This document shows positions 1 to 64,000 of a DNA stretch of 64,000 bases, piece by piece. A program made the translations under genes and the position numbers. The stretch comes from Chrysomallon squamiferum (lineage: Eukaryota > Animalia > Mollusca): positions 4,526,001-4,590,000 of the forward strand of contig CM022677.1 in the NCBI GenBank assembly GCA_012295275.1, given 5' to 3'. The notes under the pieces are model-generated. The model searched no databases and was not told where the DNA came from. It was given only the letters and a program-made list of their open reading frames with translations. Each line of letters opens with the position of its first letter. Positions within the stretch are counted from its first letter, which is position 1.

Positions 1-324
1 AATGAAAGTTTTGTCACTAAACTGAAAAATTAAATGACATTTTCCTTTTTGTTTGTTATGAACAATAATAAAATACAGAAAAATCGGAGTAAAATAAATT
101 TATTCTGACTAAACAATTTGTATTTTAATATTTTAGGTGATATTTAAATAGTAATTTGCTTTTGTTTCCAGAGATTACCAATGATAAATTATATACATTT
201 TTTTTTTTTAGTTAACTGTAATTTTAGTTATTAGAGTTATCAATAATCAATGTTACATTTTTCTTAGTTAACTCACTTTTTTGTTAAGTTTTAGGAACCA
301 ATAAATGTAATTTATCACTTTACA

Positions 325-1960
325 GGATAAACAAGCCCTTGCTGTCCAGAAAAAAGGCCAGGTTCCTTCAGGCCAAGGATGACCACTTGACCATGTGTGT
401 AGTGCACAGTTCAGTGAAGAACAGTCACTTCTCCAGTCCTGACTGTTAAGAGAAATTTGTACAGACTCAGACACTCAGATGTACTCAACATGTTTGTAAA
501 CAGATGCTGGGTATAATAGACAAGTAATTCAGTTTACTACCAGATTTTATAAACTTTAAAATAATAAATTACTTAATTTCACCTGAGAATGTTTTAATAT
601 TAATATTATTAGATACAATTTTATTGTTTATTTGTAAATACAGACTTTGTCATTGATTTAGCAATTGTGATAACATAGCTGTAAGAGGAAATAGTCAATT
701 GAACATGTATTTTAGAAAGTTTAAATTTAAAAATTAGAATAAGATAAAAATTACAGATTTTATTTGTTATCAATTTAAAAAATAAAAATAAAATAAAATT
801 ATATATTATTTATTTTGAAAATTATTAGATTTATATTTAAAGGTTCTGACTTGATTTGTTCAAATTTCTGTTAAACACACACATTCCTAGATAATCAAAA
901 ATTCAGGAACATAAGAAATATTTTAATAAATTTTACAACTTGACTTTATTTTATTTCACTCGAGATACATATTTGTTGAAAACATCATTCCAAATTCAAA
1001 TGAAGAAAACAAATTATAATAGTTGTTCTACAAAAATGTACAATTTAATGTTTTATTTTCAGAAATAAGCTGGATGTTATATCAGAATCACCACAGAGTA
1101 CAGAAATCCATGTACAGCAGATTCTTACAGCAAAGAAATCACAGGACAGTTACAGACCATCAGAAGTTTTATATGAGTGCTGTTTTAACAGGCTGAGTGA
1201 TTGGTAAGTAAACTGTATGTACATCACATTTGTAATACTATTACTGACATTTTTGTTTTAAATGTATGGATGTCATGTCTGATGTTTTGGACACAAGCTG
1301 GTGTTGTACACAGAGTACAGAAATCTATTTACAGCAGATTCTTCACATCATGTTAGTTTAACTGTCTGCTTGACTGATAAATAAATGTGAACTTTTCTCT
1401 CACAAATTTTAATAAACTTTTCCCTAAGGCCTTTCAGGAACCATGAAGTGTGAAAATTAATTTTAAATGGTCTGTTTCAGGTGATAGTTATTAATTATTA
1501 TTTTTGATAATGACAGTGTGAGAGAAAAACTCTCTACATTTTCACTGTTAATTAAGACAGCTATTTTTATGTTCAGTTTTCAGTTACATTTTTTAATACA
1601 TGAGTAACAGACTCCCAAACTCAAGATTGATACAAAAATCTGTTACTTCTTAGCACAGCTCTGTACTATTAAGTCACAAAACATCAGATTTGATTTATAT
1701 CTAGTGTTCATTTTACATGTCAAATTGTCTAATCGCAGATTTAGAGGTGAACTTTTATAATAAAGACATATTAATATTGTGTATGCCATTCTGAATATTA
1801 TTTTAATAAAGACGTATTTATTTTTGTTTTAAATTTTCAGGGTTGTTTATAATGAGAAGTGTTAATGAAAATCATCTGTTCATTCTAAATGGCTTATTGA
1901 GTTTGCCTCCAAGTTTTTCAAGTTTTCTGATCACACTGAACTAAGCAAGCAGAAGAAATA
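325..1960 (+). pseudogene. 3' exons of an unidentified spliced gene, probably decayed
   Basis: AG/GT-bounded exons at 325-522 (INKPLLSRKKARFLQ...PDC*EKFVQ...GIIDK, one in-frame TAA) and 1063-1203 (NKLDVISESPQSTEIHVQQ...FNRLSDW, open, phase-compatible). A likely last exon starts at 1841. No family recognised. Confidence 0.4.
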
Positions 1961-3171
1961 GCAGAAGATGAAACATCTCAACAAAAAATAAAAAGAAGTT
2001 GAATGCTTGGAGAATACTGAGAACTTCTAGAAAAATCCAAACCAAACAAAAGTTTAAAAACATTACTTGTGTGTCATGGACTACTTATTGAATAATTTAT
2101 AAAACTGTGAAAGTGTGATTTCAGACTGGAAGTCACAATGTTGTTCATACAAGATATAGTTACATACAGACCAATATACATAATGTTACCAAGTTCAGTT
2201 AAGTGTGTGAAAAAAGGACATTATTTTTTAAAAGTGATTTATGTTAGAAATCTTTGATTATAGCTTTAAAAAAAAGTACATATTTTATATAAAGGTGTTT
2301 GGTCCAGGGGAGATAATTTCATTTTTTAATTTTATTTTTAGAAAGAATCTACTGAATTATCTATACCAAATACAAAATAACAAAGAACACTAAGACTTCT
2401 GGTAAAGATTTACCAAATAAAGGTATCGTAATAAAACATAAAATGGAAGTAGATAATTTTGTTCGTTTTGGAAGACAAAATAAGTAATTAGAAAGTTTCG
2501 GAATAAATATTTTTCAGATTACAAGTTATTTATTGATCTTTTAACTTTTTAGTAAACAAATATCTTATTATTTTTTATTTCATTTTGTACATTTTGTTAT
2601 TATACTTTTGTTGGATAGATCAGAAATCTTGGTATTTTTATATTTTACAGCATCCTTGGCTCTCATCTGAAAAACCTTATAAACATTTTAAAACATTTTT
2701 AATTTAAACGTTCAATAATGTTTTATAAAATGCTTTTCTAAATTTTTATGTAAGGAATTTTATAACATTTTTCTAAAATTAAGTTTTTTATATGAAAAAG
2801 TAGTTCCGATATTAACTTGTTTTCTTGTTGAAATAAATATTTCAAATTATTTTGTATTCTATTTTTAATTTAATATTTTTAGCTAGCATTATCAAACATC
2901 CTAAGATGAGGAATATTTTTATTTACATAGCTTTGGTACATTAAAAACTTAATTAACATTGCAAATTTTTGTATATTAGTAGCTGTACAAAATTATTAGA
3001 ATTTTCTGATTCAGGGTGAGTACATGAAACATCTGTAACACAGAGAGAAAATAAAATTAAAAAATCACAAACTAGTTGAGGAATTTGATTACATATATTT
3101 ATTTATTTGTATTTTAAAAACTGAAAAACAAAACAGATTTTATCTGGTCAGTAAGAGATATAAACATTTAC

Positions 3172-6100
3172 TCAGTCTGTCAGGAATTTTTCTTTACACT
3201 GTCAAACTAGAAGTGAAAACATCAGCCTAAGAGACACACACTGATGTACTGGTTGAACCAAAACATATTTTCTGAACTTTACAACCTCATATTTCCTATG
3301 TCACAGTTTGATGTGAAGATTGGGAAAACAATTCCTGACTGCAGCACTGCGAGAAAACAGCAACTGTTACAGTCTCTGATACTGCATTGTCCCACTCTGC
3401 TGTATGAGTCAGGTAAAGGACTAGCTCAGTCCTTCGTATCGTCAGTGTGGTGAGACATCACTCTCATGAACACTGCCTTCCCAAGTTTCTGTCTCATCTT
3501 GTTCTGCTGTTTTCTTCTCTCTGTTTCCTTTCTCTTCTCGTCCAGCTTCAGTTTCAGACGTCACCTGCTCTTCAACTTCCTGGCTGTTGTGTTTGCCACC
3601 ATCATGCACTGTCCTCTCAGTCATCTGCCAAGTGCTTTCATTTTGCAGCATAACAAATGAAGTGTTTAAACAAACATCAGCTCATTTTCACAAGAACACG
3701 GACTTCAACAGCACTCTGCTGTTTACATGTTGTTTCTGTCCATGTAAACCATCACAGAACAATCAACATCGCTGTCTTCTGCAACAGGAACAGAGGGTAA
3801 GGAAACTTCAACACAAACATCCGGATTAATGTAAAACACTTCATAGCCTCTGTTTGCCATCTGACATTGACCTTCACCTACATTATTTTCAGTTATCCGT
3901 GGTGTTAGCCGAGTGTCAGACAATGGACTGACACTTACTGGTTCATCTGACAGACAACTCTGTGTGGTGTTCAGGTCCAGAGAGGCGGTGGCTTCCACAG
4001 TTGTGTCCCCTTGACTTGGAAATCCCTCAACTGTGACATGCGATGTATGAGGAAATTTCCTAGACATTGATGAAGATGTTATCCTGTTTCTTGGAGTTTT
4101 GTCTCTTTCCTGTGTTTTTCTTTGGCTGGTTTTAGTATTAAAGCTTCAAGTTTTTCTCCTGACTGCTCACATTTGACTGTTGAGATTGGTCACTTGGTGT
4201 AGTAACACTCTACAACTTCATGCTGTCAGAGTTGTTGTAGTTGGACGTGGTCGGCTGCAGTGTGTGTTGCATGTCCAGGTAAACAGAACTGAGCTGCTCA
4301 CTGGTGAAACTTTGACACAAGACTGAGTCGAATCTGATGTTGGACAAGAGTGAAGAACACACTGGTCTGAATCTGACTGGTGAGAGCACCGTCTCGTCTG
4401 TGTAAACAAATAAATAAATAAATAAAATACTGAATAAAATATTAAGTAAATAAACAAACAAATAAAATATTAACTAAACAAACAAACAAATGAATAAAAT
4501 ACAGAATAAAATATTAACTAAACAAACAAACAAATGAATAAAATAGTAAATAAAGTATTAATCATTTTTCTTTCTTTTTCCCCCCATTCAACTAACAAAT
4601 ATATTTTTTATACTATTATTGTTATACAACAAAAACAACAACTACTACTACTACAACTACTACTGTTCCTGTTTCTACACCTACTTTTCATTTGACTTTT
4701 ATAATTTCTCATTTAACTCAAACTCCCTCTACTACTACTATTTTGCAACAATAAATCTACTATTAGTACTGCTACTACTACTACAACTAGTACTATGACT
4801 CATGCTAGTATTTTTCTGACTGTGAGTCACACAAGATACATTATGAACACAAAGCATTGTTGGCTAAAATATCACCTATTACTACAAACAAGAATGATTA
4901 TTATTAAGTACTAATGCTATAATAACCACACTACTACAACAATGAGTTTACTACTACTACTGCTGTTACTGTAAGAACAACGACAACCTCTGCAGATGCT
5001 TCTGTTCCTGCCAGGCTAGTACAGATTCTTTGATGACATTTCTCTCCTGTGGTGAGCTCACAGAATTACCTCTTCTTGTGTACTAAGCAGTTTCTGAAAA
5101 ACAAGTTTTTATTTATTTTCCTTTGTTGATACAAAATATTTCTCTTTCTGACAGATACATATATTAATGACTAATGTCTTATCCGGATTTTTATTTTTAT
5201 TTTTTATTTTTTATTTTTTATTTTTATTTTTTTTAAATTAATAAATTAGAAATATACTAAATTTTTAGAATCATCAAATTATAGTAAAATTTAAGATATG
5301 GAAAAATTAATTTTTAAACTTTCAAATAAAAACAAAATAAAGTGAACTGCATTCTGTGAGTTCAAAACAAAACAAGAAATGGTTTTCGTTACTCTTACTT
5401 GTGTCTTAGTACAAATATAAACTAACAAAAAATGAAACAATGCAAATGGAAATAAGGAAACATGGAAGTAAACTAAGTTATCCTGCTATTTGTATACACA
5501 ATTAATTTACTTTGTTTTGTAGACTATCCTTGCACTAGTCTGTTTTTCTTACTCTGTATTGAGAATATTTTACCAATACCAAAACTGAGAAGAATGTAAG
5601 TAGATTGTTAAACAGAAAAGTTAATGAGAATGTTTTTAATACCAGTTTGTTGAGAAACCTCTCTGTCTGTCTGCTGTCTGTCTGCTGTCTGTGTGTGTCC
5701 CATTCTGATGTTTAGGTAACAACACCTGTCTGTTTTGTGGTATGTTCCTGAAAAAGCAAAATCAAAAAATAATTTAATTTTGTATTGCCTTTATTAATAA
5801 TATTATTTACTATTATATATATATATATATATATATCAACACCATTTACAGATACAAATGAATGTTTGTTAACAAAAATATATTTAAGCTATTTTATTTT
5901 AAATGTGCATGCAAGCTTACAGATATACTGATTAACACATACACAGTTTGAGGTAATGAATAATTAAAGATAAGTATTTTTTTAATATAGTCTAAATTCT
6001 TTTAAATATACACCATTATAACCTGATTATTGATCAATATAAATTCTGCTAAAATAGAAGAAATCTAAAAAGAAGAAATATTTTATATAAGAACTATATA

Positions 6101-7988
6101 TTGCATATTTTTTACGAGATCTTTGTATTTTAAAAAGTGAACAAAGCATCTAAAATTTTGTTTAATATTAACTTTCTTTATTAGTAGCCTTCTCAAATAC
6201 TGACCACTGTATAAAGATCTTTCACAGCCTGAAATCATCCATTTTAAATAATAAAATTGTTTTACATACATAAAAGCATCCATCTAAATATACACTGAAA
6301 CTGAATAGTATAAATCCCAATTTTTCCAGTACAATAATAAATTTCATAAATTAATATAATGAAAGATTAATTCGAAAAAACACAAAACTTACCGTTTGCT
6401 TCCTGACCAATCAGAAGCTGTCCTGTCTCTGTCAGTTTTATCACTTCTATCCAGAAGAACTGCTCTGCTGGAAAGACTAACAGTTTTTCTCGTATTCTAT
6501 CTCAGGTGTACAGGACGTCCTTGTAAGTGAAGTGGAAAAATTGATGAGGCAAAGATTATATAAAGAATTAGGTATTCCTAACCCATCTTTCAAACATATA
6601 TCTAAGAAAAAAGAAATAACAATGAGGCAGCTAATATCTAATAATACAGGAAAAAATAAGGAGGATGATATACGACTGTGGAGAGAGAGAGAGAGACTTT
6701 CTATATCTTTTGTGATTTTGTTGATTATGAAATATAAAATTAAAAAAACAATAACAACACATCTCTCTAAACTATATATAAACATTCGAAAATTTAACAT
6801 ATGCTAAATTTTAAAGTTACCAACTGATTCATTATTTTATTTACAAAAATTGTGTTTATTAAACTAACCATGAAAACTGAGAGGCTGCAGACAATAGAAA
6901 CTACAGTACATTGTCTCCTATGTAACAGGAAAGTTAAACACTTTAAAATACTCATTCCTTTGTTTTAAAATACAGAAATAAACATTTACAACAAAATCAA
7001 TCACATTTATATCAATGTATGTATACGCATGTGTGTGTATGCATGTGTCTGTGGGTACGTGTGTGTGTGTGTGCTTACTGATATATTATTTACAAACTGC
7101 AACTTCATATATTAAATAAAATTAAACTTCATTAGTTTCAGAATAATGAAAAATATATAAGAAAACAAACTCAAATTCACCAGCTCAGAATTGTTCTCTT
7201 TTGCAATGGCAGCAGTAAAAACTTTATTTAACCAGAAAATAACTGTGTCCTCAGATTCTGATGGAAGTTCACTGGATGTGTTAAAAGTTGTAATTTGTCT
7301 GAAAGTTAAAACATTTCTTGTTCAAAATGCTGAAAAACTTCTCATTACATTATATTAAATTATACTGAATAGATTCTCCAGGATGAATGTCTTTAAATCA
7401 CACCTCATTCCTACATTTTAACTAAAATCTAATTTGATCCATATATTATCAAAAAAATAAAATAAAAATAAAATAAACTTTAACAGAGCCAAATAAACTC
7501 ATTTTAATTAGAAAAATGATTTCAAATTTTAGTATTTAACAAGATAATACAAAAAAAAAAAAAAAAAAAAAAATTAATGGGAATAAATAAAAACAACAAC
7601 ATACCTAACGGCTTGAACAGCATGTTCTACTGAAACAAATCTGTGGCATACACCAACATCAGCACATGAGTTAGAGCTGTACATGCATACCTAAAAAAGT
7701 AAAAAGCAATAATAAACAAACAGTTAGAAATAAATAACTAATGCTTCTGACATACTTTGTGATTAATAAATTATGTTACCAAGCAATGCAACAAAACAAC
7801 AGCAAATAACTGAATATTATTACACTATTTTATAATTAATTAAGAACTATTACAAAACTTATTTTTCTCTTGACAACACAAAAATAAATTAAACTCACAA
7901 CTGAGAATGGTTTCTGTAACAGCTGATTCATCCTTCTCCATGATGTAAATTCAGTTTCTAGACAGCACCTGAACAATACTGCAGTGAC
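3172..7988 (-). pseudogene. Decayed multi-exon gene, possibly RRM-like N-terminal part plus a long Ser/Thr/Glu-rich exon
   Basis: Candidate exons at ~7988-7899 (VTAVLFRCCLETEFTSWRRMNQLLQKPFSV), 7690-7605 (VCMYSSNSCADVGVCHRFVSVEHAVQAV), 7278-7182, ~6520-6393 (GRPVHLR*), ~5747-5643, ~5092-4988 and a large exon ~4397-3172 with several stops and frameshifts. The RRM resemblance is weak. Confidence 0.45.
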
Positions 7989-9164
7989 CTAAACAAAATA
8001 TTTAACATCAATAGTAAATATAAAGTTTATTAATTTTTATAACAAAATGCATTTATCTGATATATATATATATATATATATCAATCTACATTCGTCAGAT
8101 AAATGAATTTTTCTCTGCTTATTATCATTTGTGGATATTTTAATTATTTTTATTTACATATGATATTGCCCAAGACACACAAAGACACACACGCACGCAC
8201 ACTCACACACACACACACACGTGAAATATTTCCAAAATTCTATTGAACTGAATAATCAACGAGTAAAACATTACCAAATTAAAAACAAAACTAGTCTGGT
8301 TAACAAGCATCAGTTTAAAGTGGTTTCAAAAGCGTAGCATACATTCCAATCCATGTTTGTTGCAAACATCGTGGTTTATCGAGACTAGTCTGGTGTGAAG
8401 TCAAGTGGTGGTTGTCCCATTTCTATGAACAAAAAACTGCCAACAAAGAAAAGCAAAAACAAGTTTGTTCATTCTAACACAGTAACATGATTATAGTAAC
8501 TCAATGTGCCAAATTTACTATTATATCAGACATTACTATGTTACTTCATTGATATTATTTTCCTTACCTTAAATTTCCTGGTCTTTTCAATCCATAATTC
8601 TTTTTTTGTTTGCTTGTTGCAGAAATGTGCTTTGGTAACATCCACACAAACATCGAATCACTGCGCAAACACGTACTGCATGCACTGTTTACAAATCCTC
8701 TAAATGTGACCTGGTAAGACTTAAAAGAAAACAAACTGTAAAGATGAAATGGAAAAACTTCAACTAAAAAAACAGTAAAAGAACAGTTTTAAATTCCTGG
8801 TCTAAAGAAATAAATAAAATGTATCAGTTTGTTTTTCACAGAACCAGTCAGAACATAATGCATACCACGTGCAAAGTTTATCAAATGCACTTTTAATCTA
8901 CCAATAAATTGTACAGGGGAAAACTGTTCCAGATATGAAAGCTTATGTATAGTATCAAATTAACTATATATTTAAACCTAATCTTGAATGTCACATGACA
9001 TTAGCAGGTCATATTAAATGTTTAGAAATTAAAACCAGTGAACCGGTCTCTAAAAGACAAAAAAACATTGATATACGTGTTTAGTTCTGCCAGAGACCAA
9101 GCTATAAAAACTGCAGCCAGCCATAAGATGCAGTCTGTATATTGGCTGGAAATAAAAACCATGT

Positions 9165-9390
9165 AGCTAAAACTAAGAAAGACTGCTTTCCACTACCTAG
9201 AATAGATGTCATTAAATGCTTTGTATGGAGCACAATGGTTTACTATACTGGATATGGTCAGTGAATACAACCAGGTTGAGGATAAAGACAAAGACAAAAC
9301 TGCACTGATCTCTCCAATGGGTTTGTTTGAATACAAGTGAATGCCTTTTGGTTTATCAGGAGCCCCAGCCACATTTCAAAGACGCATGCT
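9165..9390 (+). mobile_element. Ty3/Gypsy reverse transcriptase fragment
   Basis: Translates to [65 protein letters not shown], with the canonical Gypsy RT motifs, one frameshift and one stop. Confidence 0.9.
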
Positions 9391-9499
9391 TTATAAACTA
9401 TAACAGAACCATATCAAACCCTTTTTAATAGATACATTTGTATAACGAGTAATGATAGAAAGAAAAGGAATATATCCATTGATGATGAGGTTGATGCCA

Positions 9500-9990
9500 T
9501 ACCACCTAATAAGTATTCAAAAAGTATTCAAAAGTGAGCAGAGGTAAAAAAGTTTGGCATCATTTGCTCTACTGCCCAGAGGTGGAGTGGCCAGTCTGCC
9601 TCTCGTTCCGTCCGCACGAAGACATCATGATGAAGACGGGTTGATGTCTGTGACAATGTTGTTGAAAGTGACTTGTTTGAGGACTGAGTCAAATCAGTAA
9701 TGGCAACATGCCTCAGCATAAGTAAAGGGGATGTTCTGTAATGACTCGGATATGCACTGAAGTTGATTTTTGCATATTTTGCAGAACATATTGGTGTGAT
9801 CAATACTGTAAAGGTTTAATCTGATTCTTTACCCCTAAAAACATGGATAGACACCAAAAATTATTTTGCTACCATGTGTAGTTACTGAGATATTGATGAA
9901 AATGAGATTTTCAGTAATGGCGGCCTTAATTTGCATATTGTGCGGATTGCCCAAGGATGACAGAGTGGCATCATTCAGATTCTTAAAGAG
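9500..9990 (-). mobile_element. Academ-like DNA transposon remnant
   Basis: ORF 9528-9803 ends FVRTEREADWPLHLWAVEQMMPNFFTSAHF, matching the FxRAERxGDWxLHLxAVxxMxPYFFAxGH motif I associate with Academ transposases. The adjacent 9830-9990 resembles their subterminal sequence. The superfamily name is from recall. Confidence 0.6.
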
Positions 9991-10229
9991 CACATCTCGG
10001 AGGTATAGAAACAGCAACAAAACTTTGTACAGACCGCAATGCACACTTATCAGTCCCTGCTGCCACGGACTACTTTACAGCGAAACTTTACCCACCACAT
10101 CTTGTTTGTTTGACCAAAATGCTGATCTGTTTAACACTATTGAAGAACCCGTAACAGCTACGATAGACCGTGTTGTTGATACCCTATACCGAAGCATTAC
10201 AATTTATTTAACTACGAAGTGAAGTTTGA

Positions 10230-10990
10230 ACCAAGAGGGAAGCAATTAACTTTTGTCAAAATTTAAAACTTCTACCAAAAATTGTGAGATGCCAAACTGT
10301 AAATGTGTGCATTTGAACAAATTAACATCAGTGAAATGGAATGATTGCAATTACTCACATTATCGATTTCAGTTTAATAAAAACATTTGTAAAGACAAAA
10401 GTAAAAATCATAATTACTTGCATTTTTGATTTCAGTTCAATAAACAGGTTTGTAAACCCGAACGTAAAAATCAGGTGCCTTTAAGAAAAGGTACATGGTT
10501 TGAGGCGTCAAACCTATCCATAAGAAGAAGTTTGTTAAGTATGTAGTTTTTCAAGACAATATCCGACAGAAATTGCTCAAACAGAAACCACCATTCCCAA
10601 AGATGGAATCAAAGGAGAGAAAGAAACTTCATCTCAAACTATTTCTGACTGTTACAACTATGTTGTGAAATTTGAGTTGAGTGGGAAAAAACGTAAGAGG
10701 TGGAAAAGGTTGTCCTGTTGAAACAGCTGAAGCAAAGTTTGACACAATTTGCGGGAATTCGTCATGAAACAAGATATTTTTTCTTAATTATTACAATTTA
10801 TTATATTATAATTATATGCTTATTCATCAGATCCAACAACCAAGGCATGTACCAACTTAACTGAAAACAGGGGTGTGTGATAGGAGATAATTACCAAGTA
10901 TTCATTGCACACAAGGAAATTTTCGCCTTCATCTTGCAGAATACATGAGGAGGAATAAATAAAAGAAGCAGGAAGTATTCAGTTAACTGT
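10230..10990 (+). mobile_element. Merlin/IS1595 (ISXO2-like) transposase remnant
   Basis: Colinear motifs LRKGTWFEASNLS, TISDCYNY..CEI, GGKGCPVETAEAKF (cf. GGPGxxVEIDESKF), GIRHETRYFFL and FRLHLAEYMRR. Multiple lesions. Confidence 0.8.
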
Positions 10991-11199
10991 CACAAATCAT
11001 CAGTCTGGAGTATACTTGTTAATGATGACTATCTTTTGAAATGTATTATTTTGTATGATAACTAAAATGGCTGACATAACATTATACGTATTATTGCTTG
11101 AAATGTTGAAGAATTGTTTCCTTCTATCTGCTGTATTTAACCACTTAATTTTAGTGTGTATAAAAGGTTTAAAAATTATTATTAAAAAAAATAAATATT

Positions 11200-11710
11200 T
11201 TAGGACGGGATGTGGATAGATATATTTCTGAACTATGTCAACTCATCTACAGGACAGGTGAGATGACTGTAAAGTGAGTCCAGGAACTCAGACATTCCAC
11301 TGTGTAAAACCAGTGAGCTCTGTGTCTGTGGCATGTGACAAGAATTCGCAGTTTGCTGACACTCTACCAGTCCTTATTCATTTTAACTATGTGAGAGATG
11401 TCGCAGAACTGTCTGCTGAATCAGCAACTAAACCAAGTAAGAAAAGTGCATCTGATCAAGCTTTGTCCTGCTAGAATATATATCTAGGAAATCTAAAAAC
11501 AAACAAAATAAATTCTTCAGCAAATAATCTCCAAAGATGGATTTCAAATTGAAGTAACATTCCTACATACAAGATGTTAAGTTCATTGTTTGCTTTTCCA
11601 GTTACAGGAGATAGAGCTTGGGTTGAAGAAACCAAATCAACAGTATGGTTGAAATTCCTACAATGGAAAATTGCTATCAGTGTGTATTCCAACAAGGTCT
11701 ATCAGAATGA
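11200..11710 (+). mobile_element. C-terminal fragment of a CMC (Chapaev/CACTA-like) transposase
   Basis: LQDR*DDCKVSPGTQTFHCVKPVS (cf. ..PGTRxFHxxxP), followed by FAFPVTGDRAWVEET..SMVEIPT..NCYQ (cf. FxWPxxxDxCWV..IL..P). Degenerate. Confidence 0.45.
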
Positions 11711-11739
11711 ATGGGGAAACAAAAAAATTTGATAGAATA

Positions 11740-12450
11740 ACTCTTTTAAATCTTTGACTAGAAAGTTAGATATAATGTATGATATTTTGGAAAAATTAGA
11801 CATGATCGAAAAACAACTGAATGGTATGGAAATAACTGTACAAGATATAGTGGTAAAATGATTGATATTAAGAAAAAAGTACAAGATATGGAAAGGGTAT
11901 GAATTACATTCACTGTCAGTTTGAAAGAAATAAAACAATCTTGGATATTTGAAATCTGTTGTCTTAGATATGAACAGTTCTACTCGTGAAATGAGAGATA
12001 ATAATACCATATGAAACAACAAATATGTGAAGTAGAAACTGAGTTTCGAATCTTAAGAGATAAACACAATGACCTACAAACTCACTTCATCGTGACAATG
12101 TAATGTTTAGTGTGATACCAGAGGAAGATGAGGAAGACACAGACAAGGAGTTGAAAAGTTTTATAAAAAATGAAAGTAGAAAATAATACTGACTTTGACA
12201 GAGTGGATCGACTGGGGAAGATGTATATATAAGGCCTGTTGTTGCTAAATTCATTTTATATAAATTGTGAGAAGAGCTGCACCCAAAACACTGATAAACA
12301 AGCAATTCACGGTTAATGAACAATTCCTGAAATAAATTAATGACAGGAGAAAATTACTATATCCACATTACAGCAAAAAGGCAAGGGAAAAGACTGGTGT
12401 TAAATGGTGATAAACTATGTATTGAGGTCAGGCTGTTTACACTGGGAGAG
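11740..12450 (+). mobile_element. Non-LTR retrotransposon ORF1 remnant (coiled coil + RRM/CTD, L1TD1/Transposase_22-like)
   Basis: Heptad-rich LDIMYDILEKLDMIEKQLNGMEITV, then DLQT..RDNVMFSVIPEEDEEDT..KSFIKNE, FDRV..RLG, RPVVAKF, VNEQF..INDRRKLLYP and DKLCI. Frameshifted. Confidence 0.7.
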
Positions 12451-12529
12451 GTCGGGCCAGAAGCCAGTAACACAAACATAACAATCATCAGCTAAGTGAC
12501 ACCAAGGTTATTATCTTCTGTCCAAGTCT

Positions 12530-15365
12530 GAGATTCTTCAGTGTGGTGATGTTGAGAAGTTGATAAGACGTTGCACATCCAACAGTGACCCGAGTATTAC
12601 GTGCACATCAAAGAGACATTCGACGTTATCAAACGTGCACACATAGACACTGGCCACGGAGGTTGCAATCGAATGGTAAAGGAGATAGGCAACAAGTTTG
12701 CCAGTGTTTCCAGGGATTCTACTGAACTGTTTAAGTCAATGTACACTGACTGTCAGTGTAAACCAATGACAAAGGGTGGGGTTGTCTGACCAATCTTGTC
12801 TAAAGAGTTCTCTGCTCGTAGCCAAGTAGATCTCACTGATATGCAATCGTTACTGCAAGGTTCTGTCAAGTGGATTAAGGTGTATCAGGATCAGCTTACA
12901 AAGTTTGTTGTTATCCGCCCACTGACATCAAAGCGAGCTGCTGAAGTTGCAAACCAACTCATGGACATATTTCTGCTATTCAGTGCACCACATATATTAC
13001 AACGGTTCTGAATTTACAGCTCAAATCATTTCTGATTTGCAGGAGTTGTGGCCAGAGCTAGTTATAGTGCTTGGTAAACCACGCCACCCACAGAGTCAAG
13101 TTCTGTAGAATGTGCAAATTATGACACTAAAGACATGCTTGTTGCGAGAATGAGTGAGAATGATAGCGCTGATAGGACTATTGGTGTTAACTTTGTTCAG
13201 TTTCGCAAGAACTCAAGTTTCAATGCTGGAATAAAACAGTCATCTTGTACAACCTTATTTGGCATCAAAGGCAGGATTGGTTTGACTTCCTTTGTTACCA
13301 CATTATGTTATCCACAAGCTACAGAAGGAAGATGACTTACTAGCCATTCTGTCCAGCAGCTCAACTCTACCAGAAACAACTCAACTCTACCAGAAACAAC
13401 TCAACCAATGAGCAGCATAGACAAGAAAAGAAAGCTTGCAGTAGCTGCAGAATAGAAACCAGCTCAGTGTGTTCTTAAGCAGTTGTGTGATTATGAAGGA
13501 TGGTGCTGTTGGTTATAATGTAGCTGTTCCCATTCCACCTGTAGAAATATTCTAGTATTATATTAGCTGTAGAAAACAGACACTATACCTACCACCTGTA
13601 GAAATATTCTAGTATTATGTTAGCTGTAGAAAACAGACACTATACCATCAGTAGAAATATTCTAGTATTATGTTAGCTGTAGAAAACAGACACTATACAT
13701 CTGTAGAAATATTCTAGTATTACATTAGCTGTAGAAAACAGACACTATACATCTGTAGAGGTATTCTGAAAGGAAAATACTCTAGTATTATATTAGCTGT
13801 AGAAAACAGACACTATACCATCTGTAGAACTATTCTAGCATTACATTAGCTGTAGAAAACAGACACTATACCATCTGTAGAAATATTCTAGCATTACATT
13901 AGCTGTAGAAAACAGACACTATACCATCTGTAGAAATATTCTAGTATTATATTAGCTGTAGAAAACAGACACTATACCACCTGTAGAATTATTCTAGTAT
14001 TACATTAGCTGTAGAAAACAGACACTATACACCTGTAGAATTATTCTAGTATTACATTAGCTATAGAAAACAGACACTATACCATCTGTAGAATTATTCT
14101 AGTATTACGTTAGCTATAGAAAACAGACACTATACCATCTGTAGAAATATTCTAGTATTACGTTAGCTGTAGAAAACAGACACTATACCATCTGTAGAAA
14201 TATTCTAGTATTACGTTAGCTGTAGAAAACAGACACTATACCATCTGTAGAAATATTCTAGTATTATGTTAGCTGTAGAAAACAGACACTATACATCTGT
14301 AGAAATATTCTAGTATTACATTAGCTGTAGAAAACAGACACTATACATCTGTAGAAATATTCTAGTATTACATTAGCTGTAGAAAACAGACACTATACAT
14401 CTGTAGAAATATTCTAGTATTACATTAGCTGTAGAAAACAGACACTATACATCTGTAGAAATATTCTAGCATTACATTAGCTGTAGAAAACAGACACTAT
14501 ACCATCTGTAGAACTATTCTAGCATTACATTAGCTGTAGAAAACAGACACTATACCATCTGTAGAACTATTCTAGCATTACATTAGCTGTAGAAAACAGA
14601 CACTATACCATCTGTAGAAATATTCTAGTATTATATTAGCTGTAGAAAACACACTATACACCTGTAGAAATATTCTAGTATTATATTAGCTGTAGAAAAC
14701 AGACACTATACCATCTGTAGAAATATTCTAGTATTACATTAGCTGTAGAAAACAGACACTATACCACCTGTAGAAATATTCTAGTATTATATTAGCTGTA
14801 GAAAACAGACACTATACATCTGTAGAAATATTCTAGTATTATATTAGCTGTAGAAAACAGACACTATACCACCTGTAGAAATATTCTAGTATTACATTAG
14901 CTGTAGAAAACAGACACTATACACCTGTAGAATTATTCTAGTATTACATTAGCTATAGAAAACAGACACTATACCATCTGTAGAAATATTCTAGTATTAT
15001 ATTAGCTGTAGAAAACAGACACTATACACCTGTAGAATTATTCTAGTATTATATTAGCTGTAGAAAACAGACACTATACCATCTGTAGAAATATTAGCTG
15101 TAGAAAACAGACACTATACCATCTGATATTCTGAAAGGGAAATATAGTCAACACCAGTTTGATTTATGTCCTCAGAGACTCCTGAGTGAATCTGACATTA
15201 ACAGTGTGTCACTTTGTCAAGCCAACAAAAAGCAGTCTCAACACGGTGGTCAGAGTTTCGTCAAGTGCAGTTGTAATGGACTTAAGAGATATCGCAGTAA
15301 GAGATGTGCTTGTTTCAAAAATAATGTTTTGTGTAACTGCAGAAGTCACAACTGTGTAAATAGTT
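12530..15365 (+). mobile_element. KRBA2/SCAND3-type integrase (Ginger-like DNA transposon) pseudogene, split by a minisatellite
   Basis: H2C2 region HIKETFDVIKRAHIDTGHGG...CQ. rve core SQVDLTDMQ..YQDQLTKF..RPLTSKRAAEVA..LMDIFLLFSAPHILQ..NGSEF..ELWPELVIVLGKPRHPQSQ. After the repeat: ILKGKYSQHQFDLCPQRLL and the Cys-rich GGQSFVKCSCNG..CACFKNNVLCN. Confidence 0.88.
13540..15125. repeat. ~53-bp minisatellite, ~30 copies
   Basis: Unit tgtagaaatattctagtattacattagctgtagaaaacagacactataccatc (52-53 bp variants), head to tail. Confidence 0.97.
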
Positions 15366-15699
15366 TAAATAAATGAAATATGTATTATGTGTCACCAATG
15401 CATCATACTGGTAAATTTGTTGTTACATGTATTTTATTATTCAATACAGATGAAACATAGTTTAGTTAATAGAAAACATCTAAGAAATACCCTTTAGCCA
15501 AATGACTGGAAATTTTAGTCAGTTTGGCTAAATGACTAGAGGTCAGAGGCATTTGACCAAATGACTGGTTTGACACATTGACTGTAACATGTATACCTGC
15601 TTGTATTCTCGAAGGAAGCTTTGATAATTTTTTTGCAAACAATTGCTGTTTTTGGAGAATTTCTTTTCTTAAACAAGAGCAGTAAGAAAGTGACGACCA

Positions 15700-17140
15700 A
15701 GCAGGCATTATGAATGATAACGTCAGATTCTGAGGATGAGAGTGAAGTGTTGGAATGTGAAATAATAGTGATTTTGAAAGTGAAGAGAGTGACGATGATG
15801 TTGTCAATGATACAAATAATAATAACACGAATGAAGGTGAAGATGAAAATGATTCTGCTGATAATCACAACCAGGTGTTGATGTTTTACAACCTGGTAGT
15901 GGGTGTGGCTGTGGTAGAGGACGTGGTCGAGATGTGACAGAATTCTCAGACTCAGGCAGATCAGCATCTGTGGATGAATGACACGAGAGAGTGTCGTGAA
16001 AAACAATTCAAACCCCGGTCCCAAAAATATTCCAGATTCACTCAATAATGCGAGCAGCACTGCTGACTTTTATACTTTATTCTGGAATGATGATTTATGG
16101 CAGCTCTTTGTTGTTGAAACTAACAGCAGGCAGAACATATCAGAGAAGCAAAACCTTCACATTGTTATTCAAAATATTTAGTTTAACAGAGATAAAAAAC
16201 TAACAGTAACCCTGAACAACAACAACAAAAAAAAATTAAAATTTATTTTAAAAAAATGATGTCACATCCACAGTTTCAAATTTTTACATTGATCAGTGAA
16301 TATTTTTACTATATTCAAAGGAATGATATGAATAATTTTGGTGAGATATCACACCTGGATTTGCACAGATTTTTACAAGAGATAGATTTTTAGCAATATG
16401 GTCTATGCTATATAGTGTAAATGTATTAGACCCGGAGCTAGACAAATCTGATAAGATTTACAAATCAAGGCCCATGTTCAAGCACTTGTTATTATAAATT
16501 TTCTGGCTGCATTATATTAAAAAGAAGCAATCTGTTAGCTGACAAAGGAATGATTCCAATATAAAACTCATTTCTCTATAAAACATTAAAAAATCAAAGA
16601 AAAACCGATAAAGTGGGATATCAAAACCTTCCTACTTTGTGACAGAGAGAATGCAGAAGTATATACAGGTCACAGGAATGATGCTGAAACCATTGAAAAC
16701 CTTGGTGGACTGGAAACCTTGTTATTTGTATGTTGGAACTGTTTTTGACCAGCATTACTGTGTGTGTTTACAGACAGACTCTACACTAGAAATTTAATCT
16801 TTCTGTATATTTTGTGAGTTTCTGCTGGAAAAAAAAATGAGTGGGCAGTGCACTATACAAATCACAAACTTTTTACAAAAAAACTGTTCAAATGGTAAGG
16901 TCAGATAAATAGGGGGACAGTTTGAACAATTGTTCAATGGAATTGTAGCAGCAATTGTTTGGTGTGACAAAAAGCCTATTTAAAGTGCATCTGTGCACAA
17001 ACACCTCCAAGATTCTGGACTTCATGAGTTGGAAAGAGCCTACCCATGCAACATCAAACAGTAGGTGTGTAGTGTGTCTGTACACAGACACACACCTCCA
17101 AGATTCTGGACTTCATGTCATTTCTGCATTAAAATTATAA
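15700..17140 (+). mobile_element. piggyBac (PGBD4-like) transposase remnant
   Basis: Acidic N-terminus, PGPKNIP..STADFYTLFWNDDLWQLFVVETN, DKGMIP (DExMIP), KPIKW..KTFLLCD, VYTG, DRLYT (DRFYTS) and a C-terminal RCVVC. Heavily frameshifted. Confidence 0.8.
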
Positions 17141-17176
17141 AAAAAAGAAAGAGAAAAGAGAAAATGAAGGTTATAC

Positions 17177-18212
17177 CATAACTCCAGACCTCAGTTTTGT
17201 GTGTGAATATTCTGTCCAGAGCTAAACACTTGATTGGCATCTGTATGTCTCTCTGTGTTTTGTGTATAAATATGTTGTATCTGTGTTGTGTGTGTGTGTT
17301 GTGTATTGTGTTGTAGTGAAAAAAAAAGAATAAAATCTAGTTTTCCATACATTTTCCAGTTTATAGCATAATATCTCAAATTTAATCTTTCTAAAATTTC
17401 AGCATATCAATGTTCCCAGTTAATAAAAAAAAATGAATTAAGACTATTCCAAGTTTCAGTTTGTAAGTTACCTATTAATAAGAAAATTGAATTTCAACTA
17501 TTCAGATTTTCAGTTTGTAAGTTACCTATAAATAAGAAAACAGAATTTAAACTTCAATATTTAAAATCTGAATTTGAACCAAGTAAGAAATGTGAATTAC
17601 TACTGTTCCTATCACTTTTCTGCCAGCAGCTTAGTACTCTTCATTAATGTAATCAAGAAGCTTACCTAATCCAAAATCTGTAATCTTCACCTGATTCGGG
17701 GTTTGTACTGTACAAAGATAAAAAAAGAATATTTCTTGCAGCTAGATCTCTATGGACAATACCCCTCTCCTCTAAATAAATCATTCCCTGAAAACAACAC
17801 AGTTTATATGTGTTGTGTATGTGTGTGATTAAGCATGTGTTTGTATGTCTCTCTGTGTTTTGTGTATAAATATGTTGTGTGTATCTGTTGTGTGTGTGTG
17901 TGTTGTGTATGGGTGTGTATATTTGACAACACTCACACTGGCTATCTGAGTACATCGGTTGAGGAGGACTTTAGATCCAATGAGGTCTTTGTTTTTTCTC
18001 ACGAGAACACAGCCAAGTGGCATCAGCTGAGTGATCAACACCATCTGTGCCGTCATGCACACTGCAAGGATTCTGACACATCAAGGATGTTTCACTGACA
18101 CCATCACCCATGCCTCCTCCAACAGCTCCTTGATCTGGTTAGGAGCCCCCTCCTTTAACTCTTTAATAGCTACTGGAATCTTGACATTTTCTCCTTCTGG
18201 TATCCAGTATCC
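17177..18212 (-). pseudogene. EGFR: Intron-containing EGFR/ErbB tyrosine-kinase fragment (3 exons)
   Basis: Exon 18212-17937: [21 protein letters not shown]...[33 protein letters not shown]...[15 protein letters not shown]. Exon 17787-17616: GMIYLEERGIVHRDLAARNIL..VQTPNQVKITDFGLGKLLDY..EY*AAGRK. Exon 17240-17177: MPIKCLALD-RIFTHKTEVWSYG. GT-AG introns fall at the EGFR positions. Frameshifts, a stop and lost conserved Trp residues. Confidence 0.9.
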
Positions 18213-18339
18213 CTGGTTAATAGTAACAATAGTAATAATAACAACAACAACAACAATAATAAAACAGTAATGATAATAATAATAATGACAGTACATTCAC
18301 CAGTGTGTCCAGTTCACCACTGGTTTAACACTAACAGCA

Positions 18340-19420
18340 AACACACTGCAGCACTGAGTCAATGAGAAGTTGTAAATGAGTTGAATTGTGACCACCACCC
18401 TGTACTCACAAATTACTATAACTAGAAAACCTTCTCCATCAACTCAGTATTTACATCCAATTGAAATTTCACCAAAGCAGACTGGGAAGGATTCTACAAA
18501 GAATGGAAAAAATATTAGAATAAAAAAACCCCAAAAACTAATGACTCACATTGCACTTCACTTACAACATGATAGACTCAGCTGTCACTGAACACAAAAC
18601 TAAAACCAAAAACTGCACTAACAAAATATCCACTGAGTGGTGAACTGAGCTTATTGGAAATAAATAAATACAGAAGACAATACAAAAAATCTAAACAAAA
18701 TCTAAACAAAAATCAAACTACACTTGAAAAATACAAAACAGTCAAAAACATTAGTAATAATACTTGGTCTTTTTAATGCAACTTGGTAAACAGACTGGAA
18801 ACTTGCATAAACCTTACAAATACCATTCACTACCAATCAACTGCAGACCAGTTACACTCACATCACACATGTAAAACCCTTGACACACTGGTAAAACACA
18901 CACCTGAACAAACACTTAAACAAAAACAATTTAACAAGTAAATAACAAAACACTACAACAGTTTACTAAATTCCATTCAGTAAATAAAAAATTAAAAAAG
19001 TAATTACAGTAGTCATAGATTTCTAAACAACCAAATACAAACATACTAAACAACTTGAATGACTGCCTTTAAACTGAGAGATAAAGATTTCACTTAGACA
19101 ACATGCCTCCTCTCTAATAAAGTAAAATAAAAAAGAAAGGTAACAGCAAAATAACACTACAAATAGATAACCATTTAATAACTAAGAAAAAGATTCAAAT
19201 TTCACATTCGACAGCCAACTTCGGATGCCAAATACTGAAAATAATCACATCTTGTAAAAACTTTTACCAAGCATCAAACTGCCTGACAGTCTCGTGTTAG
19301 AATAAAACATACAACAAAATACAGACAAAAACTACACACACTAAAATACTGTGTTAAAATCCACTCTCAGTAATAAACATCTCATGAAGGATCTAGTCCC
19401 TGATCAACCCTTTAAAATTC
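18340..19420 (+). mobile_element. Degenerate LINE ORF2 (end of APE endonuclease, linker, RT remnants), I/Jockey-type
   Basis: VVNELNCDHHPVL (SDHxPI motif) followed by NFTKADWEGFYKE (WNFxKADWxxF), later LKSTLSNK (cf. WIKSFLSNR). A/C-rich coding-strand skew. Confidence 0.65.
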
Positions 19421-19725
19421 ACATTTCACTACTATCTAGTTTTGAAACTCACCTTTCACTACTATATAGTTTTGAAACTCACCTTTCACTACAATCTAGT
19501 TTTGAAACTCACCTTTCACTACTATATAGTTTTAAAACTCACCTTTCACTACAATCTAGTTTTAAAACTCACCTTTCACTACAATCTAGTTTTAAAACTC
19601 ACCTTTCACTACAATCTAGTTTTAAAACAAACCTTTCACTACAATCTAGTTTTAAAACAAACCTTTCACTACAATCTAGTTTTAAAACTCACCTTTCACT
19701 ACAATCTAGTTTTAAAACTCACATT
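19421..19725. repeat. 30-bp minisatellite, ~10 copies
   Basis: Unit tctagttttaaaactcacctttcactacaa. On the minus strand most units contain AAG|GTGAGT. Confidence 0.95.
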
Positions 19726-20186
19726 TTCTCATCTTCTGGAAGTCTGGCAGTTCAGTGAATCATCTCACATTATCTCATCTTCTGGAAGTCTGGCAGTTCA
19801 GTGAATTATCTTACATTATCTCATCTTCTGGAAGTCTGGCAGTTCAGTGAATCATCTCACATTTTCTCATCTTCTGGAAGTCTGGCAGTTTTCACAAAAC
19901 AAAGTTCAGTGAATTATCTTACATTATCTCATCTTCTGGAAGTCTAGTTTTGAAAAACAATCTCACCAGTTTTCATCTCACATTAATCTAGTTTTAAAAC
20001 TCACATTATTTCATCTTCTGGAAGTCTGGCAGTTCAGTGAATCATCTCACATTTTCTCATCTTCTGGAAGTCTGGCAGTTCAGTGAATCATCTCACATTT
20101 TCTCATCTTCTGGAAGTCTGGCAGTTCAGTGAATCATCTCACATTTTCTCATCTTCTGGAAGTCTGGCAGTTCAGTGAATCATCTC
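19725..20186. repeat. 46-bp minisatellite derived from the 3' end of a transposase exon
   Basis: Unit atcttctggaagtctggcagttcagtgaatcatctcacatt(t/a)tctc, ~8-9 partly interrupted copies. The minus strand reads MIH*TARLPEDEK. Confidence 0.93.
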
Positions 20187-22970
20187 GTTGTTTTGTTTGC
20201 ACTGCAGCACAGATCAGTCTAGGGCGTCCAACAACTGTGAACATGCAGCTTCCACAGGATTTCCCTATGGTACGATAACCTAAAAAAAAAAAGAGACATA
20301 AAAATAAATAAGTATTAAAACAATCACTGCAAATTGTTATAATTTTTTCAAGTAACAGTTTCTAAATAATTTAATTACTAATTTTCCATATCAAAAGTAA
20401 CAATATCAATAACTTTAAAACTTAAAAACTAAGTAAGAATATAAATGTATGTATGGTTATTTGAATTAGTTTACTGTTTTAAGCTCCTTTCCTATAAAGT
20501 TTAATTTAATGTTTGTTTTAATTTATCTCCAGATACAGAAGTGAAGTAAACGTTGGGGTGTTTAATCTTTGCTTTACAACAAACATGTATACATATTAAA
20601 TTATATACATATATCGACACGTATATTCATCTATACATAAATCAAAATATCTATACATCGTTATACAGGTATATATAAAACCCACAAATATACCAATCTA
20701 TTCATTCAAATAACTATGTAGTATTAAAAATAAAACAAATTCATTAAAACATGACACAGTGGCAGTATGATCAAATTTTGCATAATAAAAATAATGTTCT
20801 GAGTACCAAGGAGAGGAACAAATATTAATGAGCAGTTAGAAAGAAAAAAAGTAGATTTATCAATAGTTATAATTTATTTGGTTGTGCAAGTGCTCTTGAA
20901 GAATCTTTTGTGTGAAGTCACAATCAACTTACCTCGTGCAATAGCAAGTTGTCTGTAATGACTCAAAGTGAAGCCTTCATCTCAGGTGTGTGGAGTATGT
21001 TGACATCACTTCTCTTGAATCCTGTACTTGGCCAGGTAAGCTGAGTGCATGGTCCTCCACAAAATGCTGCAGAAACTGGACAACCTCTCTGTATCATCAG
21101 AACTAAGTACACTGGATTCAATTTTCTCCCACCGCATGTTTTCTGTCTTGGAGTTACTCCATGCTGACGTAGAGCTTCAGCAATGCTGTTAGTTTATTCT
21201 GACTAACGCTGTAATAAAGAGATTAAAAAATATTTTTGTGATTGTTCTTTGTAGCAACACTTGTATATAATCATTGGTATACTAATCAAATATCTTTGGT
21301 ATATCTAGTCTAAAAATACAATGTGGGGAAATAAATTAAGAAACCCCCTCCTCAATAAAAAATATTACAATATATATACTGAACTGGATGACTGAAAAAA
21401 AAGTAAAATAACAACTTAAAAGAATACTTCGATTTTACCATTCAATTCTTAATTAATCATGTATTCTAAACAGTAATATTTCGCAAATTAGTATCAACTC
21501 CAGCAGAACACCACTACTCATGATCAATGGACTAGAACACACACTTACCCATCAATGACTTGGAAGGTTTCTCTACAGTTTTAGAATCTATGATGTAGCA
21601 ACATCTCTGGAGTTTACGTTGTTTGTTGCCAGGGTTTTAAACATGTCATCTCTCCATTATTCCTAATACTTGACAGTACTCCAAGTAGAATTGTGTCTTT
21701 TTTAGCTTCAAAACACAAAATATTTATTTTTAAAATTATATTACAATTTAGTCAGTTACCTGTTGTTTAAGAAACATTTTTATATTATTCAATAATAACT
21801 TAATATATTATATGTTCACAGTATTACAGAATTATGCAAGCAAAGTATTGTGATATAAACTAATGGTTAATTCCATCCATCCAGTGAACATCCTCTTCTT
21901 TTTAAAGAATATCTTACTTTAATATGTAAACATTATAATTTATATTGCTAAATTCTTTCAAAGTTCATAAATTTTGGAGGTTTAAGAAAAGGTGGATATT
22001 ATATACAAAATTATTTTATGGCTAAAATTAATACAAAACATTTCGCTAACCAAAAATGTATTCAATGTTAAATATCTATGCTCGGCTACTATTGATATTA
22101 ATATTATTATATAACTTGTAAGTTAAAAAAAAATCCAAATGAACTGTTATTTTAATAATTTTTGAAAACACTAAAATGACTACAAACTGAGGATAGACCC
22201 TTTATCTATAAATATTACAAACTATGCATTCTTATCTTCACTGAATTCTGCCATATTCAATCTCCATTCCAGCACTTCATCTCAGTCAAATTGTACAACT
22301 TTTACATTTTCTTTATCAGCAATCACATCACATGACTGATTAATGTCTGGTTCAAGTGTTGAAATGAATTTTGTTTCAATCAGAGGTCTGTCGCTACTTT
22401 CATCTTCAGAAGTGATCAATACACACCAAACAAAATTTAATTGAGAATCAGTGTCATTTATCACTTTCAATAACAGAAGAATCAGTAAAATAATTGTGGA
22501 TAAAAGATTGTACATCTTCTGAATCGGTACTGTCCAAAATATTTGCTCTACATGCAAAATTTAAAGCCTTAGTTAAAATTTCAGCATGCATACAGTTAAA
22601 TGCCATCTTGGAAATTACCTCACTTGCCAGAAGTATTACATCACATGATATTCTTGACAAGGGAGTGAAGGGGATTTCCATCCAAGTAATCCTTTGTTTA
22701 CTGTTCAATTCTTATTTTGTTCTTATACATTGATCTCCTATTTTAAACTCAGCCAGTCAATCTCTGCATATTTAGAAAGCCGTGAAAACAAGCTTTCCAC
22801 TGATACCAGGGTGAAAACATTGGCTGAATATTGAATTTTTCACGCAGTTTTAATTAACAAAAAACAAAGAATTATCTCATTTAAGTGCATTTTTGAAGCA
22901 TATAGAACAATAAGTGTTTTACTAACACAAAATGTACATAAATGGATAAACTATCAGTTTAAATTAAAAT
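20140..22970 (-). mobile_element. Sola2-like transposase gene with spliceosomal introns (decayed, 3'-truncated)
   Basis: Exon ~22606-22236: MAFNCMHAEILTKALNFACRANILDS..FIHNYFTD..EVLEWRLNMAEFSE, donor mutated to ATAAG. Exon 21705-21549: AKKDTILLGVLSS...CRETFQVIDG. Exon 21208-20933: VSQNKL..LRQHGVTPR..VVQFLQHFVEDHALSLPG..GFKRSDV. Exon 20279-~20140: GRP.TDLC..CKQNNEMIH*TARLPEDEK. These match the ..HGxxPR..A..LPGRxPG..DLC..CQQN.. layout of Sola2/DUF7869-type proteins. The superfamily name is from recall. Confidence 0.7.
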
Positions 22971-22974
22971 CTCA

Positions 22975-23575
22975 ACCTACTCCCAATGAGCTGATTTTGG
23001 TTGTTACACACAATTAGACAAGGTGACATCCGACTCATTTCATGGTGGCAGGTCACAATTATAGAACAAAAACCTACTCCCAGTGAGCTGACTTTAACAA
23101 GGTGACATCCAACTCATTTCATGGTGGCAGGTCACAATTATAGAACAAAAACCTACTCCCAATGAGCTGATTTTGGTTGTTACACACAATTAGACAAGGT
23201 GACATCCAACTCATTTCATGGTGGCAGGTCACAATTATAGAACAAAAACCTACTCCCAATGAGCTGATTTTGGTTGTTACACACAATTAGACAAGGTGAC
23301 ATCCAACTCATTTCAAGGTGACATCCAAGGTGACATCCAACTCATTTCATGGTGGCAGGTCACAATTATAGAACAAAACCTACTCCCAATGAGCTGATTT
23401 TGGTTGTTACACACAATTAGACAAGGTGACATCCAACTCATTTCATGGTGGCAGGTCACAATTATAGAACAAAAACCTACTCCCAATGAGCTGATTTTGG
23501 TTGTTACACACAATTAGACAAGGTGACATCCAACTCATTTCATGGTGGCAGGTCACAATTATAGAACAAAAACCA
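22975..23575. repeat. ~97-bp tandem repeat, ~6 copies, at the transposon/host junction
   Basis: Unit aaaaacctactcccaatgagctgattttggttgttacacacaattagacaaggtgacatccaactcatttcatggtggcaggtcacaattatagaac. One copy is shortened. Confidence 0.95.
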
Positions 23576-24530
23576 ACAGTGGTAAAAGAAACAAACAGTA
23601 ACAAGAATGAAAAAATAATTATAATTCTAATATGTATACTTTTCCTGAAAACTTGACATCTCAGTTTTCTGTGATTCCCTGTTACTTAGTCGAAAAAAAT
23701 CAATAAATAAAATACATGTGTCATTAGATATATGTATCATTTAAAGTTTTAAATACCCCAAAAAATCAATATTACTAAAAAGTGATATTTTAATTTTTGT
23801 TATTATTATTATTTTTTTATGAAGATAACATTTTAGAAATGACTCACCAATATCAGTGTCCTGTAAACACTCAAAGTGGTCTTCTGAAACTAACTGAATA
23901 TCATGATCTACATTTTCCAATGGAACTGGGCATCATAACTGTGATTTCCACTGAAAATTAATAACAAGAATCAGAAATTAACAGAATTTTTGTTTTAACA
24001 TAAACAATGATAAGTGATAGATAAACACATTATTCAAATAATAGTAAATTCTGTAAAGGTAATACTGTAATAATTCAAAATATCTGAGATACATTATTCT
24101 ATAATATAATAATAAATGTGCATATGTGTATGTTTTGGTGTGTTTTTTGATTCATTAAGTTATTACCCTTTAGCATTGCTATGATCCAGAATCCATGTTT
24201 TGATGATCTTCTTGTAAAAGTTCTTTTAAACAAAAGGATCAACACCTTTTGGATCCAGCATGTTCATCAGTCAGATGAGACATTCTTCAGGCTGAAAGTT
24301 AAGCAGCAACAAAACAATGTATTAGGAAAGGAAAGATGCGTTTCAAGAATTAAATAAAAATATTGATAACTAGGACAGTATATTTACACTGTAAACAGAT
24401 ACTTTACAGCATCTTAAATAAATATTAACTCAACTGGTCTGACAGAGTACAGCGTTGTATTTGTTGATTTAATAAACACTTACTTCAAGCTGATCACTAA
24501 CTGCACCTGCTAAAATACACCAACTCTAAA
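23557..24530 (-). pseudogene. Inverted dead partial copy of the KASH5/LRMP-like gene at 55.9-56.85 kb
   Basis: The reverse complement aligns by eye, exons and introns, to 55930-56850. The EF-hand-like exon reads PEECLI*LMNMLDPKGVDPFV*KNF, i.e. two stops where the other copy has R and E. Confidence 0.85.
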
Positions 24531-24739
24531 ATAAAGAAGAAATATTTTATTTAAGAACATACACAGCATGTTTTTTACTAGTTTTTCATCTCTTAAAAGG
24601 TAAACTAACTATACAGATAATGAAAAAGAAACCCTGTTTCTAAAATATGGAGTGACACCCTTTTAAACAAGCAACCAAAAATATTTTTCTAATGTACATC
24701 TTTGCACATAGAAAAACAAACACATATAATCTTAGAGTA

Positions 24740-24852
24740 TATCAGGCATGGATCACCTGCTAGATTGTTAAAAAACCTTGTTAGTCCTCTATGCAGGACT
24801 AATCCTTGAACCCAAAAGACGTTGACCATGCACTCTAACCACTGAGCCAGTC
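24740..24852 (-). mobile_element. tRNA-derived SINE head (degenerate)
   Basis: Minus strand TGGCTCAGTGGTTAGAG (A box) followed ~20 nt later by GGGTTCAAG (B-box-like). No tRNA cloverleaf can be completed. Confidence 0.5.
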
Positions 24853-25124
24853 TATCATCACTATAAATTTAACAAAATGAATTAAGTGAATACGTACCGA
24901 GTACAGTTTCATTTATTTAGTTCTAGAGTACTGGTGAATCGCTACTCAGTTTTGTGAAATCTTATGTTTTGTTGTGTTGCTAATGGGTATTTTGTATTTT
25001 GTGACACTTACCTCCCATTACCATACTGATGCTGAATTAACATTAATAAAAATAATAACCGTGCAATGTAAACTGTCTGATGAAATTTAACTCAGATGCA
25101 TTCAGTTAAAGATCCTTTATTGGT

Positions 25125-25595
25125 ATATAAAATACTGACCAGTATATAAGAATCTATTAAAGCCTGAAATCCTCCATTTAAGTAATACAAATACATGTAC
25201 AAAGGTCTGTACACTAAAACTGAATTTTACAAATCCCAATTCTTTGAGTAAAATACATTTCATAAATTTGTATAATAAAAGATTTAATACAATTTTGGCC
25301 ATGCAACATAAATTAAAAACTCTCACAAAACAATTTCTGCTTCCTAACTGTTCAGCAGCTGTCCTGTCTCTGTCAGTCTGATCATTTCAAACCAGAAGAA
25401 CAGCTCTGTGAGAAAGGCTACAAGGTTTTATTGTCTACCATCTCGCGTGTACAGGATATCCTCCTGGCTGCTGGCAGTTCCAGACTAGCAAAAATAATGT
25501 TAAACATTTTAAAGGACTCATAAAATATAATGCTTCTTCTTTTAATTTAAAATACAGAAATTTACACCAAAATAATCACATCTATATGAATGGAT

Positions 25596-25651
<56 letters not shown>

Positions 25652-25790
25652 TCAGAGAAAGAATTGTACATGATATAAACTGTAATGTGTGTCATAAAAT
25701 ATTAATGTATTACAAAATGCAATTTCCTACATTAAATTAAATCAAACTTCATTAGGTTTAGAATAATAAGAAATACATAAGAAATACACA
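25125..25790 (-). pseudogene. Duplicate of the 6.19-7.17 kb exon/intron segment
   Basis: Same-orientation similarity, e.g. aaatactgacca..agcctgaaatc, gctgtcctgtctctgtcagt..ccagaagaac..gctctg and aaacttcattag..tagaataat, shared with 6197-7165. The middle portion is deleted. Confidence 0.8.
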
Positions 25791-26395
25791 GAACTGACGT
25801 AATTCAGACCTTGTACCTTGATAGGTTTATAATGTTTATAATGCATATGATGAAGCAAATAATGTCAACCATTAGCTGTAGATACAGAGGTAAATAGTTT
25901 TGGATGTCATAGTATTAGTCATATTATTTGCATTTAAGACTCCTATGGCATATATACACAAACTTAAAAAATATCATTTCAGTAGTGTTTTGTACAATAG
26001 TGTATTAATATCTCTTGTGATTATGATTACAAATTATTTATGTGTGTGTGTGAATGTGTGTGTTAAATATTATTATAACAAATAATTTTATTAATATTTT
26101 ACAGTGTCTACATACGAAATAACCTGATCATATTTTTCTTAATTTTTTATTTATCATTACTTGTTTTAGATGTTAAAATACAGCTATATAGATATTTAGG
26201 TTAAATAATATGAAAGCAGTCAATGCCCCACCCATTACAACCTATAATATGGTTAAATAATCATTTAAATATGTTTAATAATGTATAGAATAATAGAGCA
26301 AGTCAGCAATTTAAAAAATAAATCATAAATGAACTGACAGAAAACAACCTGTCAAACAAAATTAGCATATTTTCTTTTAACACTTTTATTAGTTT

Positions 26396-26434
<39 letters not shown>

Positions 26435-26627
26435 TGCGTGTCTTTTGAAAAAAATATAAATAAATAAATAAATAAATAAATCAATAAACCAATAAATTCA
26501 CAAATAATTATTGTTCCGAAATAAGATGGCTGCCATCACTTGGCTTTGACATGTAAATCATAATTAAATAAAACAAAAAAATCTAAGTAATAATAAATAA
26601 TAATACCTGTCTCCTGCACAAAATGAA

Positions 26628-27000
26628 ATGCTTTAAGCAACTTTTTGTTGGATCATTATGCGATTACACCAATTCTGTGTAAAGATTCATCGAACATCAA
26701 ATAAAACAGTAAGCCCGTACAGACCGACAATCATCCCGCATTTATCCGCAAATACAACACTAAAAAAAAAATAATAATAATAACAAAAATAAATAAATAT
26801 AATTCAAAACAAATAAAATAAATAAAGGAAACAACTTTATTAAAATATAATTATGAATTGATGAGTTTTTTTTTTTTTTTTTTTTTTTTTTGTCTTTTGT
26901 TTTGTTTTTAATCTTATTATTAGCCAATCACAAAGCTTAGAACTCACTCTCCATTAAGTTGCTTAGTATTGTCCAGGAATTTACCAATGTTTGATATAGG
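26628..27000 (-). other. Two AG/GT-bounded exon-like segments of unknown gene (stops present)
   Basis: 27000-26947 (PISNIGKFLDNTKQLNG) and 26759-26628 (VVFADKCGMIVGLYGLTVLFDVR*...). Phase-compatible, GC-richer islands. Confidence 0.35.
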
Positions 27001-27101
27001 TCTGAACAAAAAAAAAAAAAATAATAATAATAATAATAAAAATAAAACATTTACAACTATGACAAATACGGAAATCAATACTCTTTTTTTGTTGTTGTAT
27101 A

Positions 27102-27140
<39 letters not shown>

Positions 27141-27319
27141 ATTTTCAAAAGTACCAACTTTATATATATTTAGGATGCAACAAAATTGAAATTCCACAAT
27201 TAATTTTCTTCACGTATAGAATCACAATACTATATAATCTTGGAAAAGAAAATTTCTGAAAGTGAGTTGATATGTTTACATGTAAGAAATAATGTTTGTT
27301 TCTGATGTATATTTCTGAA

Positions 27320-28054
27320 GTTATTGTTATTATTATTATCATTATTGTTATTATTATTATTACTGTTGTAATTATTGTTATTGTTGTTATTATTATTATA
27401 ATATTATTTCTATATTTATTATTATTATAGTTATTGTTTATTATTATTATTATTTTATTACTATAGATGTTATTATTATTATTATTATTACTGTTGATGT
27501 TGGTAATTTTTAAACTCTTTTTCTTTATTCTTGACTAATTTGTAATTATTATTATTGTTCCTACAGTTGTAGCAGTAGTAGTGCTAGTAGTAGTATTAGT
27601 GTGGTTGCTATTACCCATAATAGTGGTCTTAGTAGTAAATAAATAGTATTTAGTAACAGTTTATACAATAATATTTATGGTTACATGTAATTATTACAAT
27701 AGCAGCTGTTATTATTTTTATTTTTGTTATAGATGTTGTACTATGTTGTTGCTGTTATAATTTCAGAACTGTGAAACTCCAGCAAGAAAACTACAGATAA
27801 GATGAGACAAGGTGAGACAAACTGTGATTATTACATTTCTCATCTTATTAAACATAATAATAAATATTTTTTTGTTGTGTTCAGAGTTGTGACAGTAAAT
27901 TTCTAATTTTGTTTTTAGATTTTTCTTGGAATATAAATTTGGCAGACTAAAAGTATATAAAACTGACAGAAGAAACATCACCTGGATTCAAAAGAAAACT
28001 CAACATTTCAGATGACGACAACAGTTCTACATCAGCAGAGTTTGTTACTGATTC

Positions 28055-28094
<40 letters not shown>

Positions 28095-28122
28095 TATTAT
28101 TATTGTTATTATCATATTATTA

Positions 28123-28164
<42 letters not shown>

Positions 28165-28760
28165 GTTATTATTATTATTATTTATTATTGTTATTATTAT
28201 TTATATTATTTATTATTATTATTATTATTTATTATTATTATTATTATCATATTATTATTATTTTATTATTTATTATTGTTATTGTTATTAATATTACTAT
28301 TATTATTAGTAGTAGTAATATCAGTAGTAGTAGTATCACTAATGCTTTTCTCATTATTCTTTATTTCCTTTTTTCTTTAATTCTTTTTCTCATTATTATT
28401 ATTGTTGCAGTATCTGTAAAATTAATACATTTAGTACTAGCATAATGATAGTTAATAGTTATAATATTATTAATACTTTTCTCGTTATTGCTTTTCATTT
28501 TGGGTAAATTGTTATTATTAGTGTTATAGTAATAGTTGCATTAATCATTAAATGATTTCTGATGTAGTAATAGACTTATACAAGAATCAGCAAACATTTC
28601 ACATAATTATTATTATTTATATTGTTATTCTTATAGTTCTTGTTGGTGTTGTAATTATAATTATTTTGTTGATGATGCTATTATTGATTTGTGTTATTAC
28701 TTTATATTTATTGTTATTTATTATTATTATTATTGTTGTTGTTGTTGTTGTTGTTGTTGT
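27320..28760. repeat. (ATT/GTT/AGT)n trinucleotide low-complexity tracts
   Basis: Long imperfect TTA/TTG runs. They produce the spurious poly-I/L ORFs at 28012-28803. Confidence 0.9.
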
Positions 28761-29913
28761 TCTCAGGACTGTGGAGGTACATCAAAGTACAGAAGACTTG
28801 TGATGAGAAGAGAACTCCAGTGAAAGTTTGTGAAGTAAACTGATAATCTAAGACAAAGGTTGAAAGCTCTGATGAGGAAAGCAGTCTGACACAGGTAATA
28901 TTATTTTGTTTTATATAATATACCTGGTTTCTTAACTTATTAATTAAATGTTATTTGTTTTATTTACTTATTTTTTTATGATTGACAATATTTATATGCA
29001 TGTGATTTAAACAGGAATAACAGGTTTTTTTTTAATGTTTTTAGTAAATACGTTTTTACAAAACATAATCTGTGATATACGTTTGTTGCAGATTGTGGAA
29101 AAACATTTCCAACATTCTTAATCACCTTCTATTTTTATTTTGAAGTATCTGAATGCAAGTAAATAAATAAATAAAAATACAAACATACAAAGATTACAAG
29201 TTAATTTATTGTTTTAGGCTGTTAAGGGTTTAATTCCTACACCAAACATTGATTGAAAATCTGGCTTTCTTTCTCAAAAACATCTACAAAGCCAAGCCTA
29301 AAAGCTCCACCTTTACTGTTTCCAATGACAGACTAAAATGGCAGACTCACATTAACAGTTTTAGAGCAGATTTTCTCATCCAAAACAAACTAGTAATCTG
29401 TTACCCATAACACTTACTTTTTTTTGTTTTTCCTGAAAAAAAATATGAATGAAATCCATAAAAGATATTTAAGAATTTGTTTTACCCATTACTTATGAAA
29501 TATTTCAGTTAAGGCATAAACAATTATTTAAATTATTTTTAAACTTTTATCATTAACTTTTTGTTTTCAATGTTTCAAATTTGATTTATTTATTTACATC
29601 ATTATCTGTATATAAAAATAATGTAAAAAGTTATAAGTCTATTGAATACATTATTATTTTTTATATACATGCATATATTATAATTTATTAACTGAGTGTT
29701 TCTTTGAATTGCAGCTGTTTTGTCTTAGACTGGCCCAGTGGTTGTTGTGAGGAGGATCACAGGAAGCCATTCACAGTCATGTAGAGTCAGCATTACAGGA
29801 AGCAGATCATCTTCCAGGCTGGGTCAGAGAAAACCAGTCAGCTGTCAAACAGGCTTGTTACACTTCACTGTCAAATCTGAGCAAAGTTTGCCTGTCATTA
29901 TCAAATTAACTAA
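27767..29913 (+). pseudogene. Decayed exons of an unidentified gene
   Basis: AG/GT-bounded segments at 27767-27811, 28012-28038 and 28767-28893, plus a helical-looking last exon from 29715: LFCLRLAQWLL*GGSQEAIHSHVESALQEADHLPGWVRENQSAVKQACYTSLSNLSKVCLSLSN*. The TGA is likely from CGA. Confidence 0.4.
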
Positions 29914-30209
29914 GTAATTTCACTACTGCTGATAAACACACACTCACTCACATACACAAACACATTCACACATTGTCTAGTAGCAATTATCACTATTGCT
30001 GATACACTCACACTCATTCAAACACACACTATTATCTGAGTAGTAGCAATTATCACTATTGCAGATACAAACACACAAACACACTATCAGCAGAGCAGTA
30101 GCAATTAATAATAATAATAATTTACAATATGTAGAATCTACATAAGCAGAAAGTAATTTATCTGTTATTAAAATGTGGTTAATAGAAGACATCATATTTT
30201 AACAATAGT

Positions 30210-30645
30210 AATAACCCTCTAACTCTAACCCTAACCCTAACCCTACCTTATCACTACCCCTAAATGTAACCCTGTAACTCTAACCCTAACCCTAACCTTA
30301 CCTTATCATTACCCCTAAATGTAACTCTAACCCTAACCCTACCTTACCATTACCCCTAAATGTAACCCTCTAACCCTAACCCTACCTTATCATTACCCCT
30401 AAATGTAACCCTGTAACTCTAACCCTAACCCTGCCTTACCATTACCCCTAACTGTAACCCTGTAACCCTAACCCTAACCCTGACCCCAACCCTAAACCAA
30501 ACCTCAAACTCTCTGAACCTAACCCCAACCCCAAACACTAAACCTTAACCCCCTTTCCTTACCCTTAACAGACCCCTAATCCTAACCCAAACCCTCTAAC
30601 CCAAGCCTAACCCTAAACCTTACCCTTACCCTTACCCCAAACTTA
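30210..30645. repeat. Interstitial telomere-like (TAACCC)n repeat with a ~50-60 bp higher-order unit
   Basis: Runs of taaccc interleaved with ctaccttatcattacccctaaatgtaaccctg. More degenerate toward 30645. Confidence 0.85.
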
Positions 30646-32142
30646 CTATAATTTTATTCAGGAAAGTAAATTGAATTTAAACTTACTAACTTTCCTTAGA
30701 GAGATGGATAGACAGATAAGAAGATATAGTAGATAGATATATATAATAATATTTACTATCTTATTTCCATTGTTACACATTCTTTCTTAGTTTTAATTTT
30801 TTTTAGGACTCTTTAGATATAGTAGTATTACATTTCAACAACTGAAGCTTAAAACATTGTATCTTGGCCAGAAATAGGAGGACTATGTCACCTAAAACAT
30901 TGTGTTATTACTACTGGTATATACAACTCATATCTGTCTCCTATCTTGTAGATCTGATGTTACACTGGATTTCTCCTGAATGTCAGATGAAGTAAGCAAC
31001 ACTGACAGTTACTGTGTTCACTCGTTACCTCTTTGTACTGGAACAAACAAGTTGAAGATAATTATTTAAATAGTTGTAACTATGAGATAACAAAAGCCAG
31101 TGATAACACTGTTTACCTGTAGCACTTTCCATTCATTAACAGCAGTTAACAGAGTATGTTCTTCAGACTGGTAAATGAAGCTTTATCAAACAGTTTTTTA
31201 CTATAAATGTTGAAAAATTAAGACAAGAGTTGGATAGAGAAAAACGCCTTTATTCTTAATTTCACTAAACTATATGAACAAAGAAAAGAACAAAACATTA
31301 TTTTCTTTGTAATTTAAAAACAAAAATTATCATTTTGAATTTCTGGAAAAAAGGGAACATCTACTGGAATAAAAAAATGAGAAAAAAGACCTGAACTTAT
31401 TAAATAAAATGAAATTAGTTTGGAATACGGAGTTAAACAGTGAATAGATTGCTTCATGTTTATCAGCAGCATTACTCTTTAACATGTTTTGAAAGTATAA
31501 TTTAACATTTCAACATGAACTATGTGAAAATTAATGCATATTACTGCTCAGTATTTCTTTAAAAGGTTTATTTAATATTTCACTTCATTTCTGTGAATCT
31601 AAATGTTCGTGTTGTCATCTCAGTTGAGGTGTCACCACAAGAACATGGGCAGGAAATATTTTTTATTGATAATTTCAAGTTAAAATGCCTCAAAGAAAGT
31701 AATGTGTACCAATTATGAGAATTTTCTCTATTTATATGCAAATCAGTTTTTTTAATGTTTCCAGTAGACAGCTGGGTTTTTTGCTGGGTTTTTTTTGTGT
31801 TTTTTTAACTTAAAAATGTGTATGTGTACATGTGAAAGAGCACTAAAATTTTGCTTCTGATTGTATAAAAATGTACTGGTCACCTCAACAGCACCAACCT
31901 TGTACTTTGAACAAAACAAATAAAAATACTATAAATATAAAATACAGTGTAACTACCATCTTCAAATGTCAACTTTTTTTAAAAAAGCGAATAGTAAATA
32001 GTTCACAAACATGCAGAACCTATGTTGTTCAGTAAACAAAGCAAATCCAGATTTGTATCAAACATCTACAAAGAAGAATAAAAATAAAAACTCCTCTGAT
32101 ACATGTTTATCACTCAAAACTGTGTGTATAGATGAAACACAT

Positions 32143-35100
32143 TCACTGCTGAGGGATGCGATGATAAGTTTCGTATTCATACAGAGAAGGTTGTTGAGGG
32201 ATGGAATGATAAGTTTGGTATCCATGTGCTCCAGGATACTGAGGATCTGAAACATAAATACAATGTAAAATCTAAACAATGTCCTTTCAGCTGATTAAAT
32301 GTCTGTATGCTTTTAATACAAATTTGTATATGTCTTTGTCAGGTTAATGTAATTAGTAATTCATATTGTTTTAAGTATTTTATCAACAATAAATTTCTGC
32401 TTAGATGATGTTTATTCATTTTACTTATTAACTAAACATATATCTGAGTAATCAGAAATATGAAAAAATATATTAAAACCAGTTTTCAGGGAAGAGTTGA
32501 ATTGAAAAATACTTTCAGAACTTATTTCAAGTTAAATTTAGACCAGTAAATCTACACTTCACTGATTACTGTTTGTACAGTCATACAATTAAAAAATAAA
32601 TCTACACTTCACTGATTACTGCTTGTACAGTCATACAATTAAAACTAAATCACATCACTGTTATATATCAAATCAGACAGAGCCCTAAAATAAAGTACAC
32701 AGATTAGAAATACATTAACTGCAGGCTAGGATAACCACATGCATCTGAAATTACAGAACATTAATTTTAATTATTTTAAAATAAAAAAATAAAAGAAAAC
32801 GGTCTTTATTAACTGGATTCGAAGATGTTTTAATCTCGAGTACTGATCAGTAATTAATGCTGAAACCATAGGTTAGTAACTATGTTCATATTAATAAATT
32901 TTGATAAACCTGGAAAGCAAAGGAATAAACAAACTGAGATGTACAAAACCCAGTTTCAGGGCAATAGTGAAGTATGTCTTTAAAAGAAGCATAAATAAAT
33001 AAATGATCAGTGTGCAAATGTTACATACATCAAAGAAGTGAGTACTTACTGTTGAGTCTGAGACATGCAAGTGTTACATACATCAAAGAAGTGAGTACTT
33101 ACTGTTGAGTCTGAGACATGCAAGTGTTACATACATCAAAGAAGTGAGTACTTACTGTTGAGTCTGAGACATGCAAGTGTTACATACATCAAAGAAGTGA
33201 GTACTTACTGTTGAGTCTGAGACATGCAAGTGTTACATACACCAAAGAAGTGAGTACTTAGGACTGTTGAGTCTGAGACATGCAAGTGTTACATACATCA
33301 AAGAAGTGAGTACTCACTTCTGCTCACTCCCAGACGTGAAAGGACGTACTCTGCTCCACTGATTTCTGCCTCCTCAATTATGCGACTCAGTTTATGCGAA
33401 CGAATTGTTTTTCTCTGACCTGGAATTGTCACCTGAAAGAGAAGAAGGTTATTTCTTTGTACACAGACAGTGCTTCTTTTATTCGCTTTTTAGTTTAAAA
33501 AATACTGTTTTTACTGTTTGTTTAGAAAGTAAGAAATCAAGGATGTGTACATTATCAGAGAACATACAGCCATCCTCAAGTAGCACCAACCTTGAAAAAG
33601 AACAACTTTCTTTCACCAGCAGCTGTCCTGTGGTTCACAGAATCAAGCTCGTAGACTGGCTTTCCCCACAGATTTTTCTCACACACTTCTTCCAAGAGCT
33701 GTAAAAAAGTTAAAAATCAACTCATTTGAGACTTTCAGTTTGACTGGCAATAGTTATTTTTATAATCCCAAAAGCCAAAGCACCACATCATTTGAGACTT
33801 TCAGTTTGACTGGTAATAGTTATTTTTGTAATCCAAAAACCCAAAGCACCACAAGTGGTGAATATGTAATTAATGACTAAATTTAAAGTTTTTACTGCTC
33901 ATTAGTTCATTAAACCACTGAACTGCTTTAGTTAATACTAGTCTTTGCTTAAAACATTAACAAATATCTACTCCATTGAGTTTTAATTCAGTGGATTCTT
34001 CCAAATCACCAGTATTCCAGTATCACTTATATCTTTTAACTTCAAAAACAGGAGCCATTACTAATACAAAATGTATTGGAAGAAAGTTACCACTTATAAA
34101 TTTGACTGTACTTGCTCATGTTTCTAACAAATAAATCTTTATGTTTCACATTAAATATAGCAAAATGAAACACAGTGAAACAAAGCAATAAAGAAGCAAA
34201 AGGTAAATGAATATAAATTAATTATTAGTAGCTTTTGAAAGAAAAAATAAACAAAAAAGAAAATAAACAATAATAAATAAAAAATAAAATATTTAAGTTA
34301 AATGAAGTTTCAGGATGGTACAATGAAAAAGATGTATATAGTTTCAACTGTCACTGGTAAGAAAAGAATATATTGTTTTCCTCTAAACAAATATTCATCC
34401 TTTTGAATGAGAAAATCTGTTATACCAATAGTAATAATAATAATAATAGTAATAGTAATAGTAATAGTAATAAAAGTAATAAAGTAAATAATAATAATAG
34501 TATAGTAACAGTAATAATAATAATAAAATGCTTTAATAGGCAAGATATTTTAATAAAATAGTAATAGTTTAATTAATAAACTAATTATTAAATGTCTGAC
34601 AAACTGCTTTAGAGGCAGATATTTTAAAATGTGTTTTAACAACTCACTTTTGTCTGTGCCTGATGAAGTAACATAAATATATAAATAAATAGTAGTCACT
34701 GAAATACATTTAAAGCCACAATCTACAGCTGCTATTGTTAAACAGTTACAGTCTTTCTTGGAATTTGTGATTAAATGTTTCCTAGATAAAGGAAAAACAG
34801 AAACTTTTTATTTTTTATTTTTTGTTTAACAACACACTGAATGTATTTTAATCTACACTGATTATAATTTTATTTATTTTATTTTTTGTTTAACAACACA
34901 CTGAATGTATTTAAATCTACACTGATTACAATTCTTTTTGGCTGAAGATTTTACTGATACAGAGATAAAATCTTGGTGCGATCTCATAGACAGGACAGCA
35001 CCTTCCACAGTTTTTCATAAACTCACAGTGTAGATGTGACTGGGATGGAAAATAGCCAAAGGGAGAAACGAGATCATTCAACCTTTAACTTTCCTTCAAC

Positions 35101-38100
35101 AGACTCAGACAAAGCCAGGGATTCCCAACGTGGACCATAGCGCCCCCTGGTGGGCGTTGGTGAGTTACAAGGGGGCGCTGTGAGTCTTTTCTCTATTGGG
35201 GGTGGGCCAAATGCACATAAATGGGCGTTATCTAAAATACATCGTATGACAAATTTAAATATTACTGTGTAAAATAAGCTACAGTTCTATGAATTGTTCA
35301 CACAAGAATAGTAACAAGCAGAAGTAACATTTACTCTTGTATGCAACAATCTCGCTGTGTGAACACAACAATCTCGCTGTGTGAACACAACAATCTCGCT
35401 GTATGAACACAACAATCTCGCTGCATGAACACAACAATCGCGCTGCATGAACACAACAATCTTGCTGTATGAGCGTGTGACGTTGCTGACTGCAGCTCAG
35501 TCAGAGTTGTGCACACGGCTGTGACAGTGTTTTTACTCTGCTCGTGTCAGATCTCAAACTGGGGATCAGGATGAAAGTTCCAAACATAAAAGTGATAAAA
35601 CAAACAACTGTGTGTACTAGGTCACTGAATGGTTGATTTATGTGTGATAATGTGTGATGTTACTGGTCTGTGCCTGCAGAGTGGGTGTCAGTGCTGCTAC
35701 AGTCAACTCTTCAAACTGAAATCTCATAAATCAGTCGCAAACATTAAAATGCAATTTAATTATTTAAACTTTGTTAAAAGTTAAAAATATATTTGGTATG
35801 TTTTAATTACGCGTTCATTTTTTTCCTATCCTATCCTTTAACTTTGTTTAGTTTTTTAAGTTAAAAATACATTTGGTATGTTTTAATGAATTTGGCGTGT
35901 TTTAGTTCGAAGGTTATTGCTTGCAAGTAAGCAGTCGGTTACAATTATTGTCAAACAGTCAAGTTAGTTGGAAGACAACAACTGCAAAGGTTGCTTACAA
36001 CCATTTAATTAACTTAGCCATATTAGAATTCTTCTACTTCAAATATCAAAAAATACACTGTTTATGAAAAAAAATTGTTAATAAAGCGTTTAGTTCAAAT
36101 TAGACATGCTTACTTAAATTGCTATGGTGATATTCTTTGTTTGCCTCTGTTTTACTTATTTTCAGTGAATGTATTTAACAACCCATGATCAAGACTGAAA
36201 GCTCATCAAAATGAAAGTTCAGACAATACAGTATTGAATATCTGAAGTATGGATTTATCAGTTCTGCAAATAATAAGCAACGACTGATGAGCTTCATTGT
36301 GAGAAAGTGCTCTTCAACGAGGCGATGAAACCATCCAAGCTTTCCAAGCTCTTTAAAAAGATGAATCCTCACAAAGAGAGTTTGTCAGGCTTTCCGAGCA
36401 CTTTAAAAAGATGAATCCTCACAAAGAGAGTGTCAGACTTTCACAACAGCCACACCATCGTCTCTTGTGGCAAAACAATCACAAAAAAAGCGACGATGGA
36501 CTTATTTGTTCATACAACATCTCCAAAATGACTGCTAGGTCAGGAAAGCCGCGTTCAATTGGAGAGGGAAACAGGAATAGGTGAAATGCCACTGCCGGCA
36601 TGCCACAAAGAAACTAAACCAGCAATAAACACACCTTTCCTGATCAAAACAGAGTTACCACCCTTCAAGCCACAGCAAACGACCACTACAAACAACACAC
36701 GCACATCTACACCAATGGATCCAAAAACCCAGACAATGGAAAAGTAGGATTCGCCTTCATAGCCCAAGATCACACAAACAAACCCACAGGCAAACAATTC
36801 AGCCGCATCAGAAACCACCTTTCAGTATACACGGCCGACTCAGCAGAATACAACATCTACACGAGGACATACAACACAACAACAAACACACAGTCATCAG
36901 ACAGTCTAAGTTCTGTCATCTCCATACAATCCAGACATTGCTGACCAGGGGAATACAAAACACAACAACAACAAACAAACACAGTCATCTTCTCAGACAG
37001 TCTAAGTTCTGTCATCTCCATACAATCCAGACATTCCAGCAGACCAGACCTACTCAGCAGAATACAACATCTACACGAGGACATACAACACAACAACAAA
37101 CACACAGTCATCTTCTCAGACAGTCTAAGTTCTGTCATCTCCATACAATCCAGACATTCCAGCAGACCAGGCCTACTCAGCAGAATACAACATCTACACA
37201 AGGACATACAACACAACAAACAACTAATCGAGTTGCTCCCAGCACATGTCGGCATCATCGGCAACGAACTCGCCGACCACTACACCAAAGAGTCACTCAG
37301 CATTAAAGACGAAGACATCTGCACCGACATATACTACTGAATAAACGAAATTGTCTCCATCGCTGCCAAACATTACGACAAACAGTGGCAAAACGAATGG
37401 AACAACACCAAAAACAAATGGCACTTGAACATCAAACCACTCACCAAAACACTCAAAATCACACTCGCCAACAAACTACACAACAACAATCTCACCAAAG
37501 CTAGAACTGGTTACTCGACTAACTTAAACGCAATTCGATACAAACATAACATCACCACATCACCCAACTGCAGTTGTGGACTCTCAGAAACCATGAAACA
37601 CTACTTGTTTCACTGTCAGAATTTCACCAAGGAAAGACAAGCACTATGCAATACATTGGAGGAACTAAAAATCGAGTTCACGCTCCAACACATCTTGGCA
37701 CCAAACACGAAAGACAGAGAGTTAGTCCTCGCTGCAGTAACAAATTACATTCTCAAAACAAAAACAAAACACAAACTTTAAACTTTTTTTTTTTTTGACA
37801 CGAAAACAAATAACAATTATATAAATCTATTGACTTGCGGATTGGTTGGTTGAACAGCTAGTGGATCTACGGATGGATCGGCTGATTCACAAATCAATTT
37901 CAATGGCCAATTAAATTAATAATTAAAAACAAGGATAAACGTACTATACATACCCATTTTCAGACAATACTAACCCGGTTATGGATTTTTTTTTTTTTTT
38001 TTTTTTTTTTTCAATTTAATTTTTTTTATAATTTAATTAATTGAAATTTTTTTTTTCTCCATATTCTTAGTCCTAGCTGCAGGATTTATAACATATTTTA

Positions 38101-39768
38101 AAAAAAAAAAAAAAAATGTAAATAAGTTAACTACATTTATGTTCTTATTTGTTTTAGTTGCAGGTGTTTATAATATCTTTTAAAACAATAAAAAGACCAT
38201 TGGCAAAAAAAAAAAAAAATAACAGGTTTGGACTACATGGACCAGAAGGAAGCAGCCAAAAAGAAACAACAGCAGCAGCAGCGAAGAGCAGAACAAGCAG
38301 GACGCAAACAACATGGAGCTGGTGATGACTGGGAGACTGTGCCGGAGACATTAAAGACCATTTTGAAAATAACAAATAAATTGTTGTTATTTATGAATTA
38401 TTTTGTTTTGTGTTATTGCAGGATAAACAAATACATTCAGATTATTTCACTAGTGAAAATATTTAACATTTAGCATGTCCTGTGTTTAAAAAAGAAGTAA
38501 ATAAGTGACATGTCTCACATTGACTGGAGTCTTTCTGGAGTCTTGAATTCTACCAGCAACTTCTTGGTGAACACTTGTAAAAAGAATAAAAAATAAAAAT
38601 ACTTTTAAAACTGTGTGTATGAAGACAAAACAAACAAGTGAGAGTGTTAAATGAAAACTGTGAAGACAAAACAAAAAAGCAGCAGTAAGTGATCACGTGA
38701 CACTAACAAATCTTTCACTAACTAAACTGTTGGAAAATTTGTGATTCTCTTTTAAAAACTGTATTATCAGGTTAAGTTATGCTATATACTGATTCTGTTT
38801 CATTTAAACTGCAAGCACAAACCTGTATTTAAAGATTCTTTTAGCATTCTTACAAAAAAAGTTTTGATATTTGATGAATCCAGTTTTAAATAGCTTGATG
38901 ATGAAAATAATACAACATAAACCAGAAGGATATCAAAATTAAACATGAAATTATTGACCTCGTCATACTTGTTACAGCTGCAGAAACTACATTTCTGTCT
39001 GAAAACAATCTAGACTTTGCTGATGGTCAGAAAGGATGTCTTCTCTACAGTTTACACTGCATACAACTTATCATTGCATTTGCAAAGCTTAAATTAATAA
39101 AAACACGTCTAAGTCACAAGAGAGATTAACTCACTTTGGTTTAATTAGTACAGAAGAAAGAAATCCTCTCATTTTAGGTGAAAAAAAGAAAAAGTTTTAA
39201 AAAACATTTCTTACAAGAGAGTTCATTTCAAACACTGAAATTACAAATAATCAATGTAGTTAATTTATATTTGATTTGAATAAAAGATTTATTTGTCAAT
39301 TTTAATCTATTTTTTAAAGATTTAAAACATGATTCTTTTTCACATTTCCTAGTTTTGGGGGTTTTTTGGTTGGGGTGGGGGAGAGGAGGGGACATAAAAT
39401 TAGGGAGTTAGCTGTGTGCATCATCAAACTTATGCACAACACTACATCTGTCAGTGAACATTTGTGTTTTATAACCAAATCAGTTCTGTCAGATAGTTTT
39501 AGCAATAAACTAGCCTAAAAATATGAAGCTAAAATTTCTTTCCTTAATTAGAATCAGAAAGTTAGCCTTTTATGGGCCTCAGTACTTAGATATAACTTCC
39601 TTTTCACAACCTGTCAGATTGCTTCCCTTTAATTTGTATTTTACTCAACTTATTCTAAAACGCTTTATATTAATTTTCCAAATATTTTTTTTATTTTCTG
39701 ACGACTAAAATAATGAAAAATAAAAAATAAAAATTTAGAAAAAAATAAAAATTTAATACTTACGACAT
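32143..39768 (-). CDS. Stand-alone A1CF/RBM47/RBM46/DND1-type dsRNA-binding-motif protein, ~128 aa, 5 coding exons
   Basis: Coding exons 39768-39764 (ATG TC|gtaagt), 38573-38519, 33698-33591, 33432-33318 and 32246-32143. All are GT-AG and phase-consistent (2,0,0,1) with no stops: MSVHQEVAGRIQDSRKTPVNLLEEVCEKNLWGKPVYELDSVNHRTAAGERKLFFFKVTIPGQRKTIRSHKLSRIIEEAEISGAEYVLSRLGVSRNPQYPGAHGYQTYHSIPQQPSLYEYETYHRIPQQ*. Matches the A1CF dsRBM pattern ILEEICQKNNWGQPVYQL..LFLYK.TIP..KLS..+EA...AEY.L..LG. Confidence 0.8.
33020..33315. repeat. 53-bp tandem repeat, ~5.5 copies, starting at a splice donor
   Basis: Unit gttacatacatcaaagaagtgagtacttactgttgagtctgagacatgcaagt. It abuts the donor of exon 33432-33318. 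Confidence 0.95.
33318..33432 (-). CDS. dsRBM exon 2 (VTIPGQRKTIRSHKLSRIIEEAEISGAEYVLSRLGVSR)
   Basis: 115 nt, ctttcag|...|gtgagt, open. Confidence 0.88.
33591..33698 (-). CDS. dsRBM exon 1 (LLEEVCEKNLWGKPVYEL...KLFFFK)
   Basis: 108 nt, tttttacag|...|gttggt, open. Confidence 0.88.
34960..35100. mobile_element. Degenerate SINE body (gastropod-type, from recall)
   Basis: cata-gacaggacagcac-ttccacag...ctgggatggaaaatagccaaaggg resembles the abundant 'cacagacaggatagcacataccacgg...gaaatagcccaatggg' SINE segment I recall from snail genomes. A similar trace lies at ~1515-1580. Confidence 0.35.
35116..36566 (+). mobile_element. hAT Buster/Charlie element, 5' part
   Basis: Left end CAGGGATTCCCAAC..GCGCCCCC..GGGGGCGC. 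Transposase remnant YLKYGFISSANNKQRLM..EKVLFNEAMKPSKL..KMNPHK and DDGLICSYNISKMTARSGKPRSIGE (cf. ASYNISLLIAKSGKPHTIGE). Internal 22-bp repeat at 35342-35475. Confidence 0.85.
36567..37930 (+). mobile_element. 3' end of an RNase H-containing non-LTR retrotransposon (I/Nimb-like)
   Basis: HIYTNGSK..GKVGFAF..HLSVYTA, VIFSDSLSSVISI, PAHVGIIGNELAD, KQWQNEWN, RTG and the CCHC knuckle CSCGLSETMKHYLFHC, then a short 3' UTR. Contains a ~123-bp in-frame tandem duplication at 36837-37225. Confidence 0.9.
38780..39200 (+). mobile_element. hAT (ZMYM1/Tip100-like) C-terminal dimerisation-domain fragment
   Basis: AFAKLKLIKTRL..SQERLTHFGLISTE (cf. SFSKLKLIKTYLRSTMSQERLxxLxLISIE). Confidence 0.65.
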
Positions 39769-40239
39769 GACTCTTATTTCAGGTTATATCACTTTCTGTT
39801 GATTCCGTTTTACTGAAATAATTTAACATTAAAAATACATTAACAAACTTTCATTATTACAAAAGGTCAAAGCATAGGACATGGTAATACAAATTTATTA
39901 TAATATATTATACTTTATTAAATGTATGTCGAAAATAAATAGTGTACGTTAACAGGTTTAAGGTTAAAATATTATTTCGAAGACACTTTTATTATTTATC
40001 CATCTCAAACTGTAAAATCTGAAATAACTTATTTAAACAAAAAATAAAAATAAAAAAATAAGAAAAAAACTATATTAATGTAATAAATATAATTAGCACT
40101 TTTAAAGTTGTAATGTTGGTGATTAATTTTGTTTTACTGAAATTTTCCTCGCCCGTTTTTTATTAATTCATCTATTAAAAGACCCCAAAAGAGACATTCA
40201 TTGATTTACCACGGATACAAAAGTTAAAACTGAACATGT

Positions 40240-40400
40240 TTTGGAAAATCATCAGCGAGATTTCAGCTCAAAAAGTAGTTTTTCAACCTACCTTCGATCG
40301 ATGCAGTTATTTGCGCGCCAGTATCGCCATGAGACTTTTTCGCACATGCGCAGTTGACACACTCGTGGGGATTTCGTCAGCTGTTACCATAAGTTAAACA
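40240..40400 (-). promoter_or_regulatory. CpG-rich promoter / non-coding first exon of the dsRBM gene
   Basis: Local CpG cluster in CpG-poor DNA. NRF1-like tcgcacatgcgca (~40340-40352), E2F-like tttgcgcgcca (~40310-40320) and MYB-like cagttg. Donor AAG|GTAGGT at 40292, facing the acceptor at ~39813. Confidence 0.6.
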
Positions 40401-40586
40401 AGGCTTTTAACCTACTAATTAGATTAATAATTAATTTCTGTACAAAATGATCTGAATAAAATGTCCGATTGCAATATACATATTACATACATACCATGGC
40501 CGTAACTACACTGAGGAAAAATAATTTTGTATCTGTATAAATGAACTATCTATTGTTTTACAGATTTTTTTTGTTTCTATTAATTA

Positions 40587-41392
40587 CCGTATATACTTGT
40601 GTATAAGTCGAATTTTTGGGAGACTATATTAAGGTAATATTTTGGGGGTCGACTTATACATAGGTAATGCTTTTGTAGCTGTTGCTGAAGAGTCGCCATT
40701 TTGACTGTTTTTTGCTACGGGATGCATTTAAAATAATCGCGGTCTTTCAGCTTTTCAAAAATATAATTTTATCGTATAAAAAATTTTGAAAAATTAAATA
40801 ACAAAACCAAATATGAATGTAAAACATGATATTCTTCCGTTTAATGACATAAAAATAAATTTTAAAGCGAGAAAACCGTCAGTACGGCGTTATGCCTTAC
40901 GGCGTCTTGCAATGATCTAGGAATGCAGACTTCTCTGCCAAATTGCACTAAATATCGGTCCTAATTTCATAAACAAAACCGACTTGTTTAATTGTAAAGA
41001 ATTTGGTGAAATAATATTGCAATCGTCATTAATATCCACTACCGACAAATTTTGTAAATCATAGAACGGCTAAATATAACGGTAAGTTAGGATTCCATGT
41101 TAGACCTATTACATTAAAGAGATACTATTTATGATACATTTAGGCTATAGCTCGTGTAATACATGCATTTACGTTATGGTATGTTCGTGCAAGTTACAGC
41201 TCGTGCAAGTTATGTTACAGTAGGCGTACAATGTAGGCCTTCGTGGCACTGTCACACTGGTCTAAAAATAGTGACGGTGCCTGGAATCTACAGTCGACTT
41301 ATACACAAGTAATACCTAAAATGACGCAATTTTTGGTCTTAAAATACACATCGACTTATACATAAGGTCGCCTTGTACACAAGTATATACGG
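40587..41392. mobile_element. 806-bp non-autonomous Tc1/mariner (pogo/Tc2-type) MITE
   Basis: TIRs ccgtatatacttgtgtataagtcga and (revcomp) ccgtatatacttgtgtacaaggcga, 23/25 identical. TA on both flanks (40585-6, 41393-4). Internal tcgacttatac repeats. Confidence 0.9.
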
Positions 41393-41517
41393 TAATTTAT
41401 TATTATTATTATTTCTTCTTAAGGGAACTATTAACTTTTTCTTTTATTATTATTATTATTTCACTGAATCATTCTTTTTTTTAAATTTAATTTATTAATA
41501 CATTAGAATTGTCTATA

Positions 41518-42060
41518 TAGTGATAGTTTGATTTACGAGGTTTTCGAGTTAAGAGCAGTTGCCCGGTACATTTATTGATTTGAGTTACGAGCCAAAATCT
41601 GAGTTACGAGCGAGCTTCAGATGTGCGGCTGTCCATTGAATTAAAGCATGAAATCATAGAAAAACATGATCAAAGTGGGCGTGTAGTCGACTTGGCTAGC
41701 CAGTGCCAGCGTAGTACTTGTACGATGTACGATATATACTATACTCAAGCAGGAGTCGAAAAAGGCTGTAACTCCAGCCAAAGGCATTAAATTTAATACA
41801 CTTTACAAAACCAGTATATTTCTTTAGATTGTTTTTTTTTTTTTTTTTTTTTTTTTGTTATATACAATATTTGTCATTTATACATAGTTTTTGCTTATTT
41901 CAACACACGTTACAAAAAAATTGGGTGGTTTTGGATGGGCTGGAACGGATTAATGATATTTCAATTAATTTCAGTTGGGGAAATTGATTTGATATACGAG
42001 CAAATTGAGTTACGAGCTGAGCCATGGAACGAATTAAACTTGTAAGTCAAGGTACCACTG
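41518..42060 (+). mobile_element. Internally deleted Tigger/pogo element
   Basis: Right TIR cttgtaagtcaaggtaccactg|TA and degenerate left TIR TA|tagtgatagtttgatttacgag. CENP-B-type HTH remnant SIELKHEIIEKHDQSGRVVDLASQCQRST..ILKQ..AVTPAKG. Confidence 0.85.
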
Positions 42061-43982
42061 TATTAATAAAATCTATGTTCAGCGTAACAACATATTTGAG
42101 GTAATTTGACGGCAGATGGCGTCATGAAAATAATCATATGTCGGTTATTTAATCAACTAATTAATTTATTTTTATTTAATTATTTTGTAGTGGTTTATTT
42201 GCTTTTTGTTTTGTTTGTTATTGTGTTTGCTATTTGTTTATTTATTTGTTTATTTGTTTATTTATTTATTTATTTATTGTTATGTGCTTGTATTGTACTA
42301 AGTAATTTTTTTGAATTTATTAAATGAAATGTTTGTGTCTGTTTATTTGTTTGAGTCAAAGTTTATATTTTGTGTGGTTGTGTTGTATTAAGTTATGTTT
42401 TTGAATTTATTTATTAGATGTTATTTATTCCAAAGACTGAGGAATATTTTTATTAGAAATGGTCACAAATGAAATGTTTTTTTTTTCTGAATCTTGATTT
42501 GATGTCCTAATGTTCACAGTGATGTTCATATTTCCACTTATTTATTAATTTGTTTGTTTCTTATTTACTTATCTCAATATCTCAATTTTCCTCCTAACTA
42601 AAACAGTTTTTTATTACTTACAAACTAATAATAAAAATAAAATAAAAAAAAAAAAAAAAGAAGAAGAAGAAGAAGAAAAACAAAATAAAAACATCCAGGA
42701 TTCATGCAACAGATTAGAAATAAAAAAGATTTTCATATGAAATAAATTTTACTGATCAGTCATTATTGAACTGAGGTGTTCCTTTTTACATAATTATTTA
42801 TAAAATAAAAAAAGAAAGTAAGGAAGAAGAAGAAGAAATAAAAACACCCAGGTATGATGTAGTGGATTAAAAAAAGAAGAAGAAGAAGAAGAAGATTTAT
42901 GAATGAAATACATTTTACTGATAATTCATTCCTGAACTGGTGTCATCCTTTTTACAACTTTTGTCACCGTAGGCTGCAGTTTTGTGTTTTGAACATGATT
43001 TTTTTTTTTTTTTTTTTAACTTATGATTTCTGAGTTAAAGTGCATTTTGCACCTGTGCGGTTACAGAGAAGTACAGCAAATCAAGGTAATATTTTTCAAG
43101 ATAAAAATCATTTGTTCTGATAATCATCATTATGAAAAGTGATTTTCATCATCCCACAATTTAATGATTTTATTTCTGCTGGCAAACGTTTCAAACTGTC
43201 GTCAACTTGTTCTAATTTCATTTACATTTAAACATATACAATGTTTTTTAAAGTTTTCTGCATTTCATTTGGCAACGTAAAGAGTTATAAACTAATGAAG
43301 AAGTTTAAATGACTTTTACTTCAAAATAAAAATCAAGACAAAATCGACTGAATGCTTCATGCAAGCAAGATATTGATATGAACATCTCGTTATTTTCAAC
43401 ACAACTGTGACGCTGAAATAAAACAGCAATGGTTTCCCAGACGTTTTTGGAAGAGTATATTTAAATGAAAAATGTCTGCTACCTGTTTATCTTGTCTGTC
43501 GTGTTGAATTGGACTCAGTTTGTTTTGTTAAACATTAATATGCAGTTTCACATGCACGCATGTAGCACTCACTTTACACGCACAGAAACGCAAAAAACAC
43601 GAACACGAACACGCACAGAGATTAATAATAATCAGAAGAAGAAGAAGAAGAACGTATAGATTCTCTTCAAGGTCATCGAGAAACGTGTTTGTTACGCAGC
43701 CGAGTGTTAAAATTTTATTTTTTAATTAATCGAAATCTAATAAAAATTTTATTCTTAAATTCGTTAAGCTACTTGTCTCCCTCTCTCCCTTTCTCCATCA
43801 TTGTTTTTTCGAACGAAGTACTTCAGTTTATTCTTTCAATCCATGCAAAAATAAATAACTTACTAAATAAATAAATAAAATAAAATAAAATAAAATAAAA
43901 GAAATCGAGTGAAGATATAAAATGTATTACGTATTTCATTGAAGTGTTTCATTAACAACAACAACTAATAAATAAATCAATA

Positions 43983-44025
<43 letters not shown>

Positions 44026-44361
44026 CACATTTCTCTTTAATACAACACTTATTTAGTTTCTTCTTATTATTATTATTATTATTTAATACACAGGCAGTAA
44101 TTTTATTTAAAATTTAACTTTACAAACAATGAATATTTAAGTTAAAAATATTAGAAAATACTTATTAGAAGATAATCCTAATTTGTATTTAGAGTTAACA
44201 ACAAAAAAAAAAAATTATACAATATGTAAAATTAATTGTGGGTTGAGACCAAATCACTGTTTTCTGTCTATCATTCCAGATGCCCGTACAAGATATGTTA
44301 GTTGAAGTCCTTTCCTGTCAGATTATTTCAAATATGTTGTTACGATAAACATAGATTTTAT

Positions 44362-44409
<48 letters not shown>

Positions 44410-44997
44410 TATATGCACTATTAATTTAAAATAAATAAATAAATAAATAAAAGTTATTAAAATGTTTCTTGTAAAAAAAATATTAATTAAAATGGCGATG
44501 ACTGATACCAGTGTAACCATATTTGATGATAATTAGTAAAACAGACATTAAAGATAAATGAACAACTCACAATTACAATATTTATTTATTAATAATACAG
44601 GAGAAATCTCTTAAATGTCTATAAAAAATATTAATTTTGACATAAGTTTTCATATTCCATACGTTGCACGTGCGTTACAAAGAACAAGCGTTCGGCAGGC
44701 TGGTGGTGGGGGGTTCATTCTGGTTTTCGACATTTTTCAGGAATGTGTTTAATCACCTTACAATTATTTCTGTAAATTTTATTTTATTTTCTTTATTTTC
44801 TTTCTTTCTTTCTTTCTTTCTTTATGTTTTGTCTTCATTGTTTTGATGATACAGTTATTATTGTTTTGTTTTTTGTTAAGGAATATATGATATTGAAATA
44901 ATGAAATTATGATCGAATTCTATTAGTTACACTTAAATAGCTTCAGTATAAATTTCTTTTTTTCACTAACAGCAGAAGCTGTGTTTGTGTGTGTGTG

Positions 44998-45043
<46 letters not shown>

Positions 45044-45559
45044 CTGATATAGATATAGATAGTAGATAGTAGATTTATTCTGAAATATGATTTGAGTCAT
45101 GTAAGTAACAGATAGATGGATTCCTGAAATGGTGGATTTCTGGATTTCAAGGATCAGCTGGCAGGCAGTTAATCGGAATGAAATAAATAAATATTCACAC
45201 AAACTAGATATTTACATAGATTCAAAAACTGGCAGATATAAATAGATAAAGAGATAGATAAATATACAGATATATATATACATACATACATATATACATA
45301 CATATATAGATATAGATTAAAAATAAATTTTTATAATTTTCTATCACTGAGATAGACAGAGTCACAGAAAGTGATACAGAGACAGGATGAATATGTGGAT
45401 ATACCTATGAATGAAAGAAAAATGGAGGAATATCTATTTATCATCTATCTCAGTGTCTCTTTTCCTCACTGTCTGACAGGCTGTCTATAAAGCATATCAG
45501 TCTTTCCACATTTACTTTAAAACACACCAGTCACATTCCAGTCTACCAGTGTATGTTTC

Positions 45560-48555
45560 TGTCTGTCTGCCAACCTATCTACCTAGCCATCCACCTGTCT
45601 TTTCTCTCTCTACCTGTACATCACTCTGTCTGCCAACCTATCTACCTAGCCATCCACCTGTCTTTTTCTCTCTACCTGTACATCACTCTGTCTGCCAACC
45701 TATCTACCTAGCCATCCACCTGTCTTTTCTCTCTCTACCTGTACATCACTCTGTCTGCCAACCTATCTACCTAGCCATCCACCTGTCTTTTCTCTCTACC
45801 TGTACATCACTCTGTCTGCCAACCTATCTACCTAGCCATCCACCTGTCTTTTCTCTCTCTACCTGTACATCACTCTGTCTGCCAACCTATCTACCTAGCC
45901 ATCCACCTGTCTTTTCTCTCTACCTGTACATCACTCTGTCTGCCAACCTATCTACCTAGCCATCCACCTGTCTTTTCTCTCTACCTGTACATCACTCTGT
46001 CTGCCAACCTATCTACCTAGCCATCCACCTGTCTTTTTCTCTACCTGTACATCACTCTGTCTGCCAACCTATCTACCTAGCCATCCACCTGTCTTTTTCT
46101 CTACCTCACCTGTACATCACTCTGTCTGCCAACCTATCTACCTAGCCATCCACCTGTCTTTTCTCTCTCTACCTGTACATCACTCTGTCTGCCAACCTAT
46201 CTACCTAGCCATCCACCTGTCTTTTCTCTCTCTACCTGTACATCACTCTGTCTGCCAACCTATCTACCTAGCCATCCACCTGTCTTTTCTCTCTCTACCT
46301 GTACATCACTCTGTCTGCCAACCTATCTACCTAGCCATCCACCTGTCTTTTCTCTCTCTACCTGTACATCACTCTGTCTGCCTATCTACCTAGCCATCCA
46401 CCTGTCTTTTCTCTCTACCTGTACATCACTCTGTCTGCCAACCTATCTACCTAGCCATCCACCTGTCTTTTCTCTCTACCTGTACATCACTCTGTCTGCC
46501 AACCTATCTACCTAGCCATCCACCTGTCTTTTCTCTCTACCTGTACATCACTCTGTCTGCCTGCCTATCTACCTAGCCATCCACCTGTCTTTTTCTCTCT
46601 ACCTGTACATCACTCTGTCTGCCAACCTATCTACCTAGCCATCCACCTGTCTTTTCTCTCTCTACCTGTACATCACTCTGTCTGCCAACCTATCTACCTA
46701 GCCATCCACCTGTCTTTTCTCTCTACCTCTACATCACTCTGTCTGTCAGCCTATCTACCTAGCCATCCACCTGTCTTTTCTCTCTACCTGTACATCACTC
46801 TGTCTCTTGCCCATCTACCAGCCATCCACCTACATCACTCTGTCTGCCAACCTATCTACCTAGCCATCCACCTGTCTTTTCTCTCTCTACCTGTACATCA
46901 CTCTGTCTGCCAACCTATCTACCTAGCCATCCACCTGTCTTTTTCTCTCTACCTGTACATCACTCTGTCTGCCAACCTATCTACCTAGCCATCCACCTGT
47001 CTTTTTCTCTCTACCTGTACATCACTCTGTCTGCCAACCTATCTACCTAGCCATCCACCTGTCTTTCTCTCTCTACCTGTACATCACTCTGTCTGCCAAC
47101 CTATCTACCTAGCCATCCACCTGTCTTTTTCTCTACCTGTACATCACTCTGTCTGCCAACCTATCTACCTAGCCATCCACCTGTCTTTTTCTCTCTACCT
47201 GTACATCACTCTGTCTGCCAACCTATCTACCTAGCCATCCACCTGTCTTTTTTCTCCACCTGTCTTTTTCTCTCTACCTGTACATCACTCTGTCTGCCAA
47301 CCTATCTACCTAGCCATCCACCTGTCTTTTCTCTCTCTACCTGTACATCACTCTGTCTGCCAACCTATCTACCTAGCCATCCACCTGTCTTTTCTCTCTC
47401 TACCTGTACATCACTCTGTCTGCCAACCTATCTACCTAGCCATCCACCTGTCTTTTCTCTCTACCTGTACATCACTCTGTCTGCCAACCTATCTACCTAG
47501 CTATCCACCTGTCTTTTCTCTCTACCTGTACATCACTCTGTCTGCCAACCTATCTACCTAGCCATCCACCTGTCTTTTCTCTCTCTACCTGTACATCACT
47601 CTGTCTGCCAACCTATCTACCTAGCCATCCACCTGTCTTTTCTCTCTACCTGTACATCACTCTGTCTGCCAACCTATCTACCTAGCCATCCACCTGTCTT
47701 TTCTCTCTACCTGTACATCACTCTGTCTGCCAACCTATCTACCTAGCTATCCACCTGTCTTTTCTCTCTACCTGTACATCACTCTGTCTGCCAACCTATC
47801 TACCTAGCCATCCACCTGTCTTTTCTCTCTCTACCTGTACATCACTCTGTCTGCCAACCTATCTACCTAGCTATCCACCTGTCTTTTCTCTCTACCTGTA
47901 CATCACTCTGTCTGCCAACCTATCTACCTAGCCATCCACCTGTCTTTTCTCTCTCTACCTGTACATCACTCTGTCTGCCAACCTATCTACCTAGCCATCC
48001 ACCTGTCTTTTTCTCTCTACCTGCCTGTCTGCCAACCTATCTACCTAGCCATCCACCTGTCTTTTTCTCTACCTGTCATCACCTGCCAACCTATCTACCT
48101 ACATCCACCTGTCTTTTTCTCTCTACCTGTACATCACTCTGTCTGCCAACCTATCTACCTAGCCATCCACCTGTCTTTTTCTCTCTACCTGTACATCACT
48201 CTGTCTGCCAACCTATCTACCTAGCCATCCACCTGTCTTTTCTCTCTACCTGTACATCACTCTGTCTGCCAACCTATCTACCTAGCCATCCACCTGTCTT
48301 TTTTTCTCTCTACCTGTACATCACTCTGTCTGCCTGCCTATCTACCTAGCTATCCACCTGTCTTTTTCTCTGTCCACATCACCTGCCACCTGTCTTTTCT
48401 CTCTACCTCCACCTGTCTGCCAACCTATCTACCTAGCTATCCACCTGTCTTTTCTCTCTCTACCTGTACATCACTCTGTCTGCCAACCTATCTACCTAGC
48501 TATCCACCTGTCTTTTCTCTCTCTACCTGTACATCACTCTGCCTGCCTGCCTATC
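45560..48555. repeat. ~61-bp pyrimidine-rich minisatellite, ~48 copies
   Basis: Unit ctacctgtacatcactctgtctgccaacctatctacctagccatccacctgtcttttctct, with variable (ct)n/(t)n. Confidence 0.97.
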
Positions 48556-48599
48556 TATCTATCATCAACGCAAACACCCTTTACCTGAATATGTTCTCA

Positions 48600-48830
48600 A
48601 TATGTCCCAACATGCACTTTGCTACAAAAGAAATATGAGAAAAAAAAGAACAGTACAATAGTTTTTACAGTGGAGTATTATGATGTAAGACAAGCAACTG
48701 TGAGATTGTGACCTAGTTGCCATGATTTGTTTGGAGTTATATGAAGAAACCAAGAGCAGTGATCAATATGTATTTGTGGATAGTCAAATAATCAGAGAGG
48801 CATACACTTCTGCACCTTATATCTGCTGTG
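48600..48830 (+). mobile_element. Possible Ulp1-like cysteine-protease remnant of a transposon
   Basis: TVEYYDV.KQL*DCDLVAMICLEL...DQYVF.DSQIIREA resembles VxxQxNxxDCGLFA..A.EL..G.DP...FDQxxMRxHL. Degenerate. Confidence 0.3.
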
Positions 48831-48836
48831 TATGTT

Positions 48837-48868
<32 letters not shown>

Positions 48869-48904
48869 TCTCAAACTGTCTGTCTACCTATCCATATCTA
48901 TCTA

Positions 48905-48943
<39 letters not shown>

Positions 48944-48960
48944 ATATATCTGTCTGTCTA

Positions 48961-48996
<36 letters not shown>

Positions 48997-49133
48997 ACAT
49001 AATTTAGATATCAAGATTAACCAAAATTTAAATATCTTTGTCTTTTGCTTTGAATTTGTTTTATTACCTATATGTCTGTCCATCTATTCATTTATCTGTC
49101 TGTCTCTCTGTCTGTGTATCACACTGTGTGTAT

Positions 49134-49186
<53 letters not shown>

Positions 49187-50165
49187 GTGCTGGTATATTT
49201 TGTGTGTTAAGGAATGCATATGTAATGAAAGGGAATAGATGATTAAGAAGATAAAGAGCAAAAGAGCAATTTTATATATATGTAAGAAAGTGTTGGTATA
49301 CATGTTAAAGAATGTTGAGAAAGGAAACACCTTCTATATTTCCTAAAACAGCATCATTTGTCCTTCTAACTTCTTAATAATCTTGCCCTGTCTCTCTATC
49401 CTGTCTGTCTATCCTGTCTCTCTATCCTGTCTGTCTATCCTGTCTGTCTATCCTGTCTCTTTATCCTGTCTGTCTATCTTTTTCTCTAACCACACATACC
49501 CAGTTTACTGATACATCCATCCAACTAACATATATAAATAAGTAAATATATAAATAAGTAAATAAATAAATAAATAAATATATAAATAAATAAATATATA
49601 TATGTGTGTCCATACTCTGTTTATGCATTTATATTTCCTTCCATTAAGCTGCCTATCATTTATATCAACATCCAAAATTATCTCGGTCTATTTATTTGTT
49701 TGTGTTTCTACTTAAGGAACCAACCATTTTTATCTACTGTTATTTTGTATATAACTTCCTAAACAATGATCTAAGTTTATCAACACATCTGTCTTGCTAT
49801 TTATTTAGCTATGCCTCCATCTAATTATATTTATGTGTGTCTGTATACATATAAGGAAATAAATGTATTTATTTATTTATTTCCTTCCATTCATCTACAA
49901 ACCTTACATACCTTACATCCCTTTCCGCGTATGAGTATTTGAAGATGACAGTCACAGAGATTAACAGACAGGTAGACATGTAAGAAGGTAGATTATCTAG
50001 CTAGGTAGTTGAGAAATTGGCTATTCAGGGATTGCATTGTGGACAAGAAAAAAAAAATAACAGATACAAGAGATCTTTGAACTGATAGGCAGGTAGGTAG
50101 GTAGGAAGATTACTAGCTTGCTAGCTTCATATGTAGACATGTAAACAGGTAGGTAGATGGTAACC

Positions 50166-50224
<59 letters not shown>

Positions 50225-51059
50225 TACACATATATATAGATATAAACATACCTGTCTACAAGTGATCTCCAGCCACATTAAATTATCTTAGCAGCTTTTT
50301 GATGGAAATTGTGTTTAACTGTGGCTACTTGAACTGGGGCTACACTAGCAACTGACAGTGGGCTGTGCACCTCGCACTGAATACTTTGTACTGGACAGAT
50401 GTACTGTGCTGAGAACGTTTGATAATGTCGTCTAACACTTCTTCCCAGTTAATGTGGGTTTTCCAGTTTTAGATTATTTATTACAGGAAACAGTGAGATT
50501 GTGCTGGATTAATATAATAACTTTATTATCAACTACAGATTAATTATACTGAAGATGACAGATGGAGTCAAGTTTTACTGACAAGTTCAGAATTAAATAT
50601 ACTAATGTGATATTTTATTGTAAATTTACTGATCATTGGAATTTCAGTTATGTTCACTGCCTGAAGTGTTGTTTGTATGAATAAATTGAGTAATAGTAAT
50701 ATATATATTATTATAATTATTATTATTATTATTTTCCTTTTTTATTTTCTCAGTATAGTCTATTGTGTAATAAAATGTAAGTTTTGCAGTATATTGTGTT
50801 ATCTCTATAACTACCCTCATAAAGTAAAATGCCAGATTAATATTATTTATTCTCTAGATAAGCCAATATGATTCTAATTAAAAAACATTTATTTTTCTGT
50901 CAGAATAACAGGAACAGGCAATAATTGTGCATTGAGCTAAGAAAGAAAAGAAAAATACTGCTGTTTGGTAAATTTGTTTGAATGTGGAACACAGACAAAT
51001 ACACAAATAGTCCTTTAAAAGTTGCATATACACTCGTTCTTAAAGGTACACAAAACCAG

Positions 51060-52680
51060 TCTTTCACACAGACATGTCTGTAACACTCATCCTTTCACAC
51101 AGACGTGTCTGTAACACTCATCCTTTCACACAGACGTGTCTGTAACACTCATCCTTTCACACAGACGTGTCTGGAACACTCATCCTTTCACACAGACACG
51201 TCTGTAACACTCATCCTTTCACACAGACGTGTCTGTAACACTCATCCTTTCACACAGACGTGTCTGTAACACTCATCCTTTCACACAGACGTGTCTGTAA
51301 CACTCATCATTTCACACAGACGTGTCTGTAACACTCATCCTTTCACACAGACGTGTCTGTAACACTCATCCATTTCACACAGACGTGTCTGTAACACTCA
51401 TCCTTTCACACAGACACGTCTGTAACACTCATCCTTTCACACAGACACGTCTGGAACACTCATCATTTCACACAGACGTGTCTGTAACACTCATCCTTTC
51501 ACACAGACATGTCTGTAACACGCATCCTTTCACACAGACGTGTCTGTAACACTCATCCTTTCACACAGACGTGTCTGTAACACTCATCCTTTCACACAGA
51601 CGTGTCTGTAACACTCATCCTTTCACAGAGACACGTCTGTAACACGCATCCTTTCACACAGACGTGTCTGGAACACTCATCCTTTCACACAGACGTGTCT
51701 GTAACACTCATCCTTTCACACAGACACGTCTGTAACACTCATCCTTTCACACAGACACGTCTGTAACACTCATCCTTTCACACAGACACGTCTGTAACAC
51801 TCATCCTTTCACACAGACGTGTCTGTAACACTCATCCTTTCACACAGACGTGTCTGTAACACTCATCCTTTCACACAGACACGTCTGTAACACTCATCCT
51901 TTCACAGAGACACGTCTGTAACACTCATCCTTTCACAGAGACACGTCTGTAACACTCATCCTTTCACACAGACGTTCTGGAACACTCATCATTTCACACA
52001 GACGTGTCTGGAACACTCATCATTTCACACAGACGTGTCTGTAACACTCATCCTTTCACACAGACGTGTCTGGAACACTCATCCTTTCACACAGACGTGT
52101 CTGTAACACTCATCATTTCACACAGACGTGTCTGGAACACTCATCCTTTCACACAGACGTGTCTGGAACACTCATCATTTCACACAGACACGTCTGTAAC
52201 ACGCATCCTTTCACACAGACGTGTCTGGAACACTCATCATTTCACACAGACACGTCTGTAACACTCATCCTTTCACACAGACGTGTCTGGAACACTCATC
52301 ATTTCACACAGACGTGTCTGTAACACTCATCCTTTCACACAGACGTGTCTGTAACACTCATCCTTTCACACAGACGTGTCTGTAACACTCATCCTTTCAC
52401 ACAGACGTGTCTGTAACACTCATCCTTTCACACAGACGTGTCTGTAACACTCATCCTTTCACACAGACACGTCTGTAACACTCATCCTTTCACACAGACG
52501 TGTCTGTAACACTCATCCTTTCACACAGACGTGTCTGTAACACTCATCCTTTCACACAGACGTGTCTGTAACACTCATCCTTTCACACAGACGTGTCTGT
52601 AACACTCATCCTTTCACACAGACACGTCTGTAACACTCATCCTTTCACACAGACGTGTCTGTAACACTCATCCTTTCACA
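51060..52680. repeat. 31-bp minisatellite, ~52 copies, with an internal quasi-palindrome
   Basis: Unit cacagacgtgtctgtaacactcatcctttca, with variants -gacacgtc-, -gacatgtc-, -tggaac- and -catcattt-. Confidence 0.97.
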
Positions 52681-53149
52681 TTTACATACATACCCTCTCT
52701 TCTACTTTCTGACCTGTTGCCTCTCTGTCAGTTTATCTATCTCTCTCTCTGTCCATCTGTCCATTGATCCATTTCTATTTCTCTAACTATATATACCTAT
52801 ATATACCTACCGACTTACTAATCTACCAGTTTATCTCATCTGTCTTTTTCTTATCTTATTATTCATCCATTTAAATCCACCAGTAACCATCAGTAACCAT
52901 CTATCCATCTGTCTATATAATATGTGTATGTATACGTACATACACATATTCTCGCTAGCATACAAATACTACTTTTTCTCACACGCAACACACATACACA
53001 CACAAACTCACATACACACCATATACCCAACATAAACACACTTTTATTTATACACTCATGTATATATGCTACAAGGAAATTTGTATAATTCCAGAAAAAT
53101 ATATATATCTATATATATAATGTCTGACTGGCAGTTCAGTGACAGCGAA

Positions 53150-53425
53150 CAGCTAATTGTCTGACTATAATAAACACAGAATTTCAGTAGGGAGGCTAAA
53201 TGTGACAGGCCAGTGCTTGCAGCTTTACTAGAACCGTTCTGTAAATGGGGGACACTTAAAGTTGTGAAACTGAACAAATGTGAGTCCAGAAGTCCATTCA
53301 GTTTGTATTATCATTTCCTAATCAAGCATGTCCTTAATGTTGCAATTCGGCTGTGTGAATGCCCAGTTTCTCCATGGATCATTACCAACTCTGGCCACAT
53401 TTCTTTCAGTTCACTGGTTATACAT
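53150..53425 (-). mobile_element. Second KRBA2/SCAND3-type integrase fragment
   Basis: Minus strand SELKEMWPELVMIHGE..HS..NCNIKDML..EWTSGLTFVQF (cf. ELWPELxxVHGKPRHPQSQ..ANxDIKDML..W..GLxFVQF). Confidence 0.7.
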
Positions 53426-53760
53426 AGTTTCCGATATTTTGAGAAATTATACATATTTCCTAATACACATATGTATCAGTTTTTAAATGTCTACCTGTGT
53501 TTTGTTAGACAGATACCTAGGCAGACAGGTAGACTCAAGCATATATAGAATTTCTCAGGTAATCTATTTGTTTAAATATTTGTCTATCTACCTAATCTCT
53601 ATCTGTCCATATGTCCTTTTTGACATAAGAATATAAATAATTTCTTTGATGAACTAGCTAACCATCCCTAACTGTTCCTATATTGGAGAAAAATAAGCTT
53701 TGGCTGTATGGATTCTGGATGGAGCAGGATATTAGTAGCAGTAATGTGAATTATGAATAT

Positions 53761-53812
<52 letters not shown>

Positions 53813-54615
53813 TTCAGAGAGGTACAAAGAGAGAAATTTGCCCTTTTACTTAATATCTTCAAATTTTGTGAAAGAAAAATCTTTCAGTAGAGAACAAATA
53901 CATACACCATTTAAACATTGTCAAGTTCATTTCCAGTAGTTTGTAATTTTGTGTTTATGGAGTTAGGCGCTTTCTTGAAAATTATTAAATATATTTATTG
54001 AGATGCATAGAGCATGGATTACACAATTACATTAAACTTGAATATATCAATGCCTAAACTGAGATGTTTTTTTTGTGAACTGATAATCACGAATTTCTAC
54101 TCTTCACTGACACTGAGGAAATGGGATAGTAACAGTGATAAAATCTCTGCAAATTTTTAACAAGAAAAACGGATTTTATTAATTTCTATAATGTCGACAT
54201 GCTGTCATCTAGGTGTTTTCAGATACGTTTTATTATAAAATGCAGAATCTTGCTTTTTCACATACTGCTTTTTTTGGTGACGTTGACGCGTGAAAGTGAA
54301 TGTTTCTAAATTAGTTATTTATATATTTTCACTTACAATGTAATTTTTTATTAGAAGAAGAAAAGTCTCTATAACAACAGCTAACATTGCTGCTTCTGCT
54401 GTAACTACTGCTGTTTATTTTAAAATGTTACAACTTTATTTTTATTTTTAAATTACTACCACTACTACTCTACCAATAATAATAGTAACAAAATCCAATA
54501 GTTATCACAATTATTATTGCCAGTACTCCTTATGGAAATAAAATGGCACTCTTTAATTCACTTCCATTTTTCTTAATTTTTCGTCGATTTCTTTATAACT
54601 GTTGAAAGACCAAAG

Positions 54616-54667
<52 letters not shown>

Positions 54668-54859
54668 TTCAGTTTTAAAATCTAAACAATGATCGTGATC
54701 GTTGATAGGTTTTGCATAATGCTCTTCTCTAAATGGTGACCGTGTACCTTCGTAAAAATCAGATGATGATTGAAAATTAAAAAAATTCAGCGAAAACAGT
54801 TCGTGTGGTTTCTTGCCATTCTCAGTTCTGAATCTTTATTATTAATTACATTATTTCCG

Positions 54860-55135
54860 GAATAAAACAATATGCGGGTCAAAAACAGACCAGACTACGA
54901 GGTAATGCAGCAAAGTGAAAGAGTACGGAAATGCGAAACGGTACGATAATTAGCACATCCACTCTATATAAATACCAGTTGAGTATAGAGGGCAGCACTA
55001 TCGCGACTAAATTAATTTGGTATAACGGAAACAGCCGATCCTGTAAACGCAGACGTCAACAAACGAAATATGTCGGAATATGATCGTGGCCATACCAGAA
55101 AAAAATTTAAAAACAAAAAATTCAAATATATGGTG
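54860..55135 (+). promoter_or_regulatory. CpG-rich promoter-like region and probable first exon of the KASH5/LRMP-like gene
   Basis: CpG cluster, TATA-like ctatataaata (~54964), MYB-like taacgg (~55023), CRE-like gacgtca (~55052). ATG at 55070 with a donor gtgaat at ~55133. Confidence 0.45.
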
Positions 55136-55929
55136 AATATAGCATTTTAGAGTTAACATTAGTTACGGATTAGAATATTATTAAGTAAGTGAATTACTGA
55201 TTTGTCTTTTTAATAAATATTTTTGAATTTTGTGACAGAAAAAACTTTTCAAGAGAGAAAAATATATGCACCATTAAAATATTTTAATTTTTTACATTTT
55301 TATTTACAATGAACTTATTTGTGTATTTTCACTTACATATAGTATTTGAGAGTGATCATTCCCAGAATAAAATTGTTTCAATAATCACCCTATTTATTTG
55401 CATTTAGTTTTCATTTAGCCATTGCAAAAGTAGATTTTAATTTTTTTTTCAATTATTACTATTTGATAGTTTTCTCCTAAAGTAAATTGTATTTAAATTT
55501 TCAAATATTGTAGATGAATGAGAGTTTATTTTGAGAGAAAAAGGACAATTTTAACTTAAAATGTATTTTAAAATATATGGAATTTGCATGTTATAGCTGG
55601 TTTCTTAATTATTATTAATACATACTTCATTTATTTTCCCATTTACACCATCTTCCCTTCTGCCATAAAATGGATGTCTGTGGAAGCAGTGGCAGTATGT
55701 TTCTGCTGCTGATGATGCTATGCCTGTGGAGAGGAGATTCTATCATCTTTTACTGTTTTATTTGGTGTTTTTTTGCCAGGACTGATTTTTCTTACACTGT
55801 GTAAGTTAATAATGTGGACAAAATCAGCTGACATTTACATGTCAATAATAGAAAATCCTGATGTTGATGGAGGAGGTGGGAATGCTGTTGTTAAAAAAGT
55901 GGTTACGTCAACACTCGAATAACTGCGAT

Positions 55930-58900
55930 GCAGTGAAATTAATGACCAGCTTGAAGTAAATCAATAAATATAATGTTGTGCTTTATCAGACTAATTCTTA
56001 AGATGCTGTAAAGTATCATTTTACAATGTAAATATACTGTCCTAGTTATCAATAATTTTATTTAATTCTTTTACACATTTCATTTCCTAATACATAATTT
56101 TTGTTGCTACTTAACTTTTAGCCTGAAGAACATCTTATCAGACTGATGAACATGGTGGATCCAAAAGGTGTTGATCCTTTTGTTGAAAAGAACTTTTACA
56201 AGAAGATCATCAAAACATGGATTCTAGACCTTAACGATGTCACAAGGTAATTGCTTAATGAATAGAAAAAAAATCCCCCAAAAAGACACCCATATACACA
56301 CTTATTGTTATATTACAGAATAATGTATCTTAACAATAAACAATAAACAGATATTTGGAATTTATTTCACTATTTCATTTACAGAATTTACAACTATTTG
56401 AATAATGTAAAATGTTTGTCTGTTATCAATGTTTTTGTTGAAATTGTTTTCTCTTACTTTCTGATTCTTTTTATTAATTTTCAGTGGAAATGATGCCCAG
56501 TTCCTGTCAGAGAATATGGATGATGATATTCAGTTAGTTTCAGATCCCCACTCTGAGCACTTACAGGACACTGATATTGGTGAGTCATTTCTAAAATAAT
56601 TTTCAGTTTTTATCTTCTTTTTTTAAAACTAAATGAGACACACATGTAATGTCATATTCATTTTATTTTGATTTTTTATTTTTTTTTTTTTTTTTTTCTC
56701 TCCACTAGGTAACAGGGAATCACACAAAACTGAGATATCACGTTTACAGGAAAAGTATATATATTACACACATATTAGAATTATAATTATATTTTGTAAC
56801 TCTTATTATTGCTTGTTTCTTTTACCACTGTTGGTTTTTGTTCTATAATTATTTAGTTTTATTTTAATTTTATTTTAATTTTATTTTTCTTATAACTTAG
56901 TTAGGTTTTAAATTAGTAAAATTTACAAACAAGTGCATTATTTGGAATTGCAGTAATATTTTTTTTCTGTTCTTGCTATGTGATGTTTACCTTGAACAAA
57001 ATTATTTTATTTGAAGTTATGAAATGGCTTGATAAATTACTGAAAATAAAGAAACTGACCACTGAACTTAATAATTATTTATTTCATATTTGTTATTTTT
57101 ATATTTCCAATGTAATACAATACCTTTATATGCTGACATTTATATTTTTCATCTGAAATCTATGTTTTGTTTCTTTCAGTCAAGAAGGTGATTTTGTAAA
57201 TGAGATGGAAAGCTCACAGACTGAAATTATTATGAAGCTTCCAGAAAAGAACATTTTAGTGAAGTATGTTTATTTCATTTGTGTAAATGGTGAATAGAGT
57301 TTATTTTTTCAACTGACATTTAAAAATATCTGGAGATGTTAACTTAGATTATATCTAACTTAATTTATTCACAATTCAGTTTTCAGCTTCTGAAATATTT
57401 TGTTAATTTAATTACCAAAATTATTATTATTATTTTTTTATGCATTATTTTATTCTGACATGTTTTTGTCCTTTTTGTCAAAGCTAATTTTCATTTTCTG
57501 TAAAATACTTTTTTTTGTGAAATTAGTTTCAATCTGATTATCCATGAAATAAAAGTGTTGCTGAACTGGGGTTTGGATTGAGTGCCAGATAAAGAAGGTA
57601 GGTCATTTGCTTTTGGTGTTTTGGTGTATATTTACATTTTGTTCATTAAATTATAGTATAATTCATACTTTAATATGTTTGCTTTAACAGCCTTAAGGAA
57701 CTAACAGTTACAATAATACACACAGAGTCAATTCACGTAATAAGAAATATTTACTGCAAAATTAGGCATTACTGTGAAGAAAAAAGAATTGTGTAGTTTG
57801 CAGTGATGATTGAACATGTATCATTATTTAATGTTGATTTTGTTCCCTCTTTGATGAATTTCTAAAACTAATTTTCTTGCAGCCTGACAAACCTGTGAAA
57901 GGCTTGTGTATCATCTTCTTCTGTGTTTTGACAGTGTGGTTTTGATGAGGAAGATCCAGTAGCATACATTTCCATGAGTGAGAGCTGGTTCTGTCCATAA
58001 TACCTCCATTTATTATGAACTCATGGTAATAATTATAAAATAGTAACAAGTCAGTAATCAGCTTAATAGTATGTTAATGTTAAAGTAATCTATATTTGTT
58101 ATGAAACATTTGGCATCACCTTTGTGTGAAAAAGACAAGGTTGGTACAATAAAGCCACTGAATAATAGTTGCTCCTGCAGAAACATCTTCATAACTGATT
58201 TAGACTTATCGTGATACAGAAGCTGACAAAGAGAATGTTACTGTTTAATTGGTCTGTTACATATTAATTATCATTCTTTTATTGTACTTTAGTTTTTAGT
58301 AAATGCTATTTTTGAATCAGTATTTGAAAATATCTTGCTTGTAATGGACAATTAATATTATTATATTTATTCATCTATTGTTCAAAGTCATCGTGTTTCA
58401 TGATTAAATTTTATTATTTTTTTTTAGTTTTTTAAATATTATTGAAAGGACTTCTTGTGATGCTTCTTACAAATGTCAGTATTGCAGTTACATGCAAATG
58501 TGTGGATCATTGTCATCTGCAAATGGAGAAAATGTAACAGAAGAAAACTTAAATTTGCAGTCTAAATACAGGTGAGATATACTAAATAATTAAAATTATG
58601 TTTTTGTCCACATTTATCTCTCTCTTTGATAGATTTTTGTTCTGACGAGTCTTGAATTTTCATTCATATAGTTTTACAACCTAATCAATATCTTGAAATA
58701 AGTTTGAACCATGATTAATTCTAGGCAATAATGTATGTGTTGCTTTTTGTTTTTCTTGTTTTAATTACTGTAATCTTTTTTTCTTTAGCAGTTAATTTAA
58801 CATTTGTTTCTTTAAATTTTTTGAAGTGAGATGTGGACAAAACTGTTTAAATTATTATTAAAAGCTCCTGTACTAGAAGACAGAAATGCTAATCTAATAT

Positions 58901-59319
58901 TATTTTATTTTACAGTTACAAGCAGATAGTTACCATACTGAACAGGTTGGAAGGTAAGAACATATATATTTTCATAATAAAAACAATAACTATATATTAT
59001 TTATATTAACACTTAAAGTATTTTATTCCTATTAAGATTATTATGTGGTCATTTTACACTTAATTTTTAATATAGTTGAAAATGGAAATCTCAGAAGAAT
59101 CTGTGACCTTGCAGAAGAAATAAAAATTAGTGCTGATGACAAAGATATGACTGATGAGAACTAAATTCTGTAACTGGAAGAATCGTTGTCACCAGAGAGA
59201 TTCCAAACTCAGCAATTGCTTCAAGAGGTATTGAATGTTTTCTTTAAAATATATCCTAAATATTTTTTGATTTAACTTCCAGTGCTAGAGATTTGGGTTT
59301 TTTACTATTATTTTTTGTA

Positions 59320-59351
<32 letters not shown>

Positions 59352-62300
59352 TTTATTTTCAAACTTAAATACATTTTAAAAACTGAGGATGCAGTGCCCT
59401 TGTAATAATTGGTTTTTCTTCCATTTCATTTCTATGTTTAAAATGATTTTCTGTTTATCTAAAAATGTATCTAAAAAAATAAAAAGTTAAAAAACAAAAA
59501 AACAAACAATAACAACTAAATAAATGTAAATATTATTTCCTTTCTGAATAAATAAAATAATTATTATTACTTGGAAATTACCATACTTTATTAAAACGTA
59601 CTAGGATTTAAATAGAAGAAATCAGATTGTATTCTTATTACATAATATATGCCAGAATTCTGTAGCGGGCATGATTAACATCAGCTGTAGCAGTTTTTAT
59701 TGATATCTATAGGTGGGGTTCAAGTTAAGAACATATGCAGTTAAAAAATATTTCATCTTATGAATGATTTGAGCACTTAGTGTCTTTGTACACTCACAGG
59801 TCCCTTAATACCACAGAAATGGTGGGACATAAATCAGTATTTATTATTTAATTAAATATTTTGATACAGAAGTTTTTAATTATAATCGGTTTTAATAATA
59901 ATTCCAAGTAAAATGGTAGATGAAATTATTATTTAATGGTCACTGAATTATGTTGGCTTCCATTATGCATATATTCATTTTAAAATAAATAGTTGAACAT
60001 TCTGAAGATAATTAAATATGTAAAATTAGAATGAAAGCTGGCTGAGAACTGGATCATAGAATAAATTACTTTCAGCATTTATAAGATAAAGACAAAATTA
60101 AATAAATAAAAATAATAATAATAATAAAAAGTAGGACTGGTTCAGCAGAAAAAGTGTGGAGCAGTAAATAACATGTTTATGATATATATTTGATACTTTG
60201 TTTTCTTCAATAAAATAACTTTGTCAGTGCAATAATGATTTTAATTTTCAGATTGAGCAACTGAAAGGTCAGCTTGTGGAAAGTTTTCAAGGACTCTCAG
60301 AAAAAAGAAAAGAAATAAAAGATTTGCAAACTGAAAGCAGACTGTTGCATTATTGAAAATTTAACAAGGTTAGTATCTTTATATTTATAACTTGCCTTGT
60401 AGCATTAATGTCATTGTCTTTAGCATTTGTTTTGGCTGGCACCAAAATTCAAATGTAATATTCCAATACCTTTTGACTGACTCATTTACATTTGCCCGAC
60501 AGTTCTATAATGGTTAAGCTGTGATCATAATATACCTTTAAAGTACATGAGTTGTTGTATCTTCTTCAGAATGATTAATTTTTTTTTTCTCTTGATCTAA
60601 GATGCATCTTTTATTTGTCGGTATTAGCCTGTCATGCCACAGTTTTATCATTCAACAAACAAACTGTGTGTCTCATTTTTCAAAGTAATCTTCCACAGAA
60701 ATGCTGAGATTATTTCAAAGATGTAGAAAATAAATGTGAATCCATGACATATTAATTGTACATGAATTAAAGGAACAGAAAACATATCAGTGGTTTGAGT
60801 GCAGGCTTGGTGTAACTGGCCTACAGGTGTGTGGTGTTTTGTCTCCATGTAAAGGTACATATAAAAGATTCCTTGCTACTTGTGTCTGTCAGCTTATTCT
60901 CTAACACCATTATGCAGAAAATATTTTTGTCCCAAAACTATTAATAAATGAGTTTGTTTTTTTATTTTTCACTTTTCAGCAATAAGCCTCACAAATAAAA
61001 ACTTATTTTGATAAAACAGGTTTACTTTGGAAAAAAAGAGAAATGATTACAGAAAAAATATATCTAAATAAGCTTTGGTTTTGTTCTGTCTGCCACTAGG
61101 CAAATAAGGAACTGTATACATTATTGTTGTTACATCATAATCAGTGACACATATAAATACAAGTTTAGTATGGTTTTATGAAATATTAATAAAAAGTATT
61201 TTTCTGTTCTATGTTTTTCAGAGCCAGTAAAGAACTTGGTGAAATATTCTGTAACGCTCAATGTGTGAATATTTATTTTATTTTATTTTATTTTATTTTA
61301 TTTTATTTTATTATTTAAGTAGTTCTGTGTCTAAGCTAGATTACTTAACTTTGTTAATGGTATTTACACTTGGTTCAACTAACAAATCCTTAGAAATATT
61401 TTTATAAAATACTTTTCCTAGCTTTTTCATTAGAATAATATATATTAGAAACAGAATGTAAATAATTTGTTTAGATTTTGTTTAAGAAATGCTGTTATTG
61501 TTTTTATTAAACCTCATCTTTTTCTAAATATGGTAAAATTAGTGACATCTGCCATCTGCAAGAAAGACTGGAGAGAGAGAAGGAAATATGTTCTGAATTA
61601 GAAGTTAGTTCAATTCTAATATTTTTTCTTAAACTTAATGGATGCATTCATTCTTCCATCATATCTTAAAAATAAAAACACACAAATTTTGGTTTGATAA
61701 TTTATCTGGCATAATTTCAAACTGATCAGAAATAATATAAACAGTTTAGATTAACAAAAAATTCCTAAATAACTGAAAACCTGCTGAATGCCGTACATTT
61801 ATATATTTTTCAGTTGATACGATTACAGGCAGGTTTATTTTGACTTTGTTTTTCTTTTGCTACTTTGACTTCATTAAACACATCATTGTATATTGGCCAG
61901 TTGCAAGTTTATTATGTAAGAGGTGATCAGTATTGTAGAAGATGTAATTTTGTTTGCAGGAAAATGTATTAGAAGAGAAAAGAGTTGGGCAGTATGATTT
62001 GCAGCACATTTGGAAATTGGTCCACCAAGATTTTGATACAGAATGCATGGATTATCAGGTTGGTTAACTTGTAGAAGTGAAAATTTAGACTATAATAAGT
62101 ACAACTGAAACCATGTCTTATTCTTTGATTATTTTTTACTATGTTAATTTGTAACTTGATTATTTTTGCCTCTATACAGTAAACAAACATGATTAGAATT
62201 TGTCAGGTATTTCATAAAGTTGATATTATTTCCACAAAATAATAATAAAAAGAAACCATCACAGCAGTAAAAAAATAAACAAAAAAAATCTTTCTATTCA

Positions 62301-64000
62301 TTGTTTTATTCAGTGATAACATTTTCTTTTTTATGACAGTTCATCAATATCTGATGAATAAAAATTAAAAAAACAACATTAAAAACATTTTTTTTTCTTA
62401 GATTTGTCATTAATTCTATTTAATATCAAAATGTATGTAAGGTAATTTTTAAAGGGATTCTTCGTACATAACACTGTGTTTAAAGAAAACAGTATATAGT
62501 GATATAGCAAAAAGATGAACTTGTCAGTAACAAGTAAGACACCTTTAGAGTTCATATATATTTTTTTGGTTCAGGTATTGGTTAGTCATTTATTTCAGTC
62601 TGTCAGCAAGTAATCAAAACTAATGCACAAGTGTATATGTATTTTTGTAACATATTTTACAGATTAAATCCAGTATATTTCCTACAGAATAAATTGTAAT
62701 AACATAAAATTTGATCATGATCCATAAAGAACACAGATGTTTTTCTGAAAGTCTTATCACTGAAACCAGCTTTTGTGTCAAAAGATATTTAATAACAAAT
62801 TAATAAAAAAAAAAAAAAAAAAAAATGCTGATAATATTATAGTTTATTCTCAGGCTGAAAAGAAAATATAAAAACATAGATTAAATAGTAATATGAATAA
62901 TAATAATAAAGTAATAATAAATTGTTTTGAATATATTTGTCTAACCTATCTATTTTTCTAGAACACTATCTCTGGTTTAACAACTGATGAATTGAAAGTT
63001 AAAATTACTAAAGAGACAGCATCAGTTAAAAGCAGACTAGCAAACAGTCAGACAGCTCCTGATGTTCTGGGTTGTATTAATGTATGTTAGTTGCACCTAT
63101 TATTAATAGGAAGGTATGAAATTAAAAAATGCAGTCAGATGAGTGTTTGGAAATGTTACCTTTATAATTAAATTACTGAACACATTCAATAATCTAATTA
63201 AATTTCTTAACACATGCAATAATCTAATTAAATTACTGTTTTAAAAAGTGTAAAATGTTTGTTTTTCATTGAGAGTAAATTAGATTCATGTTAGTAGATC
63301 TTTAAGATAACTTTTCTATATGTGTTTAATGATTGTTACCACTTTACAAGAAGGCATAATTATTATATTTATGTTAAAGCATTATTTACATGAGTTTGAA
63401 CTTGAACTTATATATATTCATAAATAATGTTTCTGAGCATGTGTTTTATATTGTTTCATTTTTGATTTACCTGTTTAACACATGTTTGTTATTAATTTCT
63501 ATTTGATATGTTTATTTTATTATATTTTAAAATGTTGTTCATACAGAAAGGAAAGCCAATGTGCAGGCAACACCAACACATGTCTGCAGTTCACCTCTTG
63601 TTGGTAAATAAAATTGTTATATAATTAGTGAAAGGCAACATAAAACAGAATCAAATGAATTAACATTTCTCCAGGCACATAAAAGCATATTGATGAAAAC
63701 TTGATTTAAAGTAGTTCCTAAGTCATTCCAACCCATTCATATATACTTTAATGAAATTTTTAAAAAAATTTGAATTCTTTGTAAATGATCATAATATAGA
63801 TACATAAAGTATATTGTTTTCACTGTTGCCATTACAGATCGATTGCTTTGTTGACAAAGAGAAGAACATTCTTAATGAAAAATGTCTCGAGTTAACTTAT
63901 TTTAACATATTTTATACTTATTTTAACACCAGAAACCTGTGGCTAATAAACATTAATCTTTTAATGTTAATTTCAGGTGATAGAAATTATCCAAGTTCAA
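55930..64000 (+). pseudogene. Multi-exon KASH5/LRMP(IRAG)-like EF-hand + coiled-coil gene with disabling lesions; runs off the window
   Basis: Open, phase-linked exons at 56122-56246 (PEEHLIRLMNMVDPKGVDPFVEKNFYKKIIKTWI, cf. KASH5 LQTLANSLDPNGEG..VDLDTFLVVMRDWI), 56485-56579, 56709-56754 and 57180-57263. Coiled-coil exons at ~58428-58571, 58915-58952, 59076-59227 (TAA at 59162 and 59171), 60252-60368 (frameshift), 61543-61603, 61814-61828, 61960-62058, 62962-63081 and 63547-63603. Confidence 0.6.

Follow-up and report, generated by a model that had tools for sequence, protein, structure and literature searches.

A candidate gene among decayed neighbours

On the minus strand of the 64-kb window (the whole stretch of DNA analysed here) lies a candidate gene with five introns, which likely encodes a small, repurposed predicted protein consisting of a double-stranded RNA-binding motif (dsRBM) and a tail only. 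The features of the locus and its immediate surroundings are the following:

40579..41400, strand not assigned: MITE-like element with 40-nt terminal inverted repeats (85%), directly upstream of the candidate promoter
40292..40400, minus: candidate first exon and promoter, proposed from sequence only
39764..39812, minus: candidate start exon, with the ATG at 39768 and a phase-2 donor GTAAGT
38519..38573, minus: 55-nt coding exon 3, ending in phase 0; homology match non-significant by shuffling
36618..37781, plus: decayed LINE-like debris in intron 3, with a weak RNase H match (E 0.0066, under the cut-off)
33591..33698, minus: dsRBM exon a (alpha1-beta1-beta2), mapped onto a relative's model; borders as in relatives' genes
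33318..33432, minus: dsRBM exon b (beta3-alpha2), ending in phase 1
33013..33333, minus: 53-nt tandem repeat that begins at the exon-5 donor and repeats GTAAGT donor-like sites
32143..32246, minus: last coding exon, with an inherited Tyr/Gln/Pro tail and a 34-nt direct repeat
31254..32142, minus: probable 3′ UTR, with AATAAA/ATTAAA at 31756, 31667, 31576 and 31254

The sequence-only reading of this locus as an intact gene agrees with what we found: all five introns are GT-AG at these coordinates with consistent phases, an open frame of 128 codons, with zero stops, leads from the ATG at 39768 to a TGA that ends at 32143, and 6 codons 5′ of that ATG is an in-frame TAA. No stops, frameshifts or broken splice sites were present in the modelled exons, on which the domain, homology and fold tests were run exon by exon. 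The neighbours had been described as decayed, and the adjoining fragments do carry stops or frameshifts; a plus-strand gene at 55–64 kb was considered as an intact neighbour and rejected for two in-frame stops near 59160. The window is rich in partial, intron-bearing gene copies, and their number makes a junk fragment more probable a priori. Regarding transcription, four RNA runs from a single study contained 7–24% of the words sampled from 31500–41000, and one run whose kind is unclear contained 47%; a spliced mRNA would give about 9–11% of words, as judged from exon lengths and poly(A) hexamers, a yield that intronic LINE debris could equal, and we do not count this overlap as a sign of expression.

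Promoter-like features are present at the 5′ end, as had been claimed. The 200-bp interval at 40201 holds 11 CpG (99th percentile 10), and an NRF1-like (40352) and an E2F-like site (40320), matched by consensus patterns, each occur once in the 64-kb window. The proposal of a new start exon stands only in part: an exon with the ATG at 39768 is possible, but it is one of three phase-compatible candidate start exons, and the first exon as drawn carries three upstream ATGs (40390, 40347 and 40330), of which the one at 40347 reads without interruption to the donor, in phase 2, and could act as the protein's start were exon 2 skipped. Since three start exons fit and exons 1–3 are poorly backed by homology (none for exons 1 and 2, a non-significant match for exon 3), the N-terminus is not fixed.

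Identity and ancestry of the dsRBM

A match to Pfam DND1_DSRM had been expected, and exon a by itself (33698–33591) lies above the Pfam cut-off (27.5 vs 25.7 bits, E 4e-6); the stretch with exon b by itself (33432–33318) gave no match to this model. Assignment to the A1CF/DND1 family holds for both exons, which were matched in tblastn by 13/13 full-length A1CF/RBM46-like proteins, our comparison set, with nothing else matched. A family HMM gave E 1e-12 and 6e-8 for the two dsRBM exons, the runner-up among 3527 six-frame ORFs being at E 5.4. The fold was modelled for one relative alone (P0003), and the prediction matches dsRBDs in Foldseek; the dsRBM exons of the window align to this protein without gaps, with 37 of 74 residues identical. 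Of the features of the A1CF/RBM46/DND1 subfamily, the C-terminal DND1-type dsRBM (PF14709) is present here, and tandem RRMs were not detected. This agrees with the sequence-only reading: Pfam gave an RRM in 0 of 206 minus-strand ORFs (of 251, 45 having been dropped as tandem-array or low-complexity), and an RRM query across the 64-kb window reached a best E of 0.93, vs about 1e-22 in control loci; in a planting control, most of the RRM exons inserted after decay to d = 0.3–0.4 escaped detection (10/30 and 2/30 recovered).

Where does this dsRBM come from? Its exon borders are those of the relatives' genomic loci L007, L010 and L011, and the exon joins also match skipped-exon isoforms of Lingula, Mercenaria and Liolophura. 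The ancestral dsRBM borders and the join to the last exon point therefore to a genomic 3′ partial duplicate, and the shared intron positions together with the homologous last exon indicate descent from an A1CF/RBM46-type gene, in agreement with the earlier description of an RRM-less, lesion-free partial duplicate amid decayed fragments. The RGG linker that precedes the dsRBM in full-length relatives is absent here. The last residues of exon 3 (K.PV) align with the place where the RGG-linker exon of the parent ends; at most a few residues of that exon remain, and the exon 3 acceptor is likely new. Exon 3 itself (55 nt) was rejected as an ancestral exon, since L005, L006 and L010 carry the linker as a single long exon. 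RGG repeats and middle exon are both missing, with the frame kept.

The closest protein is Gigantopelta aegis XP_041365782.1 (P0017), among lophotrochozoan A1CF/RBM46-like proteins (hnRNPR-like family). The two share a DND1_DSRM-type dsRBM and a homologous last exon, with borders as in relatives' genes, and both are without a cassette exon before the dsRBM, which is absent from all three Gigantopelta isoforms. Unlike its A1CF/RBM46-like relatives, the window copy has no RRMs, RGG linker or middle exon, and unlike Gigantopelta it has a more basic dsRBM (49% identical), a Glu in place of the last region-3 Lys and a duplicated tail segment. A correction concerns the Tyr/Gln/Pro tail with internal repeat noted from the sequence: the tail itself is the parent's last exon, and only the repeat is absent in the Gigantopelta protein. 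The repeat units are 34 nt long, 85% identical, spaced by 45 nt and in frame. Against the Gigantopelta tail the window tail scores 66 (0/1000 shuffles), and 20–33 against 11 other relatives, a test run without Lottia P0018, whose record stops after the dsRBM. Ten of the 11 other relatives are 58–74% identical to Gigantopelta in the dsRBM. A tail near Gigantopelta combined with so diverged a dsRBM suggests that the parent was close and that rapid change came after.

No RRM-less orthologue was found by the exon-a, phmmer, profile or ESM Atlas searches. The exon-a stretch retrieved no near-identical protein of 82–2000 aa (0/5 candidates scored), which is weak evidence. Among 1.84 billion representatives, phmmer gave 4 matches: three are relatives' single-exon gene calls (50–58% identity) and the fourth, P0002, was dropped as a repeat artefact. 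The profile search left 14 of 7984 scored proteins at E <= 1e-20, a cut-off that is a weak test for short orthologues; the one short protein, P0014, was rejected as an RRM-less orthologue, since it reads like a mis-called genomic fragment. A PDB sequence search returned 0 matches, and in the ESM Atlas exon a had no usable match and the Gigantopelta dsRBM no RRM-less cluster at >=0.8. Titles and abstract openings in the literature likewise disclosed no RRM-less gene of the A1CF/RBM46/DND1 family.

Divergence, selection and a remodelled surface

The window dsRBM is 42–49% identical to those of molluscs, which are mutually 54–90% identical, and its end branches (2.16 and 1.67, vs medians of 0.25 and 0.16) are the longest in the set; per-exon trees did not place the copy in any supported clade. 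It keeps 16/19 invariant residues. The invariant columns lost, common to 13/13 relatives, changed from His to Asp, Leu to Phe and Ala to Gly; in a leave-one-out comparison the relatives each lose 0–2 such columns, vs three here. Retention amounts to 21/26 highly conserved, 12/28 intermediate and 3/20 variable columns, and neutral simulation of this site-class test from 8 proxy parents gave P 0.003–0.058, one of the 8 being non-significant (P 0.058). Hydrophobic columns gave no signal above neutral (22/25 kept vs about 21; P 0.36–0.46). With the local indel rate, a copy evolving neutrally would remain free of lesions with a simulated probability of 1.2e-5 (d = 0.15) or 2.7e-7 (d = 0.2), divergence being gauged from proxy parents. 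Neutral decay at this divergence would almost always break the frame, unless the locus is a young copy of a diverged parent.

Such a copy, non-functional, derived from a fast-evolving paralogue and without a lesion yet, would have inherited the selection signature from its source. We consider it unlikely, though it is the rival that survives best. The window does hold several partial intron-bearing duplicates, a neutral copy 2–5% diverged has a chance of 20% (at d = 0.02) to 2% of remaining intact, the hydrophobic columns behave neutrally, and exons 1 and 2 may be due to chance, 31 of the 914 GT sites within 14 kb matching the donor consensus at >=7/9 positions. However, it requires an unseen source that is long-branched yet near Gigantopelta in the tail, and the exon-a search, as weak evidence, offered no near-identical protein; the RGG repeats and the middle exon are also missing, with the frame kept, and the copies of the tail repeat are already 15% different.

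The most marked change concerns charge. The dsRBM has 13 Lys/Arg, vs 5–6 in 13/13 relatives (post hoc P 0.0007–0.016), a net charge of +3 vs -1 to -3, and 23 charged residues, with 12–13 in relatives; it no longer has an invariant His and a Lys/Arg common to 13/13 relatives, and has acquired eight basic residues. Passages of PMC12724517 and PMC5716075 give the KKxAK lysines of region 3 as the mark of the type A (dsRNA-binding) dsRBD. With this motif, and the register set by aligning it to where helix 2 begins, the relatives keep the last basic residue only (13/13) and the window copy has Glu there; in consequence, the domain is predicted to be without canonical dsRNA binding.

These changes bear on the suggestion of a dominant-negative microProtein, in which the free dsRBM would vie with its full-length paralogue for the effector partners recruited by this domain. 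The DND1 dsRBD has been proposed as an effector recruiter (PMC9537309, in part), type B dsRBDs without region-3 lysines bind proteins (PMC5716075, in part), the size and single-domain build fit microProteins as outlined in portions of PMC9638782 and PMC4807768, and most invariant residues are kept. A competitor should nevertheless retain the binding surface of its parent, and here the His and Lys/Arg are lost, the charge is flipped and eight basic residues have been gained on the longest branch of the set. This weakens the dominant-negative role, which we regard as improbable; the absent dsRNA-binding lysines together with the gained basic residues favour repurposing over mimicry. That we are looking at the terminal 3′ part of an ordinary A1CF-like gene with long introns, its RRM exons lying past 64000 or on another contig and the CpG exon then being an internal promoter or unrelated, is very improbable: some 25 kb are visible upstream of exon 3 and decayed RRM exons mostly escaped the planting control, but the RGG linker is missing, which in L006 and L010 lies 1.4–1.7 kb upstream of the dsRBM exon, the RRM3 exon lies within 5 kb in those loci, an orthologue should be about 65% and not 45% identical to molluscs, and a decayed opposite-strand gene fills 55–64 kb.

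A free dsRBM and its possible role

Our preferred reading, held tentatively and at a little short of even confidence, is that of a 3′ partial duplicate of an A1CF/RBM46-like gene, kept by selection, whose product would be a free repurposed dsRBM adaptor and not an RNA-targeting regulator like its parent. Within this joint explanation, a selected protein-coding gene is the likely part, as judged from the sequence. The duplication would have broken in or near the RGG-linker exon, and the duplicate would have acquired the upstream CpG promoter and a start exon; the symmetric middle exon may be lost or skipped, for which natural isoforms of relatives offer a parallel. Selection would then have kept the frame and those fold positions that are best conserved, with change confined to the surface. 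Having no RRMs, the product would be unable to pick AU-rich targets; it would reach RNPs via its new basic surface and/or protein partners, and the duplicated Tyr/Gln tail could be a disordered interaction segment. The organism is probably a gastropod close to Gigantopelta. It is also possible, on a somewhat weaker footing, that this is a lineage-specific gastropod gene whose free A1CF/DND1-type dsRBM, kept folded by selection and with its surface rebuilt from slightly acidic to basic, has turned from an effector-recruiting accessory domain into an independent RNP or germline regulator under its own cell-cycle-type promoter.

How does such a protein compare with known systems? Vertebrate DND1, RBM46 and A1CF share the PF14709 dsRBM family, but they choose their targets via tandem RRMs, and no RRM-less member came up in the searches. 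The sequence-only reading had listed RBM47 beside them; passages in PMC9537309 name DND1, RBM46 and A1CF, not RBM47, as members with RRMs and a dsRBD. According to the same passages, the DND1 dsRBD is needed for targets to be regulated and dispensable for binding some targets, lacks some canonical RNA-contact residues and was not obtained soluble. The link to APOBEC1 editing does not carry over to the RRM-less copy, because A1CF depends on all three of its RRMs for APOBEC1 binding (PMC11439182, in part). Like type B dsRBDs (TRBP/PACT/Loqs dsRBD3, Staufen dsRBD5), the domain is without region-3 lysines, so that protein binding is plausible (PMC5716075, excerpt); unlike them, it would stand alone and has gained positive charge, whereas they sit in multi-dsRBD proteins, and no close sequence kinship with them was found. 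It resembles microProteins, as partly described, in its gene model only (about 128 aa, one domain, multi-domain origin); its surface divergence argues against faithful mimicry, and partner sequestration is putative.

What the dsRBM does in DND1, RBM46 and A1CF is an open question; it is required for regulation and without canonical RNA contacts (PMC9537309, in part). Should the locus turn out to be young junk, it would be an unremarkable fragment of a region rich in duplications. If the preferred reading of a selected, free dsRBM is true, a natural stand-alone domain would provide a ready-made construct for structural and partner work, and the locus would be a clean example of an accessory domain turned gene.

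Gene model and origin of the copy

All six exons proposed in the sequence-only reading are present on the minus strand of the window, with 5/5 introns GT-AG and in phase. Together they hold a frame of 128 codons that opens with the ATG at 39768, six codons downstream of an in-frame TAA, and closes with the stop at 32143. In all tests the predicted spliced product was examined exon by exon.

40292-40400, minus: exon 1
39764-39812, minus: exon 2
38519-38573, minus: exon 3
33591-33698, minus: exon 4, first dsRBM exon
33318-33432, minus: exon 5, second dsRBM exon
32143-32246, minus: last exon, Tyr/Gln/Pro tail

The suggested Pfam check bore the assignment out: exon 33698-33591 by itself scored above the DND1_DSRM cut-off (27.5 vs 25.7 bits), and the stretch with the next exon (33432-33318), taken alone, gave no DND1_DSRM match. 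A profile search yielded 13 full-length RRM-plus-dsRBM proteins (a sponge, eight named molluscs, a brachiopod and three further records), and both dsRBM exons were matched by 13/13 of them, nothing else in the window reaching E < 0.05. An HMM of these relatives found the dsRBM exons at E 1e-12 and 6e-8, the next best among 3527 six-frame ORFs being at E 5.4. One metagenome contig (L002:76-1698) holds an unbroken full-length A1CF-like reading frame, either a transcript or an intronless copy.

The phase-0 borders flanking the first dsRBM exon are identical in the window copy and in three relatives' loci (L007, L010 and L011) and are, on this comparison, ancestral. Natural isoforms of Lingula and Mercenaria omit the cassette exon ahead of the dsRBM, and those of Liolophura and Mercenaria the exon after it, giving in each case the same join as in the window; in Gigantopelta the cassette exon is missing in 3/3 isoforms. 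The last exon aligns with the C-terminus of the Gigantopelta protein (11/22 identical, E 3e-4; score 66, reached by 0/1000 shuffles), 11 other relatives scoring only 20-33 against the window tail, and by this match it is inherited from the parent. The tail had been described as kept, with an internal repeat: it was indeed kept, and the repeat (34 nt, 85% identical, 45 nt apart) is absent from Gigantopelta. The tail also suggests that the organism is a gastropod close to Gigantopelta. The end of exon 3 coincides with that of the parent's RGG-linker exon, and the two have a K.PV motif in common, a match that is not significant; since the linker is one long exon in three relatives' loci, the exon 3 acceptor is probably new. 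Taken together, ancestral borders, isoform-like joins and an inherited last exon uphold the proposed partial duplication and make the candidate gene a genomic, intron-bearing 3′ partial duplicate of an A1CF/RBM46-type gene.

The weak part of the gene model is its 5′ end. The proposed promoter stands as a CpG-rich stretch (11 CpG in the 200-bp window at 40201; 99th percentile, 10) that contains the sole NRF1-like and E2F-like sites, matched by consensus patterns, of the whole 64 kb. The start exon proposed with it is ambiguous among three phase-compatible options, namely ATG 40347 in exon 1 (which as drawn holds three ATGs), ATG 39768, and an ATG with a strong donor 38 nt further on, at 39135; the product is RRM-less under each. 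Upstream, the candidate promoter is preceded at a distance of about 180 nt by a MITE-like element (40579-41400) that carries internal sub-terminal repeats as well as 40-nt terminal inverted repeats, and a second CpG-rich 200-bp window (43551-43750; 12 CpG) has no gene assigned.

Neighbourhood and signs of selection

The candidate gene is surrounded by other partial copies (an EGFR-like kinase fragment and two or three EF-hand gene copies with stops), with tandem arrays and a telomere-like tract also nearby.

54850-64000 (plus), 23557-26800 (minus) and 6046-7164: incomplete copies of a single gene with introns, which we take to be KASH5/LRMP-like; exon 56122-56246 matches EF-hand_9 weakly, at E 0.011, below cut-off
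17600-18215, minus: exons of a receptor tyrosine kinase, presumably EGFR-like, in a decayed state marked by stops and a frameshift (PK_Tyr_Ser-Thr, E 1e-7)
30220-30640: telomere-like run of degenerate TTAGGG units some 1.5 kb downstream of the candidate gene, perhaps the trace of a former chromosome end or of a repair site
33013-33333, minus: 53-nt tandem repeat beginning at the exon 5 donor, with repeated donor-like GTAAGT sites
13532-15125, 19411-20186, 22974-23577, 45560-48600 and 51060-52700: five large tandem arrays
8900-13500 and 15100-16100, both strands: transposon-like coding debris; three ORFs tested gave no Pfam match

Read-through past the exon 5 donor meets a stop after six codons and would give a tail-less dsRBM product. 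The neighbours had been called decayed, and both the kinase fragment and the EF-hand gene copies do carry stops or frameshifts. Of the EF-hand gene copies, the one at 24 kb is broken by stops and a frameshift and the one at 55-64 kb by two in-frame stops near 59160; the copies at 56 kb and 24 kb have diverged at 16.7% of sites.

Is the surviving frame under selection? The window dsRBM is 42-49% identical to those of the eight named molluscs, which share 54-90% among themselves and 46-53% with the sponge. Its end branches measure 2.16 and 1.67, where the medians are 0.25 and 0.16, in trees that place it in no supported clade. The tail, although fast-evolving, is still recognisable as Gigantopelta-like; the simplest reading of this tail and the long branch would be descent from a close parent with fast divergence afterwards. 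Consensus matches fall from 21/26 at highly conserved columns to 12/28 at intermediate and 3/20 at variable ones, and 16/19 invariant columns are retained, whereas hydrophobic columns (22/25) are kept no better than neutral (P 0.36-0.46). In neutral decay simulations from eight proxy parents, with assumed parameters and divergence (d) measured against other species, d = 0.15-0.25 was needed and the observed retention was reached at P 0.003-0.058. With an indel rate taken from a decayed pair of neighbouring copies (16 indels to 145 substitutions; 14 of the indels have a length not divisible by three), the probability that a neutral copy stays lesion-free is 1.2e-5 at d = 0.15, 2.7e-7 at d = 0.2 and 0.2 at d = 0.02. 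These signs of selection are indirect and taken from proxy parents: a recent copy of a paralogue that had diverged beforehand would give the same picture, and young junk, though unlikely, is the strongest competing explanation.

Surface charge and possible roles

Region-3 KKxAK lysines are reported to be required for canonical dsRNA binding (PMC12724517, PMC5716075); in our own alignment, the family retains the last position of this register only, a position at which the window copy carries Glu. An invariant His is gone from the window dsRBM, and eight columns that are rarely basic in relatives have acquired basic residues there; its net charge is +3 versus -1 to -3 in 13/13 relatives (post hoc P 0.0007-0.016). 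Charge counts are almost fixed in the dsRBMs of these 13 proteins (P0008, P0015-P0026), with 5-6 K/R and 7-8 D/E. There are hints that a slightly acidic dsRBM surface is conserved in the A1CF/RBM46-like family.

In DND1 the RRMs are described as choosing the target, the dsRBD being needed for regulation and proposed to recruit effectors (PMC9537309). On its own, a dsRBM might compete for effectors of that sort as a dominant-negative microProtein, in line with the dominant-negative competitor once suggested for this locus. However, a competitor is expected to conserve its binding surface, and the changes in His, basic residues and charge count against it; we consider it improbable, and a repurposed adaptor is favoured over it because the binding surface is not conserved.

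Absence of RRMs and relation to known families

In the Pfam scan, none of 206 minus-strand ORFs (at least 28 codons, 33790-64000; 206/251 scanned, the remainder being tandem-array or low-complexity ORFs) contained an RRM. An RRM query gave a best E of 0.93 in the window versus about 1e-22 in relatives' genomic loci, where the RRM3 exon lies less than 5 kb from the dsRBM exon, and the claim that RRMs are lacking thus held up. Planted RRM exons were recovered after decay in 22/30 cases at d = 0.2, 10/30 at 0.3 and 2/30 at 0.4; this control and the query exclude intact or lightly decayed RRM exons within the window, an exclusion that does not extend to heavily decayed exons or to sequence past 64000. 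That these exons are the 3′ end of a long ordinary gene is very improbable. Judged from sequence, the locus is a real, lesion-free, RRM-less partial duplicate.

The A1CF/RBM46/DND1 subfamily is placed among hnRNPR-like proteins (PMC12006756). The window gene descends from it and lacks its defining tandem RRMs, which makes it a derivative rather than a member; what it has in common with Type B dsRBDs and microProteins is limited to its build. Sequence and literature searches, weak for short, lineage-specific proteins, returned no RRM-less gene of this family. APOBEC1 is a vertebrate enzyme. A1CF is reported to require all three RRMs for its APOBEC1 role (PMC11439182). On both grounds, such a role would not be expected for the window product. 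The reading that we tentatively rank first, ahead of a junk copy, a competitor and the end of a longer gene, is a repurposed adaptor: the free dsRBM would reach RNPs through its new basic surface or through new partners, functional steps that we infer throughout.
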